A stretch of 64,000 bases of DNA from an uncultured Gemmatimonadaceae bacterium (GTDB taxonomy: Bacteria; Gemmatimonadota; Gemmatimonadetes; Gemmatimonadales; Gemmatimonadaceae): assembly GCA_963740355.1 (NCBI GenBank), contig CAVUDW010000002.1, positions 480,001 through 544,000 of the forward strand. The letters run 5' to 3'. Position 1 is the stretch's first letter. Each line of letters begins with the position of its first letter. Both the position numbers and the translations under genes were made by a program. Below the pieces are notes generated by a model. The model searched no databases and had not been told where the DNA came from. It saw only the letters and a list, made by a program, of their open reading frames with translations. Shown piece by piece: positions 1 to 64,000 of this stretch.

Positions 1-1086
1 CGCCTTGTTGGCAAGGTTCGCGATGTCGCGGCTGATGGTGAGCATGCCCTTCGTGTCCGCATCCTTCACGTTCGGCACCACCAGGCCCGCTTCGCTGGCC
101 ACCGCGATGCCCATGTTCACGTAGTGCTTGTAGACGATGGTGTCGCCGTCGATCTGTGCGTTGACGAGTGGGAACGCCTTCAGCGCGTGCGTCGCCGCCT
201 TCACGAAGAACGGCATGAAGCTGAGCTTCACGCCATGCTCCTTCTCGACCTTGTCCTTGAGGCGAGCACGGAGCGCCGTGGTGGCGCTCATGTCGATCTC
301 GTTGAACGTGGTCAGGTGCGCCGTGTTGTGCTGCGCCTGCAGGAGGTTCTCGGCGATGCGCTTGCGGCGCGTCGTCATCTTCTCGCGCGTCTCGCGCTCA
401 CCTGTCCGTGCGGGCGCCGGTGCAGGCGCTGGAGCCGCAGCCGGAGCGGCGGGCTTGGCGGCATTCGCGGCGATGGTGTTGATGACATCCGTCTTGCTCA
501 CCACGCCGCCTCGACCAGTGCCAGTGACCGTGGCGATGTTGAGCCCCGCTTCATCGGCAGAGCGACGCGCTGCGGGCGCCGACTTCATCATCATCGCGGT
601 TGGCACCGGCGTGGGGCCCGAGCCTGGGTCCTGCGGGTTGGGCGGCGGCACATCGCCACCACTCATCATCATCGCGGTCGGCACCGGTGTCGGGCCTGAG
701 CCGGGGTCCTGCGGGTTGGGCGGCGGCACATCGCCACCGCTCATCATCATCGCGGTCGGCACTGGCGTCGGGCCCGACCCGGGATCCTGCGGATTGGGGG
801 GCGGCACGTCGGCTGACATGGCGACGGCGGCGCCAGCAATGCTCGCGGTGCCAGTCTCATCGAGCTGGCCAAGCACGTCATCGACAGCCACGACGTCACC
901 CTCGGCACGCGAGCGCGCAGTGAGGATTCCCGCCTTCAGCGCGGGAACCTCGACGGTGATCTTGTCGGTTTCGAGTTCGACGAGGGTCTCACCCGCCGCA
1001 ACGGCGTCGCCCTCCTGCTTGAGCCAGCGTGACACGGTCGCTTCGACGATCGACTCGCCGAGCGGTGGCACCTTGATCGCTATCAT
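1..1086 (-). CDS. sucB: 2-oxoglutarate dehydrogenase E2 (dihydrolipoyllysine succinyltransferase), 3' end outside window
   Basis: Manual minus-strand translation from ATG at 1086 gives MIAIKVPPLGESIVEATVSRWLKQEGD...ELETDKITVEV (lipoyl domain), an E3-binding GTGRGGVVSKTDV motif, and the catalytic-domain start RRKRIAENLLQAQHNTAHLTTFNEIDMS...HGVKLSFMPFFVKA. Absent from the ORF track because the stop lies outside the window. Confidence 0.93.
   Translation of the reverse strand, partial: MIAIKVPPLGESIVEATVSRWLKQEGDAVAAGETLVELETDKITVEVPALKAGILTARSRAEGDVVAVDDVLGQLDETGTASIAGAAVAMSADVPPPNPQDPGSGPTPVPTAMMMSGGDVPPPNPQDPGSGPTPVPTAMMMSGGDVPPPNPQDPGSGPTPVPTAMMMKSAPAARRSADEAGLNIATVTGTGRGGVVSKTDVINTIAANAAKPAAPAAAPAPAPAPARTGERETREKMTTRRKRIAENLLQAQHNTAHLTTFNEIDMSATTALRARLKDKVEKEHGVKLSFMPFFVKAATHALKAFPLVNAQIDGDTIVYKHYVNMGIAVASEAGLVVPNVKDADTKGMLTISRDIANLANKA
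585..810 (-). repeat. 3 x 78-bp in-frame tandem repeat in the SucB linker
   Basis: tcatcatcatcgcggt starts at 585, 663 and 741 (period 78); each unit encodes DVPPPNPQDPGSGPTPVPTAMMM followed by SGG or KS. Confidence 0.95.
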
Positions 1087-1206
1087 TCGCGAGGATCCTG
1101 TTCGATGGGGGCGCGGGGAACGCGCTTCAAAATACCGCTCGATGCCGCACGCGACGCGATTTGCCGCGCGCGAGAATACTAACTAACGCCACACTCCGAC
1201 TTCTTG

Positions 1207-2247
1207 ATGCGCGCACTGGTTCTGGGCGGCCATGGTGGGCTGGAACAGCTCTCGGTCCGGGACGATCTCCCGGTGCCGACCCTCGATGGCCCGCATGCGG
1301 TCCGGCTGCGGATGTCTGCCGTTGCGCTGAACCGATTGGACCTGTTTGTGATGACGGGCTGGCCTGGCCTGACGCTGACGCCAGACTGGGTGCCGGTGGC
1401 GGATGGAACCGGAATCGTGGATGCGGTGGGCGAGGCGGTGACCCGGGTGAAGGTCGGGGACACGGTGGTGATCAACCCAGGGAGCAGCTGCCGGACTTGC
1501 GCGTATTGCGTGGCAGGGCAGGAGCCGCTCTGTCTCGACTACGAGCTGCTGGGCGAGGACCGCACCGGGACCGCCGCAGAGTTCGTGGTGCTGCCGGAGT
1601 GGAGTCTGGACACGGTGCCAGCCGAGATTCCGGTCGCGGAGCGCGCGGCCTTCGGGTTGGCCACACTGACAGCCTACAGGATGGTGGTGGGCAAGGCTGG
1701 GGTGCGTGCGGGCGACCAGGTGCTGATCTGGGGCATTGGTGGTGGAGTGGCGTTGGCCGCGCTGCAGATCGCCAAGGCGCGTGGCGCGACGGTTTGGGTC
1801 ACGTCGAGCGATCCGGAGAAGCTGGCACGGGCGAAGGCGATGGGTGCCGACCATGTGCTGAACCACACCACCGAGAACGTGCCGGGTGTGATCCGGTCGG
1901 CGACGGCAAAGCGGGGCATGGACGTCGTGATCGACAGCGTGGGGACCGCCACCTGGACCCGCTCGCTGCAGTCGCTGGGCCGAGGCGGCCGCCTGGTGAC
2001 CTGCGGCGGCACCAGCGGGCCAATGGTCGAGACCGACGTGCGGCGACTGTTCATGAACCAGTGGACGATCTCGGGTTCGACCATGGGCAGCGAGGCCGAG
2101 TGGGCGGCGGTCGCGGCGGAGTTTCGTGCGGGCGGTCTGCGTCCTCCGGTCGACTCGATCTTCCCGCTGGAGCGTGCCGTCGACGCCTACGCTCGACTGC
2201 AGTCGGGCCAACAGTTCGGGAAGGTCGTGATCACGGTGTCGCCGTGA
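1207..2247 (+). CDS. zinc-binding alcohol dehydrogenase / quinone oxidoreductase (MDR family)
   Basis: ALNRLD motif, structural-Zn cluster CRTCAYCVAGQEPLC, nucleotide-binding GIGGGVA, C-terminal FGKVVI. Confidence 0.9.
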   Translation: MRALVLGGHGGLEQLSVRDDLPVPTLDGPHAVRLRMSAVALNRLDLFVMTGWPGLTLTPDWVPVADGTGIVDAVGEAVTRVKVGDTVVINPGSSCRTCAYCVAGQEPLCLDYELLGEDRTGTAAEFVVLPEWSLDTVPAEIPVAERAAFGLATLTAYRMVVGKAGVRAGDQVLIWGIGGGVALAALQIAKARGATVWVTSSDPEKLARAKAMGADHVLNHTTENVPGVIRSATAKRGMDVVIDSVGTATWTRSLQSLGRGGRLVTCGGTSGPMVETDVRRLFMNQWTISGSTMGSEAEWAAVAAEFRAGGLRPPVDSIFPLERAVDAYARLQSGQQFGKVVITVSP

Positions 2248-2495
2248 GTGACGGGGCGGACGCTGGCGATGGGCCCGCGCAGTATTCGCTGGCCGAGCAG
2301 GCGCTGATCCGCGAGGTCGTGCTGACGGAAGCGACACCGCATTGCCCGCGATGCGACACCCATCCCGCCATGACGCGGAAGGGTATCGGCGGCGGGTCGT
2401 TCGGGTTGGGATACCAGCGCAAGCGTGACTGGTTCGTGTGCCCGCGTTGCCGGCGCTCGGCGATCTTCGACCTCAAGCGCGGCACGAGGAATTGA
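2244..2495 (+). CDS. small hypothetical zinc-ribbon protein (83 aa)
   Basis: GTG start overlaps the upstream TGA (GTGA at 2244-2247); two CxxC pairs (CPRC...CPRC). It is the 3' end of ORF 1161..2495. Confidence 0.7.
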   Translation: MSDGADAGDGPAQYSLAEQALIREVVLTEATPHCPRCDTHPAMTRKGIGGGSFGLGYQRKRDWFVCPRCRRSAIFDLKRGTRN

Positions 2496-2589
2496 CCTGC
2501 CGGGTGCCTCCTTGCTCGGGGAGCTGAGTGCTAGCTTCCACGCTGGCGACTGCTTCGTGCTCGCCGCTCATCATCTCCGTTGATCCGAC

Positions 2590-3363
2590 ATGGATTTTCT
2601 GACGCGACTGCAGGAAAGCTTTGCGACGCTGGGCGAGATCGTTCCGGCCTTGCTGGGCGCGATCGTCATCCTGTTCGCAGGCTACCTGCTGGCGAAACTG
2701 ATCCAGCGTGGCGTCGAGCGACTGCTGAAGAAGCTGAGCGTCAACGACCTGCTGCGGCGCGGCGGCGTGATGCAGGCCGTGGAGCATGCCGGCCATCAGG
2801 TGAATCCGTCCCGGGTCTTCGGCAACATCGTGTTCTGGGCGGTGATGTTCGCCGTGCTTTTGGTGGCGTCGACTGCGGCCGGGCTGCAGTCACTGAATGA
2901 CGTTTTTGCCGAGCTCGTCAGCTACATCCCGAGCATCATTGCGGCGATCGTGATCGTGATCGTGGGGATCGTGCTGGGTGGGTTCGTGGAGGGTTTGCTG
3001 CTGGCGGCGGCGGGGGCGTTGCATGGTGGGCCGACGCTGGCTCGGGTCGGCCGCGGGGGCATCGTGGTGCTGGCTATCTTCATGGCACTGCAGGAGTTAG
3101 GCGTCGCGACCGATATCGTGACGACGGCCTTCGCGATCCTCTTCGGCGCCGTTGCGCTGGCGTTGGCATTGGCCTTTGGGCTGGGGAATCGGGAGCTGGC
3201 CGGTGAAGTGACACGCACGTGGTGGGCGCGGTACCAGCGGGAGAAGGCTGCGATCGATGCCGAGGTAGCCGCAGAAGAGGCGGAGATCGACCAGGAGCTG
3301 GCTGATGATGAAGAAGAGCGTTCGCCCGTCGGGGCTGCAGGTGGAGCGTCGCGGCTGTCCTGA
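2590..3363 (+). CDS. CmpX-like / small-conductance mechanosensitive-channel TM-helix membrane protein
   Basis: Repeated P.LLGAIVIL..G / P.IIAAIVIV..G helices and the C-terminal ALALAFGLG.R motif typical of CmpX/TM_helix proteins. Confidence 0.8.
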   Translation: MDFLTRLQESFATLGEIVPALLGAIVILFAGYLLAKLIQRGVERLLKKLSVNDLLRRGGVMQAVEHAGHQVNPSRVFGNIVFWAVMFAVLLVASTAAGLQSLNDVFAELVSYIPSIIAAIVIVIVGIVLGGFVEGLLLAAAGALHGGPTLARVGRGGIVVLAIFMALQELGVATDIVTTAFAILFGAVALALALAFGLGNRELAGEVTRTWWARYQREKAAIDAEVAAEEAEIDQELADDEEERSPVGAAGGASRLS

Positions 3364-3391
3364 ACGGAGCGCTGGCGGTATCTTTGCCGGC

Positions 3392-4288
3392 ATGAATGTT
3401 TGCGTGCGCCGGCTGCAGTCCCTGAGCTCAATCTCCTTCGCGGGTGCGGCATTCGCGGTGGGAGCGTTGTCAGGGTGCGGCCGATCGGGACCGCTGCCGG
3501 AGACCGGGCTGCGTCCTCGCATCCTGAGCAATTCTGCGGTGAACCTGTTGGGTCGCGGTCCGCAGAACGAACTCGAGGCGGCGCTCGAACTGGCGCATGA
3601 TTATCGCGCCCAGTTGCTGCGTGCGTCGGACTTCACCGACATCGGGCAGGACCGTTGCAACGAGGGATGGCTGCGCGGATTTCCACGCGACAGCACCGAC
3701 TCGATGCGTGAGGCCACGGCCGACCTGGTGGACAAGTTCGAGAAGCTGATCCAGGCGTACGCGGTGGATGCGCCGCTCGACACGCCGGAAGGCCACGAAC
3801 TGCTGCGCACGGTGGTGCTGTGGGAGACAGGCCGCGAGCGTCCGCGGTGGGATGTGTGGAGTGGCAAGGCGGCACGGGAAGCCATTGCAGCGGGGCTGAC
3901 GGAGCAGGTCAACGATGCGGCCACGGGGCGATGCCTGGTGAATGCGCGCGGTGACACTGCAGCGTATGTCCTCCCGCTGGTGACTGGCCTTGGGTTGCCG
4001 CCGGTGCGTGGTGCGGCCACCAATCTCGTGTTCGGCGATCGCGGGTTGTCGTCGCTGCGCGCGCGATACTGGGCCACCAAGCCGGTGCACGACAGCAGTG
4101 CGATCCTCGCGTACACGCGCGTATCGGCTGCGATGCTGTGGAAGGAGTATGCCGTGGTGACCGTGCACCGTCCGATGGAGCATCGTGATGGCGCGGCGCT
4201 GTCGACGAGCAATGGTGGTGGGACGTACATTTTCCACCGCGTCGGCAACACCTGGCTGCTGCTCGTCATCGCGCGCTCCTGGGGCTGA
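3392..4288 (+). CDS. hypothetical lipoprotein
   Basis: Long ORF with a hydrophobic N-terminus ending in lipobox LSGC; TATCTT lies 7 nt before the ATG. Confidence 0.65.
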   Translation: MNVCVRRLQSLSSISFAGAAFAVGALSGCGRSGPLPETGLRPRILSNSAVNLLGRGPQNELEAALELAHDYRAQLLRASDFTDIGQDRCNEGWLRGFPRDSTDSMREATADLVDKFEKLIQAYAVDAPLDTPEGHELLRTVVLWETGRERPRWDVWSGKAAREAIAAGLTEQVNDAATGRCLVNARGDTAAYVLPLVTGLGLPPVRGAATNLVFGDRGLSSLRARYWATKPVHDSSAILAYTRVSAAMLWKEYAVVTVHRPMEHRDGAALSTSNGGGTYIFHRVGNTWLLLVIARSWG

Positions 4289-4321
4289 CCGTATCCGACC
4301 TGCGCCGGTGGCATGACGTAA

Positions 4322-4343
4322 CGCGCTTCGGCGCGCCTTTTTT
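4322..4343 (+). terminator. probable intrinsic terminator
   Basis: CGCGC-TTCG-GCGCG hairpin followed by CCTTTTTT, just after the stop at 4288. Confidence 0.65.
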
Positions 4344-4417
4344 CGTTCTGTAGTCTGCATTCCCGACGTCGCGTTGCACACGCGCACTGACGTCGGTCAC
4401 GCTTTCACTATCCGCTG

Positions 4418-6967
4418 ATGACTGGACCAGGGCCCCGCGAACGCATCCTGCCTCGCATGATCGACGAGGAAATCAAGGAATCGTTCATCAATTATTCGAT
4501 GAGCGTCATCGTATCGCGCGCGCTGCCGGATGTGCGGGATGGGTTGAAGCCAGTGCACCGTCGCGTGCTCTACGCGATGAACGAGGCCGGACTGACGGCG
4601 GGGCGGCCGTACCGCAAGTCAGCCACGGTGGTCGGCGACGTGCTGGGCCGCTACCACCCGCACGGCGACAGCAGCGTGTACGACGCCGTGGTGCGCATGG
4701 TCCAGGAGTTCTCGCTGCGATATCCGCTGGTGGATGGCCAGGGAAACTTCGGCAGCATCGACGGTGACAACGCCGCGGCCTATCGCTACACCGAAGTCCG
4801 GCTGACGCGCATCGCGATGGAGATGCTGGCCGACATCGACCGCGGCACAGTGGATTTCGGCGCGAACTTCGACGACACGCGCGAAGAGCCCAAGGTGTTG
4901 CCGTCACGCTTGCCGAACCTGCTGGTCAACGGCAGCACCGGCATCGCCGTCGGCATGGCAACCAACATCCCACCGCACAACCTGCGTGAGGTGTCGGCCG
5001 CAATCGTCGCGATGGTGGACAACCCGGAGATCGAGACCGATGAGATCCGGAAGATCATCACCGGTCCTGACTTCCCGACCGCCGGTTTCATCTACGGCCG
5101 CGCCGGAATCAAGGACTACATCGAGACGGGCCGTGGTCGCCTGCAGGTCCGCGCCCGCGCGCAGATCGAGGAGAACGAACGCGGTAGCAAGAGCCAGATC
5201 GTCGTCACCGAGATCCCGTACCAGGTCAACAAGGAACGCCTGCGACAGCAGATCGTGGACCTGGTCCGCGAAGGCAAGGTGGCCGGCATCAGCGCCCTGC
5301 GTGACGAGTCGAACAAGGAAGGCATCCGACTGGTGATGGAGCTCAAGCGCGATGCGATCCCGCGCGTGGTGCTCAACCAGCTCTACAAGCATTCGCAGCT
5401 GCAGACGACGTTCGGCGTGATCATGCTGGCCCTCGTGCCGGACATCAAGACGCGCCAGCTGGTGCCGAAGGTGATGCCGGTGCGCGAGGTGTTGCAGCAC
5501 TACATCGACCATCGCCACGAAGTCATCACCCGCCGGACCCAGTTCGACCTCGACAAGGCGCTCGAGCGCGAGCACATCCTCGAAGGGTTGAAGATCGCCG
5601 TCGACAACATCGACGAAGTGATCAAGATCATCCGCGCGGCCGATGACACGCCGACGGCCAGCCTCAGCCTGCAGACGCGATTCGCACTCTCCGAGCGGCA
5701 GGCGGAAGCGATCCTCAACATGCGCCTGGCGAAGCTCACCGGGCTCGAGATCGACAAGCTGGAGGCCGAACTGGCCGAAGTGCGCGCCCTGATCGCCGAA
5801 CTTCGTGACATCCTCGGCAGCCGCGAGCGTCGCATGACGATCCTCAAGGCCGAGCTGATGGACGTGGCCGAGACCTTCGGCGACGCACGCAAGACCGAGA
5901 TCGTCAGCGACGAAGGGGAGTTCAGCGTCGAGGACCTGATCGCGGAAGAGGACGTCGTGGTGACGATCTCGCACACCGGCTACGTGAAGCGCACCTCGGT
6001 GTCGCTCTACAAGCGCCAGCGTCGCGGCGGTCGCGGCAAGACCGGCACGGGGCTCAAGGACGAGGACTTCGTCAGCCGCCTCTACATCGGCAGCACGCAC
6101 GACTACCTGCTGGTGTTCACCGACGATGGGCGCATGTACTGGCTCAAGGTCTACGAAATCCCGCAGTCGAGCGCGGGCGCCCGTGGCAAGCCGATGGTGA
6201 ACCTGATCAACGTCTCGCCCGAGACCCGCGTGCGCGCGGTGGTGCCGGTGAAGGACCTCGAGAAGATCACGGACGCCGACGAGCGGTTCCTGTTCTTCTC
6301 AACCCGCGCTGGCACGGTGAAGAAGTCCCGCATGTCGGACTACACGAACGTGCGCAACAACGGCATCAAGGCGATCAAGATCGAGGCCGGTGATGAGTTG
6401 ATCGACGTGCAGGAGACGTCGGGAACCAACGACATCGTGCTGGCCACGCGCTTCGGCCTCAGCTGCCGGTTCCACGAAAGTGATGTGCGTGAGATGGGCC
6501 GCGATACGACGGGTGTGAAGGGCATCGAGCTGCGCCCGGAAGACCTGGTGGTCGGCATGGTCGTGATCAAGCGCGACGCGACGTTGCTGGTGGTCACTGA
6601 AAAGGGCCTTGGCAAGGTCAGCGACGTGGCCGAGTACCGGGTGCAGAAGCGCGGAGGCAAGGGCATCCTGACGCTCAATCGCACCGAGCGCACGGGCAAC
6701 GTGGTGGCGCTGATGGAAGTGCTGCCGGAAGACGAGATGATCCTGATCACCAAGCAGGGGATCCTGATTCGCTCGTCGGCTGCCGAAGTCCGCAAGACCG
6801 GCCGTAACGCGCAGGGGGTGAAGCTGGTCGCGCTGGACGACGGCGATTCGGTGATCACCGTGGCGCGTGTGGTGCCTGAGGAGAAGGACGGGGATGAGGG
6901 CGGCGCCGACGACGGCGAGCCGGGTGGTGAGGGAGACGCCGGCGACGGCGGTGCTCCGGACGCGTGA
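4418..6967 (+). CDS. gyrA: DNA gyrase subunit A
   Basis: [26 protein letters not shown], catalytic AAYRYTE, GyrA-box QRRGGRG, beta-pinwheel repeats, acidic tail. Confidence 0.98.
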
Positions 6968-7079
6968 CAGGAGTCCCTGGTGTTGAACGGCCGGAGCGCG
7001 TGACGCTGCGGTACCCCCGGCCGTCTTCACCGTGGTCCCCGATGTCCACCCCATCCCGCAGGCCGAGGCACGCACGGCG

Positions 7080-8552
7080 ATGACAGCGCCACGTATCATC
7101 GTCGCCGATAGCGATCCGGCGGTTCAGCAGACCATTTCCTGGGTCTTGCGCGAGCACGGGTACGACGTGCGCGGGGTTGTGACCTGTGCTGCGGCAGTCG
7201 CGACGGCGCAGGAGTTCGCGCCGGATCTGGTGCTGCTCGACGCGCAGTTGCTGGATGACGGCGGCGCCGAGGCGTTGACGACGATGAAAGGCGAGTTGCG
7301 CTGGAAGGACTTGCCCGTGCTGGTGACGTCGACGCGTGCACCTGAGGAGATCGTCGAGCAGGCACTCGCCAGCGGCGCGACCGATGTGGTGAGAAAGCCA
7401 CTCCGTTCTGGTGAGCTGCTCGCCCGCATCGGCGCCAACCTGCGAAATCGGTCGGCGCTCGACATGACGCGTCGCCAGCTGCAGACGACACAGGAAGCGC
7501 TGGCCCTGGCGCGTGAAGAAGCGCAGACCGGCCGCACGCTGATCGCGATCATGCGCGAGGTGAGCGCCGATCTCTCCAGTGAAGAGATCTATCATGTGCT
7601 GGTGCGCCGCGTGGCGCGCGCCATCGGCCTGTTTCGGTGTTCAGTGGTGCTGGCGCGACCCGGTGAGCTGGCGGCACTGGTGCCAGCGGCGTTCGACGAC
7701 CCCACGCTGCGGAACCTGCCGCTCGACCTGGCCAAGTATCCAGAAATACGGGTCGCGCTCGAAGCCGGGCGACCCGTCCTGATTCCGGATGTGATGGTGC
7801 ACCCGCTGTTCGCGGAATTGCGGCAGCGATGGGCGCGCGAAGGCACGGTGGTGCCGACGCGCAGCGTGATTGCCTTGCCCTTCTTTGTCGATCGACAGCA
7901 GGCGGGCGTGTTCCTGTTGCGCCGCGGCGTCGGTGAGCCGCCGCTGGACGACGAAGACGTGTCGTTCGCCGATGCCGTGGTGAAGGCCGCCGTGGCCTCG
8001 ATCCAGCGGGCGCACCTGCTCGAATCGGCGCGTGCCGACAACGTGCGCCTTGCGGCACTCGCGCAGACGGATCCACTGACGCAGGTGCTCAACCGTCGCG
8101 CACTCACCGATCGCCTGGTGTCTGAACTCGATCGTGCGCGTCGATACGGCCATTCAGTGGCCGTGCTGATGCTGGACCTCGATCACTTCAAGTTGATCAA
8201 CGACACCCGTGGGCATCTCGTGGGTGACGGTGTGCTCAAGGACACCGCAGAGATCCTGCGTAGCGCAGTCCGCAGCGCCGACTTCGTCGCGCGCTACGGT
8301 GGCGAGGAGTTCGTGGTGGTGCTGCCGGAAACGTCGCTGGATGGTGCCGTGACGTTCGCGGAACGTCTGCGTGAGCGCATCGCGGGCACCGCGTTCCAGG
8401 GCGGCATTGGCGTGACGCTCAGCCTGTCGGTGTCGATCGGGGTGTCACTCTTCCCGGCCCCGCGCATCACGTCGGTCGATGATCTGCTCTCGGCCGCCGA
8501 CACCGCGCTCTATCGTGCCAAGGCCGACGGCCGGAATCGCGTCAGGCACTAG
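7080..8552 (+). CDS. diguanylate cyclase, REC-GAF-GGDEF
   Basis: N-terminal receiver (PDLVLLD, KP), central GAF-like region, TDPLT..LNRR, DLDHFKLINDTRGH..GD, RxxD I-site (RSAD) and GGEEF. An alternative GTG start lies at 7032. Confidence 0.92.
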   Translation: MTAPRIIVADSDPAVQQTISWVLREHGYDVRGVVTCAAAVATAQEFAPDLVLLDAQLLDDGGAEALTTMKGELRWKDLPVLVTSTRAPEEIVEQALASGATDVVRKPLRSGELLARIGANLRNRSALDMTRRQLQTTQEALALAREEAQTGRTLIAIMREVSADLSSEEIYHVLVRRVARAIGLFRCSVVLARPGELAALVPAAFDDPTLRNLPLDLAKYPEIRVALEAGRPVLIPDVMVHPLFAELRQRWAREGTVVPTRSVIALPFFVDRQQAGVFLLRRGVGEPPLDDEDVSFADAVVKAAVASIQRAHLLESARADNVRLAALAQTDPLTQVLNRRALTDRLVSELDRARRYGHSVAVLMLDLDHFKLINDTRGHLVGDGVLKDTAEILRSAVRSADFVARYGGEEFVVVLPETSLDGAVTFAERLRERIAGTAFQGGIGVTLSLSVSIGVSLFPAPRITSVDDLLSAADTALYRAKADGRNRVRH

Positions 8553-8626
8553 CTGCTCGCCGCGCATCGATTGCGGCTGCGCTGACACGATTCCGAAACC
8601 TGTTCCAGTCACGATCTGTCGGTGCG

Positions 8627-10162
8627 TCAGCGAGCCGCGCGCAGCGTGATCGTTTCGCGCCGGCCATTGCGCAGGATCTCGATGCGCTGGTCGCGGCCGC
8701 GATCGAAGGAGACATCGAGGCCGTTGCCGTCGCGCACACCGCGTCCGTCGATCTTGAGGATCACGTCGCCCACCTTGATCGGATCCCAGCTGTCGCGTGT
8801 CCGGACGACCAGCGCCCCATCCTCGCTGCCACGCCCGAACTGCTGCGCGAAGTCGCGATCGACGATGGCGAGTGAAAGCCCGCTCAACGACAACGTGGCA
8901 CCGTCGGTCCGACCACGCACGGTCCCTCGTGCACCGCGCGGGCCATCATCGTCGTCGTCATCCCGCGACCACGCATCGCGCGAGTCGTCGTCGCGCCGCA
9001 TCTGATCGCGATGCATGCGGGCCTGCTCGCGTGCCTGTTCCCGCACACGTTCGGCCTGTTCGCGGGCACGCTCGCGCTGCTCCTGCGCCCGCTCTCGAAC
9101 GCGCTCGCCCTGCTCCTGGGCCCGTTCGCGTTGTTCTTCGGCCTGCTCACGCGCGCGCTCACGAAGTTCCCGCGCCTGCTCGCGCTGCATCTGGGTCATC
9201 TCGCGCTGCACTTCAGCGCGGGCGCTGGCGGCTTCCGATCGCTCGCCGAACAGCTGCATGTTGGCGCGGACACTGGCGCGGATGTCATCAGCCATGCCCT
9301 GAAAACCGGCGGTGCTGAACGTGAAGCCGCGTTCGTTCGACGGTACCACCGACACGGTGCGGCGTCGGCCTTCGCTCAACACCTCGAGCCGCACGGGTGT
9401 GGAGTCACGCGCCGCATCGAGCGCGCGGCGGAGGCGTGAGATACGCGCCTCGACCGCTTCGGGCGACCCAGCATCACCCGCAGGGATTCGCAGGTCGACC
9501 CCATCGATGCTGACGATGCGGTCCCCCTCGATCAACCCAGCCTTGTCGGCCGCGCCTCCGGTCGAGATGCTCACGATCAGTAGTCCGGCAGTGTCGCGCA
9601 TCGAACCGCGCTGCGCGAAACCGAGCCCCAGCACGCGCCGACCGCTGGAGAGCCCGCGTAGCGTCCGAGCCATCGGCGACTCGGCCAGCGCCACACGCTT
9701 GGTCTCTTTCCGGCCGTCTGTGAGCACGACGAGCGTGATGGTGTCGCCGGGCTCCTTGCGGCCGATCAGCCGCCGCAACCGCGTCTCCGGGAGTGCCTCC
9801 GCGGCCGAGTCGTCCAGATCGCGCGGGTCGAGTCGCAAGTCGACGCCATCCACGCTCACGAGGCGGGCTCCGCGGGTGATGCCGGCCTTGTCGGCTGGGA
9901 GCCCATCCTCGACATCATCCACGAGGAGGCCAAGGGTGTCGGCTGCACCCGATGACGTCCGCAGGGAAATCCCGAGGATGCCACGGTTCGCGATCCCCGC
10001 GCCGGCACCGGCGATGTAGACCCGTGGGGCTGAGCCCGGCATGGGCATCTCCGGCGGTCGCGGCGATCGCGGAGCGACCTGGGCGCCGACCGTCAGCGCA
10101 CCGAGTGGGGCGAGCGCGCCGACAAGAACGGCGGTCCGAGCTGCGTACGAGAGCGTTGTCAT
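8627..10162 (-). CDS. secreted multi-PDZ domain protein with charged coiled-coil insert
   Basis: Signal peptide; two clear PDZ units (LGISL...PADKAGI, LGLGF...AADKAGLIEGDRIVSIDG) plus a C-terminal PDZ-like unit (IKVGDVILKIDG); RERAREQ repeats in between. Confidence 0.85.
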   Translation of the reverse strand: MTTLSYAARTAVLVGALAPLGALTVGAQVAPRSPRPPEMPMPGSAPRVYIAGAGAGIANRGILGISLRTSSGAADTLGLLVDDVEDGLPADKAGITRGARLVSVDGVDLRLDPRDLDDSAAEALPETRLRRLIGRKEPGDTITLVVLTDGRKETKRVALAESPMARTLRGLSSGRRVLGLGFAQRGSMRDTAGLLIVSISTGGAADKAGLIEGDRIVSIDGVDLRIPAGDAGSPEAVEARISRLRRALDAARDSTPVRLEVLSEGRRRTVSVVPSNERGFTFSTAGFQGMADDIRASVRANMQLFGERSEAASARAEVQREMTQMQREQARELRERAREQAEEQRERAQEQGERVRERAQEQRERAREQAERVREQAREQARMHRDQMRRDDDSRDAWSRDDDDDDGPRGARGTVRGRTDGATLSLSGLSLAIVDRDFAQQFGRGSEDGALVVRTRDSWDPIKVGDVILKIDGRGVRDGNGLDVSFDRGRDQRIEILRNGRRETITLRAAR

Positions 10163-10263
10163 CTCTGTCTCCGGCGGTCAGGCTGCCGGTGCGACATGCA
10201 CCGGTCAGCGAATCGCCGATCTGACACCCCGGTCGTGCGTTGGGTTGCCGTCCCCCGGGACGG

Positions 10264-12705
10264 TCAGACGACGATGTTCAGGAGCCGCCCGGGGATGTAG
10301 ATGACCTTCTTCGGCTCACCAACCACAAACTTCGCGATGTTCGGTTCGCGCAGTGCGGCGGCGTAGACGTCATCCTGGGTCGAGTCCCGGGCGACGACCA
10401 CCGTACCGCGAGTCTTGCCGCTGATCTGGACCGCGATGGTCAGCGTGTCCGAGACCAGCATTGCCGGATCATATGCGGGCCAGGCACTGTCGAAGACGGT
10501 CCCACCATGTCCGAGGTATTCCCAGCAGGCCTCGGCCATGTGCGGTGCGAATGGTGCAACCAGCTGCACCAGCGGAGCGACTTCCTCCCGATGCACCGTT
10601 CGCTCGCCAGCACGCAGCACGTTCACGTATTCCATCATCGCCGCGATGGCGGTGTTGTAACCGAGGGCCGGTATATCCTCGCCGACCTTCTTGATGGTCG
10701 CGTGCAACTTGCGCAGCACGGTGGCATCAGGGGCGCCGCTGGTGGTGCTTTCGTGCACTGAGCCCCAGATCCGTTCGAGGAAACGCCGCACACCGGTGAT
10801 GCCGCTGTCGCGGTAGTCGCCCCCTTCCTCGTACGGTCCGAGGAACATGAGGTAGGTGCGGAACGAGTCTGCGCCCCACCGGTCGATCAGCTCATCCGGG
10901 TTCACGACGTTGCCCTTCGACTTGGACATCTTCGCGCCTTCGCGGATGATCATGCCGTGGGCACGGAACCGCGTGAACGGTTCTTCGAAGTCGATCAGCC
11001 CAGCGTCGTGCAGCACCATCGTGATGAACCGAGCGTAGAGCAGGTGCAGCACGGCGTGTTCGTTGCCGCCGATATAGGTGCTGACCGGCAACCAGCGCTG
11101 GGTGAGCGCCGCGTCGAATGCGACGTCGCTCCGATCTGCACTCGGGTAGCGCAGGAAGTACCAGGCGCTGTCGAGGAAGGTGTCGGAGACATCCGTCTCG
11201 CGCCGACTCATGATGCCGCACTGCGGACAGGGCACGCGGTACCACTCGTCGTGCCGTGCCAGCGGCGAAATCCCGCTGTCGTCGGGGCGGAAGTCCTCGA
11301 TCAGGGGCAGCACGACCGGCAGCTGATCCTCGGGCACCGGCACCGGCCCGCAACTGTCGCAGTAGATGATCGGGATCGGCGGGCCCCAATAGCGCTGACG
11401 CGAGATGCACCAGTCATTGAGGCGGTAGTTCACCACCGGCGTGGCACTGCTCCGCTCCTCGAGCCATGCCACGACGGCCTTCTTCGCCTGCGGCACTGGC
11501 ATGCCGGAGAAGTGACCGGAGTTCACCAGCACGTCGGCGTCCGACTTGGCGGCATACGCTTCGACGAGGGGTGCGGCCGCATCTCCATCCACGGGTGAGA
11601 CCACCCGAACGATCGGCAGCGCGAACTTCTCGGCGAACTCGAAATCGCGTTCGTCATGGCCCGGTACGCCCATGACTGCGCCGGTACCGTACTCCATCAG
11701 CACGTAGTCCGCGACCCAGACCGGGATCGGGTGCCCGGTGGCAGGGTTGATCGCGACCGCGCCGGTGAAGACACCGGTCTTTTCCTTGCTCACCTTCCGC
11801 GACACGACGTCCTGCGTCTTGGTGCGCTCGAGGTACGCGTCGACCTCCGCGCGCTGCGCAGGCGTCACGATCTGGGCGACCAGGGGATGCTCGGGCGCGA
11901 GCACCACCCACGTGGCGCCGAAGATCGTGTCGGGCCGCGTGGTGAAGACCGTCACGTCATGGTCGTTCGCGACGCGGAAGGTGACATGCGCACCCTCGCT
12001 TCGGCCGATCCAGTTCCGCTGCGCCTGGCGTGTCGTTTCGGACCAGTCGAGCGTGGCAATGTTGTCCAGAAGGCGCGGGGCGTACTGGGAGGTGCGGAAG
12101 AACCACTGCTCCAGCAGCCGCTGCTCCACCAGTGCGTCGCACCGCTCGCAATGGCCGTCCTTGACCTGCTCGTTGGCGAGCACGGTCTTGTCGTTGGGAC
12201 ACCAGTTGACGGCTGCCGCCTTCTTGTATGCGAGCCCCTGCTTGTAGAGCTGCAGGAAGAGCCACTGCGTCCACTTGTAATAGCTGGGGTCGCTAGTGAC
12301 GACTTCCCTGCTCCAGTCGACCATCAGCCCGGAACGACGCAGCTGCTTGCGGAAGTTTTCGACGTTCTTGGGCGTCAGCGAGGCGGGATGGGCCCCGACC
12401 TTGATCGCAAAGTTTTCGGAATGGATCCCGAAGCTGTCGAAACCGATTGGCTCGAAAACAGTTCGTCCTTGCATCCGCTGGAACCGGCCGTGAATGTCGG
12501 CGCCAGTGAAGGCGAACAGGTTTCCGATGTGCAGCCCTTCCGCTGATGGATAGGGAAACATCATCAGCTGGTAGTACGGATCTTTCCCCTGCCAGAGTTC
12601 GGGGGAGTTGGTCCCCTGTTCGGCCCAGCGGTGCTGCCAGATCTCTTCGATGGCGGCAGGATCGTAGGCGGGGGTCTCTGGCGGGACGGACTGTGTATCG
12701 GACAT
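10264..12705 (-). CDS. leuS: leucine--tRNA ligase
   Basis: MFPYPSAEGLHIGN, TVLANEQV, editing-domain FTTRPDT and GTGAVMGVPGHDERD, DWCISRQRYWG, KMSKS. Confidence 0.97.
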   Translation of the reverse strand: MSDTQSVPPETPAYDPAAIEEIWQHRWAEQGTNSPELWQGKDPYYQLMMFPYPSAEGLHIGNLFAFTGADIHGRFQRMQGRTVFEPIGFDSFGIHSENFAIKVGAHPASLTPKNVENFRKQLRRSGLMVDWSREVVTSDPSYYKWTQWLFLQLYKQGLAYKKAAAVNWCPNDKTVLANEQVKDGHCERCDALVEQRLLEQWFFRTSQYAPRLLDNIATLDWSETTRQAQRNWIGRSEGAHVTFRVANDHDVTVFTTRPDTIFGATWVVLAPEHPLVAQIVTPAQRAEVDAYLERTKTQDVVSRKVSKEKTGVFTGAVAINPATGHPIPVWVADYVLMEYGTGAVMGVPGHDERDFEFAEKFALPIVRVVSPVDGDAAAPLVEAYAAKSDADVLVNSGHFSGMPVPQAKKAVVAWLEERSSATPVVNYRLNDWCISRQRYWGPPIPIIYCDSCGPVPVPEDQLPVVLPLIEDFRPDDSGISPLARHDEWYRVPCPQCGIMSRRETDVSDTFLDSAWYFLRYPSADRSDVAFDAALTQRWLPVSTYIGGNEHAVLHLLYARFITMVLHDAGLIDFEEPFTRFRAHGMIIREGAKMSKSKGNVVNPDELIDRWGADSFRTYLMFLGPYEEGGDYRDSGITGVRRFLERIWGSVHESTTSGAPDATVLRKLHATIKKVGEDIPALGYNTAIAAMMEYVNVLRAGERTVHREEVAPLVQLVAPFAPHMAEACWEYLGHGGTVFDSAWPAYDPAMLVSDTLTIAVQISGKTRGTVVVARDSTQDDVYAAALREPNIAKFVVGEPKKVIYIPGRLLNIVV

Positions 12706-12782
12706 CGGCAGGATCAGGACGCCCGAGGGCATCAGTTCAGTTCGGTGGTTCGCAAGTCTGCGTCTCTCTCTAACTTACCCGC

Positions 12783-14519
12783 GTGCCGTCTCCCTCTGAA
12801 AGCGCGAAAGTCGTGTGCCGGCACCTCGGCATCGGGGTGGCGGTGATTGCCTTGGCGTCGTGCGGGAAGGGGACGACTGATTCGCCACCGTTGCCGCTGA
12901 CGACGGCGGCCAGGGTCGAGGTCCAGCTCGCCAGCGATTCGGTGCTCGTGGGCGACTCGATCGCTGCCACCGCTCGCGGCGTGAACCGTGACGGAGCAGT
13001 GGTCCCGTTGGCCGTCGTCGTGTGGTCGACGGCTGATTCGAGCATCGGTTCGGTCTCCCCCGGTGGGATGCTGCGGGCCCGCAACGTCGGCACCGCTCGC
13101 CTCGATGTGCTTGGCGACGGCGCCGTCGGCTCACGGACCGTTCGGATCGTGCCGCGCGAGCTGCGTGTGCGGGTGGTGGCGCCGGACACTGCCCAGTTGG
13201 TCGATGACATCCCGGTCTCGGCAGAAGTTGAGACGCCAGAGGGGGTGCGCCTCTCGGAAGTCGCCCCGCGCTTTGCCGTCGCTGATCCGACGATCGCAAC
13301 GATTGGTGCGATCGCGGTGGGCCAGGCTCGGGTCAGCGCGAACCGCGCCGGCGTGACCGAGCTGCTGGCGATCGTGGGTCGCGACACCACGCGTCGACGT
13401 TTCGTGGTGCGTACCACGCCGCTCCGCTCGCTGACCGTGAGTGTCGAGACACGCATCATCGCCATCGGCGACAGCGCGCCCTACACCCTGACGGCCATCG
13501 ATACCGGCGGGCGGATCGTGCCGACCCGTGGCACCGATGTCGGAGTCGAGCCGAGTGGGACGATGGTCGTGCGCAATGGATATCTGGTCGCGACGGGCGC
13601 GGGGCGTGTGGAGTTGCGCGCGATCAATGGCGGCTTCATGGCGCGGGACACCGTCACTGGTCAGCCTCCCTCGGAATTCCCGCTGGAGATCGTGGACGGC
13701 GACGGCCAGAATCCCCTTCCGCTGCGCGTCCTGCTGAGCATGGAGCGGGTGGCGGTGAAGTGGCGCCGGATCATCCGCAGTGCGCCTCCCGGCGAGACTG
13801 TGCGACTGCAACTGGGCGAGTGCCGCAACGCAGTGCCGGTGAGCCAGTTCATCTCCGGCGTGCGAGTGCTGATCAAGATCGACTCGTTGCGACAGAACGT
13901 GCTGGCGCAGGGGGGGCCATGTGTCATGCGTTCGAACGGGCTGCCGCTGCTGGGGACGATCCAGCTCAACTATTTCTATTACAACACGCTCAGCGACCGG
14001 AAGCTGGACGACCTCATCATGCACGAGGTTGGTCACGTGCTCGGTATCGGGAGCCTGTGGGGTCGCGGGCAGTACGCGCCGCTGGTGGTTGGGGACAGCA
14101 ATGCAGTGGATCCGATTTTCGTCGGCCCGAACACTCTTGGTGCGTTTGCCCGACTTGGCGGGAGTGCTCGCTTCACCGGCCGTCGTGTGCCGATCGAAAT
14201 CCAGGTGTTGGGCCATTGGCGCACCAACGCGTTCGGTGGCGAACTGATGGCGCCATCCCTCACCACCGCACCGCAGCCGACGTCGGCCGTCACGGTTGCG
14301 GCACTGCGTGACCTCGGGTGGAACGTCGAGCCGGAGGCGTACGAGGAATATCAGCTGCCATCATCCGTGCTGGCTGGCCTCGTGGCGCCACGGGTCGTCA
14401 GCGTACCGAATTCGGAGACGCATTCGCTCGGCGGCGATGTGCTCCTGCCGCAGATGATGATCCTGCCAGGTGGTCGGCAGGTGCGACTCGATCCGTCGGG
14501 GCGACCGATCCTGCGCTGA
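12783..14519 (+). CDS. lipoprotein with Ig-like (Big_2-like) repeats and leishmanolysin-like (M8) zinc metallopeptidase domain
   Basis: Lipobox LASC; WSTADSSIGSVSPGG Ig-like motif; HEVGH zinc motif, downstream GHW and ELM Met-turn. Confidence 0.8.
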   Translation: MPSPSESAKVVCRHLGIGVAVIALASCGKGTTDSPPLPLTTAARVEVQLASDSVLVGDSIAATARGVNRDGAVVPLAVVVWSTADSSIGSVSPGGMLRARNVGTARLDVLGDGAVGSRTVRIVPRELRVRVVAPDTAQLVDDIPVSAEVETPEGVRLSEVAPRFAVADPTIATIGAIAVGQARVSANRAGVTELLAIVGRDTTRRRFVVRTTPLRSLTVSVETRIIAIGDSAPYTLTAIDTGGRIVPTRGTDVGVEPSGTMVVRNGYLVATGAGRVELRAINGGFMARDTVTGQPPSEFPLEIVDGDGQNPLPLRVLLSMERVAVKWRRIIRSAPPGETVRLQLGECRNAVPVSQFISGVRVLIKIDSLRQNVLAQGGPCVMRSNGLPLLGTIQLNYFYYNTLSDRKLDDLIMHEVGHVLGIGSLWGRGQYAPLVVGDSNAVDPIFVGPNTLGAFARLGGSARFTGRRVPIEIQVLGHWRTNAFGGELMAPSLTTAPQPTSAVTVAALRDLGWNVEPEAYEEYQLPSSVLAGLVAPRVVSVPNSETHSLGGDVLLPQMMILPGGRQVRLDPSGRPILR

Positions 14520-14538
14520 GGCGCGATTCGATCAAGGA

Positions 14539-14796
14539 CCCCGATCAAGGGGTCAGAGATCTTGGTCGGGGAATCTGGGGCGTAACCTGTTCGACGCCAT
14601 TGGGTTAGGCCCCGATCAAGGGGTCGGAGATCTTGCTCGGGGAATCTGGGGCGTAACCTGTTCAACGCCATTGGGTTAGGCCCCGATCAAGGGGTCGGAG
14701 ATCTTGCTCGACCAAGGGGTCAGAGATCTTGCTCGGCTTGATTCGGCCCTAACGCGTTTGCCAACATTGGGTTAGGTGTCGATCAAGATCTCCGAC
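14539..14796. repeat. intergenic modular repeat cluster, locus A (REP/BIME-like)
   Basis: 25-bp core CGAYCAAGGGGTCRGAGATCTTGST at 14542, 14613, 14684 and 14709, plus an inverted partial copy at 14780; spacings 71, 71, 25, 71. Confidence 0.9.
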
Positions 14797-14925
14797 TCCG
14801 CCCCTGCATGCCGCGGGTCACAGCAGGCGACCGTCGGCCGAGTGAGTGGGACTGCGCAATAACTTGCGACGCGCAGCCGGCCGCCCGCCGCGCGCGACTC
14901 CACCTGCCTCCCGAGATCTCCGATC

Positions 14926-15312
14926 ATGCCCGACGTTCGCCACCTGTCGTGGGACACCGTTCCGCGTGAAGAACTGACGCCCGTCATCAGCCGACAGCTG
15001 ATCACGACTGAGCGGATGATGATGGCGCATGTGCACCTGAAGAAGGGTGCGATCGTGCCGGCACACGATCATCACAACGAGCAGTTCACATACATCCTTT
15101 CCGGCGTGCTTCGCTTCTGGATCGGCGAACATGCCGATGCACCGGGCGACACCTACATCGACGTCAAGCCGGGTGAAGTGCTGGTCATTCCAAGCATGGT
15201 GCGACACCGCGCCGAGGCGCTCGAGGATACGCTCGACATGGATGTGTTCAATCCGCCGCGGCAGGATTGGCTGGACGGCAGCGACGCCTACATCCGCAGC
15301 GGCTCGAAGTAG
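14926..15312 (+). CDS. cupin domain protein
   Basis: Cupin motifs PAHDHHNEQFTYILSG and GEVLVIPSMVRH; DVFNPPRQDW. Confidence 0.9.
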   Translation: MPDVRHLSWDTVPREELTPVISRQLITTERMMMAHVHLKKGAIVPAHDHHNEQFTYILSGVLRFWIGEHADAPGDTYIDVKPGEVLVIPSMVRHRAEALEDTLDMDVFNPPRQDWLDGSDAYIRSGSK

Positions 15313-15313
15313 C

Positions 15314-16102
15314 ATGGACTTCCGCATCAAGGGAAAGGTCGCGCTGGTGTGCGGTGCCAGCAAAGGCATTGCGTACGCGACAGCTGAAGAACTGGCGAAG
15401 GAAGGCTGTTCGCTTGCGATCTGCTCTCGCGATGCAGATGCCATCAACGCCGCCGCATCACACCTGCGGGCATTTGGCGTGCCGGTGCTGGCTATCGTGG
15501 CGGATCTGTCGACGATCGAGGGGATCGAGTCGGTGGTGCGTGAGACGCACTCGGAATACGGCCACGTCGACATCCTGATCGCCAACACCGGGGGCCCGCC
15601 GACCGGGCCGGCGATGGAGCATGACTGGGCAGCGTGGACGAAGGCGAGCGAGTTGTTGTTGCGCAGCGCGGTGGAGTTGACGCGCGCGTTCGTACCAGGC
15701 ATGCGCGAGCGAAAGTGGGGGCGCGTGATCAGCATTACGTCAAAGGCAGTGAAGGAGCCGGTGCCGTCACTGGTGTTGAGCAACAGCCTGCGCGCCGCCG
15801 TGACCGGATACTTGCGCACCCTGTCGAACGAAGTGGCCGCGGACGGCGTAACGGTCAATACAGTGCTGCCGGGATTCACTGCGACTGAACGACTCGAGAA
15901 ACTCGCCGAGGCGAACATGCAGCGCACCGGCGCATCGAAGGACTCGGTGTACGCCGGCTGGGTTGCGCAAACGCCGGCCGGCCGACTGGGTCAGGCCGAT
16001 GAACTGGCCGCGACGATTGCGTTCCTCGCCTCGGATCGCGCCGGCTTCATCACCGGCCAGGCGATTCTCGTTGACGGTGGCGCCGTCAACACCTTGTTGT
16101 AG
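15314..16102 (+). CDS. SDR family oxidoreductase (3-oxoacyl-ACP reductase-like)
   Basis: ATG 1 nt after the cupin stop; GKVALVCGASKGIA, NTGGPP, GVTVNTVLPG, FITGQAILVDGG. Confidence 0.9.
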   Translation: MDFRIKGKVALVCGASKGIAYATAEELAKEGCSLAICSRDADAINAAASHLRAFGVPVLAIVADLSTIEGIESVVRETHSEYGHVDILIANTGGPPTGPAMEHDWAAWTKASELLLRSAVELTRAFVPGMRERKWGRVISITSKAVKEPVPSLVLSNSLRAAVTGYLRTLSNEVAADGVTVNTVLPGFTATERLEKLAEANMQRTGASKDSVYAGWVAQTPAGRLGQADELAATIAFLASDRAGFITGQAILVDGGAVNTLL

Positions 16103-16134
16103 TTCGATCTTCTTCTTTTGACGACGACACCATC

Positions 16135-17061
16135 ATGAGTCAGATTGCGGCGACCGAGTGGATATGGCGCGACGGGGCATTCATTCCCTGGGCAGACGCA
16201 CACGTGCACGTACTCAGCCACTCGATGCAGTTCGGGTCCTCGGCTTTCGAGGGTATCCGCTGCTATCACACACCAGACGGACCTGCAATTTTCCGGCTGC
16301 GCGAACACCTCACGCGGCTGCTCAATTCGGTGAAGATCTATCGCATGGAGCTGGACTACTCCATCGATGACCTGATGGCCGCCTGCTGCGAACTGGTGGT
16401 CCGGAACAAGATGGACGCCTGTTATCTGCGGCCGATGGTCGTGCGCGGTTACGGCGCGTCAGGCATGGTGCCGTTCGGCAGCCCGATCGAGGTCTACCTG
16501 CCATGCTGGCCGTGGGGGGCATACCTCGGCGACGAAGCGCTCGAGCATGGCGTGGATGCATGTGTCTCGAGTTGGCACCGCTTCGCACCGAACACGATTC
16601 CCTCGCTGGCCAAGGTCGCGGGGAATTATCTCGGCGGACAGCTGATCAAGATGGAGGCCCTCGCGAACGGTTTTGCGGAAGGCATCGCGCTCAGCCCAGC
16701 CGGCACCGTGAGTGAAGGGTCTGGCCAGAACGTGTTCCTCGTGATGGACGGGGCACTCGTCACGACGCCGCTGGATGGGTCGCTGCTCGGTGGCATCACG
16801 CGTGACAGCATCATCAAGCTGGCACAGCGTGAGGGACTGTCGGTGCGGGAACAGATCATTCCGCGCGAGATGCTGTACACCGCAGATGAAGTGTTCTTCA
16901 CCGGGACGGCAGCCGAGTTGACGCCTGTCCGCAGCGTCGATCGCATCAAGGTCGGTGCGGGCAAGGTCGGTCCGGTGACGAAGCAGATGCAGACGGCCTT
17001 CCTCGACATCGCGCATGGCCGCGCGCCCGACACCTTCGGCTGGCTGACGAAGGTGCGGTAG
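16135..17061 (+). CDS. ilvE: branched-chain amino acid aminotransferase
   Basis: FEGIRCY, IFRLREH..RL, PLP lysine in AKVAGNY, EGSGQN, LGGITRDS, ADEVFFTGTAAE. Confidence 0.95.
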   Translation: MSQIAATEWIWRDGAFIPWADAHVHVLSHSMQFGSSAFEGIRCYHTPDGPAIFRLREHLTRLLNSVKIYRMELDYSIDDLMAACCELVVRNKMDACYLRPMVVRGYGASGMVPFGSPIEVYLPCWPWGAYLGDEALEHGVDACVSSWHRFAPNTIPSLAKVAGNYLGGQLIKMEALANGFAEGIALSPAGTVSEGSGQNVFLVMDGALVTTPLDGSLLGGITRDSIIKLAQREGLSVREQIIPREMLYTADEVFFTGTAAELTPVRSVDRIKVGAGKVGPVTKQMQTAFLDIAHGRAPDTFGWLTKVR

Positions 17062-17063
17062 GA

Positions 17064-18842
17064 CTACACCGATGGTGGCGCGGCGAGTCTTGCCAGAGCA
17101 CCGGCGAGAAATTCGCTGCGCCACTGCTCGAGCCGCACGGCCGGAACGCGGCTGCTGGCCGCGGTTGCGGCCAGTGTCTCGCCTTGCAACAGCCGCATGA
17201 CAAGCGCCGCCTTCGCGTCGGCGCTGAAGAGCGCCAGTTCAGTCTCGCTCAGCTCGGGGCTCGCTGTCGCAGGCCTGGCGCGATCCACGCCGACGGCTCG
17301 CGCCGCGGGCACTGCACGTCGGGCCTCGATCGCACGCACGATCAAGCCAGTGAGCGCCTCGACATGCTGCAGTGCGTCAGCATCCGGCGCCGGGTCGCGA
17401 GCAGCCCGATCACCGTACAGGCATCCCACGATCTGATCGTCGACGATGATCGGGAAGATGCCGAATTGGCCGATTCCCAGCTTGGCCGCGAACCGCTGCT
17501 CGAGCGCGTTCATGCCTGTCTCGACACCGACGCAGTAGGTGCGGCGCTCGAGCAGCGCATTCGGGAGCGGGCCACCCTTCGGCGTCATCGGGAAGTCGAA
17601 CTGTGCCAGCGCCGACTCGACGCCGATGCCGAGCCCCGACCGCGCCCGCAGCCGCGAGCGATCGGGACTCAACACGCACGCCACGACACGATCGAATGGG
17701 GCTCCACGCAAGGCGCCTTCGAGGGCGATCAGCAGGACCTGCCCGAGGTCGCACTCCGATGCCGGATCGACCTTGGATTCGAGCTCGAGACGGAGCTTTT
17801 CGCGCAGCGATCGTGCTGCACTCACGTCATCGTCCGGCTCGATCGCGGCCCAGTCGTTGCCCAGTTCAGTCACGCCGAGAGCCGTGCAGGCGGCGTCGGA
17901 CAGCTGTCGCATGCGCAACGCATCGAGCTTCACGCCGGCGGTCACGAACAACTCGTGCGTCTCGTCGAGCGCCAGCGCGATGATGTCGCGCACCTGGCTG
18001 CGATTCAGCCGAAATTTCGGCGCGTAGCGCGCGACCACTGCGTCGAGATCCTTTTGCGCGTCGCCCGATTCCGCATCCCGACGGTAGATGACGTTGGTGA
18101 GATCGTGCGCGAACGATGTCACGGCGCTCGCAGTTGAGACGAGGCGCTTGGGCCGCGCCCGGATGGCCTGCGTGACACTGTCCGGCATTCCCCAATAGCG
18201 GCACATCGCCTCGCCCAGGTCCTCGTACCGGAAGCCGAGCACGGCCAGCGTCGCACTGGCTTCGTGCTGGTGGCGGTCTCGCACGAGTGTGTGGATCTGG
18301 GCGTAGTCGACGGGAAAGTGCGCTGCGATCAGCACTTCACCGAGATTGCGGCACATGCCGCAGAGGTGTGCCTCTTCCGGGTCACCGAGGCCGAGTCGCA
18401 CCGCGACTTCGCGCGCGTGGTTGGCGGTGAGCAGCGAGAGCAGCATCAGCTCCTTCAGCCCCGCGGAATGCTTGCGGTAGTTCTCGAACAACAGCAGGCT
18501 GCTGGCGAGTTGGCGAACGGTGCGCGCACCAAGCAGCACCATGGCGCGCGTCACACTCTGGATCTGCTTGTCGGCGCGACGGTAGTGGGCGCTGTTTGCA
18601 ATCCGGACCACGCTCAGCGTCAGGCTGTATTCCCGCAGCACGACATTGGTGAGCCGCTGCATCGAGCTCGCATCGTCCTCGAGCGCAGCGATCGTGTCTG
18701 CGATCTGCTGCGAGAGTGCCGGGAAGTCGCGGCCATCGAGAATCCTTGCCAGTCGCGCCTTGACGGGCGACTCGGCCGGGTCGGTGGCATCGATGTGGCC
18801 GACAGGTGGTTCCGGTCGGTCGGGCAGGGCGCGACTGTGCAT
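17064..18842 (-). CDS. HDOD domain protein with GAF-like domain and C-terminal HTH
   Basis: DFPALSQ...LTLSVVRIANSAHY, RAMVLLG, EEAHLCGM..NLG, YWGMP (HDOD); FPIIVDDQIVGCLYGDR (GAF-like); C-terminal helix-turn-helix-like segment. Confidence 0.85.
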   Translation of the reverse strand: MHSRALPDRPEPPVGHIDATDPAESPVKARLARILDGRDFPALSQQIADTIAALEDDASSMQRLTNVVLREYSLTLSVVRIANSAHYRRADKQIQSVTRAMVLLGARTVRQLASSLLLFENYRKHSAGLKELMLLSLLTANHAREVAVRLGLGDPEEAHLCGMCRNLGEVLIAAHFPVDYAQIHTLVRDRHQHEASATLAVLGFRYEDLGEAMCRYWGMPDSVTQAIRARPKRLVSTASAVTSFAHDLTNVIYRRDAESGDAQKDLDAVVARYAPKFRLNRSQVRDIIALALDETHELFVTAGVKLDALRMRQLSDAACTALGVTELGNDWAAIEPDDDVSAARSLREKLRLELESKVDPASECDLGQVLLIALEGALRGAPFDRVVACVLSPDRSRLRARSGLGIGVESALAQFDFPMTPKGGPLPNALLERRTYCVGVETGMNALEQRFAAKLGIGQFGIFPIIVDDQIVGCLYGDRAARDPAPDADALQHVEALTGLIVRAIEARRAVPAARAVGVDRARPATASPELSETELALFSADAKAALVMRLLQGETLAATAASSRVPAVRLEQWRSEFLAGALARLAAPPSV

Positions 18843-18925
18843 CGGTTTCCGGAGGGGAGGTGCTTCAGGGTATCGACCTGATCCGCCTGTTTCTTTCCCC
18901 TGTCAGTCGGTATTGTCGTTCCCTC

Positions 18926-19495
18926 ATGACCCGTTTCGCGACCGCACGACTCGATCTCGACTCTGTCGATTTGCGCCTGCTCGACGCGGCAATCGCTGGG
19001 CGCGAGGCCTTGGCGACGCACCTTGCCGCCTCGGTGCCCGCCACCTGGCCCCCAGAGACGCTCGACGCCGACGCCTACGCGTGGTTTCGCGAACGGCTGG
19101 TGGCCGATCCATCGCAGGAGTCGTGGTGGATGTACTTCGTGCTTCGCCGCGAGGCCAATGGGTCGCGTTCGCTGGTCGGGAGCGTGGGCTTCAAGGGACC
19201 GCCCGACGCTGACGGCATGGTGGAAATCGGGTACGGCATGGTCAGCGACGAATACCTGAAGGGCTACGCGTCAGAGGCAGCAGGCGCACTCGTCGCGTGG
19301 GCGTTTCGCGACCCTACGGTGCATCGCGTGATTGCCGAGACGCTCCCCGAGTTGATCGGATCGATGGGGGTGATGCGCCGATGTGGCATGCGGCCGCTGG
19401 ATGAAGCGCCGAACGAACCCGGCGGTGTGCGTTACGGGATCTCGCGCGCGGAATTCGAGCAATCCACCGGCGAGGGCGTAGCCTCGCCGGCATAG
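18926..19495 (+). CDS. GNAT family N-acetyltransferase (RimJ/RimL-like)
   Basis: VGSVGFKGPP..DGMVEIGYG, KGYASEA, VIAETLP. Confidence 0.88.
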   Translation: MTRFATARLDLDSVDLRLLDAAIAGREALATHLAASVPATWPPETLDADAYAWFRERLVADPSQESWWMYFVLRREANGSRSLVGSVGFKGPPDADGMVEIGYGMVSDEYLKGYASEAAGALVAWAFRDPTVHRVIAETLPELIGSMGVMRRCGMRPLDEAPNEPGGVRYGISRAEFEQSTGEGVASPA

Positions 19496-19505
19496 ATTGC
19501 AGGGC

Positions 19506-19985
19506 ATGTCTGCAACGTCGCCACTCGTGATCCCCGATCCACTGACCCTCCTGCCGCACCGGTTTCCGCTGCTGCTGGTGGATCGCATCACGAGCGTCGA
19601 ACCGGGCAAGCGCGCGACGGGCATCAAGACGGTCACCGGCAACGAATGGAGCACCATCGGGTCCAGTTACGACGCAGGCGCGCAATCGATGCCGCACCTG
19701 CTCATCGTCGAGGCGCTGGCGCAACTCTCCGCGGCGGTGCTGGTCACGTTGCTCGAAGGCAGTGAAGGAGCCATCGGCTACTTCCTTGGCTTCAGCAACG
19801 TGCGGTTCCGTGGTCGCGCCGCGCCGGGAGAGGTGCTGGCGCTGAGCATCGAGCTGAAGCAGTTCAAGCGCGGCGTCTGCAAGACGCGAGGCGTGGCGCG
19901 CGTGGGTGACTGCGACATCGTGCGCGCCGACCTGACGACCATCATCCGAGTGGCGGACGCGAAGGAGCGGGCAGCGCTGGCGTGA
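19506..19985 (+). CDS. fabZ: FabZ-like 3-hydroxyacyl-ACP dehydratase paralog (hot-dog fold)
   Basis: LLPHRFPLLLVDRI, KTVTGNE, MP.LLIVEALAQ, VRFR...PG; the canonical GHFP catalytic-His segment is missing. Confidence 0.75.
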   Translation: MSATSPLVIPDPLTLLPHRFPLLLVDRITSVEPGKRATGIKTVTGNEWSTIGSSYDAGAQSMPHLLIVEALAQLSAAVLVTLLEGSEGAIGYFLGFSNVRFRGRAAPGEVLALSIELKQFKRGVCKTRGVARVGDCDIVRADLTTIIRVADAKERAALA

Positions 19986-20005
19986 GTGTCAGCGCTGCCC
20001 AGCGC

Positions 20006-22282
20006 TCAGAACGACATCATCTGCGTGAACTTCACGATGATGCCGCGCCCCGCCACCGGTGCGTCGGGGGTCAGGATCCGCTGATCGTTGTAGACGATGA
20101 ACAGGTCGCTCAACGGGTGATGGATCAGGTTGAAGCGGACGTTGGCATTGAACTGCTTGCTGACCGCATCGTATTGCGACAGCGCGTCGACGAACATGTT
20201 GGTGGTGAACGAATAACTCGTGCGCAGCGTGCTGAGCGTGTTCACGAACCGCAGGTTCGGGTTGTTCAGCGTGGCGGCGGTGCGCTGCATGCCGATCTTC
20301 GCCTTGAAACGATAGCTGGGACGGAACTGGAGCGAGGCTGCGACGGTCTTCTGCGTGCCGTCGTACAGGCCGCCGTAGACGTACTTCGTGTCGACCGAGA
20401 AGAGTCGGCTCTGGTCACTGGTGAAGAGCAGCCAGTTTTCGTTCCAGTTGTAGCCACCGGCGGCAATCGGCGCGGCCATCTTCGCATTCGGCCGGAACGG
20501 TGACGTGAGTTTGTTGAAGATCGGGTTGGCCGACCACTCGAACACTCCACCGTTGTTGAAGAACACCGACATGCCGCTGTGCAGGCTCTTCGACAGCATG
20601 TAGCCGGAGAGGTCGTTGATGTAGGCCCAGCCGATGTGCGGATGCAGTTCACGCACGCCATGTGCACGAAGCCATGGTGAACGAGGGCGCAATCCTGTCT
20701 CGAGCAGGTACTTCCGGGCGCCGACGCGACGGTAGTAGCCCAGGTCATTCTGGAAGCCAGGTCCGAGTTCCATGAGGCCTGTCTTGCCGTGGAAGAACAC
20801 GCCCTCCCAGTTCACCGTCGAACGCCACGCATACTCACCGCTCGTCTTGCCCGGCGTGGATGTCTTCGCGACGTACGAATTCCAGTCGAGGTTTCCGAAC
20901 AGGCGCAGGTTCTTGTCCACGCCGACGATGCGATTGGTGTAGCTCGGCCCCGACGTATGCACATTCTGCATCGCGAAGAATCCGAGATCATTGCCGACGC
21001 GTCCGAGATTCTGCCGGAAGCGCACCACACTCGCGTTCGACGCCGGGTCGCCCGCCGAGGCGCGATCCTGCACACTCAGCACACCAAGGCGCGTCCGTTC
21101 GGTGAGCTTGCCCGTGAGCCGCACGCCGCCGAGGATCGGGATCGCACCACCGCCGGCGGTGAGCCCGATGCGGCGCGAGAAGAAGAGCAGGTTGTCTTCG
21201 TCAGGCGTTGGCACATTGCTGGAACTGCGTCGCGCTGCGTCACCGACGTAGAAGATGCCGGAATTCTCGAGGAAGAAGTCGCGCTTCTCGGGGAAGAACT
21301 GCGAAAACTGCGTCAGGTTCACCTGCTGCTCATCCGCCTCGACCTGGCCGAAGTCCGGATTGACGGTGAGGTCCATCGTGAGGCCGGGTGTGATGGCCGC
21401 CTTGAGGTCAGCGCCAACCGCGATCGAGTTGCCCATCGTCGGCGATGGTGCCGACGTGGTGCCGAGCGCGCGCACGGCGTTGTCGGAGATGTAGGGCTTG
21501 ATGCGCAGGTCGCGACCGGCCTGGCCAGTCTCCAGTCCGACCAACGTGCCGGCCAGCGACACACGATTGAGCGTGAAGGCACGCGGCACAGGCGCCCAGA
21601 ACGAGACTTCGTTGGCGCGCCGGATGTGTCGTGAAAAATTGATGCCCCACACGGCATCGGCGGCCCGGGAGAAACGGAGCGCGCGGAACGGAATGCGCAT
21701 TTCCACGCTCCAGCCATCGGCCTGCTTGTGCGTTCGGACGTCCCACACTGCATCCCAACTGCGATTGACTTCGCGGCCTTCGAGGGCCACCTGCCGGTCG
21801 TGTCGGGCGCCCTCCACATTGGTCGAGAACACATAGCCGTTGCGCCGATCACCGAAGGTGTCGAGCAACACCTCGAAGTCATCTTGCTCCTCCTCGGTGA
21901 AGTCCTTGCGGATGTCGTTCACCACGGCGAGCGAGAGATCGGCGTCGTGCAGGAAGGCGCCGATGTAGAGAAAGTCCTGGTCGTAGACGACGCGCACATC
22001 GGTCGCCTCACTGGCCGGCTGCCCGCTCAGTGGCTCGGCCTGCACGAAGCCCGACGCCACGGGTGCCTTCGACCAGGCATCGTCATCGAGGACACCGTCA
22101 AGTCGAATGGCACCGCTGGCGCGAACGGCGCGAAGCTCAGGGCGGGTACCCGGCGCACGGCGTGGCGCCAGCGGGGAAGCCACCGGCGCATCGGCGGGCG
22201 TAGCTTGGCGCGCCTGACCCGATGCCACGCCAGCGGCGCAGAGGGTCAGTGCGATGAACAGACGGCTTGTGGGCTGACGCAT
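20006..22282 (-). CDS. DUF5916 / CBM9-like domain outer-membrane protein
   Basis: Signal peptide; IRLDGVLDDDAW, GWSVEMRIPFRALRF, DLTVNPDFGQVEAD, FFPEKRDFFLE, FFSRRIG; C-terminal Phe. Confidence 0.85.
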   Translation of the reverse strand: MRQPTSRLFIALTLCAAGVASGQARQATPADAPVASPLAPRRAPGTRPELRAVRASGAIRLDGVLDDDAWSKAPVASGFVQAEPLSGQPASEATDVRVVYDQDFLYIGAFLHDADLSLAVVNDIRKDFTEEEQDDFEVLLDTFGDRRNGYVFSTNVEGARHDRQVALEGREVNRSWDAVWDVRTHKQADGWSVEMRIPFRALRFSRAADAVWGINFSRHIRRANEVSFWAPVPRAFTLNRVSLAGTLVGLETGQAGRDLRIKPYISDNAVRALGTTSAPSPTMGNSIAVGADLKAAITPGLTMDLTVNPDFGQVEADEQQVNLTQFSQFFPEKRDFFLENSGIFYVGDAARRSSSNVPTPDEDNLLFFSRRIGLTAGGGAIPILGGVRLTGKLTERTRLGVLSVQDRASAGDPASNASVVRFRQNLGRVGNDLGFFAMQNVHTSGPSYTNRIVGVDKNLRLFGNLDWNSYVAKTSTPGKTSGEYAWRSTVNWEGVFFHGKTGLMELGPGFQNDLGYYRRVGARKYLLETGLRPRSPWLRAHGVRELHPHIGWAYINDLSGYMLSKSLHSGMSVFFNNGGVFEWSANPIFNKLTSPFRPNAKMAAPIAAGGYNWNENWLLFTSDQSRLFSVDTKYVYGGLYDGTQKTVAASLQFRPSYRFKAKIGMQRTAATLNNPNLRFVNTLSTLRTSYSFTTNMFVDALSQYDAVSKQFNANVRFNLIHHPLSDLFIVYNDQRILTPDAPVAGRGIIVKFTQMMSF

Positions 22283-22341
22283 AGCGGCTCAACGGCGGGA
22301 GGACGCGAATAGTTGAGCCTTGGATATGTCAGGTCAATGCA

Positions 22342-23544
22342 TCACGTCGCTGGCAGAAGTCCCGCGGCGATTCGGTCCACCGACTCGAGCAGCATCAGGG
22401 CACCCCCGCGATCGATGCTGTCTGCCAGCTGAACACGGATCTGGGGCAGCATGTGCACGGCGTCGGCGTGCTGGCCTCGGGCGTACAATAGGGTGGCTTC
22501 GGCGAGTGGTCGCGCAAATGGAGCGCCGATCACGGTGCCAGAGGCCATCGCCAGCTGTTTCTCGGCAGCCTCGATCTCACCGCGGAGCGCGAGTTGTCGC
22601 GCCGCTTCGAGGTGCACGCCTGCGTGGAGTGAGCGGGGAAAGAGCACCACGTTGGCCAGCATCCGCTCGAGGAGCTCCTGCGCCCTCGAGTCCTGACCGA
22701 GGTCCAGCGCTTGCAACTGCGCGAGCTGCCACGCGGTGAACTGAAAAGGCGAGTTGTCGTCCACCTGCAAGGCATCGGCGATCAAGGCACTGTTCCAGTC
22801 TCTCGGTCGGACGCCGGCGAGGCTTTGGCCGATGATCGTCTGGAGCGCGGTGTCGCGCATGGCAGCCGCGCCATTACTCCGCAGACGGAGCAAGCGTGCA
22901 CCGTCACTCAGGTATCCGGACGTTCGCAGCGGAAGGAGCGTGGCGACCATGATCGCGAGTGACGCGCCGCCCGCCGTGAGCGAGGCGAACGTCGCCGCCA
23001 CCCGCAGAAATGGCGTGGTGGGACCAAGCCCCGCTGGGTCAAGCGACCAACACAGCGCGAGGAAGGCAACGCCGGCGAGGAGGCTGGCCAACGGACCGGC
23101 GGCAATCATCACGGCGCTGCGAGCCCGAAGATTGCGCGCATCCGTGGGTGCCGAGCCGGCGAGGCCTCCCCACAGCGCGGCCGACCGATTGAGGTGAAGT
23201 CGCCACCCGCCATCGCCGCGCTCGAGGCGCATTGGCCCGACAACAAGCAGAAATGCACGAAAGCCGACGAGGCGTCCGCCGAGCAGGTGTCCGAGTTCGT
23301 GAGCGAGCAGAATGACGTGCAGCGCAAGAACACAGATGATGGCGAGGAATGCTTGTTCCCACCCGTCGAGCATGAGGTGCCCGCCGCGGCCCGCACCCTG
23401 GCGCTTGATCCAGTGGCCAAGTTGCGCGCCGAACACCGCGCCACCGCCGGCCAAGCCAACGATGCCGAGTAACGCTCCGATGCGCGGCGCGCGGCGCGAC
23501 CGCTCCGCTGGCGTGCCGGCCAACATGCGAGGGCTGTCAGTCAT
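22342..23544 (-). CDS. M50 family (site-2) membrane metallopeptidase
   Basis: HELGH within a TM segment, AAGP, LLP...SDG third-ligand motif, helical C-terminal domain. Confidence 0.85.
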   Translation of the reverse strand: MTDSPRMLAGTPAERSRRAPRIGALLGIVGLAGGGAVFGAQLGHWIKRQGAGRGGHLMLDGWEQAFLAIICVLALHVILLAHELGHLLGGRLVGFRAFLLVVGPMRLERGDGGWRLHLNRSAALWGGLAGSAPTDARNLRARSAVMIAAGPLASLLAGVAFLALCWSLDPAGLGPTTPFLRVAATFASLTAGGASLAIMVATLLPLRTSGYLSDGARLLRLRSNGAAAMRDTALQTIIGQSLAGVRPRDWNSALIADALQVDDNSPFQFTAWQLAQLQALDLGQDSRAQELLERMLANVVLFPRSLHAGVHLEAARQLALRGEIEAAEKQLAMASGTVIGAPFARPLAEATLLYARGQHADAVHMLPQIRVQLADSIDRGGALMLLESVDRIAAGLLPAT

Positions 23545-23669
23545 GGATGGGAAGTCGCGAGTGACGAGGTGCCGTAGCGAGCCGCCGGAAGATGTACGGC
23601 CACACGATAACCTCGGTTTCCAGCTCGCTTGCCCGGCTGTCACGAAGGCATGACGCACGTCATGAATAC

Positions 23670-23708
23670 ACAACGCCCCCCGACGCCTTGCGCGTCGAGG
23701 GGCGTTGT
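23670..23708 (-). terminator. stem-loop / probable terminator of the VPS10-like gene
   Basis: ACAACGCCCCCCGACGC-loop-GCGTCGAGGGGCGTTGT inverted repeat just past the stop at 23726. Confidence 0.65.
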
Positions 23709-23725
23709 ATGCTCCGCGAAGGGCG

Positions 23726-26700
23726 CTACTGCACCACTCGCGGTGCGGTTGGCGCAATCACATGCTGCGTACCCTTGAGCATGTCATTGATCTTGCCGAC
23801 GCGGTCGCGCACGATCGTGTCGAGACGCTTTTGGGCATCGTCCGTCTCGACCACCAATTCGCCGGAGCGCACTTTCTCGCCCTCGGTGATCGGCCACTGC
23901 GGGCGCGAGATCATGCCGCTGATCGTCTGCACTTCCTCGCGCAGACGCGGATATTGACGATACCCAAGGCCCGGCAGCGGCCGTGCCAGGACGGAGTCGC
24001 GGAAGTGACGCAGGTCCTTGATCGTCCCGTCGATCTCGGTCAGGGTCGGCGCCATGTTCGCGTCGCGGGTCGCGCGAAGCGTGGTCTGGACGCCGGTCAG
24101 CTGGCGAAGGAGATCATCCACGCCCGACACCACGCGTGTGACGCGAACCTGCGTGGCCTCGATCGACTTGGCCGCGTCGAACTGCGCCGCGACCTGCGTC
24201 GGCGTCATCTCCACGCGCGGGTCGTTCTGCACCGTGACCGCCTTCGTGTATCGCTTGCCATTGGCGATCAGGGTGACCTGATAGGTGCCCGGCATAACGG
24301 CGACGGCTGCGGGGCCGAAGAAGTTCTCTTCCTCGCCCGCGTCATTGCCCGCCGCGGCGGCTGCACGACGGCGTTCGCGCACACCCTGCAGCGACGTGTC
24401 GGTTGGTGCCGCGCCGGGGGCACCACCCCGATTGGCGCCGCGACCTGGTGCGGCACCGGCGGCGGCCTCGTAGCGTAGGTCCCACGTCACGCGGCTGACA
24501 CCGGCTTCGTCAGGCACGCGTCGGAAACGGCGCACCAGCTTGCCCGCTGCATCGGCGATCTCGATGTTGACCTCATCGGTCGGCTGCGCCTTCAGGTAGT
24601 ACGAGATGATCGCGCCGTTGGGCGGGTTTTCCCCCTTGTAGCTGCGCTGGCCGAGATTGCCGTCGCGGCTCCAGTTGTTCCAGCGAATCGCCGTGCGCAC
24701 ATCGAACAGCTCGGCTTCGTTCGCCATCACCTCGGCCAGCTTCTGCACCGGCGTGAGGTCGTCCATGATGTACAGGCCGCGACCATGTGTGGCGAGCAGC
24801 AGGTCGTTGTCACGCGGATGAATCTGCATGTCACGCACCGGCACGACCGGAAGGTCGCCACGCATCGAGATCCAGTTCGTGCCGCGGTTCCACGACATCC
24901 ACACCCCAGCTTCCGTGCCGACATAGAGCAGGTTGCGATTGCGCGGATCTTCACGCACGACGTGTGTCCACCAGGCGCGGTCCGGCAGGTCGCCGCGGAT
25001 GCTTTTCCACGTCTTGCCGAAGTCGGTCGTCATGTAGACGTACGGCGTGTAATCGTCGTCCTGGTGATGGTCGGCCGTGACATACGCGGTGCCGGCATCG
25101 AAGTGTGAGGCTTCGATCGTGGCCAGCCACGCGTTCGGCTTCAGGCCCGGGACATTGTCGAACGTCTTCGTCCATGTCTTGCCGCCGTCACGGGTGACGT
25201 GCACCAGCCCGTCGTCAGACGACGTCCAGATCACGTTTGCATCCACCGTGGACGGCGCAATCGTGAGCAGCGTCGAGTGGAATTCGGCGGCCGTGTTGTC
25301 GACCACGATCTCACCACCCGATGACTGCTGCTTCTTCGGGTCGTTGGTGGTCAGGTCCGGCGAGATCACTTCCCAGCTCAGGCCGTAGTCCTTCGACTTG
25401 AAGACCACGTTGCCGCCGAAGTAGACGATCGCCGGGTTCTGTGGCGAGAGTGCAATCGGCGAGTTCCAGTTGAAGCGGTACTTGTGGCCGATCATCGCGT
25501 CACCCACCGAGCCGACGCGGTTCGGGTAGGGATAGATCGTCTTCTGCACACCGCTGCGCGTGTCGGTGATGTTCAGCATGCCGCCCTGCGCATCGCTGTA
25601 GATCAACCACGGCTTGTCTATCACGGGAACGGTGAAGAAGCCGTCGCCGCCGGAGACGGTGTACCAGTCGGCCTGGCGGATGCCCTGGCCGGACAACGAA
25701 TTGCTGGCACCGCACCAGTTGCCGTTGTCCTGCAATCCACCGCAGACGCGGTACGGCACCTGCATGTCGTAGTTGATGTGATAGAACTGGGTGAAGGCAA
25801 AGGTGTTCACCACATCCCAGTTCTTGCCGCCATCGCGGCTCACCTGCCAGCCACCATCGCTGCCGCTCAGGATGTAGCGCGGGTCGACGGGGTCGATCCA
25901 CATCGCCTGATGGTCACCATGTACATCGCGTGCGATGGTGCGGAAGTTGGCGCCACCGTCTTCGCTGAAGTAGAGACCACCCGAGAGGGTGAAGACGCGA
26001 TTCGGGTTCTTCGGATCGACGCGGATGTCGGCGTAGTAGAACGGCCGGAAGTTGATGTTCGGGTCACGATTCACCGTGCGCCAGGTGCGACCGGCGTCAT
26101 CGCTGCGCCACAGTTCCCCTTCGTCCTTCGTCTCGCTGAGCACGTACACGATGTTCGGATCACTCGGCGCCACCGCGACACCGATGCGGTCCATCGCCTT
26201 CCGTGGCAGGCCGAGCAGGCGATCGGGGCCGGAGAGGCGCTCCCAGGTCGTGCCGCCGTTCACCGACTTCCAGACGGCGGTGTTGCCCGAACCCGACTCG
26301 AGATGCCAGGCCCAGCGCCGGTAGGTGTACATGCCGGCATAGAGGATGTTGCTGTTGTTCGGATCGGCGGTGATGTCGGAGCAGGACGTCTGCTGGTCGA
26401 CGTAGAGCACCTTCTTCCAGGTTGCGCCGCCATCCGCGGTGCGGAAGACGCCGCGTTCCTCACTCGGGCCCCATTCACGACCAAGAACGCAGGCGTAGAC
26501 GATGTCGGGATTCTGCGCGTCGATGATCAAGCGCGCGATCTTGTCCGACTTCTCGAGGCCGATGTGTGTCCAGTGAGCGCCGCCATCCACCGACTTGTAC
26601 ATGCCGTCGCCCACCGACGCATTGTTGCGCGGATTGCCCTCGCCGGTACCGACGTAGACGATGTTCGGATTGCTCGGTGCAACCGCGATGGCGCCGATCG

Positions 26701-27016
26701 AGCCGGAACTCTGGTCGTCGAAGATCGGCTTGAACGTCGTGCCGCCATTGGTGGTCTTGATGATGCTGCCGTTGGCACCAGCGACGTAGTACGTCAGTGG
26801 ATCACCCGGCACGCCGGTCACGACCGAGATGCGACCGGCATTGTTGGCTGGCCCAACCGAGCGCCATTCCACGCGCTTAAGGAGCGCGGCAGGACTTGGG
26901 CCTGCAGGCGCTGCGCCAGATTGCCTGGCCGGTGGTTGTTGTGCTGCCAGCACGCCAGCGCTGATGGTGGCCAACACGGCGTGACAGACCGCGAAGCGCG
27001 AGGGGAGGCGCGTCAT
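23726..27016 (-). CDS. secreted VPS10/sortilin-like BNR-repeat glycosyl hydrolase
   Basis: Signal peptide; WRSVGPANNAGRI; many Asp-box repeats (S.DGG.TW); NPPNGAIISYYL; PGTYQVTL. Confidence 0.88.
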   Translation of the reverse strand: MTRLPSRFAVCHAVLATISAGVLAAQQPPARQSGAAPAGPSPAALLKRVEWRSVGPANNAGRISVVTGVPGDPLTYYVAGANGSIIKTTNGGTTFKPIFDDQSSGSIGAIAVAPSNPNIVYVGTGEGNPRNNASVGDGMYKSVDGGAHWTHIGLEKSDKIARLIIDAQNPDIVYACVLGREWGPSEERGVFRTADGGATWKKVLYVDQQTSCSDITADPNNSNILYAGMYTYRRWAWHLESGSGNTAVWKSVNGGTTWERLSGPDRLLGLPRKAMDRIGVAVAPSDPNIVYVLSETKDEGELWRSDDAGRTWRTVNRDPNINFRPFYYADIRVDPKNPNRVFTLSGGLYFSEDGGANFRTIARDVHGDHQAMWIDPVDPRYILSGSDGGWQVSRDGGKNWDVVNTFAFTQFYHINYDMQVPYRVCGGLQDNGNWCGASNSLSGQGIRQADWYTVSGGDGFFTVPVIDKPWLIYSDAQGGMLNITDTRSGVQKTIYPYPNRVGSVGDAMIGHKYRFNWNSPIALSPQNPAIVYFGGNVVFKSKDYGLSWEVISPDLTTNDPKKQQSSGGEIVVDNTAAEFHSTLLTIAPSTVDANVIWTSSDDGLVHVTRDGGKTWTKTFDNVPGLKPNAWLATIEASHFDAGTAYVTADHHQDDDYTPYVYMTTDFGKTWKSIRGDLPDRAWWTHVVREDPRNRNLLYVGTEAGVWMSWNRGTNWISMRGDLPVVPVRDMQIHPRDNDLLLATHGRGLYIMDDLTPVQKLAEVMANEAELFDVRTAIRWNNWSRDGNLGQRSYKGENPPNGAIISYYLKAQPTDEVNIEIADAAGKLVRRFRRVPDEAGVSRVTWDLRYEAAAGAAPGRGANRGGAPGAAPTDTSLQGVRERRRAAAAAGNDAGEEENFFGPAAVAVMPGTYQVTLIANGKRYTKAVTVQNDPRVEMTPTQVAAQFDAAKSIEATQVRVTRVVSGVDDLLRQLTGVQTTLRATRDANMAPTLTEIDGTIKDLRHFRDSVLARPLPGLGYRQYPRLREEVQTISGMISRPQWPITEGEKVRSGELVVETDDAQKRLDTIVRDRVGKINDMLKGTQHVIAPTAPRVVQ

Positions 27017-27204
27017 GAGCGGACTCGGGGAGTGGGTGAGCTGTACCGGGCACCAGGACGTCGGCACCACTGACTTATCATGCGTGGAACATCTCCGAGA
27101 CTACGGCGGAGCACGCGTCGATGCTGGCGAGCGCGCCAGGGCGTTTGTGAGGCTGACGGCGGCGTGGGTCTCGTCGCGATTGATATTCATGTAATTTTCA
27201 TGTA

Positions 27205-28473
27205 ATGCTGTTATCTCCCGCATTTCCCCGATTCACCGTTGCGCTGCTGCTGGTTGCGGCGGCCGCGTCTGCGCCGCTCCCGGCCATCGCACTCGAGGCG
27301 CCACGCGCGCGGCGAATTGATCCCTTCGAGCGATGCCTGCAGGCGCTGCGGGGGTCGCGACGTGCACGTGGCATCGCGCCGGCGACGTGGGCGCTGCTGC
27401 GCGGCGTCCGTCCCGATACCGCCGTCCTCGCGCAGCTCAACGCGCAGCCGGAATTCACGCTGCCGATCTGGGACTACGTGGCCGTGATGGCGGACGACGA
27501 ACGTGTACGCGATGGCCAGGAGCGGCTCATCAGGTACCGCGCCATCTTCGACACGGTGGCGATGCGCTACGGGGTCGATGCCGAAACGGTCGCCGCGGTC
27601 TGGGGCATCGAGAGCAACTTCGGCCGCGGCGTCGGGACGTTTCGCGTGCTCCCGTCGCTGGCAACGCTCAGTTGTGCCGGGCGCCGGCAGGCCTACTTCC
27701 GCGGCGAGTTGCTGTCTGCGCTGCGCATCGTGCAAGCCGGACACATTCCTGCCGAGCAGTTCTACGGTTCGTGGGCCGGCGCCTTCGGGCAGACGCAGTT
27801 CATGCCGGGCATCTTCTGGGGCCGGGCTGTGGATTTCGACGGCGATGGCCGCCGTGACCTGATGAGCAATACTGGCGACGCGCTTGCCTCGACCGCCAAC
27901 TACCTGAAGCAGGCTGGGTGGCAGAGGGGTGTACCCTGGGGCATCGAGGTGCGATTGCCGAAGAGCGACAGCGCATCGTTCGATCTTCGCGGCGAAGGGC
28001 GGCGGATTCGGCGCACGCTCGCCGTGTGGGCTGGCCGAGGGCTGGTACGCATCGACGGCACGGCGCTCCTGACCGGCGCCGACTCGACACTCGCTGCAGG
28101 ACTTTTCACTCCGGCGGGACCGACCGGGCCTGCATTTCTGGTGACGTCGAACTTCGAAGCGGTATACCGCTACAATGCTGCGGTCGGCTACACGCTGGCG
28201 ATCCTCCATCTCGCCGATCGAATGCGAGGCGGCGGCCCGATCGTGGCGCCGTGGCCAACGGACGATCTGGGACTTTCGCGGATCGAACGGCGCGAGCTGC
28301 AATCGTTGCTGCTTGCGCGCGGCCACGACATCGGTCCGATCAATGGGTTGCTCACACCACCGGTGCGCGACGCCGTGCGCGCCGAACAGCGCCGGCTTGG
28401 CCAGGTCGTGTCAGGCAGGCCCGGACAGCAACTACTGACAGCACTGCGCGATCCCGCATCTGACCCGCGCTGA
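27205..28473 (+). CDS. lytic murein transglycosylase (MltB/SLT_2 family) with peptidoglycan-binding domain
   Basis: QPEF, AVWGIESNFG (catalytic Glu), GSWAGAFGQTQFMP, EF-hand-like DFDGDGRRD, ASTANYL, YN...Y.LA. Confidence 0.92.
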   Translation: MLLSPAFPRFTVALLLVAAAASAPLPAIALEAPRARRIDPFERCLQALRGSRRARGIAPATWALLRGVRPDTAVLAQLNAQPEFTLPIWDYVAVMADDERVRDGQERLIRYRAIFDTVAMRYGVDAETVAAVWGIESNFGRGVGTFRVLPSLATLSCAGRRQAYFRGELLSALRIVQAGHIPAEQFYGSWAGAFGQTQFMPGIFWGRAVDFDGDGRRDLMSNTGDALASTANYLKQAGWQRGVPWGIEVRLPKSDSASFDLRGEGRRIRRTLAVWAGRGLVRIDGTALLTGADSTLAAGLFTPAGPTGPAFLVTSNFEAVYRYNAAVGYTLAILHLADRMRGGGPIVAPWPTDDLGLSRIERRELQSLLLARGHDIGPINGLLTPPVRDAVRAEQRRLGQVVSGRPGQQLLTALRDPASDPR

Positions 28474-28690
28474 CGCGCATGAAACAGCACGCACGCGGTC
28501 CGGCGCGCTTCGACGCCGAGGCTGCGACGATGTCATACACCTTTTCGCTATCGATTCCGGGCAATCGAAATCGAAACCAACGCCCACGTCGTGCGTGGTG
28601 TACTCGAAGCAACTGACTCCTCTCGCATCGCTGGCGCGCCTCTGGTCGCCGGTTTCGCAGCATACTCCCCTTCGCATCACGGAACTCCCC

Positions 28691-29197
28691 ATGCGCTCAT
28701 CTGTCACGATCGCCACGTCGCTGCTCGCGACGGCGCTGATTGGCTGCTCGTCGAACAAGCCGGCGTCTGCACCCTCACCAGTGCCAGCGTCCGGCAATGC
28801 TGCGGTGGCGCGTGCGGATAGCGGCGCGAGCCGCGACTCTGCCGCCTTGGTCGCGGCTGTCATGAAGGGGACCGCAGGAGCGGTTCCGGCATCGCGCCGC
28901 GACCGCTCGGTGTTGTCGCGTCAGGAAATTCTGGCCACGAACTACACCAATGCCTACGACGTGATTCTCGCCTTGCGCGGCAACTGGCTGCGCACGCGCG
29001 CTGCCGAGAGCTTCGGCAAGTCGTCAGCGGTACAGGTGTATCTCGACACCCAGCGACTGAGCGGTGCGGACGAATTGAAGTCGATGGCACCCACGAATAT
29101 CGCGTCGATCCGATTCTTCGACCCGATCACGGCATCGGCCCGCTGGGGCATGGATCATGGTGCCGGCGCGATCTTCATCGTGACCGCGAAGCCGTAG
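28691..29197 (+). CDS. lipoprotein with stand-alone TonB-receptor plug-like domain
   Basis: Lipobox LIGC; C-terminal VYLD..RL.G.DEL...IASIRFFDPITASARWG...GAGAIFIVT resembles the end of a plug domain, with no barrel following. Confidence 0.7.
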   Translation: MRSSVTIATSLLATALIGCSSNKPASAPSPVPASGNAAVARADSGASRDSAALVAAVMKGTAGAVPASRRDRSVLSRQEILATNYTNAYDVILALRGNWLRTRAAESFGKSSAVQVYLDTQRLSGADELKSMAPTNIASIRFFDPITASARWGMDHGAGAIFIVTAKP

Positions 29198-29329
29198 GCA
29201 TCCTGGCGGGTTCAGGGGCGCGGTGACCTGACCGGGGCGGTATACTCCGCCTCGCAGGTTGCCGCGCCATCCGGACATCAGCTCTTCGAGCACCGACGCG
29301 TGGTGGAATCCCCTCTCGCGGAGCTCTGT

Positions 29330-29794
29330 GTGCGATCAGTGACTGGTAAGGAATGCCTCCTCGCTGCCTGTGCGGTGCTTGTCGTCGCCTGTGCGTCTGG
29401 CGGCGTGAAGTCCGGCACCGTGCCCGCTGCCACGCCTCGCGTGAGCCCTGCTGATGCCGCGCCCACGACGGCCGCCGCGTCGCCCCGGGCGCGGCAGGAT
29501 CAGCAGTTGATCACGCGTGACGTGATCATCGGCACGCAGTACACGAACATGTACGAGGTCGTGCAGGCCATGCGCAGCAACTGGCTGCGCGTCAAGACAT
29601 CCTCGAGTGCCAGCGGCAAGGGTGACGTCCTGCAGGTGTATCTCGATAACCAGCGTATCGGTGGCGTGGACGAGTTGCGCCGCATCGTGCCGTCCAGTGT
29701 CGCGTCGGCGCGCTACTTCGACCCGATCGCGGCGTCGGCGCGCTGGGGCATGGATCACGGGGCCGGCGCGATCTACATCGTCACCTCGCGCTAG
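29330..29794 (+). CDS. lipoprotein with stand-alone plug-like domain (tandem paralog)
   Basis: GGAG before GTG 29330; lipobox VVAC; near-identical C-terminal motif FDPIAASARWGMDHGAGAIYIVT. Confidence 0.7.
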   Translation: MRSVTGKECLLAACAVLVVACASGGVKSGTVPAATPRVSPADAAPTTAAASPRARQDQQLITRDVIIGTQYTNMYEVVQAMRSNWLRVKTSSSASGKGDVLQVYLDNQRIGGVDELRRIVPSSVASARYFDPIAASARWGMDHGAGAIYIVTSR

Positions 29795-29868
29795 CGACGC
29801 CTGTCCGCCAGTCAATCGTCTGCACGTACCGGGTCGCGTGACGGCGGTTCGCATGTCACTTTTGGCGC

Positions 29869-32800
29869 ATGCATAGTGCCGAGATGCCGTTCCCTTCGAC
29901 CTCGCCGACCGCGGGCTCGGCAGACGAGGCATATCGCTTGTTCAACGACTTGCCGTTCATCGGCGTGGCGGTGTCCTCGGCGACGACGAAACAATGGGTG
30001 AAGGTGAACGACGCCTTGTGCGAGATGCTTCGGTATCCGCGCGAGGTGCTCCTCACGAAGACCTGGCTCGAACTCACGCACCCTGACGATGTGGCCGACG
30101 ACTCGGCACGCTTCGAACAGCTCGTGCGTGGCGATCTCGAAGGCTACCGGCGAGAGAAGCGCTATCTCCGATCCGACGGTGAATCGGTGCACGCGATCAT
30201 CGATGTGAAGGCGGTGCGGGCGCCAAGTGGCGAGGCCGAGTTCATCGTGGCGACGATCGCCAACATTACCGATCGCGTGCTGGCTGAGGCGGCGGAGCGC
30301 CGATCGGCGGCATTACTCGCGAAACTCGGTACGCAAGTCCCCGGTGTCATCTATCAGTTCCTCATGACGCCCGACGGCGCGTCGAGTTTCCCGTTCGCCA
30401 GCGAAGGCATCCGCGAGATCTATGAAGTCTCGCCGGAAGAGGTGCGCCAGGATGCGTCGCCGGTGTTCGCCCGCCTGCATGCCGACGACCTGGCAATGGT
30501 GTCCGAGTCGATCGCACAGTCCGAGCGTACGCTCGAACCCTGGCGGTGTGACTATCGCGTAGTCCTACCCAGTCGGGGGCTGCGTTGGCTGCGCGGCGAT
30601 GCACGACCGGAGCGACTACCCGATGGCAGTACGCTGTGGCACGGCTTCATCACTGACAGCACCGATCGTCAGCTGGAGCGCGAGGCGCTGATCGAGAGCG
30701 AAGCCCGATTCCGTATCCAGATCGAGCACGCGCCGGAAGCGATCGTCGTCTACGACGCGGACCAGCGCACGATCATCGATGCGAACAGCAATGCGCTGCG
30801 GCTGTTCGGCTACGAGCGTGAAGCGCTTCTCGGTTGCAGCATTCGCGACATTGCCGCCGAGCGTCAGGCCGATGGCCGCTTGACCTCGGAAATCGGCGCG
30901 CAGTACATCGAGCGCGCACTGAGTGGCGAGGTGCCGGTGTTCGAGTGGCTGCATCGCCATGCGTCCGGGCGGTCGATTCCATGCGAGGTGCGCCTGGTAC
31001 GGCTGCCGGCCGTCGGCCGCAACCTCGTGCGCGGCAGCGTGACCGACATCTCGGAGCGACAGCGCGCTGCCGAGGCGTTGACGAGGCTGGAGGCCGCCAT
31101 CACGTCGTCGATCAACGGCGTGGCAATGGCAGATCTCGATGGCCGCATCACGTATGTCAACAAGGCTCTCCTCGACCTGTGGGGGTACGAATCCTCGGTC
31201 GGGGTGATCGGCACGGATGTGGCGCAGTATTGGGCCAAGCCTGAGGAAGTGGCGCACGCTGTGGAAGTACTGCGCGCCACGGGTGCCTGGACGAGTGAGA
31301 TGGCCGCTCGCCGCGCCGATGGTACGGTGCGCCTCTTCCAGGTGAACGCCAGCCTCTTTCCCGATATCTCCGGTCAGCCGATCGGCATGTTGGCCTCGTT
31401 CGCGGACATCACCGAGAAGCGGCGTACCGAAGAGGCCCTGCATCTGCGTGATGAGGCGATTCGGACGGCGATCACGGCGATCGCCATCGGTGATCCGGAT
31501 GGGACGCCATTGTACGTGAATCCCGCGTTCGTGCGACTGTGGGGTTTCGCGAGTGAGGCGGATGTGCTCGGGCGCAACATGGCCGACTTCCTCGCCGCCG
31601 ACGAATCCAAGCCGAAGCTGAACCTCGCGCGGGTGATTGACGATGGCGTCTGGCAGGGTGAGCTGACGGCACGGCGGGCCGATGGCACGCTGTTCGATGT
31701 GCTCGTCGCTGCCAACGTCGTGCGTAATGCCGCTGGGGAAATCACCCACCTGATGGGGTCATTCCTCGACATCACCGAGTCGAAGCGGCTCCAGTCGCAG
31801 TTCCTGCAGGCGCAGAAGATGGAGTCCGTGGGCCGGCTGGCTGGCGGCGTGGCTCACGACTTTAACAACCTGCTGACGGTGATGAAGGGTTGCCTCGATC
31901 TCGCGCTGGCAGCGTTGCCCGGTGACGGCGACGTTCGCAATGAACTGACCGAAGTCAGTCGCGCTGCCGATTCGGCGGCGGAACTGACTCGCCAGCTGCT
32001 GGCCTTCTCTCGCAAGCAGATCATCGCGCCACGCGTGCTCGACCTGAATGAAGTCGTCCAGCGCGTGCAGGGTATGCTCCTGCGCGTTCTGGGCGAGGAC
32101 ATCCGCCTCGAAGTGGTCACCGCGGCGTCCCTTGGGGCGGTGCGATTCGACCCCGGACAGGCGGAGCAGATCCTGCTCAACCTCGCGGTCAATGCACGCG
32201 ATGCCATGCCGAACGGTGGCGTGCTGACGCTTGAAACGAGCAACGTCACGCTCGACGAAGACTACGCACGCGCTCACCCAGGCACGCAGGCAGGCGAGTA
32301 CGTGCTGCTTGCGGTTTCCGACACTGGCGTGGGCATGAACGAGGAGACGCGCGAACATGTGTTCGAGCCGTTCTTCACCACCAAGGGGGTGGGGAAGGGG
32401 ACGGGGTTGGGCCTGGCTATGATTCACGGCGCCGTATCGCAGAATGGTGGTCGCGTGGAGGTGTACTCCGAAGTCGGGCATGGCACGAGCTTCAAGATTT
32501 TCCTTCCACGCGTCCCGGAGATTGCCACGCCGTCCGTCCGGGCTCGGCCATCACTCACCCTGCCACGCGGCTCGGAAACGGTGCTGCTGGTCGAGGATGA
32601 CGACTCGGTGCGCCTGCTCATCCTGAGGCTTCTAGTACGGCAGGGATACCGCGTGCACAGCTTCCCTGGCGGACCGGAGTTGCTGGAGTGGCTGCAGGAC
32701 AACGATGAGCCGATTCACCTGCTGATCACCGATGTGATCATGCCGGGAATGAATGGCAAGGTGCTCGCCGAGAAGGTGCGCGCGATCAGGCCCGAGACGC

Positions 32801-32940
32801 GAGTGCTCTACGCGTCCGGGTACACGGCGAATGTCATCGTCCAGCACGGGGTGTTGAAGCCGGGCGTCGAGTTCCTGTCGAAACCCTTCACTGCAGCGGC
32901 ACTCGCACTCACCGTGCGCGAGCTGCTCGACCGGGCGTGA
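29869..32940 (+). CDS. multi-PAS hybrid sensor histidine kinase / response regulator
   Basis: About five PAS/PAC repeats, H-box [41 protein letters not shown]-terminal receiver ([10 protein letters not shown]). Confidence 0.95.
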
Positions 32941-34507
32941 TGCTGGGGGCTGCCGCCGGTGCTCGCCGATGGTGCGTCGCCTGTTCGTAGCCATACGCGA
33001 GCGTGATCAGCTTGCCCTCGCTCCACGGCCGGCCGAAGAAGGTCATGCCGGCGGGGAGTGAATTGCCGCGCGTGTATCCCATCGGCACGGTGATCGCGGG
33101 GAAGCCCGTGGTTGGTGAAAAGAGCTGACTGTTGTCGCCGTGCGGGGTGTTCAGGTCGCCGATCAGGCGCGGTGGATTGCTCCACGTCGGATAGACGAGG
33201 GCATCGAGACGCAGTGAGTCCATCATGCGCAGCACGGCGCCGCGGAATCGCACGCGCATCTCTTCACGCGCCGTGCATCCGGGGTTGTCTTCCGGCGGCA
33301 GCGACACCGTGTCAGCCGCCTGCAGTCGCAACTGCGCAGTGGGGTGGTAATTGCCGCTCCGCAGCACTTCGCGAATGGTCTTGACGGGGGCGTTTTCACC
33401 GCGCGCGGCAAGATACCGTTCGAGATCATACTTGAAGGCGTTGCATCCCGGTGCCGCCGCACCACTCGGCAGCGTGGTACGCAGCACGGCCTGCAATGAA
33501 TCGATGCTGGCTGGGTCGACGATCACCGCCCCCTGCGCCTTCAGGTCGGCTATCGCGCGCGCAAAGACCGTCACGACCTCGGAATCGGTGGTGGGACGTT
33601 CGTACGCCTGTCGCAGGATGCCGATGCGCGCACCCTTCAGCCCACCACCCACGACGAATCGGTTGTAGTCCGACTCACGATGTGACGTCGCCGCTGCAGT
33701 GACCGGGTCGTCAGGGTCCGCACCAGCGACGACCTGAAAGACCGCGACGGCATCGGCCACGGATCGTGCCATCGGTCCCGCGATGTCGGCACCGTTGCTC
33801 AATGGCACGACGCCCGCCCGCGACGTCAGCCCCATCGTGGAACGGATGCCCACCAGTGCGTTGTGCGCCGACGGCCCACGGATCGAATTGCCGGTGTCGG
33901 TGCCGAGCCCAACTTCCCCCTCGTTGGCGGCAATCGCGGCAGCAGTGCCGCCACTGGAGCCAGCCGTGACACGATCCAGGGCGTACGGATTCTTGGTGTA
34001 GCCGGGCAGGATCGAGCTCACTGTTTCGTACGGCGTGAAGGCCCACTCGGCGAGGTTGCTCTTCGCCAGCACGATCGCGCCCGCGGCGCGCACCCGTGCC
34101 ACCATCGTCGCGTCACGCGTCGGCACCCACCCCTTGAGCGACAGCGAGCCGGCGGTCGTCTGCAGGTCTTTCGTCTCGAAATTGTCTTTCACGATCATCG
34201 GCACGCAGTGCAGCGGACCGACGGGGCCGGAGGCCGCAAATCGCCGGTCGAGTGAGTCAGCGATGGCCAGCGCCCGTGGATTGATCGTCACGATGGCGTT
34301 GATGCCGGGACCACGCTTGTCGTAGCGGTCGATGCGATCCAGATACTGCTGCACCAACTGGTGGCAGCTCAATCGCCTGGCGCGAAACGCAGCCTGCACC
34401 TGTGCGATGCTCGTCTCCTCGACGGCAAACGTCGAGGATCGCTGGGCACCACTCGCGACCGGAATCGCGGTGATGAGGAGGCTGAGCAGTCGAGGGGCGA
34501 GGCGCAT
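32909..34507 (-). CDS. secreted amidase (amidase-signature family)
   Basis: VKDN, GSSGGTA, GTDTGNSIRGPS catalytic motifs; signal peptide. Confidence 0.92.
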   Translation of the reverse strand: MRLAPRLLSLLITAIPVASGAQRSSTFAVEETSIAQVQAAFRARRLSCHQLVQQYLDRIDRYDKRGPGINAIVTINPRALAIADSLDRRFAASGPVGPLHCVPMIVKDNFETKDLQTTAGSLSLKGWVPTRDATMVARVRAAGAIVLAKSNLAEWAFTPYETVSSILPGYTKNPYALDRVTAGSSGGTAAAIAANEGEVGLGTDTGNSIRGPSAHNALVGIRSTMGLTSRAGVVPLSNGADIAGPMARSVADAVAVFQVVAGADPDDPVTAAATSHRESDYNRFVVGGGLKGARIGILRQAYERPTTDSEVVTVFARAIADLKAQGAVIVDPASIDSLQAVLRTTLPSGAAAPGCNAFKYDLERYLAARGENAPVKTIREVLRSGNYHPTAQLRLQAADTVSLPPEDNPGCTAREEMRVRFRGAVLRMMDSLRLDALVYPTWSNPPRLIGDLNTPHGDNSQLFSPTTGFPAITVPMGYTRGNSLPAGMTFFGRPWSEGKLITLAYGYEQATHHRRAPAAAPSITPGRAARAR

Positions 34508-34573
34508 CGGGATAGCGTAGCCCAATTGGGAGTGTGGCGGAAGCGACCACGTGGCCCCGCCCCTCGAAGGCAC

Positions 34574-34894
34574 TCAGGTCGGATCAACCGCCTCGGCGAT
34601 CGCAAACTCCGGCGCATCCACCATACCCATGAAGGCACCCATCACTGACTGGATGACACTGCCAGGCATGTCTTCGCCCGTGAAGCCGGCGAAGTCGTCG
34701 ATCTCGAAGATTTCGACGTACTGCGCGTTTGGCGCTCCTTCACCCATCAACAGCCCCGTCACACGATACGTCTCGAACCGCTTCACGCGCTTCAAGCCGC
34801 GCATCGACGGATGATCGGTCGTTTTCACCCAGTGCTCGAAATCAGCGGCGGTGACGCCGGCCTTGAGGCGATAGCTGATGATCAGGTTGGTCAT
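34574..34894 (-). CDS. REDY-like / HapK family dimeric alpha-beta barrel protein
   Basis: Y.LKAGV...DFEHWVKTTD.P.MRGL..V..F...RVTGLLMGEG....YVEI pattern. Confidence 0.7.
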   Translation of the reverse strand: MTNLIISYRLKAGVTAADFEHWVKTTDHPSMRGLKRVKRFETYRVTGLLMGEGAPNAQYVEIFEIDDFAGFTGEDMPGSVIQSVMGAFMGMVDAPEFAIAEAVDPT

Positions 34895-34992
34895 GTGAGG
34901 AGTTGGTGGGAGGGCTGAAACATCTCTGAACGGGGATAGTACGGCGCGGCACAGCGACGCAGCATCACCCGCGCGGGTGAGCACCCGTCGCC

Positions 34993-36450
34993 CTATCGCC
35001 AGACGAATGTGGCCACGGCGCCGGCGGGAATGCTGGCGGGAAACGAATACCGACCATCTCCGATCAGGAATCGGCGCGCGACGGTGGCACTGTTGACGAC
35101 CAGCAGCACGACCGACGCGTCATCAGCATTGCTGAACGCGACGGTGTCGAGATCGTCGACCCCGGTATCCGACGCGATTCTCGTGGCGCCAGGCCGCACG
35201 AAGCGGCTGGCGTGCGCGAGTGCGTAATACTCCTCGTTGCGCGTCACGCGCCCGGTCGCTGAATCAACGGTCAACACGCCGCGACAGTCGTTGCAGCCGC
35301 CAAGGTGTGGGCCGTGATGCGTGTCGAGTGCGAGATTCCACAACACGACGCCGCGTGCCCAATTGCGAGTCGCGCCGATCACCAGCGTCTTCATGTTCCA
35401 GCGCAGGTTGGCACCGAAGTCCGGTGCCCATGCACCACCGGCGCATTCGGTGAAGTAGGTCTCCTTGTCAGGAAATGCCGCGTGCAGCTGTGATTGTGCC
35501 GACACGTCACCTGCGTAACAGTGCCATGCGACGCCACTCACGTAGCGCCGCGCCACGGTGTCTCGCAGCACCTCCATCGGGGACTGTGGCTCATCCCAGT
35601 TGTGGTCCCAGTCGAGGATCCGGGTGCGAACACCTCGTGCCGCGAAGAGCGGACCGAGATGTGTGCCGATGAAGGTGGCACGCTGCGGCGCGGTGAAACG
35701 CATCCCCGGGTAGTCCTTCGGCTCGTTGTGTGGCTCGTTCTGCACCGTCAGCAGCGCGATCGGCACCCCCTCACGGCCGAACGCCTCGACATATCGGCGG
35801 AGATACTCGGCGAATGCCGGATAGGCACCTGGCTCGAGCGTGCCCGTGATCAGCGATTGCGACGACTTCATCCACGCCGGCGCACTCCACGGCGTCGCCA
35901 TCACGGTCAGCTGCGGGTTGATCGCGCGTGCGCTTCGCACCAATGGCAGCACATCCCGGCGGGCCGAATCGATCGAAAAGTGCGCCAGCGCGACGTCGCG
36001 GCTGCCGGATGGGAGATCGTCGTAGGTGAAGTGCGACCGAGAAAAATCAGAGGCGCCAATGGTGAGGCGCACAAAGCTGAATCCTGCGCCGCCGTCCGTG
36101 CGCCCGAACAGCTCCTGCACCAGCGCCGCGCGCTCTACCGCCGGAATTCGCTGCTGGATCAACTCGGCTGCGGCGTCGGTGATGGCGGCACCGAAGCCGA
36201 CCATCGTCTGGAAGCGCTGCGACCGATCGACGGTGATGCGCGTGCCCGGCGTGGTGGTGGTGGACGGTGCCGAGTCGCGCGACACCGCCACCAGATCGGC
36301 TTGTCGTTCCAGCAGACGCGATCGATCAGGAGTGGTCAGCCAGAGCCTCGCGGTGCCCACTGGTGGCGCTGCTGCCGACGGAATCACGCGGGCCGAGCCA
36401 GCGCATGCCGTGAGCGCCAGCAGGAGCCCGACGCACGACTCAGCGCGCAC
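34993..36450 (-). CDS. glycoside hydrolase family 30 (glucosylceramidase-like) lipoprotein
   Basis: Q.MVGFGAAITD, IGASDFS, PWSAPAWMK, catalytic QNEP and YFTE, WDHNWD, WNLALD; GTG start overlaps the upstream stop; lipobox LTAC. Confidence 0.9.
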   Translation of the reverse strand: MRAESCVGLLLALTACAGSARVIPSAAAPPVGTARLWLTTPDRSRLLERQADLVAVSRDSAPSTTTTPGTRITVDRSQRFQTMVGFGAAITDAAAELIQQRIPAVERAALVQELFGRTDGGAGFSFVRLTIGASDFSRSHFTYDDLPSGSRDVALAHFSIDSARRDVLPLVRSARAINPQLTVMATPWSAPAWMKSSQSLITGTLEPGAYPAFAEYLRRYVEAFGREGVPIALLTVQNEPHNEPKDYPGMRFTAPQRATFIGTHLGPLFAARGVRTRILDWDHNWDEPQSPMEVLRDTVARRYVSGVAWHCYAGDVSAQSQLHAAFPDKETYFTECAGGAWAPDFGANLRWNMKTLVIGATRNWARGVVLWNLALDTHHGPHLGGCNDCRGVLTVDSATGRVTRNEEYYALAHASRFVRPGATRIASDTGVDDLDTVAFSNADDASVVLLVVNSATVARRFLIGDGRYSFPASIPAGAVATFVWR

Positions 36451-37525
36451 GAGCGCGCTGTACCGGAACCGGGCCGGTGGGAATTTCCGAGCGCTTGAAG
36501 AGGAATGCCGCCTTCTCCACGCGCGCTCCCTTGTCATCCGCCACCGCGTAGGTGCCGCCTTCATAGAGGCTGGCGCTGCCGTGGCGCCCATCCTTCGCCA
36601 ACGCATAGACGTTGAGATCGAAGCGTGGACGTCCCTTCTCGTTCAACAGTCGTGCTTCAGTCATGGCGACGACGCGCTCGAGCGTCTTCAGGCATGCCTG
36701 TTCCGGCGCCATGCCCTGCCGCATGAACTCGACGGTGAGGAAACCACCACAGGCCTTGATGTTCGCTTCGCCTCGACCCGTCGAACCCGCCGATCCGACT
36801 GTCTGGTCGCAGTACTGACCAGCCCCGATGATCGGACTGTCACCAACGCGCCCAGGAACCTTGTACGCCATGCCGCTGGTGGTGGTCACGCTGCTCATCT
36901 CACCGGCGGCGTTCACCGCATTCATGTTGATCGTACCGTGTGTGAATCGGATCGCGACATCGTCGTCGTAGTCGAGTCGGAAATCACCCGGATTGAGGCG
37001 CGCGCGCCAGCGCAGCCAATTCTGGCGGCTACGCTCCGTGAGCAGGTTCTGCGGCGTGAACCCCATCTCGATTGCGAATTGCTTCGCATCATCACCGACC
37101 AGCATGATGTGGTCGGTGTAGTCCATGATGGCCTTGGCCACCAACGACGGCGTTGCAATGTCCTCGATGCAGCCGACGGAGCCAGCCCTGCGTGTCGGTC
37201 CATGCATGCAGCTGGCATCGAGCTGCACCACGCCCCGCTCGTTGGGCAAACCGCCCAGGCCAACCGAGTCGTCGTCCGGATCCAGTTCTTGGATGTTGAC
37301 GCCAGCGATGATCGAGTCGAGGGTGTCTTCGCCCCGCTGCACCATCTCGTATGCGCGCGCGACGCCTCGCAATCCATTCGTGGAGCTGACCACGCGAACG
37401 ACGCCGGCACTGCTGGCCGGTACGACCGGAGTCGCGAGGCGCATGGCATGAAGACGTTCCGTCAGCGTCAGCGACGCGGCGGCTGCGGCGGTGCGGGAGA
37501 TGAAGTCGCGGCGGGTCAGCGGCAT
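36440..37525 (-). CDS. N(4)-(beta-N-acetylglucosaminyl)-L-asparaginase (Ntn hydrolase), Tat-exported
   Basis: Tat motif TRRDFI; SVGLGGLPN..G.VQLDASCM; nucleophile HGTI; TTTSG.AYKVPGRVGDSPIIGAG. Confidence 0.92.
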   Translation of the reverse strand: MPLTRRDFISRTAAAAASLTLTERLHAMRLATPVVPASSAGVVRVVSSTNGLRGVARAYEMVQRGEDTLDSIIAGVNIQELDPDDDSVGLGGLPNERGVVQLDASCMHGPTRRAGSVGCIEDIATPSLVAKAIMDYTDHIMLVGDDAKQFAIEMGFTPQNLLTERSRQNWLRWRARLNPGDFRLDYDDDVAIRFTHGTINMNAVNAAGEMSSVTTTSGMAYKVPGRVGDSPIIGAGQYCDQTVGSAGSTGRGEANIKACGGFLTVEFMRQGMAPEQACLKTLERVVAMTEARLLNEKGRPRFDLNVYALAKDGRHGSASLYEGGTYAVADDKGARVEKAAFLFKRSEIPTGPVPVQRARAR

Positions 37526-37695
37526 GTCGGTCCTGTGAGGTGCCAATTGGATGTTGAAAATCGCTCTCCAACGTTATCGCCTCGACGGCATTCCAGTGGG
37601 GTTAACGCTCGGGCGGCAGCGTCGTCTGTAGGGGTGTAGCCACCATGGCAACGACTGACTGCCCCAGAGCGGCACCCGCCGCAGGAGATTGACCG

Positions 37696-38061
37696 ATGCG
37701 TATCCCGAATCTGATGCTGGCGAGCTTCTTCATCCTCGCCGCCCCGATGGCTTTGCAGGCCCAGGGCACTGCCACGCGCCAGGAAGTGCGTGAGGTGCGC
37801 CGTGACACCCGCGAACTGCGTCGCGACCGCGTCGAGATCCGCGGTGACAAGCGAGAAGTGCGTGGCGATCGCCGCGAAGTGCGCCAGGACGTGCGCGCCG
37901 CGAAGGCAGACGGGCACGTGACCGGTGCCGAACGCCGTGAGATCCGCAGCGACTCGCGCGAACTGCGTCAGGACACGCGGGACCTGCGCCGCGACAAGCG
38001 GGACCGCCGCGGCGACCGTCGTGACCTTCGCCAGGATCGGCGCGACCTCGTGAAGCCGTAA
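37696..38061 (+). CDS. secreted R/D/E-rich heptad-repeat protein
   Basis: AGGAG RBS; signal peptide ending LQA; mature part is mostly a 7-aa repeat (RE[VLI]RxDx / RDLRxDx). Confidence 0.8.
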   Translation: MRIPNLMLASFFILAAPMALQAQGTATRQEVREVRRDTRELRRDRVEIRGDKREVRGDRREVRQDVRAAKADGHVTGAERREIRSDSRELRQDTRDLRRDKRDRRGDRRDLRQDRRDLVKP

Positions 38062-38074
38062 GCACGATCTCCCG

Positions 38075-38108
38075 AGGGCGTCGTCGATTGAGACGGCGAC
38101 GACGCCCT
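38075..38108 (+). terminator. intergenic 12-bp hairpin (terminator or attenuator)
   Basis: AGGGCGTCGTCG-N10-CGACGACGCCCT between 38061 and 38140; weak U-tract. Confidence 0.6.
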
Positions 38109-38139
38109 TCGAATTTCATCGAGACTGGAGCGACATCCC

Positions 38140-38556
38140 ATGACGGGTCGGATTTTTCTTGCGCTGGGCGTGTTCCTGCTCGCGACACCGATGGTGGCGC
38201 GCGCCCAGGCCAGCACCACGGCGCCGAACGCAGCACGACGAGAGATGGCAGCGGAGCGCCGTGAGGCGATGCGCCTGCGGCGCGACGCCCGAAAGGCGAT
38301 GACGCCGGAGCAGCGCGCTGCGGCTCGTGCGCAACGTGAAGCACGGTTCAATGCCATGCCGGCTGATCAGCAGGAGTACATCCGGAACCTGCGGGCATAC
38401 CAGCAAGCGCTGCGTGCGACGTCACGAGACCTCAATGCACAGGTTACCGCTGGCACGATCACCAGAGACCAGATGGCGCGTCAACTGAAGAGCTATCGCG
38501 ACGCCAATCGTCCCAAGCGTCCCGCAGGAATGCCAGAGCCGGCACGCCGGCCGTGA
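38140..38556 (+). CDS. secreted helical hypothetical protein (paralog of 43150..43914)
   Basis: GGAG RBS; signal peptide ending ARA; LRAYQQ.L...L.A.V.AGT.T...MA..LK.YR.ANRP domain. Confidence 0.8.
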   Translation: MTGRIFLALGVFLLATPMVARAQASTTAPNAARREMAAERREAMRLRRDARKAMTPEQRAAARAQREARFNAMPADQQEYIRNLRAYQQALRATSRDLNAQVTAGTITRDQMARQLKSYRDANRPKRPAGMPEPARRP

Positions 38557-38596
38557 CCGGGGTCAGCGTCCGAGGATCGACCATAACTTCGCAGCG

Positions 38597-39901
38597 ATGA
38601 CTCCCCGCACCCTGCGTCACTCCCGACCGACTTGCACCGCGCTGATTGCGGTGCTTTTCGTCGCTTCCGCCGCCCGCACCGCCGCGCAGGCACGGCCCGC
38701 GCCTGGCCGTGACACGCTCAGCACACGAGTCCGCGACAGCATCATCGCCGCCGTGCTCGCGGATACCGCTGACATCGATGTCGACACGCTCGGGCTGCTG
38801 CCCACGGTTCCTGGGTTGCGGCAATCCTACACGTTGCGGCCAACACTGCGCCGCTACACCGTCGGCACCGTCAACGCGACCGAGCAGGCATCGTACGCGA
38901 GCTGGGTGGCCCGATTCCGCCGGGCTGCGATTCGAGTCGACCTCACGCCCGTCGCCTACTCCGGCGACACCTCCACTACTGCTGATCGACCAGAAGTCGC
39001 CTTTGGTGGTGTGTCGCCCATCAGCGGCCGCCTCGATCTCGCCTTGCGACATGCCGACACACTTCGCGTGTTCGCGCAGTCGATGTCGTTCCCCGGGACA
39101 CTGTCGGCCATCGATGCGCAGGCGCTCGGCACCGTCGGTACCAGCACCATCGATCTCGATGCCGGCGCGATCGGGGTCGCGGCGCGCATCGGAACACGTT
39201 ACGTCCTCACGCAACCGATCGGCGCGCGCGGGGTGGCGTTTTCGGTGCGCGGTGGGGTCGAGTATGACCCGAAGCCGTCTGGCGCGGAGGCGGTGAGCTG
39301 GCGTGGAACCACGGTGCGCGGTGGAGTTGGCCTCTCGAAATCGACAGACCTGGTCAACCTCGGTGCCAACGTCGAACTCACGCGGAGTTTCGCCGACTCA
39401 CTCGGCGGGAAGAATCTCTTTCCCGGTGGTGGTGCACTCACGGTCGATGCGCGCGCACTGCGATTTGTGGGCACGGACGGCACCAGCTTTCTATCGGTGA
39501 ATGGTTTCTACTCGAAGCCACTCAGCATCGAGCGCCCGGATCAACCGACTCGCCTCATTCCCATCGGTGATTTTGCCGGCGCCAACGTGTCGGCGGCACT
39601 CCCGCTCGGACCGTTGACGGTACTGCCGGCCATCTCGTATGTACGCGAGTCGAGCAATGCGACTGCCCTCGTGAACGGGCGCGCCACCACACTCGAAGCT
39701 TCTGGTTACGCCACCAGCGCGAGTCTCGGGCTTTCAGTGCCGTTCGGCAGCTTCGTGACCATCACCCCGGAAGTTGGCGGCGCATTTGGAAATATCGGGC
39801 AGACCGTGTCCGCGCAGTTTCCGCGGCGCATTCGGCGTCGCAGCTTCAGCGATTCGGTCAGCGGTGGATGGGTCTCGCTCGAGCTGTCGGTCACGCGCTG
39901 A
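38597..39901 (+). CDS. secreted beta-strand-rich protein, putative outer-membrane beta-barrel (paralog of 43949..45235)
   Basis: Signal peptide; many amphipathic alternating strands; strong similarity to the 43949 protein. Confidence 0.7.
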   Translation: MTPRTLRHSRPTCTALIAVLFVASAARTAAQARPAPGRDTLSTRVRDSIIAAVLADTADIDVDTLGLLPTVPGLRQSYTLRPTLRRYTVGTVNATEQASYASWVARFRRAAIRVDLTPVAYSGDTSTTADRPEVAFGGVSPISGRLDLALRHADTLRVFAQSMSFPGTLSAIDAQALGTVGTSTIDLDAGAIGVAARIGTRYVLTQPIGARGVAFSVRGGVEYDPKPSGAEAVSWRGTTVRGGVGLSKSTDLVNLGANVELTRSFADSLGGKNLFPGGGALTVDARALRFVGTDGTSFLSVNGFYSKPLSIERPDQPTRLIPIGDFAGANVSAALPLGPLTVLPAISYVRESSNATALVNGRATTLEASGYATSASLGLSVPFGSFVTITPEVGGAFGNIGQTVSAQFPRRIRRRSFSDSVSGGWVSLELSVTR

Positions 39902-39921
39902 TGTACGGCGGATTCGTGCCG

Positions 39922-40348
39922 CAACTCGTTGCGGCGCATCGCGTTGAGCTCCGATCAAGGGGTCGGAGATCTTGATCGGACTTTCCGACGCCTAAAGTGT
40001 TGCAGCGTTTGGTGTTACACCCCGATCAAGGGGTCGGAGATCTTGGTCGATCAAGGGGTCGGAGATCTTGGTCGGACTTTCCGACGCCTAAGGTGTTGCA
40101 GCGTTTGACGTTACGCCCCGATCAAGGGGTCGGAGATCTTGGTCGATCAAGAAGTCAGAGATCTTGATCGGACTTTCCGACGCCTAAGGTGTTGCAGCGT
40201 TTGACGTTACGCCCCGATCAAGGGGTCGGAGATCTTGGTCGATCAAGGGGTCAGAGATCCTGATCGTGCTTTCCGCGGCCTAAGGCGTTGCAACGTTTGA
40301 TGTTACGCCCCGATCAAGGGGTCAGAGATCTTGATGAGATCTTGATCG
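39922..40348. repeat. intergenic modular repeat cluster, locus B (same family as 14539..14796)
   Basis: 25-bp core at 39952, 40023, 40048, 40119, 40144, 40215, 40240 and 40311 (alternating 71/25 bp, higher-order period 96 bp). Confidence 0.92.
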
Positions 40349-40364
40349 TCCACCGATCACGCGG

Positions 40365-40850
40365 TTAGCGATCCTGACGGTGCCACTCGAAGCACAACGT
40401 GTCCGGCAGCATCGAATCGCTGTACAGCGGGATCGAGACGAAGCCCAGGCGTTCGTACAGCGCCCGTGCTGCCATCAGCTCCGGCGCAGTGTCGAGGCGC
40501 ACGCACGGGCGGCCGATTTCGACCGCGTGTGCCATCAACGCGCGCATCAGTAGTTCGCCAACTCCGTTGCCGCGGGCGCTGGGCCGAACGTACACCCGCT
40601 TGATCTCGGCGATGCCCGGCTCGATGAACGGTCGCAGTGCACCACACCCCGCCGGTTCACCATCGACGAGGCAGAGCAGCAGCAATCCGTCCGGCGGCAC
40701 AAAAGGCTGGGGCAGCGCGGCCAGGTCCTGATCGATGGTGGTCCATCGGCCATCGATGTGCGGTAAGGCCGCATACTCCCCCATCAGCTGGCGCGCGACG
40801 GAGACCAGCTCACGTCCTGAAGTTTCGTCGACCGCGATCAGCTCTGGCAT
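40365..40850 (-). CDS. GNAT family N-acetyltransferase
   Basis: GCGALR, AEIKRVYVRP.ARGNGVG, VRLDT, A.ALYERLGF. Confidence 0.9.
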   Translation of the reverse strand: MPELIAVDETSGRELVSVARQLMGEYAALPHIDGRWTTIDQDLAALPQPFVPPDGLLLLCLVDGEPAGCGALRPFIEPGIAEIKRVYVRPSARGNGVGELLMRALMAHAVEIGRPCVRLDTAPELMAARALYERLGFVSIPLYSDSMLPDTLCFEWHRQDR

Positions 40851-40875
40851 GCGTCTCTGGTCTGCGGCGACGTCG

Positions 40876-41310
40876 CTATTTCTTCAACGCCAGGACCAGC
40901 ACACCGCCGGCCACCATCGCGATCCCTGCCCATTCGCGAAGTGACGGACGTTCGCCAAGAAACGCGAAGGCGAAAACCGCGACGAGTACCAGACTCAATT
41001 TGTCCACGGGCGCGACCTTCGACGCCTCGCCCGCTTGCAGCGCTCGGAAGTAGCAGACCCACGATGCGCCGGTGGCGAGCCCTGAGAGCGTGAGGAACAG
41101 CACCGTCTTGCCGGACAAGGCAGTCGGATCACTCCATTTTCCAGTCGCGGCCACGAACACAGCCAGCACGACGATCACCACGCCGGTCCGGATCAGCGTG
41201 GCATAGTCGGAGTCGACGCCCTGAATGCCGATCTTCGCGAAGATTGCCGTCAGGGCGGCGAAGACGGCAGAGCCGAGTGCCCACGGAAACCAGTTGACGG
41301 AATTGGCCAT
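40876..41310 (-). CDS. EamA/DMT family small transporter
   Basis: WALGSAVFAALTAIFAKIGI, LSGLATGASW.CYFRALQ, VAPVDKLS, FLGE. Confidence 0.9.
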   Translation of the reverse strand: MANSVNWFPWALGSAVFAALTAIFAKIGIQGVDSDYATLIRTGVVIVVLAVFVAATGKWSDPTALSGKTVLFLTLSGLATGASWVCYFRALQAGEASKVAPVDKLSLVLVAVFAFAFLGERPSLREWAGIAMVAGGVLVLALKK

Positions 41311-41422
41311 GGAGAATGAATCGCGCCATGTGGGCAGTACTGGCAATCCCGCGCGCCGCACTCCTTGTTTGACGCGTACGACTTCGCATCGATCACGTGC
41401 TCATCCCGTGCCGCCCGCCGCC

Positions 41423-42940
41423 ATGCACCTGCGTCAGCAATTCCGCGCCCCATTCGGCTGTCTCGTCGTCGGCTGCACCCTGCTGTCGGCACCACTCGAG
41501 GCGCAGCGCTCAGCGCCACTGCCGCGTGTCGCCTCGAAAGCCGAAGTGATCGCGCGTGGCGACTCGCTCGCGCTACCCGGCAAGTGGACGCCGGTGCCTG
41601 GCGACGCCCTCTCGCACTACACGGCTGGATTCGCCACGACCCTCTGCGGTGCCGTCTTCATCACCGGTCTCAAACCGGCCGATGCGGCGGCGAACGTCGG
41701 CTTCTTCACGGGGCCACTCGAGTACCGCGGCGAGGTGAAGGACACCGTCATCGACTACGCCACGCAGACGGTCCGACTCACGCTCAGGAACGGCGTCACG
41801 CGCGTCGCGAAGCGCTATGGCAGTCAGGGCTGCGTGCCGCTGCCAGTCGGTGCCGACTCGGTGTCGTTCATACCATCGGTGGTGACGTCTACGCTGCCTC
41901 CCGCCGCGACGACCCCGTGGCCGATGGGCGATGTGCTGCCCACCACGCCGCTGCCGCGGAACATCGACACCACGCTCCTCGCCCGCGCACTCGACGAAGG
42001 CTTCGGCCCGCCTGAGGCAATGACGTTGGCGTTTGTCGTCACGTACAAGGGTCGGATCATCGGCGAGCGTTATGCGTCCGGCATCACGATCCACACGCCA
42101 CTGGAAAGCTGGTCGATGGGGAAGAGTCTTACCGGGACGCTGGTGGCGCGACTGATCCAGATGGGGACGTACAAGCTCGACCAGCCGGCGCCGTTCCCGG
42201 AGTGGCAGACCCCGGGAGATCCGCGCCAGAAGATCCGCATCATGGACATCATGCGGATGTCGAGTGGTCTCCGGCTGCGCGCGCCGCAGGACCCGGACTA
42301 CGATCCCGCGCTCGGCTATCCGGAGCATCTCTACCTGTACGCCGGATCGGTGAACTCGTATCAGTTCGCGGTGTCGCGCCCGCAGCAGTGGGAACCGGGC
42401 ACTGTCGGCCGTTATCGCAACGTCGATCCAGTGCTGGCGAGTTACCTGGTGCGACTCGGTGTCGAGAAGCGTGGCGAGGACTACCACTCGTTTCCGACCC
42501 GTGCGCTGTTCGACAAGATCGGGATGCGCGACGTCGTAATCTACACCGATCCGTACGGCAACTTCCTCGGTCAGGGTGCCGAAGTGATCGCAGCCCGCGA
42601 CTGGGCTCGGCTGGGCAACCTGTACCTGCAGGATGGCGTGTGGAACGGTGAGCGGTTGCTCCCATCCGGCTATGTGAACTATGCGCGGACGCTGGCGCCG
42701 GGCTGGGTGGCTGATGGCCGACCAGTGTATGGCGGCGGATTCTTCTGGATCAACGGCGACGGCGAGCAGCCGATGCCGCGAACGGCGTATGCGATGCTTG
42801 GCGCTGGCGGTCAAAGCGCCTGGATCGTGCCGTCGCACGACCTCGTGATCGTGCGCATCGGGAAGTACCGGGGCGACGAGGCAGGTGAAGCCGCACGCGA
42901 GAAGGGGACGGCAACCCTTCTGGAAGCGATCCGGAGGTAG
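41423..42940 (+). CDS. secreted serine hydrolase (beta-lactamase class C-like family)
   Basis: SxxK in SWSMGKS, MRMSSGL, ARDWARLG.LYLQDGVW.GERLLP, GAGGQ; signal peptide. Confidence 0.9.
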   Translation: MHLRQQFRAPFGCLVVGCTLLSAPLEAQRSAPLPRVASKAEVIARGDSLALPGKWTPVPGDALSHYTAGFATTLCGAVFITGLKPADAAANVGFFTGPLEYRGEVKDTVIDYATQTVRLTLRNGVTRVAKRYGSQGCVPLPVGADSVSFIPSVVTSTLPPAATTPWPMGDVLPTTPLPRNIDTTLLARALDEGFGPPEAMTLAFVVTYKGRIIGERYASGITIHTPLESWSMGKSLTGTLVARLIQMGTYKLDQPAPFPEWQTPGDPRQKIRIMDIMRMSSGLRLRAPQDPDYDPALGYPEHLYLYAGSVNSYQFAVSRPQQWEPGTVGRYRNVDPVLASYLVRLGVEKRGEDYHSFPTRALFDKIGMRDVVIYTDPYGNFLGQGAEVIAARDWARLGNLYLQDGVWNGERLLPSGYVNYARTLAPGWVADGRPVYGGGFFWINGDGEQPMPRTAYAMLGAGGQSAWIVPSHDLVIVRIGKYRGDEAGEAAREKGTATLLEAIRR

Positions 42941-43149
42941 GCAGCCCCCAAAGGCGACGGCTGGACGAGCCCCGTAGATCCGGTTTTTCGGGTCCGGCGT
43001 AGTTGAGTACGGTGATGGGAACCGAGGTCTGCCATTGCCGAGCCCCGGGTTCGGGTTCGGCAGCGGATGAGTCGGTTCGCCTGATCCGGCGTCGCTCTAC
43101 TCGCATCCGAGTGGAGACGCTCAACTCACCGTACACGGAGAATCAACCG

Positions 43150-43914
43150 ATGAAGGTTCGTCCTCTCGCTCTCGCCACCCTCGCCCTGGTCGTCGCGCCC
43201 ACTATTGCAGCCGCCCAGATCGTCTCCACCGTGACCGCAACTGCGGCCGCCAAGGAACAGGCCGCCGAGCGTCGCCAACTCCTCGACGCCCGAGTGGACG
43301 CTGCCGCGGCCGTTCGTGCGGCACGACCGGAATCCCGCGAAGCCGCTCCGGAGCGCGGCGCACGTCGCTCGGCAACCGCTTCGGCAGCGTTTGCCGCATC
43401 AGCGACCGAAATGCAGTTCCGTGCAGAGCTTCGCGCCTACCAGCAGGGCTTGAATCACAAGGCGGCTGAATTGCGCGCCGAAGTGCAGGCGGGCACGAAG
43501 ACGTCCGCCGAGATGGCAACCGAGCTGAAGGCCTATCGCGAAGCCAATCGCCCCCAAAATCCCGAGGCATCCACGGAAGGTCAGAAGTCGGCCACTCCGC
43601 CGGCCGATGAGCCGGCGAAGCCGAGCAAGAGTGCGTCCGCAACGTCGCAGAGTTCGGCTGCTGCGACGGGACGTGCCGAGGGTGCGTCAGGTCGCCGTAC
43701 GGTGAATGGTCAGGCCGACGCCAGCGCCACGAATCGTACCTCTGCCGGCCGGAGTGGCGTCACGAGCGAGACAAGCGCATCGGCAACCGCCCGCGCAGGT
43801 GCTCAGTCCACCAAGCCGTCTCCGACGCCCGCAGAAAAGCCGGCAGCCACACCGGAAAAGCCCGCGCCGGCAACGAACACCTCAGGCAAGCCCACCGCGC
43901 ATCAGGAGCGGTGA
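43150..43914 (+). CDS. secreted helical protein with A/S/T/P-rich tail (paralog of 38140..38556)
   Basis: GGAG RBS; signal peptide ending AAA; ELRAYQQGL...LRAEVQAGTKT..EMATELKAYREANRP. Confidence 0.8.
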   Translation: MKVRPLALATLALVVAPTIAAAQIVSTVTATAAAKEQAAERRQLLDARVDAAAAVRAARPESREAAPERGARRSATASAAFAASATEMQFRAELRAYQQGLNHKAAELRAEVQAGTKTSAEMATELKAYREANRPQNPEASTEGQKSATPPADEPAKPSKSASATSQSSAAATGRAEGASGRRTVNGQADASATNRTSAGRSGVTSETSASATARAGAQSTKPSPTPAEKPAATPEKPAPATNTSGKPTAHQER

Positions 43915-43948
43915 TCCGCAGTCGCGGCATCGCCTACTCGCGCGACAC

Positions 43949-45235
43949 ATGTATCCAACCGCTTTGGCGCGGATGTGCGCCGTCAACGTCGTCTGTGCGA
44001 CGTTGGCGGCGGTACCCGCCCACTCCCTCCATGCGCAGGTGTCCCCGCTGCGCCGTACACCGTCGGTTGACCGCGAAGCGGACAGCGTGATCGCTGCAAT
44101 TCTTGCTGATACCGTCGGCCTCGGCGCATCACGCATGCCCACGGCACGCGCGCGCCAGAGTGTCACGATTCGTCCAGTGAGTCGATCGTATCGCGTCGGC
44201 AACATCGACGCAGCCGAGGCAGGTGTTTACTCCAGCTTCGTGACACGTTATCCACGGGCGACCATCCGCTTCGATGTCACGCCGCTCACCTTTCGTGGCG
44301 ACACGTCAGGCACCACCGGTCGCCCACAGGTTCGGTTCGGTGGTCTGTCACCTGTGTCTGGTCGGATCGACCTGCGCGTGCGCTCAGCCGACACGCTCCG
44401 CTTCTTCGCACAATCGGGATCGACACCTGGCGCGTTGAGCGCGGCAGATGCCCAGGCACTCGGTGCCGTCGGCACCAGCACGATCGACCTCGATGCGGCC
44501 ACGCTGGGAATCGCGCCGCGCATCGGCACCCGGTACGCGCTCACGCAGGCGATCGGCACCAGTGGAGTTGCGCTGTCATTGCGCGGTGGGCTCGAGTACG
44601 ACCCGAAGCCGCGTGGTAGCGACGCGGTGAGCTGGCGCGGCACGACGGTTCGTGGCGGTGTGGGGCTCTCAGGCACGTCGGTCAGCACGACGGGTGGTGC
44701 GTTGGTGGAAGTCACACAGAGTTTTGCGGATTCGCTTGCCGGTCGCAATCTCTTTCCGGGCGGCGGATCGCTGAATGTCGAAGCTCGCCTGCTGCGGTTG
44801 ATGGGCGCTGACGGCGGTGGCCTGTTCGCGCTGAACACCTTCTACTCGCGGCCGCTCAGCATTCAGCGTCAGAATGTGAAAACTCGGTTGCTCCCGATCG
44901 GTGACTTCATGGGTGCGACCGCAGCAGGTGCCCTGCCGATCGGTCGGTTCTCGCTCCTGCCAACGGTCACGGTCCTGCGTGAGTCGAGCCGATCGCAAAG
45001 CACGAGCGGCGGGACGACCACACGGCGCGAGGCCAGTGGCTCGACACTGGTGACGGCGATGGGCATGGCAATTCCACTTGGCCGGCACCTGACGCTGACG
45101 CCGGAGGGAGGCGCGGCTTTTGGTTCGGTGGGCCAGACTTCAACGTCACCATCGGTGATCGGGAACCGGCGGCAGTCGTTTCGCGACAGCATTCGCGGTC
45201 GCTACCTCACACTGGAGATTTCACTGCGGGAGTGA
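43949..45235 (+). CDS. secreted beta-strand-rich protein, putative outer-membrane beta-barrel (paralog of 38597..39901)
   Basis: Shared motifs IAA.LADT, DAQALG.VGTSTIDLDA, EYDPKP.G..AVSWRGTTVRGGVGLS, SFADSL.G.NLFPGGG. Confidence 0.7.
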   Translation: MYPTALARMCAVNVVCATLAAVPAHSLHAQVSPLRRTPSVDREADSVIAAILADTVGLGASRMPTARARQSVTIRPVSRSYRVGNIDAAEAGVYSSFVTRYPRATIRFDVTPLTFRGDTSGTTGRPQVRFGGLSPVSGRIDLRVRSADTLRFFAQSGSTPGALSAADAQALGAVGTSTIDLDAATLGIAPRIGTRYALTQAIGTSGVALSLRGGLEYDPKPRGSDAVSWRGTTVRGGVGLSGTSVSTTGGALVEVTQSFADSLAGRNLFPGGGSLNVEARLLRLMGADGGGLFALNTFYSRPLSIQRQNVKTRLLPIGDFMGATAAGALPIGRFSLLPTVTVLRESSRSQSTSGGTTTRREASGSTLVTAMGMAIPLGRHLTLTPEGGAAFGSVGQTSTSPSVIGNRRQSFRDSIRGRYLTLEISLRE

Positions 45236-45400
45236 TCCGTGACTGACGGGTTCTCGGTTTACGGAACTCAACATCCGGAAGGTCACGGTGCCCGGGTGAC
45301 CGCGTTGCATGGCTCCGCGCGGTCGCTCGCTCGAGGGCAGGATTCGTCGTAGCTTTGCGGCTGTGGTCAAATCTTTGCCCTCCCCTCCGTCGAGCGCGAA

Positions 45401-46624
45401 ATGATGCACCGTTCGCCTGTCCTCATGCGCTGCGGGATTCTTTTCGCTGCCAGCGTTGCGCTGGTCCGAGCGGCTGGCGCGCAGTCGCCGCCGCGCCAGA
45501 CGGAGTCGGATGCCTGGACGCGCTACGAGCTGCTCGCGCCCGGCTCCGCAAAATTCCGCATCATCTACGAAGTCACCGCCACGACTGCCGGTGCGGTGTA
45601 CTACTTCAATCCGATCCGACAGGGCAGTATCGCGACGGATGAAAGCGTCGTCGATCGCGCCACGGGCAAGCCGCTGCCGTTCGAGGTGGTGGGGGCCACG
45701 GAAGCGCGTGCTGGTGGTGTGCGCGGTGATAGCCTGCAGACGTATATCCGTGTGAAGCTTGCGAGGCCGGTGCCAGCGGACGGCGGCGAACAGCGGGTGC
45801 TGATCCTCAAGACGTATCAGGACGCCGCGTCGTACTTCGCTCGCGGTGATACGATCGTCTTCACGAGGCCACTCGGCATCAAGCGAAACGTGATCGTGCT
45901 GCCGGCCGGCTATGAGCTGGTGTCGTCAGCCTTCCCGTCGCAGGTGCTGCAGGAAGCCGACGGTCGCCTTGCGCTGAGTTTCTGGAACGCGACGCCCTCC
46001 GAGGCGGCTGTCACCATCCGCGCGGTACCGGCCAGGAATGTGCGGCCCAACACGTCGAGTGTCGCTGCGCGACTGGTCGAGCGTTCACACCAGGACCGTG
46101 AGATCGTGTATTTCCTGCAGCAGCCGGAGACGCACGCCTTCGACCTGTACCACGACTACACTGAATCGCGACCAGGCACGAGCACCTATCTCAATGTGGT
46201 GCGCGCCGGCAGCACCGTCTCGAATCCCCGGGCCATGAATCTCGATACTGGCCAGCCGCTGGTGTTCGAGACACTGAAGGGTGATGCGGTCACGAAGGCG
46301 GGCCTGAGCGTTCCGGACCTGACGCCACAGACGGAAGTGGTCGTCTTTCGTTTTCCGCCCGTCGCCGCTGGAACGTCGGTACGACTGCGCATGTTCGAGA
46401 CCTACACCGATCCCGCGCGTTACACCGTCGTGAACGACGAACTGGTCTGGGATAGAAGCTTTGGCCGTCCGGCAAATGCCGTCGTGCTGCCATCGGGCTG
46501 GTTGCTGACCAACAGCACGGTGCCGGCAACAGTCAGTACGCTGCCCGACGGACGTGTGCGACTCGACTTCATCAATCCCCGCGCGGATGAAATTGGTGTG
46601 CTGATCACCGCGCGGCGCCGGTAA
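45401..46624 (+). CDS. secreted hypothetical protein with internally duplicated domain
   Basis: Signal peptide; the two halves share N..R.GS, TG.PL.FE, TY.D...Y, N..VLP.G..L and DGR..L.F.N motifs. Confidence 0.75.
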   Translation: MMHRSPVLMRCGILFAASVALVRAAGAQSPPRQTESDAWTRYELLAPGSAKFRIIYEVTATTAGAVYYFNPIRQGSIATDESVVDRATGKPLPFEVVGATEARAGGVRGDSLQTYIRVKLARPVPADGGEQRVLILKTYQDAASYFARGDTIVFTRPLGIKRNVIVLPAGYELVSSAFPSQVLQEADGRLALSFWNATPSEAAVTIRAVPARNVRPNTSSVAARLVERSHQDREIVYFLQQPETHAFDLYHDYTESRPGTSTYLNVVRAGSTVSNPRAMNLDTGQPLVFETLKGDAVTKAGLSVPDLTPQTEVVVFRFPPVAAGTSVRLRMFETYTDPARYTVVNDELVWDRSFGRPANAVVLPSGWLLTNSTVPATVSTLPDGRVRLDFINPRADEIGVLITARRR

Positions 46625-46645
46625 GTTGGTGCCTCGCAAACGCCG

Positions 46646-47404
46646 CTAGCGGACGGACAGGCGCGGGTCGAGTCGCAGGATCATCGTCTTCCTCGCAGCG
46701 ATCAAGCCACTGTAAGACTTGTTGAACCCAGCCGTGCGCACGCGATCCTGGTACCGTTGCCAGTCGCCAAGATTCTGGATGCCGAAGACCCGGACGTAGT
46801 CCCAACCATCAGCGACCAGCATCCGCCCGGTTTCCGACCAACCGAACGACCGCGTCGACTGTTCGAAGGGCCGCACCGCATTCTTCAGCGCGACCTCGAA
46901 GCTGGCCTGCGCACCGGGTGCGAGACGGATGTACTCGAACACTGTGAGGGTCGCCGAGTCGGATGCACTGTCGCTCAGCATCGGGATCATCTCGACGAAC
47001 TGATCGTGATGCGACTGCGTCATCGCTGAGAGTGTCCCGTACAGCGCCAGTGCGGATTTGCCCGAGGCACCCGGGCGGCGCAACCCCTCGTTCGCCGCGT
47101 CCATGCCCGCCATGTTGTCGTAGGAGCTGATCACGACCAGGTCGAGTGGTTCCGGACTCTCCGTCTCCCGATACGCACGAAACTGGCGCATCGCCGGGAT
47201 GTCAGCGTAGATCGGCTTCAACTGTTGCTCGTAGATCGCCATCGCCTCTGCGCTTCTTCCCGGCTGAAAGAGGAAGGTCACGATCTGGCGCACGTTGCTC
47301 GGCGGGAATGTCACTTGCGCCGAGACTGTGCGTGGCGCGCTGACGAGCAGCAGCCCCGCAAGAAGGAACGCGGAGCTCCGCTGGCAGAGGTGTCGCGTCG
47401 TCAC
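46646..47404 (-). CDS. secreted hypothetical protein (dimeric alpha-beta barrel / NIPSNAP-like)
   Basis: GTG start overlaps the matC stop (GTGA); signal peptide; two ferredoxin-like repeats (F.FQPGR / YIRLAPGA). Confidence 0.6.
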   Translation of the reverse strand: MTTRHLCQRSSAFLLAGLLLVSAPRTVSAQVTFPPSNVRQIVTFLFQPGRSAEAMAIYEQQLKPIYADIPAMRQFRAYRETESPEPLDLVVISSYDNMAGMDAANEGLRRPGASGKSALALYGTLSAMTQSHHDQFVEMIPMLSDSASDSATLTVFEYIRLAPGAQASFEVALKNAVRPFEQSTRSFGWSETGRMLVADGWDYVRVFGIQNLGDWQRYQDRVRTAGFNKSYSGLIAARKTMILRLDPRLSVR

Positions 47405-48645
47405 GAGAAGAATCCGATGAATAGCTGGCAGAACAGGGCACCGGCGAGCGTCATGGAGAATCCCCACAGCAGTAGCTGGCGAAACAGCTTCTTCGCGTCG
47501 TCGCTGCCCTGCGGCAAGGCGGCGATGCAGAGCGCACCGATGGTGGAGAGTGGCGACACATCGACCAGTGCCGCGCCAACGTTGATGCTCATCGCCACCT
47601 GCAGGGCATCACCGCCGCCGAGCTTCTGCACCAGCCCCGGCACGGCGGGAATGAATGCTGGATAGACCACGCCCGACGTCGAGCTGTAGGTCGAGATCAG
47701 CCCCGTAATTCCTGCGATCGCGCCATTCACGGTGGTCGGTGTGGCGATGCGTGCGAGGAGCGTCGTGAACAAGTCCATGCCGCCCGTCTTTTCCAGCACG
47801 CCGATCAGCACGCTCACACCGCAGACCATCAGGATCACGGCCCACGGGATCTGTTTCACCGAAGCCGCATCATCGCCGAGGCCGGAGAGGATCAGCAGGC
47901 TGGCAGCCACAAAGGCGGACAGGCCGGGGTTGAGCTTGAACACCACGACGGCCAACACCCACAGCGCAATGATGCCGATCGTGCTCCAGTGTCGCGACGT
48001 GAGCGGCTTCGGTTCGCTCAGCAATTCAACACTGCCCGCCTTCAGCAGCGCAGGGCCTCCGAACAGAAACCATGCCGCCAGTGATGCCAGTGCATGCGCA
48101 GTAAAGTTTGCACTCCAGACTCCCCACAGATGTCCTTCGAGCCCGATCTTCGCCATCGAGCTGTGCACGATTACACCAACCGCACTGATGGGAGAGAGGT
48201 TGCCGGCGTTGGCGCCGTTGCCGACCATCAGTGCCGCCAGAAACACCGGCATGCGCGCTTGCACGGCGATGCCCATTGCAATCGGTGCCAGCAGCGCCGT
48301 GGCCGAGATGGCGCCGGGGCCTGCCGTTGACAGTGCGCACGCCATCAGAAAGAACAACAAGGGCAACGCCGCCGCGCGTCCACGAAGCAGCGTGACGGTG
48401 GATTGCGCGAGCGCGTCCATCGTGCCGTTGGCCTGTGCGACGCCGAACAACACACTGACGCCGACCAGCGTCAGGAACAGCGTGCTGGGGAAGGTGGACA
48501 TGACCGCATCGACCTTCCAGTGCGCCGCGAAGATCGCGATCGGCCACGCCAGCGCGACGGCAAGAACACCGACGTTGATGCGCGAGGTGAGGCTGCCTGC
48601 GATCACCAGCAGCAGTGCCAGCAAGGAGAGGAGTGCGGGACTCAT
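47401..48645 (-). CDS. matC: dicarboxylate carrier MatC / SLC13 family permease
   Basis: INVGVLA, FP.TLFLTLVGV..LF..AQ.NGT, A.AG.LSPIS, YSSTSGV, DVSPLST.GAL; adjacent to a matB-like gene. Confidence 0.8.
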   Translation of the reverse strand: MSPALLSLLALLLVIAGSLTSRINVGVLAVALAWPIAIFAAHWKVDAVMSTFPSTLFLTLVGVSVLFGVAQANGTMDALAQSTVTLLRGRAAALPLLFFLMACALSTAGPGAISATALLAPIAMGIAVQARMPVFLAALMVGNGANAGNLSPISAVGVIVHSSMAKIGLEGHLWGVWSANFTAHALASLAAWFLFGGPALLKAGSVELLSEPKPLTSRHWSTIGIIALWVLAVVVFKLNPGLSAFVAASLLILSGLGDDAASVKQIPWAVILMVCGVSVLIGVLEKTGGMDLFTTLLARIATPTTVNGAIAGITGLISTYSSTSGVVYPAFIPAVPGLVQKLGGGDALQVAMSINVGAALVDVSPLSTIGALCIAALPQGSDDAKKLFRQLLLWGFSMTLAGALFCQLFIGFFS

Positions 48646-48646
48646 C

Positions 48647-50137
48647 TCAGGGCGCTGGCGGCAGCAGGTGTTTCTGCACCTTGCCCAGCGCGGTGCGCGG
48701 GAGCGTGTCGATCCGGACGAATGCGCGGGGAATCTTGAAGGAGGCGAGCTGTGTTCGCAGGTGTGCCTCGAGCGCACTCGCGTCGATGTCGGCGTCGCAC
48801 ACGATGTAGGCTACCGGTACTTCGCCCCGTGACGGGTCCGGGCGTCCGACCACGGTGGCTTCACGGATGCCCGGTTGCTCGAGCAGCAGTTCCTCGATCT
48901 CACGAGGGTAAATGTTGAATCCCCCCGAGATGATCAGCTCACTGCGCCGGCCTTCGAGGGTGATGTACCCATCGGCTGCACGCACGCCGATGTCGCCGGT
49001 GTGAAACCAGCCGTCGGCAAACGCCGTCGCGTTGGCGTCGGGGCGATTCCAGTATCCGCTGCATACGTTTGGCCCCCGCACCCACAACTCACCGCTGGTG
49101 CCATCCGGAACATCGGTGCCACCCTCACTCACGATGCGAACGGAGGTGAGCGAAAGCGGCAACCCGACGGTGCCAGCCCGGCGCTCGCCGACGTAGGGAT
49201 TGCTGACGTTCATCAGCGTCTCGGTCATGCCGTAGCGCTCGAGGATCACATGGCCGAAACGGACCTGAAACGCCTCCAGCACATGCGCGGGTAGCGGAGC
49301 GGAGCCGCAGACGAACAGGCGCGCGTGGTCGCCGATCGTGCGCGCCGTCTCCCCGGCCAGATCCAGCAGGCGGATGTACATCGTCGGCACGCCGAAGAAG
49401 ACGCTCGGTTTGTAGGCGGAGAACAGCTCTGCCGCCTTCGACGCCTCGAAACGCGCCACCAGCTTCATGTGGCAGCCGCTCAGGAGCCAGCAGTGCAGGG
49501 AATTGCCCAGCCCGTGCACGTGAAACAACGGCAGTGCGGTCAGCAGCCGATCGTCGTGGTGCATCGCCCAGCAGGCATTCAGCACCAGCGCATTGCTGGC
49601 AAAGTTTCCGTGCGTAAGGATCGCGCCTTTGGACGCACCGGTCGTTCCCGATGTGTAGACCAGCGCGAGCGGCGTTTCCGCGCCACAAACCGTCGTGTCT
49701 ACGACACTCGGGCGACCATGCGTCGAATCATGTGCGAGCGACTCCCGGGCCAGCACCCCTACATCCCATCCCGGCACTCCAGCTGGAAGATCCGGCATCC
49801 GGTCGGGGGTCGTGATCACGGCAGTCGGGGCTGAATCACCGACGATGTGTGCAATCTCGCGCGACTGATAGAGCACGTTGATCGGCACCACGATCACGCC
49901 CAGCTTCACACAGGCCAGCCACAGATCGATGATCTCGACCCGGTTCGTGAGCAGGAAGGCCAGGCGGTCACCCTGCGACAGCCCGCGATCGTGCAGCGCT
50001 CGTGCCCAGCGATTGCTTCGGTGCTCCAGTTGGCCGAAGGTGAACGATTCGGTCGTTCCGTCCGGCGTGTCGGCATCGAGTGCCACACGATCGGCGGCGC
50101 CGAGCAGGGTGTGATCGAGGAGAGTGAGCAGCGACAC
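48647..50137 (-). CDS. matB: malonyl-CoA synthetase-like acyl-CoA ligase
   Basis: YTSGTTG.SKGA, LPLFHVHGL, GVPTMY.RL, GSAPL, ILERYGMTET, SNPY.GERRAGTVG, GKVQK. Confidence 0.85.
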   Translation of the reverse strand: MSLLTLLDHTLLGAADRVALDADTPDGTTESFTFGQLEHRSNRWARALHDRGLSQGDRLAFLLTNRVEIIDLWLACVKLGVIVVPINVLYQSREIAHIVGDSAPTAVITTPDRMPDLPAGVPGWDVGVLARESLAHDSTHGRPSVVDTTVCGAETPLALVYTSGTTGASKGAILTHGNFASNALVLNACWAMHHDDRLLTALPLFHVHGLGNSLHCWLLSGCHMKLVARFEASKAAELFSAYKPSVFFGVPTMYIRLLDLAGETARTIGDHARLFVCGSAPLPAHVLEAFQVRFGHVILERYGMTETLMNVSNPYVGERRAGTVGLPLSLTSVRIVSEGGTDVPDGTSGELWVRGPNVCSGYWNRPDANATAFADGWFHTGDIGVRAADGYITLEGRRSELIISGGFNIYPREIEELLLEQPGIREATVVGRPDPSRGEVPVAYIVCDADIDASALEAHLRTQLASFKIPRAFVRIDTLPRTALGKVQKHLLPPAP

Positions 50138-50339
50138 GTCTGGTCCGTGGGGTGGCTCGAAGGCTGGAGCGCGCAAGGGGCATGGCGAACGATCGCGCGA
50201 CGTGCCACACGATACCGCCGTTGCGCCTGCTTGGATACTCGCAGGGCTGCGCGGCGTGCTCCATCTTTCTGGGGTGAGTGCCGATGCGTGACGCACATGT
50301 CAGCGCACAGCCCTTCGGCGTCAGCCTGCGGAGCGCGAT

Positions 50340-50684
50340 GTGAAGCGACGATGGATTCGAGAGCGATTCACGGTGGCTGGTGTGCTCGTGCTCGGCGTGG
50401 CGGTCGGATGCCGATCGAGCCGCAGTACCATCGGCACGCCACTTCGTGGAACCCCGCCGACGATATCGTACTCCTGCGGCTCGACGCTCTCACTCCGCGT
50501 TCGGATCGACGCCACCAGCGCCACGATCACCGCCGACGGCGAGGGCCCCTTCACCCTGCCGCAGTCATCCGGGCGAGCGGATTTCACGGTCTATTCCGAT
50601 GACGTCCGTGTGTTGCAGATCTATCGTGGGGAGACATCGTATGGCCTGGTCAGGCGCGTGCTGCATCCCTGTACGCCGGCCTGA
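50340..50684 (+). CDS. small lipoprotein, possibly MliC/PliC-like
   Basis: Lipobox AVGC; YSC near the N-terminus and a Cys near the C-terminus with a beta-rich core. Confidence 0.5.
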   Translation: MKRRWIRERFTVAGVLVLGVAVGCRSSRSTIGTPLRGTPPTISYSCGSTLSLRVRIDATSATITADGEGPFTLPQSSGRADFTVYSDDVRVLQIYRGETSYGLVRRVLHPCTPA

Positions 50685-50712
50685 CAGTCGAGAGTGCTCC
50701 GCCGGCGAGCGG

Positions 50713-50991
50713 CTACTTGAGCAGCGGCAGGAAGAAGAACGCTGCGGCCACAATCGCGATCGCGATCACACCGAACCACGCGACTCGCGAAAGCCCAGTG
50801 CTCGCACCGCGATCCGTACCGCCGACGAGCGTTGGCATGTTTCCGTCCGCCCACGCCTCGACCGCGTCCTTCGCTTCCTTCAACCCCATGCCCGTTCGCT
50901 CGCGCAGGATCTTGATCGCCTCGATCTTTTCTCCGCGCTGCACAGCGGCTATCACATTCGCAGGCAACGGCTCGTGCATCTCGGTGGGCAT
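50713..50991 (-). CDS. small membrane protein with ribosomal L7/L12 C-terminal-like domain
   Basis: AGGAG RBS; KIEAIKILRERTGMGLKEAKDAVE followed by a C-terminal TM helix. Confidence 0.8.
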   Translation of the reverse strand: MPTEMHEPLPANVIAAVQRGEKIEAIKILRERTGMGLKEAKDAVEAWADGNMPTLVGGTDRGASTGLSRVAWFGVIAIAIVAAAFFFLPLLK

Positions 50992-51022
50992 CGAACGGAC
51001 TCCTGATGGAAGAGACGAGCGT

Positions 51023-52594
51023 TCAGCGGCGGGCGTGTGCGACGATCCAGTCTGCGGCGGTGCCAAGCACCACTGGTGACGCGAGATTGGTCGGCAACGT
51101 CGAATAGCCGGACGGGTTGCCCCCCGGCTGATGAATGAAGAGATGATTCAGCTCGGGAAACACGCGCATCGTCACATCGCGATTCCCGCCCGCGCGGAGC
51201 GCCTTCTCCAGGATTGGCGCCTCGGCCGCGATCACCTGCTGGTCGTCGCCGCCCTGCAGAATCAGCACCGGAGTCTTCACCCGCTTGGCGGTTGCGATCG
51301 GATCGTGACTGCCGAAAAAGCTCAGCCACGGCGACGACTTGAGCACTGAGTCCACGGTCACTGGCACATGCGCGAGCATCGAGTCCCGCTTCGCGACCGA
51401 CAACGTCGTGTCGTGCGTGATCGGGTAACCGACCTGGAACAGCAGTATCTCGCGGCCCGTGCGACCCGGTCCCGCCATCAACACGATGCCAGCCAGGGAC
51501 GGATCATCCACCGCCACCATCGGCGCGATCATGCCACCTTCGCTGTGCCCCAGCAGGAAGATCTTCTTCGGGTTCACGTCCGGCCGCGTCCGCAAGTACG
51601 CGATGGCCGCGAGGACGTCGTTCGCGAAGTCGCGGCTGGTCGCAGCGGCAAACGATCCACCCGATTCACCGAACCCTCGATCATCCATGCGCAACATCGC
51701 AATCCCGCGACGGCCGAGGGTATCGGCAACCTGGCGGAACAGTCGATAGCCGAACGGCACGATGCTGATGTACTCGTCGCGATCCTGGGCGCCGCTGCCG
51801 GTGATGCTGATCACGACGGGTTGCGGGCCGGTGGCGCCGTTCGGCTTCGTGAACGTGCCGCCCAGCGTGTGGCCGAACGTCGTTGGCACCGTCACCGTCT
51901 CAGCCGAATACGGCGCACCCGACGGCGCCGAGTAGTCGGGTTTGGCGAAACCGATCTTGCTCACCGCGATTCCATCGACTCGGCTGATCACCGCACCCTG
52001 CGCTGGCACACCGGCGCGGATCACGCGGCCGGTGCTGTCGCAGACGAACCACATCGTCGTTGGCCCAACCGTGGCCGTCACGGAGTCGGTCGTCAGCCCC
52101 GCGAAGGCGACAGGGACCGTGCGGCCGCCAGACGCGAGAAAAATCGATGCCGTGGCGTCTGCCTTGCCCCCTTTCCTGGCTGACACGATCATCGCCTCGA
52201 ACGCGGCGATGGAGCTGTTCACGATCGGCTGTGCGACCGACGACGACAACATGCGCTGTGGCACCGCCGGATTTCCGCCGGCAGAGATCGAGGCCACGGC
52301 TGAATCCCCCTCGATCCTGATTTCGCCGGTTGCCAACGGCGCTGCATCGGCACGCGCGCCAGGCCCGTACGCGGCAAGGGTGAGGGCGCCGAGGTGTCCG
52401 TCGGCCGAGATGCGGTTCGAGAATACCTGCCGCAGGCCGCCCTTCGCGGTCAGCTCACCATCCAGTCGCGTTGGGAGTCGCGTGAACTTCTCGATCTGCA
52501 CCGTGTCGCCGCGTACGACGCTGATGAACGCACTCTGCGCCGATGCCACGGATGCGGGAAGGCAAAGCAGGATGAGTGCGCGGCGGACGGACAT
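51023..52594 (-). CDS. secreted alpha/beta hydrolase (S9/S15-like peptidase or esterase)
   Basis: ITGSGAQDRDE, RMDDRGFGES.G, nucleophile GHSEG, LQGGDDQQV, ELNHLF. Confidence 0.9.
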   Translation of the reverse strand: MSVRRALILLCLPASVASAQSAFISVVRGDTVQIEKFTRLPTRLDGELTAKGGLRQVFSNRISADGHLGALTLAAYGPGARADAAPLATGEIRIEGDSAVASISAGGNPAVPQRMLSSSVAQPIVNSSIAAFEAMIVSARKGGKADATASIFLASGGRTVPVAFAGLTTDSVTATVGPTTMWFVCDSTGRVIRAGVPAQGAVISRVDGIAVSKIGFAKPDYSAPSGAPYSAETVTVPTTFGHTLGGTFTKPNGATGPQPVVISITGSGAQDRDEYISIVPFGYRLFRQVADTLGRRGIAMLRMDDRGFGESGGSFAAATSRDFANDVLAAIAYLRTRPDVNPKKIFLLGHSEGGMIAPMVAVDDPSLAGIVLMAGPGRTGREILLFQVGYPITHDTTLSVAKRDSMLAHVPVTVDSVLKSSPWLSFFGSHDPIATAKRVKTPVLILQGGDDQQVIAAEAPILEKALRAGGNRDVTMRVFPELNHLFIHQPGGNPSGYSTLPTNLASPVVLGTAADWIVAHARR

Positions 52595-52708
52595 GGTGTG
52601 GTTGCTGAAGGGGAGCGGAAACTTCACTCCGCAACGATGGGTCGCGTGGCCGTGCAACTCAAGTGCGCGAGCGGTGCCGTCCCTGTCAGGCGATTCCCCC
52701 GCCGGCGT

Positions 52709-53176
52709 TCATGCCCCGCCTGAAAACCCGACTTGGCGCCACGCTTCGTAAGCCACGATTGCCACGGTGTTCGAAAGGTTGAGACTGCGGCGCGCCGGGA
52801 TCATCGGCAGCCGCAGCCGATGCCCGAGGGGAAATGACGCCAGCATTTCGTCCGTGAGGCCCGTCGATTCCGGGCCGAACACAAAGACGTCGCCTGCTTC
52901 GAACGCCACCGCGGAATAGCGCGTCGTCCCTCGCGCCGAAAACCCGAAGAGCCGGCGACCCTCGCCGAGCGCGGTCAGGCACGTCTGCCAGTCCCGATGA
53001 ATCGCCACCTCTGCAAGGTCCCGATAGTCGAGGCCTGCCCGCTCGAGCTGCTTGTCCTCGAAGTGAAATCCAAGCGGCTCCACCAGGTGCAGGCGCGCGC
53101 CCGTATTCGCGCAGAGCCGAATGACGTTGCCCGTATTGGGCGGGATCTCGGGAGTCATGAGCACGATGTCGAACAC
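52709..53176 (-). CDS. trmL: tRNA (cytidine(34)-2'-O)-methyltransferase
   Basis: PEIPPNTGNVIRLCANTG, RAGLDY, FGPESTGL, RSLNLSN, YEAWRQ. Confidence 0.95.
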   Translation of the reverse strand: MFDIVLMTPEIPPNTGNVIRLCANTGARLHLVEPLGFHFEDKQLERAGLDYRDLAEVAIHRDWQTCLTALGEGRRLFGFSARGTTRYSAVAFEAGDVFVFGPESTGLTDEMLASFPLGHRLRLPMIPARRSLNLSNTVAIVAYEAWRQVGFSGGA

Positions 53177-53234
53177 GATGGCCAATCTCGCTTGGGGTGC
53201 GGTGGAGGTGGCTGCGACTGGTGCGGAGAAGCTG

Positions 53235-54581
53235 TCAGCGAAACCAGCTCACCGCGAGCGCACCGACGCAGGCGACGATCAGGATGATGCTCCCCCAGCC
53301 GCCGATCCGTGTCCACAGGCCATTGCGTGCATCACCCATGATCGACGGATCGCTGGCGAGCAGTTGCAATGCGATCACGTGCAGGGGAAGTAACACCGCG
53401 TTCACGACCTGGCTCATGTAGATGAGCGGGATCAGCGGCAGCCCTGGCAGCGATACCACGCTCACCGCTGCCACTGTCAGCCCGACGAATGCGGCATAGA
53501 ACCACTGAAAGTGATGCGAGTCGAGATCCAGCGACGCTGGTTCGCCCACGCCCTCCGCAATTGAGTATGCCGTCGCGATAGGCACGATCGCCGCGGCCAG
53601 CAATGCGGCCCCGAGCAGCCCCGCGCCGAACAACACGGTCGCGAATCGCCCGGCCAGAGGGCGCAGCGCGGTGGCCGCGTCACCCGCGTCCTTGATGTGA
53701 ATGCCGGCCTTGTTGAGCGTCGCTGCACACGCCACGGCAATTGCGAGGCCGATGATGCCCGTCAGCAGCGATCCGATCACCACGTCAACGCGTGTCCAGC
53801 GCAGGTTGTCGATCGTGATCTTCTTGTCCACCGCATACGACTGAATGAATGCCAGCCCCCACGGCGCGAGTGTGGTGCCGAGGGCCGCGGCGAGGGCGAT
53901 CCATCCCGGCGCGCTGCTCGGCATCTGCGGAATGAGCGAATTGTGCAGAACGGCCGACCAGTCGGGCTTCGCCAGCAATCCATCCACGATGTAGAGCGCC
54001 AGTGTCGAGGAGATCACCAGCAGCACGCGCTCCACACGGTGAAACGAGCCAAGCACCACCACCAGTGAGATCAGGATGCCCGACACCGGGGCGCTGATCC
54101 ATGAGGGAATGCCCACCAGCCCACCCGCGGCCGAGATGCCTGCATACTCGGCGCAGATCGTCCCGAAGTTTGCGAAGAGCAGGCCGACGACGGCGGCGTA
54201 GCCGGCACCCTTGCCCCATCGCTCGCGAATGATGCCGACGAATCCCTTGCCTGTCGCCGCCCCGATGCGCACCGCCATCAGGTGGAACTGCACCAGCAGG
54301 ATCGTTGACGCCGGGATGATCCAGAGCAACGAGTAACCGAAGTCGGTGCCAAGCACCGAATAGGTCGTGATGCCCGCCGGGTCATCGTCTGAAAGCCCAG
54401 CTAACAATCCGGGGCCGAGGACAGCGAGAAAGGCGACCAGCGCTCCACGCCCCGACGATCGGAACTGGGCAAACTTCAGTGCGATGCCGCGCTGGTGATG
54501 CGCGACCGCATGCGGCGGCGCCCCGGCCTTCTCACGACGACGGCGCGCGGCGCGTTGCGCCTTGCTGTGGATGGATGTCAC
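53235..54581 (-). CDS. NRAMP family divalent metal transporter
   Basis: GPGL...SDDDPAGITTYS..G, RIGAATGKG, LGTTLAPW, SQVVNAVLLP. Confidence 0.88.
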   Translation of the reverse strand: MTSIHSKAQRAARRRREKAGAPPHAVAHHQRGIALKFAQFRSSGRGALVAFLAVLGPGLLAGLSDDDPAGITTYSVLGTDFGYSLLWIIPASTILLVQFHLMAVRIGAATGKGFVGIIRERWGKGAGYAAVVGLLFANFGTICAEYAGISAAGGLVGIPSWISAPVSGILISLVVVLGSFHRVERVLLVISSTLALYIVDGLLAKPDWSAVLHNSLIPQMPSSAPGWIALAAALGTTLAPWGLAFIQSYAVDKKITIDNLRWTRVDVVIGSLLTGIIGLAIAVACAATLNKAGIHIKDAGDAATALRPLAGRFATVLFGAGLLGAALLAAAIVPIATAYSIAEGVGEPASLDLDSHHFQWFYAAFVGLTVAAVSVVSLPGLPLIPLIYMSQVVNAVLLPLHVIALQLLASDPSIMGDARNGLWTRIGGWGSIILIVACVGALAVSWFR

Positions 54582-54700
54582 AGCTGGATCATAACCACGA
54601 GCGGGTCACTTCCTTCGGATCACCGTGAGCGTAGAGGATTCCGCTGACGTGCCAGTCGCCCTCTTTTGCCGTGCTGGTCCGGGCACTCTATTCCGCCCCC

Positions 54701-55930
54701 ATGACAACGCCGACGCCACGATGGCCCGCAGCATACACCGTCGTGCTGCTCTGTTTCGCAGCCGCGTTCATCTCCTACATCGATCGCTCCAACCTCTCGG
54801 TCGCGGCGATCGCGATGAAGGAGGAGTTCCACTGGACGGAGACGACGAAGGGTTTCGTCCTCTCGTCGTTCTTCGTGGGCTACATGCTGCTGCAGATCGT
54901 GAGCGGCATGATCGCGAATCGATATGGGGGCAAGATCCTGCTTGGTGTGGCGGTCGTCTGGTGGTCGATCTTCACCATGCTCACGCCCGCCGCGGCGTAC
55001 ACCTCGCTGGGTGCGCTGATCGCGGCGCGCATCGCCCTCGGCCTCGGCGAGGCGGCGGTCTTTCCTGGCTGCATCAACCTCATCGGGCGATGGGTACCTG
55101 TCGAGCAGCGATCACGCGCGGTCTCGCTGGTCACGAGCGGGTTGTCGCTTGGCACGGTGTTCTCGCTGCCGGTGACGGGCTACCTCGTACGTACCTACGG
55201 TTGGCCGAACCCATTCTACCTCTTCGGTGCAGTCGGCCTGGTGTGGGCTCTGGCCTGGTTTCCGCTGATCGGCAACGGTCGCGGCATTCCCGAGGAGGTG
55301 CCGCCCACGGCTGACCGCACCATCCCGTGGGCCGCGTTGCTCCGAACACCGGCGGTGTGGGCGATCTTCGTCAATCACTTCGCGCATAACTGGCTGCTGT
55401 ACGTGCTGCTGGCGTGGCTGCCGAGTTACATCAAGGCCACCTTCGGTGTGTCACTGGCCACGGCGGGGCTACTGTCGGCGGCACCGTCGTTCGTGATGTT
55501 CGTGACGGCCAATGTCGCCGGCGCCGTGGCCGACACACAAATCGCGGCAGGCCGCAATCGAACCAGCGTCCGCAAGCTGCTGCAATCGATCGGGTTGTTC
55601 GGCGCCGCCACCTTCCTCTTGCTGGTGCCGTTCGCATCGTCCACCACGATGGGCGTGTTGCTGATGTGTGGCGCGTCGGGGTCGCTCGGCGTCTGCGCCG
55701 GCGGATTCAGCTCCAACATGTTCGATGTCGCTCCACGCCACGCCGAGATCATCTGGGGCATCAGCAACACCTCGGCCACCATCCCAGGGATCGTCGGAGT
55801 GGCGGCGACCGGCTGGATGGTCGAGCGGACCGGCAGCTACGTCTCGGCATTCGTCCTGACAGCGGCGATTGCCGTGTTTGGCGGTATCGTCTTTCTGGTC
55901 GCGGGGTCGGGGGAGCGGAAGGTCGCGTAG
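54701..55930 (+). CDS. MFS transporter (ACS/SLC17-like)
   Basis: ISYIDRSNLSVA, LSSFFVGY, RIALGLGE...FP, WLPSY, GISNT.ATIPGIVGV. Confidence 0.92.
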   Translation: MTTPTPRWPAAYTVVLLCFAAAFISYIDRSNLSVAAIAMKEEFHWTETTKGFVLSSFFVGYMLLQIVSGMIANRYGGKILLGVAVVWWSIFTMLTPAAAYTSLGALIAARIALGLGEAAVFPGCINLIGRWVPVEQRSRAVSLVTSGLSLGTVFSLPVTGYLVRTYGWPNPFYLFGAVGLVWALAWFPLIGNGRGIPEEVPPTADRTIPWAALLRTPAVWAIFVNHFAHNWLLYVLLAWLPSYIKATFGVSLATAGLLSAAPSFVMFVTANVAGAVADTQIAAGRNRTSVRKLLQSIGLFGAATFLLLVPFASSTTMGVLLMCGASGSLGVCAGGFSSNMFDVAPRHAEIIWGISNTSATIPGIVGVAATGWMVERTGSYVSAFVLTAAIAVFGGIVFLVAGSGERKVA

Positions 55931-56112
55931 TTTCCGCTGTTCCCCGCGTTCGTCCTGACAAGGACCCGCTGTCGGTGCTCGGCACGACGTCTTGCCTTCG
56001 GCGACCCCGCGGCATCCCGCTTGCGCTCGCTCGGAGTAGCCGGTAGCTCTGCACCGAACGTGCGCTGGCCCTTCGGCCAACACGCGGCACCGCCCATCTC
56101 AATGATCACCCC

Positions 56113-58032
56113 GTGACAATTTCCTGGATCGATTGGGTCATCGCGATCGCCAGTATTCTGGTCTGCTTCGTTCCGGCGCTTTTCCTCGCCAAGCGATCCG
56201 CCACGAGCACGACGGAGTTCTTTGCCTCGGGTCGCAGCGTGCCGTGGTGGCTGGCTGGCCTGTCGATGGTGGCGACGACGTTTTCGTCCGACACCCCGAA
56301 CTGGGTGACGGAGCAGGTGCGGCGCTACGGGGTGGCGGGCAACTGGCAGTGGTGGGCCTTCGTGCTCACCGGCCTCGCGACGGTGTTCTTCTTCGCGCGT
56401 CTCTGGCGTCGATCGGGGGTATTGACCGACCTCGAGTTCTATGAGCTCCGCTATTCCGGAAAGTCGGCGTCGGTGGTGCGCGGATTCCGTGCCGTCTATC
56501 TGGGCCTGTTTTTCAACTGCTTCATCATGGGCACCGTTACGCTGGCGGCGTGCAAGATTGCCAACATCCTGTTCGGCATGCCCGCGTGGCAGACGATCCT
56601 GTTTTGCGGTGTGTTGAACGTCGTGTTTGCAGCACACTCCGGCCTGTGGGGCGTGCTGGTGATCGACATGATCCAGTTCTTCATCAAGATGACGGCCGTG
56701 TTTGCGGCGGCATTCTTCTCACTGGTCGAAGTCGGACGCCGGCTCGGTGGCGAGGCCAGCGCCTGGGTTGGGCTCAAGCTGCTGGTCGGCAAGTTGTCGA
56801 CGCTGCAGGTGGTGCAGTCCACTGCAGCCAATGCACAGCCTGTGATGTCTACAGCTGATGGGAGCGGCCAGCCGATCCTCAACATGCTGCCGAACTTCAG
56901 CATGTCCGATTTGGCGCTGATGATCTTCATCATGCCGATCGCGATCAGCTGGTGGGCGAACTGGTATCCTGGCGCCGAGCCAGGCGGCGGATCATACATC
57001 GCGCAGCGCATGCTGGCGTCCAAGTCGGAGAAGGACGCGTTGGGCGGCACCCTGTTCTTCAACGTCGCGCACTATGTGCTGCGACCGTGGCCGTGGATCA
57101 TCACTGCCTTGTGCTCGATCATCGTCTATCCCGATCTGGCATCGATCAAGGCCGCGTTCCCGAATGCCGATGTCTCACTGATCGGGCACGACTCGGCGTT
57201 CCCGGCGATGCTCAAGTTCCTGCCGGTTGGTTTCGTCGGCTTGATGATCGGCGGCCTGCTGGCCGCCAACAGCTCGACGATCCTGACGCACCTGAACTGG
57301 GGCTCGTCATATCTGGTGCACGATTTCTATCGCCGCTTCATCCGTAAGGACGCGTCGGAGACGCACTATGTGAACGTCGGGCGTTTGTGCACGGTGGGCC
57401 TCTACCTGTTCGCGGCGTTACTCAGCCTCACGCTCAGCTCCGCGCAGCAGGCCTTCCAAGTGTTGTTGTCGATCGGCGCCGGTACCGGCCTGCTCTACAT
57501 CGCGCGCTGGTTCTGGTGGCGGGTGTCGGCGTGGTGTGAGATCGTGGCCATGTTCATGTCGCTGGCGACATCGCTGGCTGTCCCGTACTTCATGCCCGGC
57601 GCCAGCTTCGCCACCACCACCATCTGGCAGGTGGGCATCACTACGATCGCTTGGTTGGTCACCGCATACGTCGGGCCCGTGACCGATCGCGCGACTTTGA
57701 TCTCATTCGTGCAGAAGGTAAAGCCGGCCGGGCCTGGCTGGACGGAGATCAGAAAGGCCGCTGGCATTTCTGATGCGGAAGTTGCGCTCGAGAATCGTGT
57801 CGGTGGCGCGTTGGCTGGTTGGATCTCAGGCTGCGTGCTGATCTGGTCCGCACTGTTCGCGATCGGCAACTTCCTCTACGCGCCCGGCGATCCGTCACGC
57901 TGGCCGGCGGCGTGGATGCTGTTGGGCGTGTTCGTCGTGAGCGGGTTGGTCTTGCTGCGCGTGACGAAGCAGTTGTGGGCGGATAGTACTGCGAGTCAGG
58001 TGCGGGAGGATGCGCGGGTAGCGAAGGGGTGA
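56113..58032 (+). CDS. sodium:solute symporter family protein
   Basis: FFASGRSVPWWLAGLSMVATTFSSDTP, LWRRSGVLTDLEFYELRYSG, EPGGGSYIAQRML, ST..THLNWGSSY. Confidence 0.93.
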   Translation: MTISWIDWVIAIASILVCFVPALFLAKRSATSTTEFFASGRSVPWWLAGLSMVATTFSSDTPNWVTEQVRRYGVAGNWQWWAFVLTGLATVFFFARLWRRSGVLTDLEFYELRYSGKSASVVRGFRAVYLGLFFNCFIMGTVTLAACKIANILFGMPAWQTILFCGVLNVVFAAHSGLWGVLVIDMIQFFIKMTAVFAAAFFSLVEVGRRLGGEASAWVGLKLLVGKLSTLQVVQSTAANAQPVMSTADGSGQPILNMLPNFSMSDLALMIFIMPIAISWWANWYPGAEPGGGSYIAQRMLASKSEKDALGGTLFFNVAHYVLRPWPWIITALCSIIVYPDLASIKAAFPNADVSLIGHDSAFPAMLKFLPVGFVGLMIGGLLAANSSTILTHLNWGSSYLVHDFYRRFIRKDASETHYVNVGRLCTVGLYLFAALLSLTLSSAQQAFQVLLSIGAGTGLLYIARWFWWRVSAWCEIVAMFMSLATSLAVPYFMPGASFATTTIWQVGITTIAWLVTAYVGPVTDRATLISFVQKVKPAGPGWTEIRKAAGISDAEVALENRVGGALAGWISGCVLIWSALFAIGNFLYAPGDPSRWPAAWMLLGVFVVSGLVLLRVTKQLWADSTASQVREDARVAKG

Positions 58033-58066
58033 GGTAGCTCAACCCGAACCGTGTCAAGGCATTGAT

Positions 58067-58303
58067 ATGAGAAATGCGATTTTCTTGCCAGGCAGTTTGA
58101 TCGCGAAAGCGGATGTCTTGGCGGCGCGCGTCGGAATGTCGAGATCACAGCTCTGTGAGGCTGCGATTGTTGCATTTCTCGCAAGATCCAGTGACGCTGG
58201 TGTCACGGCCGCGTTGAACCGGGTGTACTCGATGCCGTATAAGCCAGACGCATTGCTTGCCAAGGCGACTCGTGCTGCATTGCGACGGTCAGAATGGACC
58301 TGA
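58067..58303 (+). CDS. ribbon-helix-helix antitoxin (ChpI/MazE6-like), orphan
   Basis: MRNAIFLP...AD.LA...GMSRSQL...A...FL......VT..LNRVY...W matches the ChpI-type pattern; no toxin ORF follows. Confidence 0.7.
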   Translation: MRNAIFLPGSLIAKADVLAARVGMSRSQLCEAAIVAFLARSSDAGVTAALNRVYSMPYKPDALLAKATRAALRRSEWT

Positions 58304-58378
58304 AGGCAGAGACTTTCGACTGGTAAAGAGGCAGTTCCGCTCGTGATTACGGAACCGCTTTCGATCAGCGCAGATTGC

Positions 58379-59227
58379 CTATTCCTTTTTCGGAAGTTCG
58401 CTGAGGATCTGCAGGAGTGCCAGTACCAGTCTTGGTGCGCCTCGGTATCCATCCAGCCCGCCGGAGGCAAGCTCAGATGCCATGGCGTGCATCAGACCGT
58501 ACGCCGGGCCGTCGCCTTCGTAGATCGTCTGGTGAAGTAATTCGAGATTGATCGAGATTTCAGTGCGTCCGTTCTCGCGCAGCCGTCCATATGCTTCCAG
58601 CGCGTCGCGCCAGACCGGATCTCGCGCCCAGTTTTCGGCGGATACGCTACTCGAGTGACGCATGGCCACTGGGGCTTTTTCCTCGACACTGTGAGCTTGC
58701 ACTTCAGCTGGCTCAGCCTGACTCTGCAGTGGGTAGATCTCGAACTCTTTGTCATTCTTTTCGGAGACGAAAAACACGAATGATCGGTGAATGCCTCTGA
58801 CCACGTGCGGTTTGAAGCGGTTCGCTTTCCGAAGACTGGCCCAGTCGTATCGCCAGACTTTTCTCGGAGAGTAGTTATCGTTGAGGCTGACAAAGACCAA
58901 ACCGTCTGGGCCGTCTTCGCTATCAGCTGTTGGAATCGCACTTGTTTTCTGCCACCCTGACGCGCGTCCGCGTCTGGTTTTCACGGAAAGTCTGCCGCCA
59001 TCAGTCGCAGCCAAGTCATGTTCGTGCGACTCATCGAGCAGAGCGCCTCCAATGATCACCTTGGCGTACATCTCACCGAGCGCCGCGACTTACTCAGACC
59101 CCTTGAAGTTCTTCTCTGGCGCGTATCGCTGGATTGCATGTCGGACGCGCTCCTGAAACGCCTCCTGTCCCGAAAATAGCTGTGTGAATTCTGCTACGAC
59201 CTGCTCGATCCGGTTCCCTGTGTTCAT
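58379..59227 (-). pseudogene. putative PD-(D/E)xK-like nuclease gene interrupted by an in-frame TAA
   Basis: ORFs 59090..59227 and 58379..59071 share a frame and are separated only by TAA at 59090-59092: ...KNFKGSE*VAALGEMYAK...HDL...LSVKTR. Confidence 0.6.
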
Positions 59228-59255
59228 TGGTGAGATTTTCCCCTTTGAGCGGTTG

Positions 59256-60593
59256 TCATGCGCACGAGTGAACGCTGGTGCTAGAGTGGTAGAGTCCGGA
59301 TAGTCGACCACGTGCCACACGGAACTGACTTCGCTTCTTCACTTTGGGCGACGTAGAAACATCCTCGACTTTGATTCCGGGGTCGTAGTAGATGGAACCG
59401 TCGGCAATCGCACGCATCGCAAGCGCGTAGTCGGTTCCTTCGGCGAGAAGTACTTTCTCTCCGTATCGATAGCCGATGTCCGGTGTGTCCCGCTTTATCG
59501 CGGGAACGAAGACGGCCCGCGAGTGCTTTCGAGTCCAGTGCGAAAGTAGCCCTGCAAAGGTCCACGATGCGGCGACTTCACCGTCATCCGTCAGCAATAC
59601 CACTGCTCCGTCAGATCGAGTAATTTTCCCCGAAGGCGCATCGTAGCCATCCATTCGCATCGTCAGGCCGGTCGCGGCGCATCTGATGCCGGTACGGTGA
59701 ATGCCACCAAAATTGATCCGGTCGTCACGACCGCGCTTGTCCGCGTATCCAAAACGCTGCAAGAATTCGATAGGCTCAAGAACTGAGTATGCTCCCCCGT
59801 TTGGCTCAGGGGTCATCAGAGTCACTGCACCCGTCCCCTCGCGATCGAAGGACGCGACCGTGTGGGCTTTCACCTCCCATCCATCAAAGTCCGGCTCAGA
59901 CCGTCCGTTCGCGGTGATTCCGAGCTCCGATTCCAGCGTGACACCGACGCAGTTCCGGGCAACACAAGGAATGCGCTCACCAGCCTTGGTCAGACGCCAT
60001 CCTTGAATCCAACCTTCCCGCGAAATCCTGCAGAGGGCGGAAAGCAGCCGGCCGCGCGAGTCGGCGAGGGAGGTCCCCGAGTCGAGAGGTACGCGCATCA
60101 GCACGCCAACCTCATCAAGTGAATGAAGCGCAGCGAGCTCTCGGGCGATCGCGGAATCCTCCGGAACTGCATGGCCGATCACACGTCGGTCGACCGTCAC
60201 CCCCAAAAGCAGGACGCGACCTACGGCGCGGCCAGCAAGCAGGTCGTTCGGCGAGAGGGCGGCGCCCTTCAGAAATCCTGAAAGCCGGACTTCCGGATAC
60301 TGAGGGTAAAGAATCAGCCGAGCTTCTGGTGCTGGGCAGACCTCGCCAGAGGCAGTCAGCCAGCTGAGTCGTAGCGGTGCCTTGAAGATGGGGGTGTCGT
60401 GGGTGCCGCTCGTGGTGGCTTCGGGCGGTTCTGTCGGAATGACGTTGATGACCCTGAAGTCACCCCCGAGGTAAATCTGATTCTTGCTGTTGTCGTTTGG
60501 ACTCAGCCGTTTCGCGAACAACTGTCGGACACCCTGGTGGCGCAGGGCGGCAGTGAGCTGCGCGAGTGACATTGATGAGTCGTGAATAGACAT
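59256..60593 (-). CDS. MvaI/BcnI family restriction endonuclease with extra N-terminal domain
   Basis: GVTLESELGITANGRSEPDFDGWEVK (PD-ExK), VTLMTPEP, W.RKH..AVFVP, IYYDPGIK, KKRSQFR; N-terminal AKRLSPNDNSKNQIYLGG. Alternative start at 60572. Confidence 0.85.
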   Translation of the reverse strand: MSIHDSSMSLAQLTAALRHQGVRQLFAKRLSPNDNSKNQIYLGGDFRVINVIPTEPPEATTSGTHDTPIFKAPLRLSWLTASGEVCPAPEARLILYPQYPEVRLSGFLKGAALSPNDLLAGRAVGRVLLLGVTVDRRVIGHAVPEDSAIARELAALHSLDEVGVLMRVPLDSGTSLADSRGRLLSALCRISREGWIQGWRLTKAGERIPCVARNCVGVTLESELGITANGRSEPDFDGWEVKAHTVASFDREGTGAVTLMTPEPNGGAYSVLEPIEFLQRFGYADKRGRDDRINFGGIHRTGIRCAATGLTMRMDGYDAPSGKITRSDGAVVLLTDDGEVAASWTFAGLLSHWTRKHSRAVFVPAIKRDTPDIGYRYGEKVLLAEGTDYALAMRAIADGSIYYDPGIKVEDVSTSPKVKKRSQFRVARGRLSGLYHSSTSVHSCA

Positions 60594-60596
60594 CGC

Positions 60597-60625
60597 TTGA
60601 CGGCGGGAGAAAAAGCGGACATTAT
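60597..60625 (+). promoter_or_regulatory. sigma70-type promoter giving a leaderless methyltransferase mRNA
   Basis: TTGACG (60597-60602), 17 bp spacer, CATTAT (60620-60625), 6 nt, ATG 60632; no SD sequence. Confidence 0.65.
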
Positions 60626-60631
60626 GACGCC

Positions 60632-61903
60632 ATGCAATATACCGAACAAACCCCGGCGCTCCTTCAGCAGGCACTGATGCGCTACTCGCAGGGCGAGATC
60701 GCGTCGATGTTGGATGTCAACGTCCGTCAGGTCAGGCGGTGGATCGTCGGCGAGAGCAAGCCGAAGTCGGTTTACCTCAGCCTGCTACAGAAGGAGCTAT
60801 CGCCGGAGCCGATCCTTCGCCAGCCCAGCTTCCAGTTCATTGATTTGTTCGCGGGCATCGGTGGTCTCCGTCGCGGTTTCGAGTCAATGGGCGGCGAGTG
60901 TGTCTTTACCAGCGAATGGGACAAGAACTCCGTCCGCACGTACTCAGACAACTTCCCGGATGGGCATGACATCTGGGGCGACATCACGCAGATCGCACCG
61001 GAAGCCATTCCCGAGCACGACATTCTGCTCGGCGGCTTTCCCTGTCAGCCTTTCAGCCTCGCTGGAGTCAGCAAGAAAAACAGTCTTGGCCGAGCCCATG
61101 GCTTTCTCGACAAAGCACAGGGTACGCTGTTCTTCAACGTGCTCAGCATTTTGAAGGCAAAGCGCCCTGCGGGCTTCTTGCTAGAGAACGTGAAGAACCT
61201 GAAGAGTCACGACGGCGGTCGGACTTACCAGGTAATCAGGGGGGCTCTCGAGGAACTGGGGTATCAAGTAGAAGACCGCATCATTGATTCTCGGCCTTGG
61301 GTGCCGCAGCGCCGTGAACGCATCTTTCTGGTGGGCTTCCGGAAACACGTCCAATTCTCATTCGATGAGATGGCGGTACCGAAGCAGGGGCCGACGCTTG
61401 GCTCGATTCTGCATTCGAAGGACGAGGAACCGGAAGGCCACTTCACCAAGACTGTTCGCGGAAAGACGGTCGTGGATGAGCGGTATACGCTGTCCGACCA
61501 TCTCTGGAAATACTTGCAGGACTATGCCGCCAAGCACCGAGCCGCCGGCAATGGCTTCGGCTGCAGTGTTTTCGATGCGAATGACGTCGCTCGGACGTTG
61601 TCGGCTCGGTACCACAAAGACGGCAGCGAGATTCTGATTAAGCAGCACAAGAAGAACCCGCGTCGCCTCACCCCGCGCGAATGCGCACGTCTCATGGGTT
61701 TCGATCGCGTAGGTCGTGAGCCGCACATCATCCCGGAGACCATGTCGGACACCCAGGCGTACCGTCAGTTCGGGAACTCTGTGGTAGTGCCGGTCGTCGA
61801 GGAGATTGCGAAGATCATGGTGCCAAGGATCGTAAGCCCTGAGCGCTATAAGCCCATTCCACGACTACAGCTGGAGTTCCTTGCCACGGGCACCGAGGGC
61901 TGA
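60632..61903 (+). CDS. dcm: DNA (cytosine-5)-methyltransferase, Dcm/M.EcoRII-like, with N-terminal HTH
   Basis: Motifs I FIDLFAGIGG, IV GFPCQPFS, VI ENVKNL, VIII PQRRERIF, IX RRLTPRECARLMGF, X AYRQFGNSV; Dcm-like TRD TLSARYHKDGSEIL; N-terminal SQGEIASMLDVNVRQVRRW HTH. Confidence 0.95.
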   Translation: MQYTEQTPALLQQALMRYSQGEIASMLDVNVRQVRRWIVGESKPKSVYLSLLQKELSPEPILRQPSFQFIDLFAGIGGLRRGFESMGGECVFTSEWDKNSVRTYSDNFPDGHDIWGDITQIAPEAIPEHDILLGGFPCQPFSLAGVSKKNSLGRAHGFLDKAQGTLFFNVLSILKAKRPAGFLLENVKNLKSHDGGRTYQVIRGALEELGYQVEDRIIDSRPWVPQRRERIFLVGFRKHVQFSFDEMAVPKQGPTLGSILHSKDEEPEGHFTKTVRGKTVVDERYTLSDHLWKYLQDYAAKHRAAGNGFGCSVFDANDVARTLSARYHKDGSEILIKQHKKNPRRLTPRECARLMGFDRVGREPHIIPETMSDTQAYRQFGNSVVVPVVEEIAKIMVPRIVSPERYKPIPRLQLEFLATGTEG

Positions 61904-62312
61904 TCCGCCGGTGTCCGCAGCGCGATCGCGCAATATGGCGGCGATACGCGGAAAGGACACAAAGCCAGAAATGCTCGTGCGGAGCTGGGTGCATCGACGC
62001 GGATTCAGATTCAGGCTACACGCGAAGGGAATGCCTGGTAGCCCTGACCTTGTACTTGCGAGACACCGTACCGTCGTCTTCGTTCACGGCTGCTTCTGGC
62101 ACTCGCACGGCTGCTCGAACTCCGTCGTCCCCCAGACTCGACGCGAGTTCTGGGTAGAGAAGCTCGGCCGCAACGTGGCGCGTGATGCCAAGAATTTTAG
62201 AGAGTTAACAGAACTCGGATGGCGCGTGTTTGTTGTATGGGAGTGCGACCTGAGAAAGCATCCAGAGCGCACGCTCTCGCGGCTGACCGCGCGCCTCTCG
62301 AACACTGACTGA
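61881..62312 (+). CDS. vsr: very short patch repair endonuclease
   Basis: RSRNMAAIRGKDTKPE, GFRFRLH, PG.PDLV, FVHGCFWH.H.C, N.ARD, GWRV.VVWEC. Confidence 0.95.
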   Translation: MPRAPRADPPVSAARSRNMAAIRGKDTKPEMLVRSWVHRRGFRFRLHAKGMPGSPDLVLARHRTVVFVHGCFWHSHGCSNSVVPQTRREFWVEKLGRNVARDAKNFRELTELGWRVFVVWECDLRKHPERTLSRLTARLSNTD

Positions 62313-62323
62313 TCCGTATTCAG

Positions 62324-63043
62324 CTACTCCGCCTTTCGAAATCTCTCGAATTCCTTTGGCAGAAGCTTGAGCAGTCTATCCATCGGCATCGCGTAGATAT
62401 CGAAGGTGAGATCTAGCTGCATAAGAACTTCGGCAAGCCGGCGCGGGGAGCCGCGCCCTGCGCCACCAGAGCCTTTCTTCCTACGACCAGTCGACTGGTC
62501 AACGTAGAGAGAGTTCGAGAGCGACAAAACCGTGGCAGAAGTGGCGAGTTCCATTCGAGACGCGATTTGCTCGTAGATCTCGCCTGGCTTGTGCAGGCTG
62601 CCGCCAAGGAGCGCACGTGCCCGTTCGGGATTGTCGCGATGCGCCGTGAGGATCTGCCACGGGCCTGCCAACAGATGCCGGTAGTACGTGCGATAATCCG
62701 TGCCAGTAGGTACGTATCGAGCGCGCTGGCCCAGCTTTCTGACGCCGTTGCTTGTCGGGCATACTTGGTCGAAGTACACGAGAGTGAGCCACGCCCACAT
62801 GCCAGAATCCGCCTGAACACGAATATCGGGAGCGTTGCCCATCAGGCTGAGGGAATACGTTGCCCAATCAAAACGCGTCTCAAACACACGCGGCTCTGCG
62901 ATGTCGCCATAGCCAGTTGACTCAACCAGCGCGCCTGGATTCACGAGCTCTTCTGGCACGCTTGTCGCTCTCTCATTCTGAATCGCATCGAGCCAGCGAT
63001 TCATTTCGGCAATGCCTTTAGGACGCAGTCTGTTTAGGCTCAC
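62324..63043 (-). CDS. hypothetical protein (last gene of unknown operon)
   Basis: 239-aa ORF; GTG start overlaps the upstream stop (GTGA); motifs D.GMWAWL.L.YFDQ.CP, YYRHLLAGP, EQIASR, RRL..VL.QLD.T.D. Confidence 0.8.
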   Translation of the reverse strand: MSLNRLRPKGIAEMNRWLDAIQNERATSVPEELVNPGALVESTGYGDIAEPRVFETRFDWATYSLSLMGNAPDIRVQADSGMWAWLTLVYFDQVCPTSNGVRKLGQRARYVPTGTDYRTYYRHLLAGPWQILTAHRDNPERARALLGGSLHKPGEIYEQIASRMELATSATVLSLSNSLYVDQSTGRRKKGSGGAGRGSPRRLAEVLMQLDLTFDIYAMPMDRLLKLLPKEFERFRKAE

Positions 63044-63801
63044 GCATCACTTCCATCAGTCAGTGTAGCGCCGTACTTCTCGGCGAATCGCTGTTGGCGG
63101 CAGAAGGCTTTCACTGCATCCTCAACCCAGTCCGCTCGGGCATCGTCAGAGGAGTCGGCATCAGGAACGTCACATACTCCAGGCAAACGAATGGCGAACG
63201 CTGTCCAGTCCGAATGCCAGTCCTTTTCGTCGGAGTCAAGATCTTCGAGCGCCTTGGACAGTATGCGTCGAAATAGCTCAGGATACACGAGGCTCCGAAA
63301 CGCAACCGACTGGACCGCCTGCCTCCAATCACCAAGGCGATTGTTCACCACAAGCGTTGGTCCGGCTCGAGTTTCGTCGAAGTCCAGCCGCCACGTTGCT
63401 TCATCAAGATCGTCGCCACGCGTGTTCAACAAGGACCGGCGCCCTGCATCGCGCGGGTCGGCGCTCGTCACCGGAACGCGGTCGGCCTCAGCCCAGATTC
63501 GACCGTCTTCGCGGCCTCCACTCAGGATCTTGACCCTGAATTGAACTCCGTCTGGGTCACCGAACGCGTCAAGCCTGCACGCGGTCGCCGCTCGGACAAA
63601 GCCAACCGTTCCGAATTCATACCTCCGCCAAGTCGTCTGGCGGTAGGCTTCAACGACTACCAAGCACTCCGACGGTAGCGCGTAGCTCGACAGGTTAATC
63701 TTCGCATCGAACGCAGCACTGTCTGCATCGCGAACGATTGTAATTCCAACGTCCGCGCGCTCAATTCGCTTCCGGTTCGTCCAGTTAAGTCGCTGGGGCA
63801 T
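63040..63801 (-). CDS. hypothetical protein (middle gene of unknown operon)
   Basis: 253-aa ORF; GGGGAG RBS; start overlaps the upstream gene; beta-rich N-terminal half and helical acidic C-terminal half. Confidence 0.8.
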   Translation of the reverse strand: MPQRLNWTNRKRIERADVGITIVRDADSAAFDAKINLSSYALPSECLVVVEAYRQTTWRRYEFGTVGFVRAATACRLDAFGDPDGVQFRVKILSGGREDGRIWAEADRVPVTSADPRDAGRRSLLNTRGDDLDEATWRLDFDETRAGPTLVVNNRLGDWRQAVQSVAFRSLVYPELFRRILSKALEDLDSDEKDWHSDWTAFAIRLPGVCDVPDADSSDDARADWVEDAVKAFCRQQRFAEKYGATLTDGSDA

Positions 63802-64000
63802 CGAGCTCCCCGGTGGTAGCGATTCTGAGTGCCAGATCGCGGTTCATGTCAAACCCGATGATGGAGACACGGAAGTCCGGATCCGTAACCTCGTATCTCA
63901 CTTTGTTCTCGCTTACAGTGAGCGCGCGGAGCCCATGGATATCAGTTGGATCGCCGACGCCGTCTCGCATGAGCAGGAAATCGGCAGGATCGTACTTCGC
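63785..64000 (-). CDS. 3' end of a larger hypothetical protein (starts outside window)
   Basis: The frame stays open to the window edge (…AKYDPADFLLMRDG…GFDMNRDLALRI…); its stop overlaps the start of 63040..63801. Confidence 0.65.
   Translation of the reverse strand, partial: AKYDPADFLLMRDGVGDPTDIHGLRALTVSENKVRYEVTDPDFRVSIIGFDMNRDLALRIATTGELDAPAT

Follow-up and report, generated by a model that had tools for sequence, protein, structure and literature searches.

A three-gene operon linked to dcm and vsr, proposed as a divergent branch of candidate system PDC-M33 with a predicted paraMORC-like ATPase

At one end of the 64,000-nucleotide stretch of DNA analysed here (the window, G000:C2:480001-544000), three minus-strand genes run up to a vsr gene and its restriction-modification neighbours. 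A preliminary description, made from the letters of the window, read them as an unrecognised, translationally coupled operon and a candidate new defence system. The locus raises the question of whether these genes, here called A, B and C, form a conserved unit, whether this unit belongs with the methylation genes beside it, and what its products could do. The features concerned are:

59256..60674, minus strand: MvaI/BcnI-family restriction endonuclease, divergent from dcm
60632..61903, plus strand: dcm, C5-cytosine DNA methyltransferase with an N-terminal HTH
61881..62312, plus strand: vsr, very-short-patch repair endonuclease, convergent with C
62324..63043, minus strand: gene C, 239 aa, GTG start (ORF list)
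63040..63801, minus strand: gene B, 253 aa, ATG start (ORF list)
63785..64000, minus strand: 3' end of gene A (last 71 codons), a 5'-open ORF with 71 aa inside the window
Up to window-equivalent 65713 (3785-5713 of locus L002), minus strand: gene A, entire, 642 aa, PDC-M33A-like with GHKL-type motifs

The sequence agreed with the layout first described, including the overlapping stop/start junctions of the three ORFs. A and B overlap by 17 nt (63785-63801), B and C by the 4 nt GTGA (63040-63043), and the operon ends 11 bp from vsr, counted between the stop codons of vsr and C (62313-62323). The first gene had been reported as cut by the window edge, and this was correct. When the upstream sequence was retrieved, an ATG start was located at L002 position 5713, in the continuation of the contig beyond the edge, which gives a full A protein of 642 aa. 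A-B-C is a translationally coupled operon, of which the window holds B, C and the tail of A. The database copy of C has 226 aa and does not include the N-terminus. Conservation of C in an alignment of 22 sequences extends to residues 2-13 (R5 in at least 90%, G10 invariant), and this supports the GTG start that overlaps the stop codon of B. Two further ORFs upstream of A, of 74 aa and 317 aa, were considered as members of the system and placed outside it, because neither was present in any of 80 related loci. No tRNA was found within window positions 46000-64000, and promoter- and terminator-like sites were not more frequent than in shuffled sequence. No RNA datasets containing the stretch were listed; one sediment DNA run contains 0.29 of the sampled words.

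Related loci were collected by a search seeded with C, from which the best 80 of 164 were kept. Many of them are related, so the locus counts below are not independent. Of these best 80 loci, 59 carry all three genes, A, B and C, co-directional and in unchanged order. Among the 51 loci with full-length A, B and C, the A/B overlap is kept in 44, with a length of exactly 17 nt in 20 of them, and the B/C overlap in 41, with a length of exactly 4 nt in 31. At E<=1e-3 the databases hold 161 homologues of C and 39 of B, and the A superfamily comprises 7,063 representative clusters. Both the homologue numbers and the kept overlaps show that the operon is more than chance. Order and overlaps are kept across many phyla, which bears out the coupled operon originally described. 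A distant triad was also found on a Rhizobium plasmid (hhalign 98.9% for B and 99.4% for C; its A matches PDC-M33A at E 9e-20).

At the same time, the cassette is patchily distributed. A was present in 1/61 genomes of the taxonomic family and in 8/301 genomes of the phylum; it had no match among 50,697 phage records and one distant match among 72,556 plasmids, and C had no match in the same 72,556 plasmid records. The island in which the cassette lies is about 12 kb long, has a GC content of 0.53-0.63 (flanks, about 0.62-0.67) and is adjoined by IS debris. The distribution of the cassette is accessory, patchy and island-like. The island was probably acquired horizontally, carrying the cassette beside a complete Type II unit.

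Gene A gave the only family match of the three. It matched the PADLOC model PDC-M33A at E 3.1e-9, and this model matched 23/23 A homologues (E 2.2e-9 to 2.5e-25), in most members within the N-terminal ~290 of the 627 profile positions. When A was aligned to a bona fide PDC-M33A, hhalign gave 98.5% probability over residues 34-447, the ENPxH motif included. These profile matches indicate that A is a distant homologue of PDC-M33A, mostly by its N-terminal part.

The A alignment contains GHKL-type motifs (N-box ExxxNxxD, DxGxG and GxxGxG) in the correct order, which is a likeness at the motif level only. Q43, N44, D47 and A48 are invariant and E40 is kept in at least 90%; E109, D110, G115 and G118, as well as G152, G155, G157 and K158, are also invariant. 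Further downstream, E439 and H443 are invariant inside 'ENPAH'. Pfam detected no GHKL family in A (0/24 members, even at E<=10), HATPase_c_3 included, and the A profile had no match among PDB sequences. By hhalign, with the motifs lined up, the probability for A was 7% with an alignment of MutL N-termini and 19% with a set of three GHKL proteins. The ESM Atlas gave a lead of 0.86 from A to HATPase_c_3 clusters; its clusters for both queries carried 'hypothetical protein' only, and it held a stored model for neither. One relative of A, P0244, has a fused N-terminal domain with GHKL-type motifs (read by eye), and this domain matches a PADLOC REase_II model. From its motifs, A is predicted to be a GHKL/paraMORC-like ATPase.

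B and C matched no family in Pfam, PADLOC or NCBIfam. The predicted model of B (pLDDT 89.1) begins with a beta-sandwich of Ig/Fn3-like type and ends in a helical domain. Foldseek returned nothing at E<=0.001 for this model, and VIA-align gave Z 7-9 between residues ~10-115 and the Ig-like domains of GH2 enzymes and Fn3 domains, a generic likeness. In the basic N-terminal segment 'RLNWTNRKRI', T8 is invariant and N6 and R10 are conserved in at least 90% of the alignment. The model of C is mostly helical (pLDDT 91.9, pTM 0.88). It had no structural match in the PDB (best Foldseek E 3.4) or among viral structures (BFVD, best E 2.4), and the best VIA-align score over 48,161 chains was Z 3.9. The profiles of B and C gave nothing meaningful against PDB sequences. 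The aromatic and basic motifs pointed out earlier in the 239-aa protein proved to be conserved, since many of these residues are invariant among 22 sequences (W83, W85, F91, Y121-R122-H123-L124-L125, Q159 and R202). A recognisable nuclease domain was found in none of A, B and C by Pfam and PADLOC, nor by NCBIfam in B, C and the 71-aa tail of A, which that scan covered. In a two-gene variant, C-like proteins are paired with a GAF-domain protein of ~695 aa that has no similarity to A or B. No longer, fused forms of C were found, which is weak evidence.

PDC-M33 is a three-gene PADLOC candidate system (A, B and C), whose C is Pfam DUF6339. The PDCs are introduced as '145 untested phage defence candidates' in a passage of the preprint that defines them (bioRxiv 10.1101/2024.01.29.577857). 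A bona fide triad was found in genome G303 (A 1.1e-99, B 1e-39, C 3.6e-36) with a Dcm immediately upstream, and a second DUF6339 gene of this genome has a Dcm directly after it. The window operon resembles PDC-M33 in having three same-strand overlapping genes (~640-660, ~250-285 and ~240-260 aa), a homologous A, and an adjoining Dcm, which is present at both PDC-M33-type loci of G303. The difference lies in B and C, which in the window's branch have no PDC-M33B or PDC-M33C match and no profile similarity. PADLOC matched PDC-M33B in 0/24 B sequences and PDC-M33C in 0/22 C sequences, those of the window included; hhalign against the bona fide proteins gave 0.5% for B, which shares only position and size with PDC-M33B, and 0.25% for C. 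The C protein of the window did not match DUF6339 (PF19866, gathering cut-off 23.2 bits) even at E<=10. A precomputed PF19866 mark stands on 6 of the 120 C homologues listed, and a rescan gave one of them at E 0.082, below the cut-off. Since B and C have no PDC-M33 matches and A has a partial one, the PADLOC models would not call this operon as a system. We propose, from the homology of A and the shared gene layout, that A-B-C is a divergent branch of the candidate system PDC-M33. The term 'unrecognised' therefore holds in part: B and C match no named family in Pfam, PADLOC or NCBIfam, but A is a distant PDC-M33A homologue by PADLOC and hhalign. No paper was found under the names PDC-M33 or DUF6339, and 'PDC-M' gave unrelated chemistry among the matches listed.

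The neighbours of the operon all matched named families. Vsr matched Pfam Vsr (PF03852, E 8.4e-27), TIGR00632 (E 1.6e-42) and PADLOC Vsr (E 3.3e-39); dcm matched PF00145 (E 4.4e-78) and TIGR00675 (E 2.9e-91); and residues 213-462 of the endonuclease matched PF15515 (E 1.3e-35), behind ~210 aa of additional N-terminal sequence. The PF00145, PF15515 and PF03852 matches all exceed the cut-offs and make up a Type II restriction-modification unit with Vsr. In its own genome one PF00145 gene was found, about 420 bp from C.

From its location, the operon had been suggested to cooperate with the methylation system or to guard it, and the comparison of loci agrees with the former. Dcm lies within 3 kb in 46/59 A-B-C loci and Vsr in 39/59. 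Forty loci are well flanked, with 3 kb or more on each side; in these, Dcm was found within 3 kb in 33 and within 5 kb in 34. In many loci Dcm directly adjoins the cassette and shares its strand, and Vsr usually accompanies it. When the phylum was sampled with A as seed, five full triads were obtained, two with Dcm and Vsr adjacent and three with neither within ~7 kb. A recurrent, tight linkage of A-B-C to Dcm and Vsr exists in the window's branch.

Such a linkage was foreseen. Passages of Iyer, Abhiman and Aravind (2008, PMC2292703) predict that paraMORC GHKL ATPases which occur together with DCM and VSR act in restriction-modification, and as this paper already predicted GHKL/paraMORC ATPase operons with cytosine methylases and Vsr, the claim of an unrecognised, new operon finds no support in the form in which it was made. 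The operons described there share with A-B-C a large ATPase with GHKL-type motifs, the association with cytosine methylases and Vsr-family endonucleases, and a sporadic, laterally mobile distribution. They also describe an ExxxH motif at the end of the S5 domain of paraMORC2; compared by description, this resembles the invariant E439/H443 of A, a motif kept in the bona fide PDC-M33A. These published operons are mostly accompanied by SF-II helicases and recognisable nucleases, whereas neither is conserved beside A-B-C, and B- and C-like partners are not named in sections 4 and 5 or the searched passages of PMC2292703.

Taken with the linkage, these likenesses lead us to a reading that stands about an even chance of being right: A-B-C may be an ATP-driven, paraMORC-like, restriction-modification-like module, a candidate for defence, with m5C as the self mark. 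The mark would be the 5-methylcytosine laid down by the neighbouring Dcm. A would be the GHKL/paraMORC-like ATPase, its middle domain carrying the invariant E-x-x-x-H motif and its C-terminal part probably made of a proline-rich linker followed by a ~100-aa domain. B would act as an adaptor with its Ig-like sandwich and helical domain, and C, a basic and aromatic-rich subunit of putatively novel fold, would be a DNA-binding or effector component. The three proteins would form a complex, A would hydrolyse ATP, the target would be unmethylated DNA, the DNA would be cut by some component or by Vsr, and the outcome would be defence. That paraMORC-type ATPases drive immunity of a restriction-modification-like kind was predicted 18 years ago, and the recurrent coupling to Dcm at the operon level gives this prediction a concrete form that can be tested. 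The cassette could also explain why many Dcm-Vsr pairs of environmental bacteria look like 'orphans'.

The same linkage could arise if A-B-C were an autonomous defence or mobile-island module, which travels with cytosine-methylase restriction-modification cassettes and makes no use of m5C. The window locus already has its own endonuclease, and PDC systems are defined, in the preprint passage on them, by being embedded in other defence systems (bioRxiv 10.1101/2024.01.29.577857). Triads without Dcm exist (L033, L045, L052, L070, L074, L080, L132-L134 and the Rhizobium plasmid). Neither Dcm nor Vsr accompanies the cassette in 6/40 well-flanked loci, in 3/5 A-seeded triads and on the Rhizobium plasmid, so m5C is not obligatory for the whole superfamily. 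In addition, the Dcm partners fall into three divergent clades that covary weakly with A (Spearman 0.18), which makes a shared sequence specificity unlikely unless it is supplied by the methylase. However, the adjacency is operon-like, with Dcm within 200 bp in 34/59 loci and on the cassette strand in 36/46, and it is seen again in other, separate superfamily branches. A single Dcm match was found in the 308,511 bp of outer flanks. The cassette is also linked specifically with PF00145 methylases and Vsr; a scan of 143 neighbours gave no further known defence genes than AbiE, an NsnC-like and an HNH protein, a mad2-like methyltransferase and a DEAD-box helicase of generic type. We consider the autonomous module unlikely.

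Still less probable is a function in repair, in which a MutL-like ATPase complex would help Vsr to find and process T:G mismatches arising from m5C damage, as a mobile kit for very-short-patch repair with no part in immunity. The GHKL-type motifs of A, the 11 bp between the stop codons of C and vsr in the window, and the presence of Vsr within 5 kb in 30/40 well-flanked loci fit such an accessory. Dcm, however, is both closer and commoner than Vsr (within 200 bp, 34/59 versus 13/59), and it occurs with no Vsr detected at, for example, L009, L017, L019, L021, L029, L031, L034 and L060; triads with neither gene also exist. The genome of the window encodes a MutL-like protein of ~581 aa elsewhere, and the patchiness (1/61 and 8/301 genomes) fits accessory immunity better. 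A role in reading or maintaining an epigenetic state, by MORC-like compaction and silencing or as an addiction module that leaves invaders undestroyed, is very improbable. In its favour, passages on prokaryotic paraMORCs relate them to eukaryotic MORCs (PMC2292703; A is GHKL-like by motif only), MORCs condense and silence DNA according to the abstract of another paper (PMC8277788), A, B and C have no recognisable nuclease, and the GAF-domain partner of C-like proteins suggests a signalling context. However, the cassette shares its low-GC island with restriction-modification genes and IS debris, and PDC-M33, the named system closest to it, is a candidate for defence.

The reading of A-B-C as a restriction-modification-like module can be taken one step further. 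An EcoRII- or MvaI/BcnI-type endonuclease accompanies 11/11 loci of the window's Dcm clade (10/10 besides the window) versus 0/30 loci whose Dcm falls in clusters 1 and 2. Scanning 15 of these 30 loci three genes deep gave only one HNH protein. Since cluster-1 and cluster-2 loci have no EcoRII- or MvaI-type endonuclease, A-B-C is the sole conserved partner of the methylase there. Possibly, and we put this forward tentatively, A-B-C and Dcm together form a new class of restriction system, ATP-dependent and keyed to m5C, in which a classical endonuclease is missing. The mark of the methylase would be used to separate self from foreign DNA by A as a paraMORC-like clamp, B as an adaptor with an Ig domain and C as a subunit of novel fold; the target recognition of the methylase itself may also serve. 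Cleavage would come from a so far unrecognised active site, in the invariant ExxxH domain of A or in C; alternatively, Vsr might be licensed to nick, which would rebuild a MutL-MutH-like logic on Dcm and Vsr. If true, restriction of this kind would extend methylation-based immunity by an effector mechanism and a protein fold that are both new. The A superfamily is large, whereas neither B nor C belongs to a family and nothing structurally related to C was found.

Other multi-gene systems offer partial parallels. In mechanism, BREX, DISARM, Hma and MADS combine a methyltransferase with a multi-protein, ATP-using effector and no classical endonuclease, a comparison drawn from general background and the discussion passage of the Tiamat preprint. 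A-B-C is similar in this respect, its ATP use being predicted, but the component models of these systems match none of A, B and C. The cluster-1 Dcm partners score best against the PADLOC DrmMII models (E 1e-85 to 1e-124). Mza is reportedly an operon of a MutL-like ATPase, Z1 and AIPR. It resembles A-B-C as a multi-gene defence operon with a GHKL-type ATPase (A being GHKL-like by motif only), and differs in that Z1 and AIPR genes are absent and A does not match MzaB. A weak MzaB match (E 0.0025) came only from P0244, in the additional N-terminal GHKL domain of this fusion protein.

The operon beside vsr consists of three overlapping genes, A, B and C. As the preliminary description had claimed, the ORF list and the sequence gave three overlapping minus-strand ORFs that end next to the vsr stop. 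The upstream sequence was fetched (L002, the continuation beyond the window edge), which completed the first gene, and alignments placed the motifs picked out earlier in the invariant core of the protein families.

62324-63043, minus strand: C, 239 aa, GTG start (ORF list and sequence)
63040-63801, minus strand: B, 253 aa (ORF list and sequence)
63785-64000, minus strand: 3' end of A, cut by the window edge; the whole gene has 642 aa, with its ATG start at window-equivalent 65713 (L002)
61881-62312, plus strand: vsr, stop 11 bp from the C stop

In the window sequence, A and B overlap by 17 nt and B and C by 4 nt (GTGA). Related loci were sampled by a C-seeded scan with one genome per species, and the best 80 of 164 loci were kept; these span Verrucomicrobiota, Planctomycetota, Chloroflexota, Acidobacteriota, Gemmatimonadota, Nitrospirota and other phyla. 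In 59 of the 80 loci, tblastn and ORF calling placed A, B and C on a single strand in this order. Full-length copies of all three genes were present at 51 loci; the A/B overlap occurred in 44 of these, 20 of them with exactly 17 nt, and the B/C overlap in 41, 31 of them with exactly 4 nt. The evidence shows that production of A, B and C is coupled at a fixed stoichiometry. Two ORFs upstream of A (74 aa and 317 aa) had no counterpart in any related locus and were rejected as operon members; transposase-like debris lies beyond them.

At E ≤ 1e-3, the databases held 161 homologues of C and 39 of B, and the A-family HMM matched 7,063 representative clusters (1,707 at E ≤ 1e-30). A was present in 1 of 61 sampled genomes of the taxonomic family and in 8 of 301 genomes of the phylum, the window's own genome (G000) among them. 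The phage records searched gave no match. A two-gene variant was seen at eight loci (L048, L062, L064, L067, L069, L072, L077, L078), mostly from Planctomycetota, Kuenenia included. Here a GAF-domain protein of ~695 aa precedes a C-like protein and replaces A and B (e.g. L072, 7901-9988 and 10001-10744). The C-like protein has 247 aa and is 36-39% identical to C. The GAF domain was found in 3 of 3 partner proteins scanned, direct comparison gave no similarity of this partner to A or B, and neither a C5-cytosine methyltransferase (Dcm, PF00145) nor a Vsr lies near these loci.

None of the three proteins matched Pfam, and NCBIfam gave no match for B, C or the last 71 aa of A. In PADLOC, A weakly matched PDC-M33A, a component of a phage defence candidate (E 3.1e-9), and the same model was matched by 23 of 23 A relatives (E 2.2e-9 to 2.5e-25). 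Invariant residues of the A alignment resemble GHKL motifs in their order and style (LVREgiQNslDA, fEDfGTxGLxGD, GRWGvGK). Further on, E439-x-x-x-H443 is also invariant, and a proline-rich linker leads to a conserved domain of ~100 aa at the C-terminus. The assignment to GHKL goes no further than these motifs. Pfam GHKL families matched 0 of 24 A-family members even at E ≤ 10, hhalign gave 7% probability against a MutL N-terminus alignment and 19% against three GHKL proteins, and a sequence search of A against the PDB was blank. The ESM Atlas gave a 0.86 lead to HATPase_c_3 clusters and nothing else. One A relative, P0244 (959 aa), has an extra N-terminal domain in which GHKL-type motifs were read from the sequence and which matches a PADLOC REase_II model.

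G303, another genome of the same class, carries a bona fide DUF6339 gene (PF19866, E 5e-38). At this locus a Dcm (433 aa) is followed on one strand by 661-aa, 284-aa and 260-aa proteins, which match PDC-M33A, B and C at 1.1e-99, 1e-39 and 3.6e-36. Because this row matches all three components, PDC-M33 is an A-B-C triad of the same layout. By profile comparison, window A is homologous to the G303 PDC-M33A (hhalign 98.5% over residues 34-447, ENPxH included), whereas window B and C showed no profile similarity to PDC-M33B (hhalign 0.5%) and PDC-M33C (0.25%). In a Rhizobium plasmid triad, B and C are homologous to those of the window (98.9% and 99.4%), and A matches PDC-M33A at 9e-20. Weak PF19866 marks were found on 6 of 120 C homologues among the matches listed, one of the six at E 0.082 on rescanning; because of these marks, a remote homology between C and DUF6339 is possible. 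We conclude that the operon represents a divergent variant of the untested candidate system PDC-M33, one that PADLOC's models would miss. The earlier interpretation is supported in part: the operon is not wholly unrecognised, since A is a distant homologue of a candidate already in PADLOC, and B and C match no family. According to bioRxiv 10.1101/2024.01.29.577857, there are 145 PDC systems, all of them untested candidates, and they derive from genes located inside BREX, DISARM and Type I RM systems; our literature search found no paper naming PDC-M33 or DUF6339.

The 2.9-Mb G303 genome has three A-type cassettes (L119, L118/L128, L134). Two are of PDC-M33 type, each directly beside a Dcm and one spanning contig ends, and the third is a sister-clade triad without Dcm. 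The second DUF6339 gene of G303 is directly followed by a Dcm.

The B model was good (pLDDT 89.1) and consists of an Ig/Fn3-like sandwich and then a helical domain. The sandwich reached Z 7-9 in VIA-align, a generic score, and Foldseek returned nothing for the model at E ≤ 0.001. The C model was very good (pLDDT 91.9, pTM 0.88) and found no structural neighbour in the PDB by Foldseek (best E 3.4), among 48,161 chains by VIA-align (best Z 3.9) or in BFVD (best E 2.4). A search for longer fused forms of C found none. Both partner proteins, B and C, stand outside any family, and one fold is apparently new.

For the first 24 well-flanked loci, the three neighbouring genes to either side of the cassette, 143 proteins in all, were scanned with Pfam. 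A Dcm was found near the cassette in 20 of the 24 loci and Vsr (very-short-patch repair endonuclease) in 12; endonucleases were of EcoRII type in 3 and MvaI/BcnI type in 1, and an HNH protein occurred in 1. Other defence genes detected by PADLOC among the 143 neighbours were only AbiE, NsnC-like, HNH, a mad2-like methyltransferase and a generic DEAD-box helicase. Since these are few, the association is specific to methylases and not a general defence-island effect. Dcm and Vsr HMMs built from the scanned neighbours were then run over six-frame ORFs of every locus. Dcm lay within 200 bp of the cassette in 34 of 59 loci and within 3 kb in 46, and Vsr within 3 kb in 39 of 59, which supports the earlier proposal of a module working with the methylation system. 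In the 40 loci flanked by at least 3 kb on each side, Dcm was within 3 kb in 33 and within 5 kb in 34, and Vsr within 5 kb in 30; the outer flanks (>5 kb away, 308,511 bp) held 1 Dcm match. In 20 loci the Dcm is directly upstream of the cassette and in 16 downstream of it, both times on the cassette's strand; in another 10 it is downstream and convergent, as in the window. G000 has exactly one PF00145 gene, the window's own dcm.

A co-oriented PIN-domain gene (~136 aa) immediately precedes A in 5 of the 24 scanned loci; it may be a neighbouring toxin-antitoxin gene or an additional component in one subtype:

L004, 6935-7354: PIN-domain gene
L005, 6890-7300: PIN-domain gene
L019, 6610-7011: PIN-domain gene
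L050, 6699-7109: PIN-domain gene
L051, 6932-7342: PIN-domain gene

The 44 Dcm partners compared, the window's included, fell into three divergent clusters and three singletons, and Dcm similarity tracked A similarity weakly (Spearman 0.18).

Cluster 1, 16 loci: ~525 aa, mostly downstream
Cluster 2, 14 loci: ~590 aa, directly upstream
Cluster 3, 11 loci: EcoRII-Dcm-like, ~420 aa, window included

An EcoRII- or MvaI/BcnI-type endonuclease was present in the window and in 10 of 10 other cluster-3 loci, versus 0 of 30 loci of clusters 1 and 2, where A-B-C is the sole conserved partner of the methylase. The cluster 1 and 2 methylases have 510-630 aa, 100-200 aa beyond the PF00145 match (e.g. L015 5548-7395, L041 10696-12261). 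The extra part, a C-terminal extension in cluster 2 and an N-terminal region or insert in cluster 1, belongs to no family and could be a docking place for A-B-C.

The linkage has limits. Dcm and Vsr were both absent from 6 of the 40 well-flanked loci, 4 of them in Fuerstiella or other Planctomycetaceae. An independent sample, drawn through A from the 301 phylum genomes, yielded five complete triads besides that of G000: two had Dcm and Vsr alongside, and three had neither within ~7 kb. In the genomes of these three, the nearest methylase was of N6 type at 3.3 kb in one and >20 kb away in the other two. The Rhizobium triad had no methylase among the genes scanned. Thus Dcm linkage is seen repeatedly, in several superfamily branches, but is not universal. 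An autonomous defence module that merely travels with the methylase would suit the Dcm-less triads, and we consider it unlikely given the methylase-specific association.

The best-supported reading is that A-B-C is a restriction-modification-like module keyed to m5C. One of the three proteins carries ATPase-like motifs, and the genes are repeatedly joined to cytosine methylases that differ in specificity, with or without a classical endonuclease. The methylase would supply the mark, and possibly sequence recognition too, and A-B-C would supply an ATP-driven response; with the mark coming from the methylase, a conserved A-B-C could partner unrelated Dcm clades. PMC2292703 predicted roles of this kind for paraMORC ATPases whose genes occur together with DCM and VSR, and the ExxxH signature that it describes for paraMORC2 resembles the invariant ENPAH of A. 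The operon belongs conceptually with the predicted paraMORC-Dcm-Vsr systems, whose RM role remains a proposal in the discussion of the Tiamat preprint. A MutL-like helper of Vsr repair, which the frequent Vsr neighbours might suggest, is quite improbable, since Dcm is closer and commoner than Vsr, loci exist with Dcm but without Vsr, and a MutL-like protein is encoded elsewhere in G000. An epigenetic or maintenance role of A-B-C is more improbable still.

The operon lies in a low-GC island: between about window 58000 and window-equivalent 70000 the GC content is 0.53-0.63, and on both sides it is ~0.62-0.67. The island contains a 230-aa ORF, the endonuclease, dcm, vsr, C-B-A, two unconserved ORFs, IS debris and a second HATPase_c_3 protein; no tRNA was found in window 46000-64000.

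Window 58067-59071, left edge of the island: 78-aa ORF (plus strand) and 230-aa ORF (minus strand)
Window 59256-60674, minus strand: MvaI/BcnI-family endonuclease, with an N-terminal region of ~210 aa without family
L002 7186-8400 (window-equivalent 67186-68400), minus strand: putative broken transposase/IS, several short overlapping ORFs read by eye
L002 8441-10219 (window-equivalent 68441-70219), minus strand: bona fide 592-aa GHKL ATPase (HATPase_c_3, E 5.9e-7; weak PADLOC TmtA matches)

The 230-aa ORF had no Pfam, PADLOC or NCBIfam match. IS debris stands between the 592-aa ATPase and the operon; at L032, a 696-aa HATPase_c_3/HATPase_c protein directly follows C. The longest endonuclease ORF overlaps the start of the divergent dcm by 43 bp, so translation of the endonuclease probably begins further inside this ORF. 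An N-terminal HTH in the dcm product (weak HTH_28 and HTH_3 matches) would suit autoregulation.
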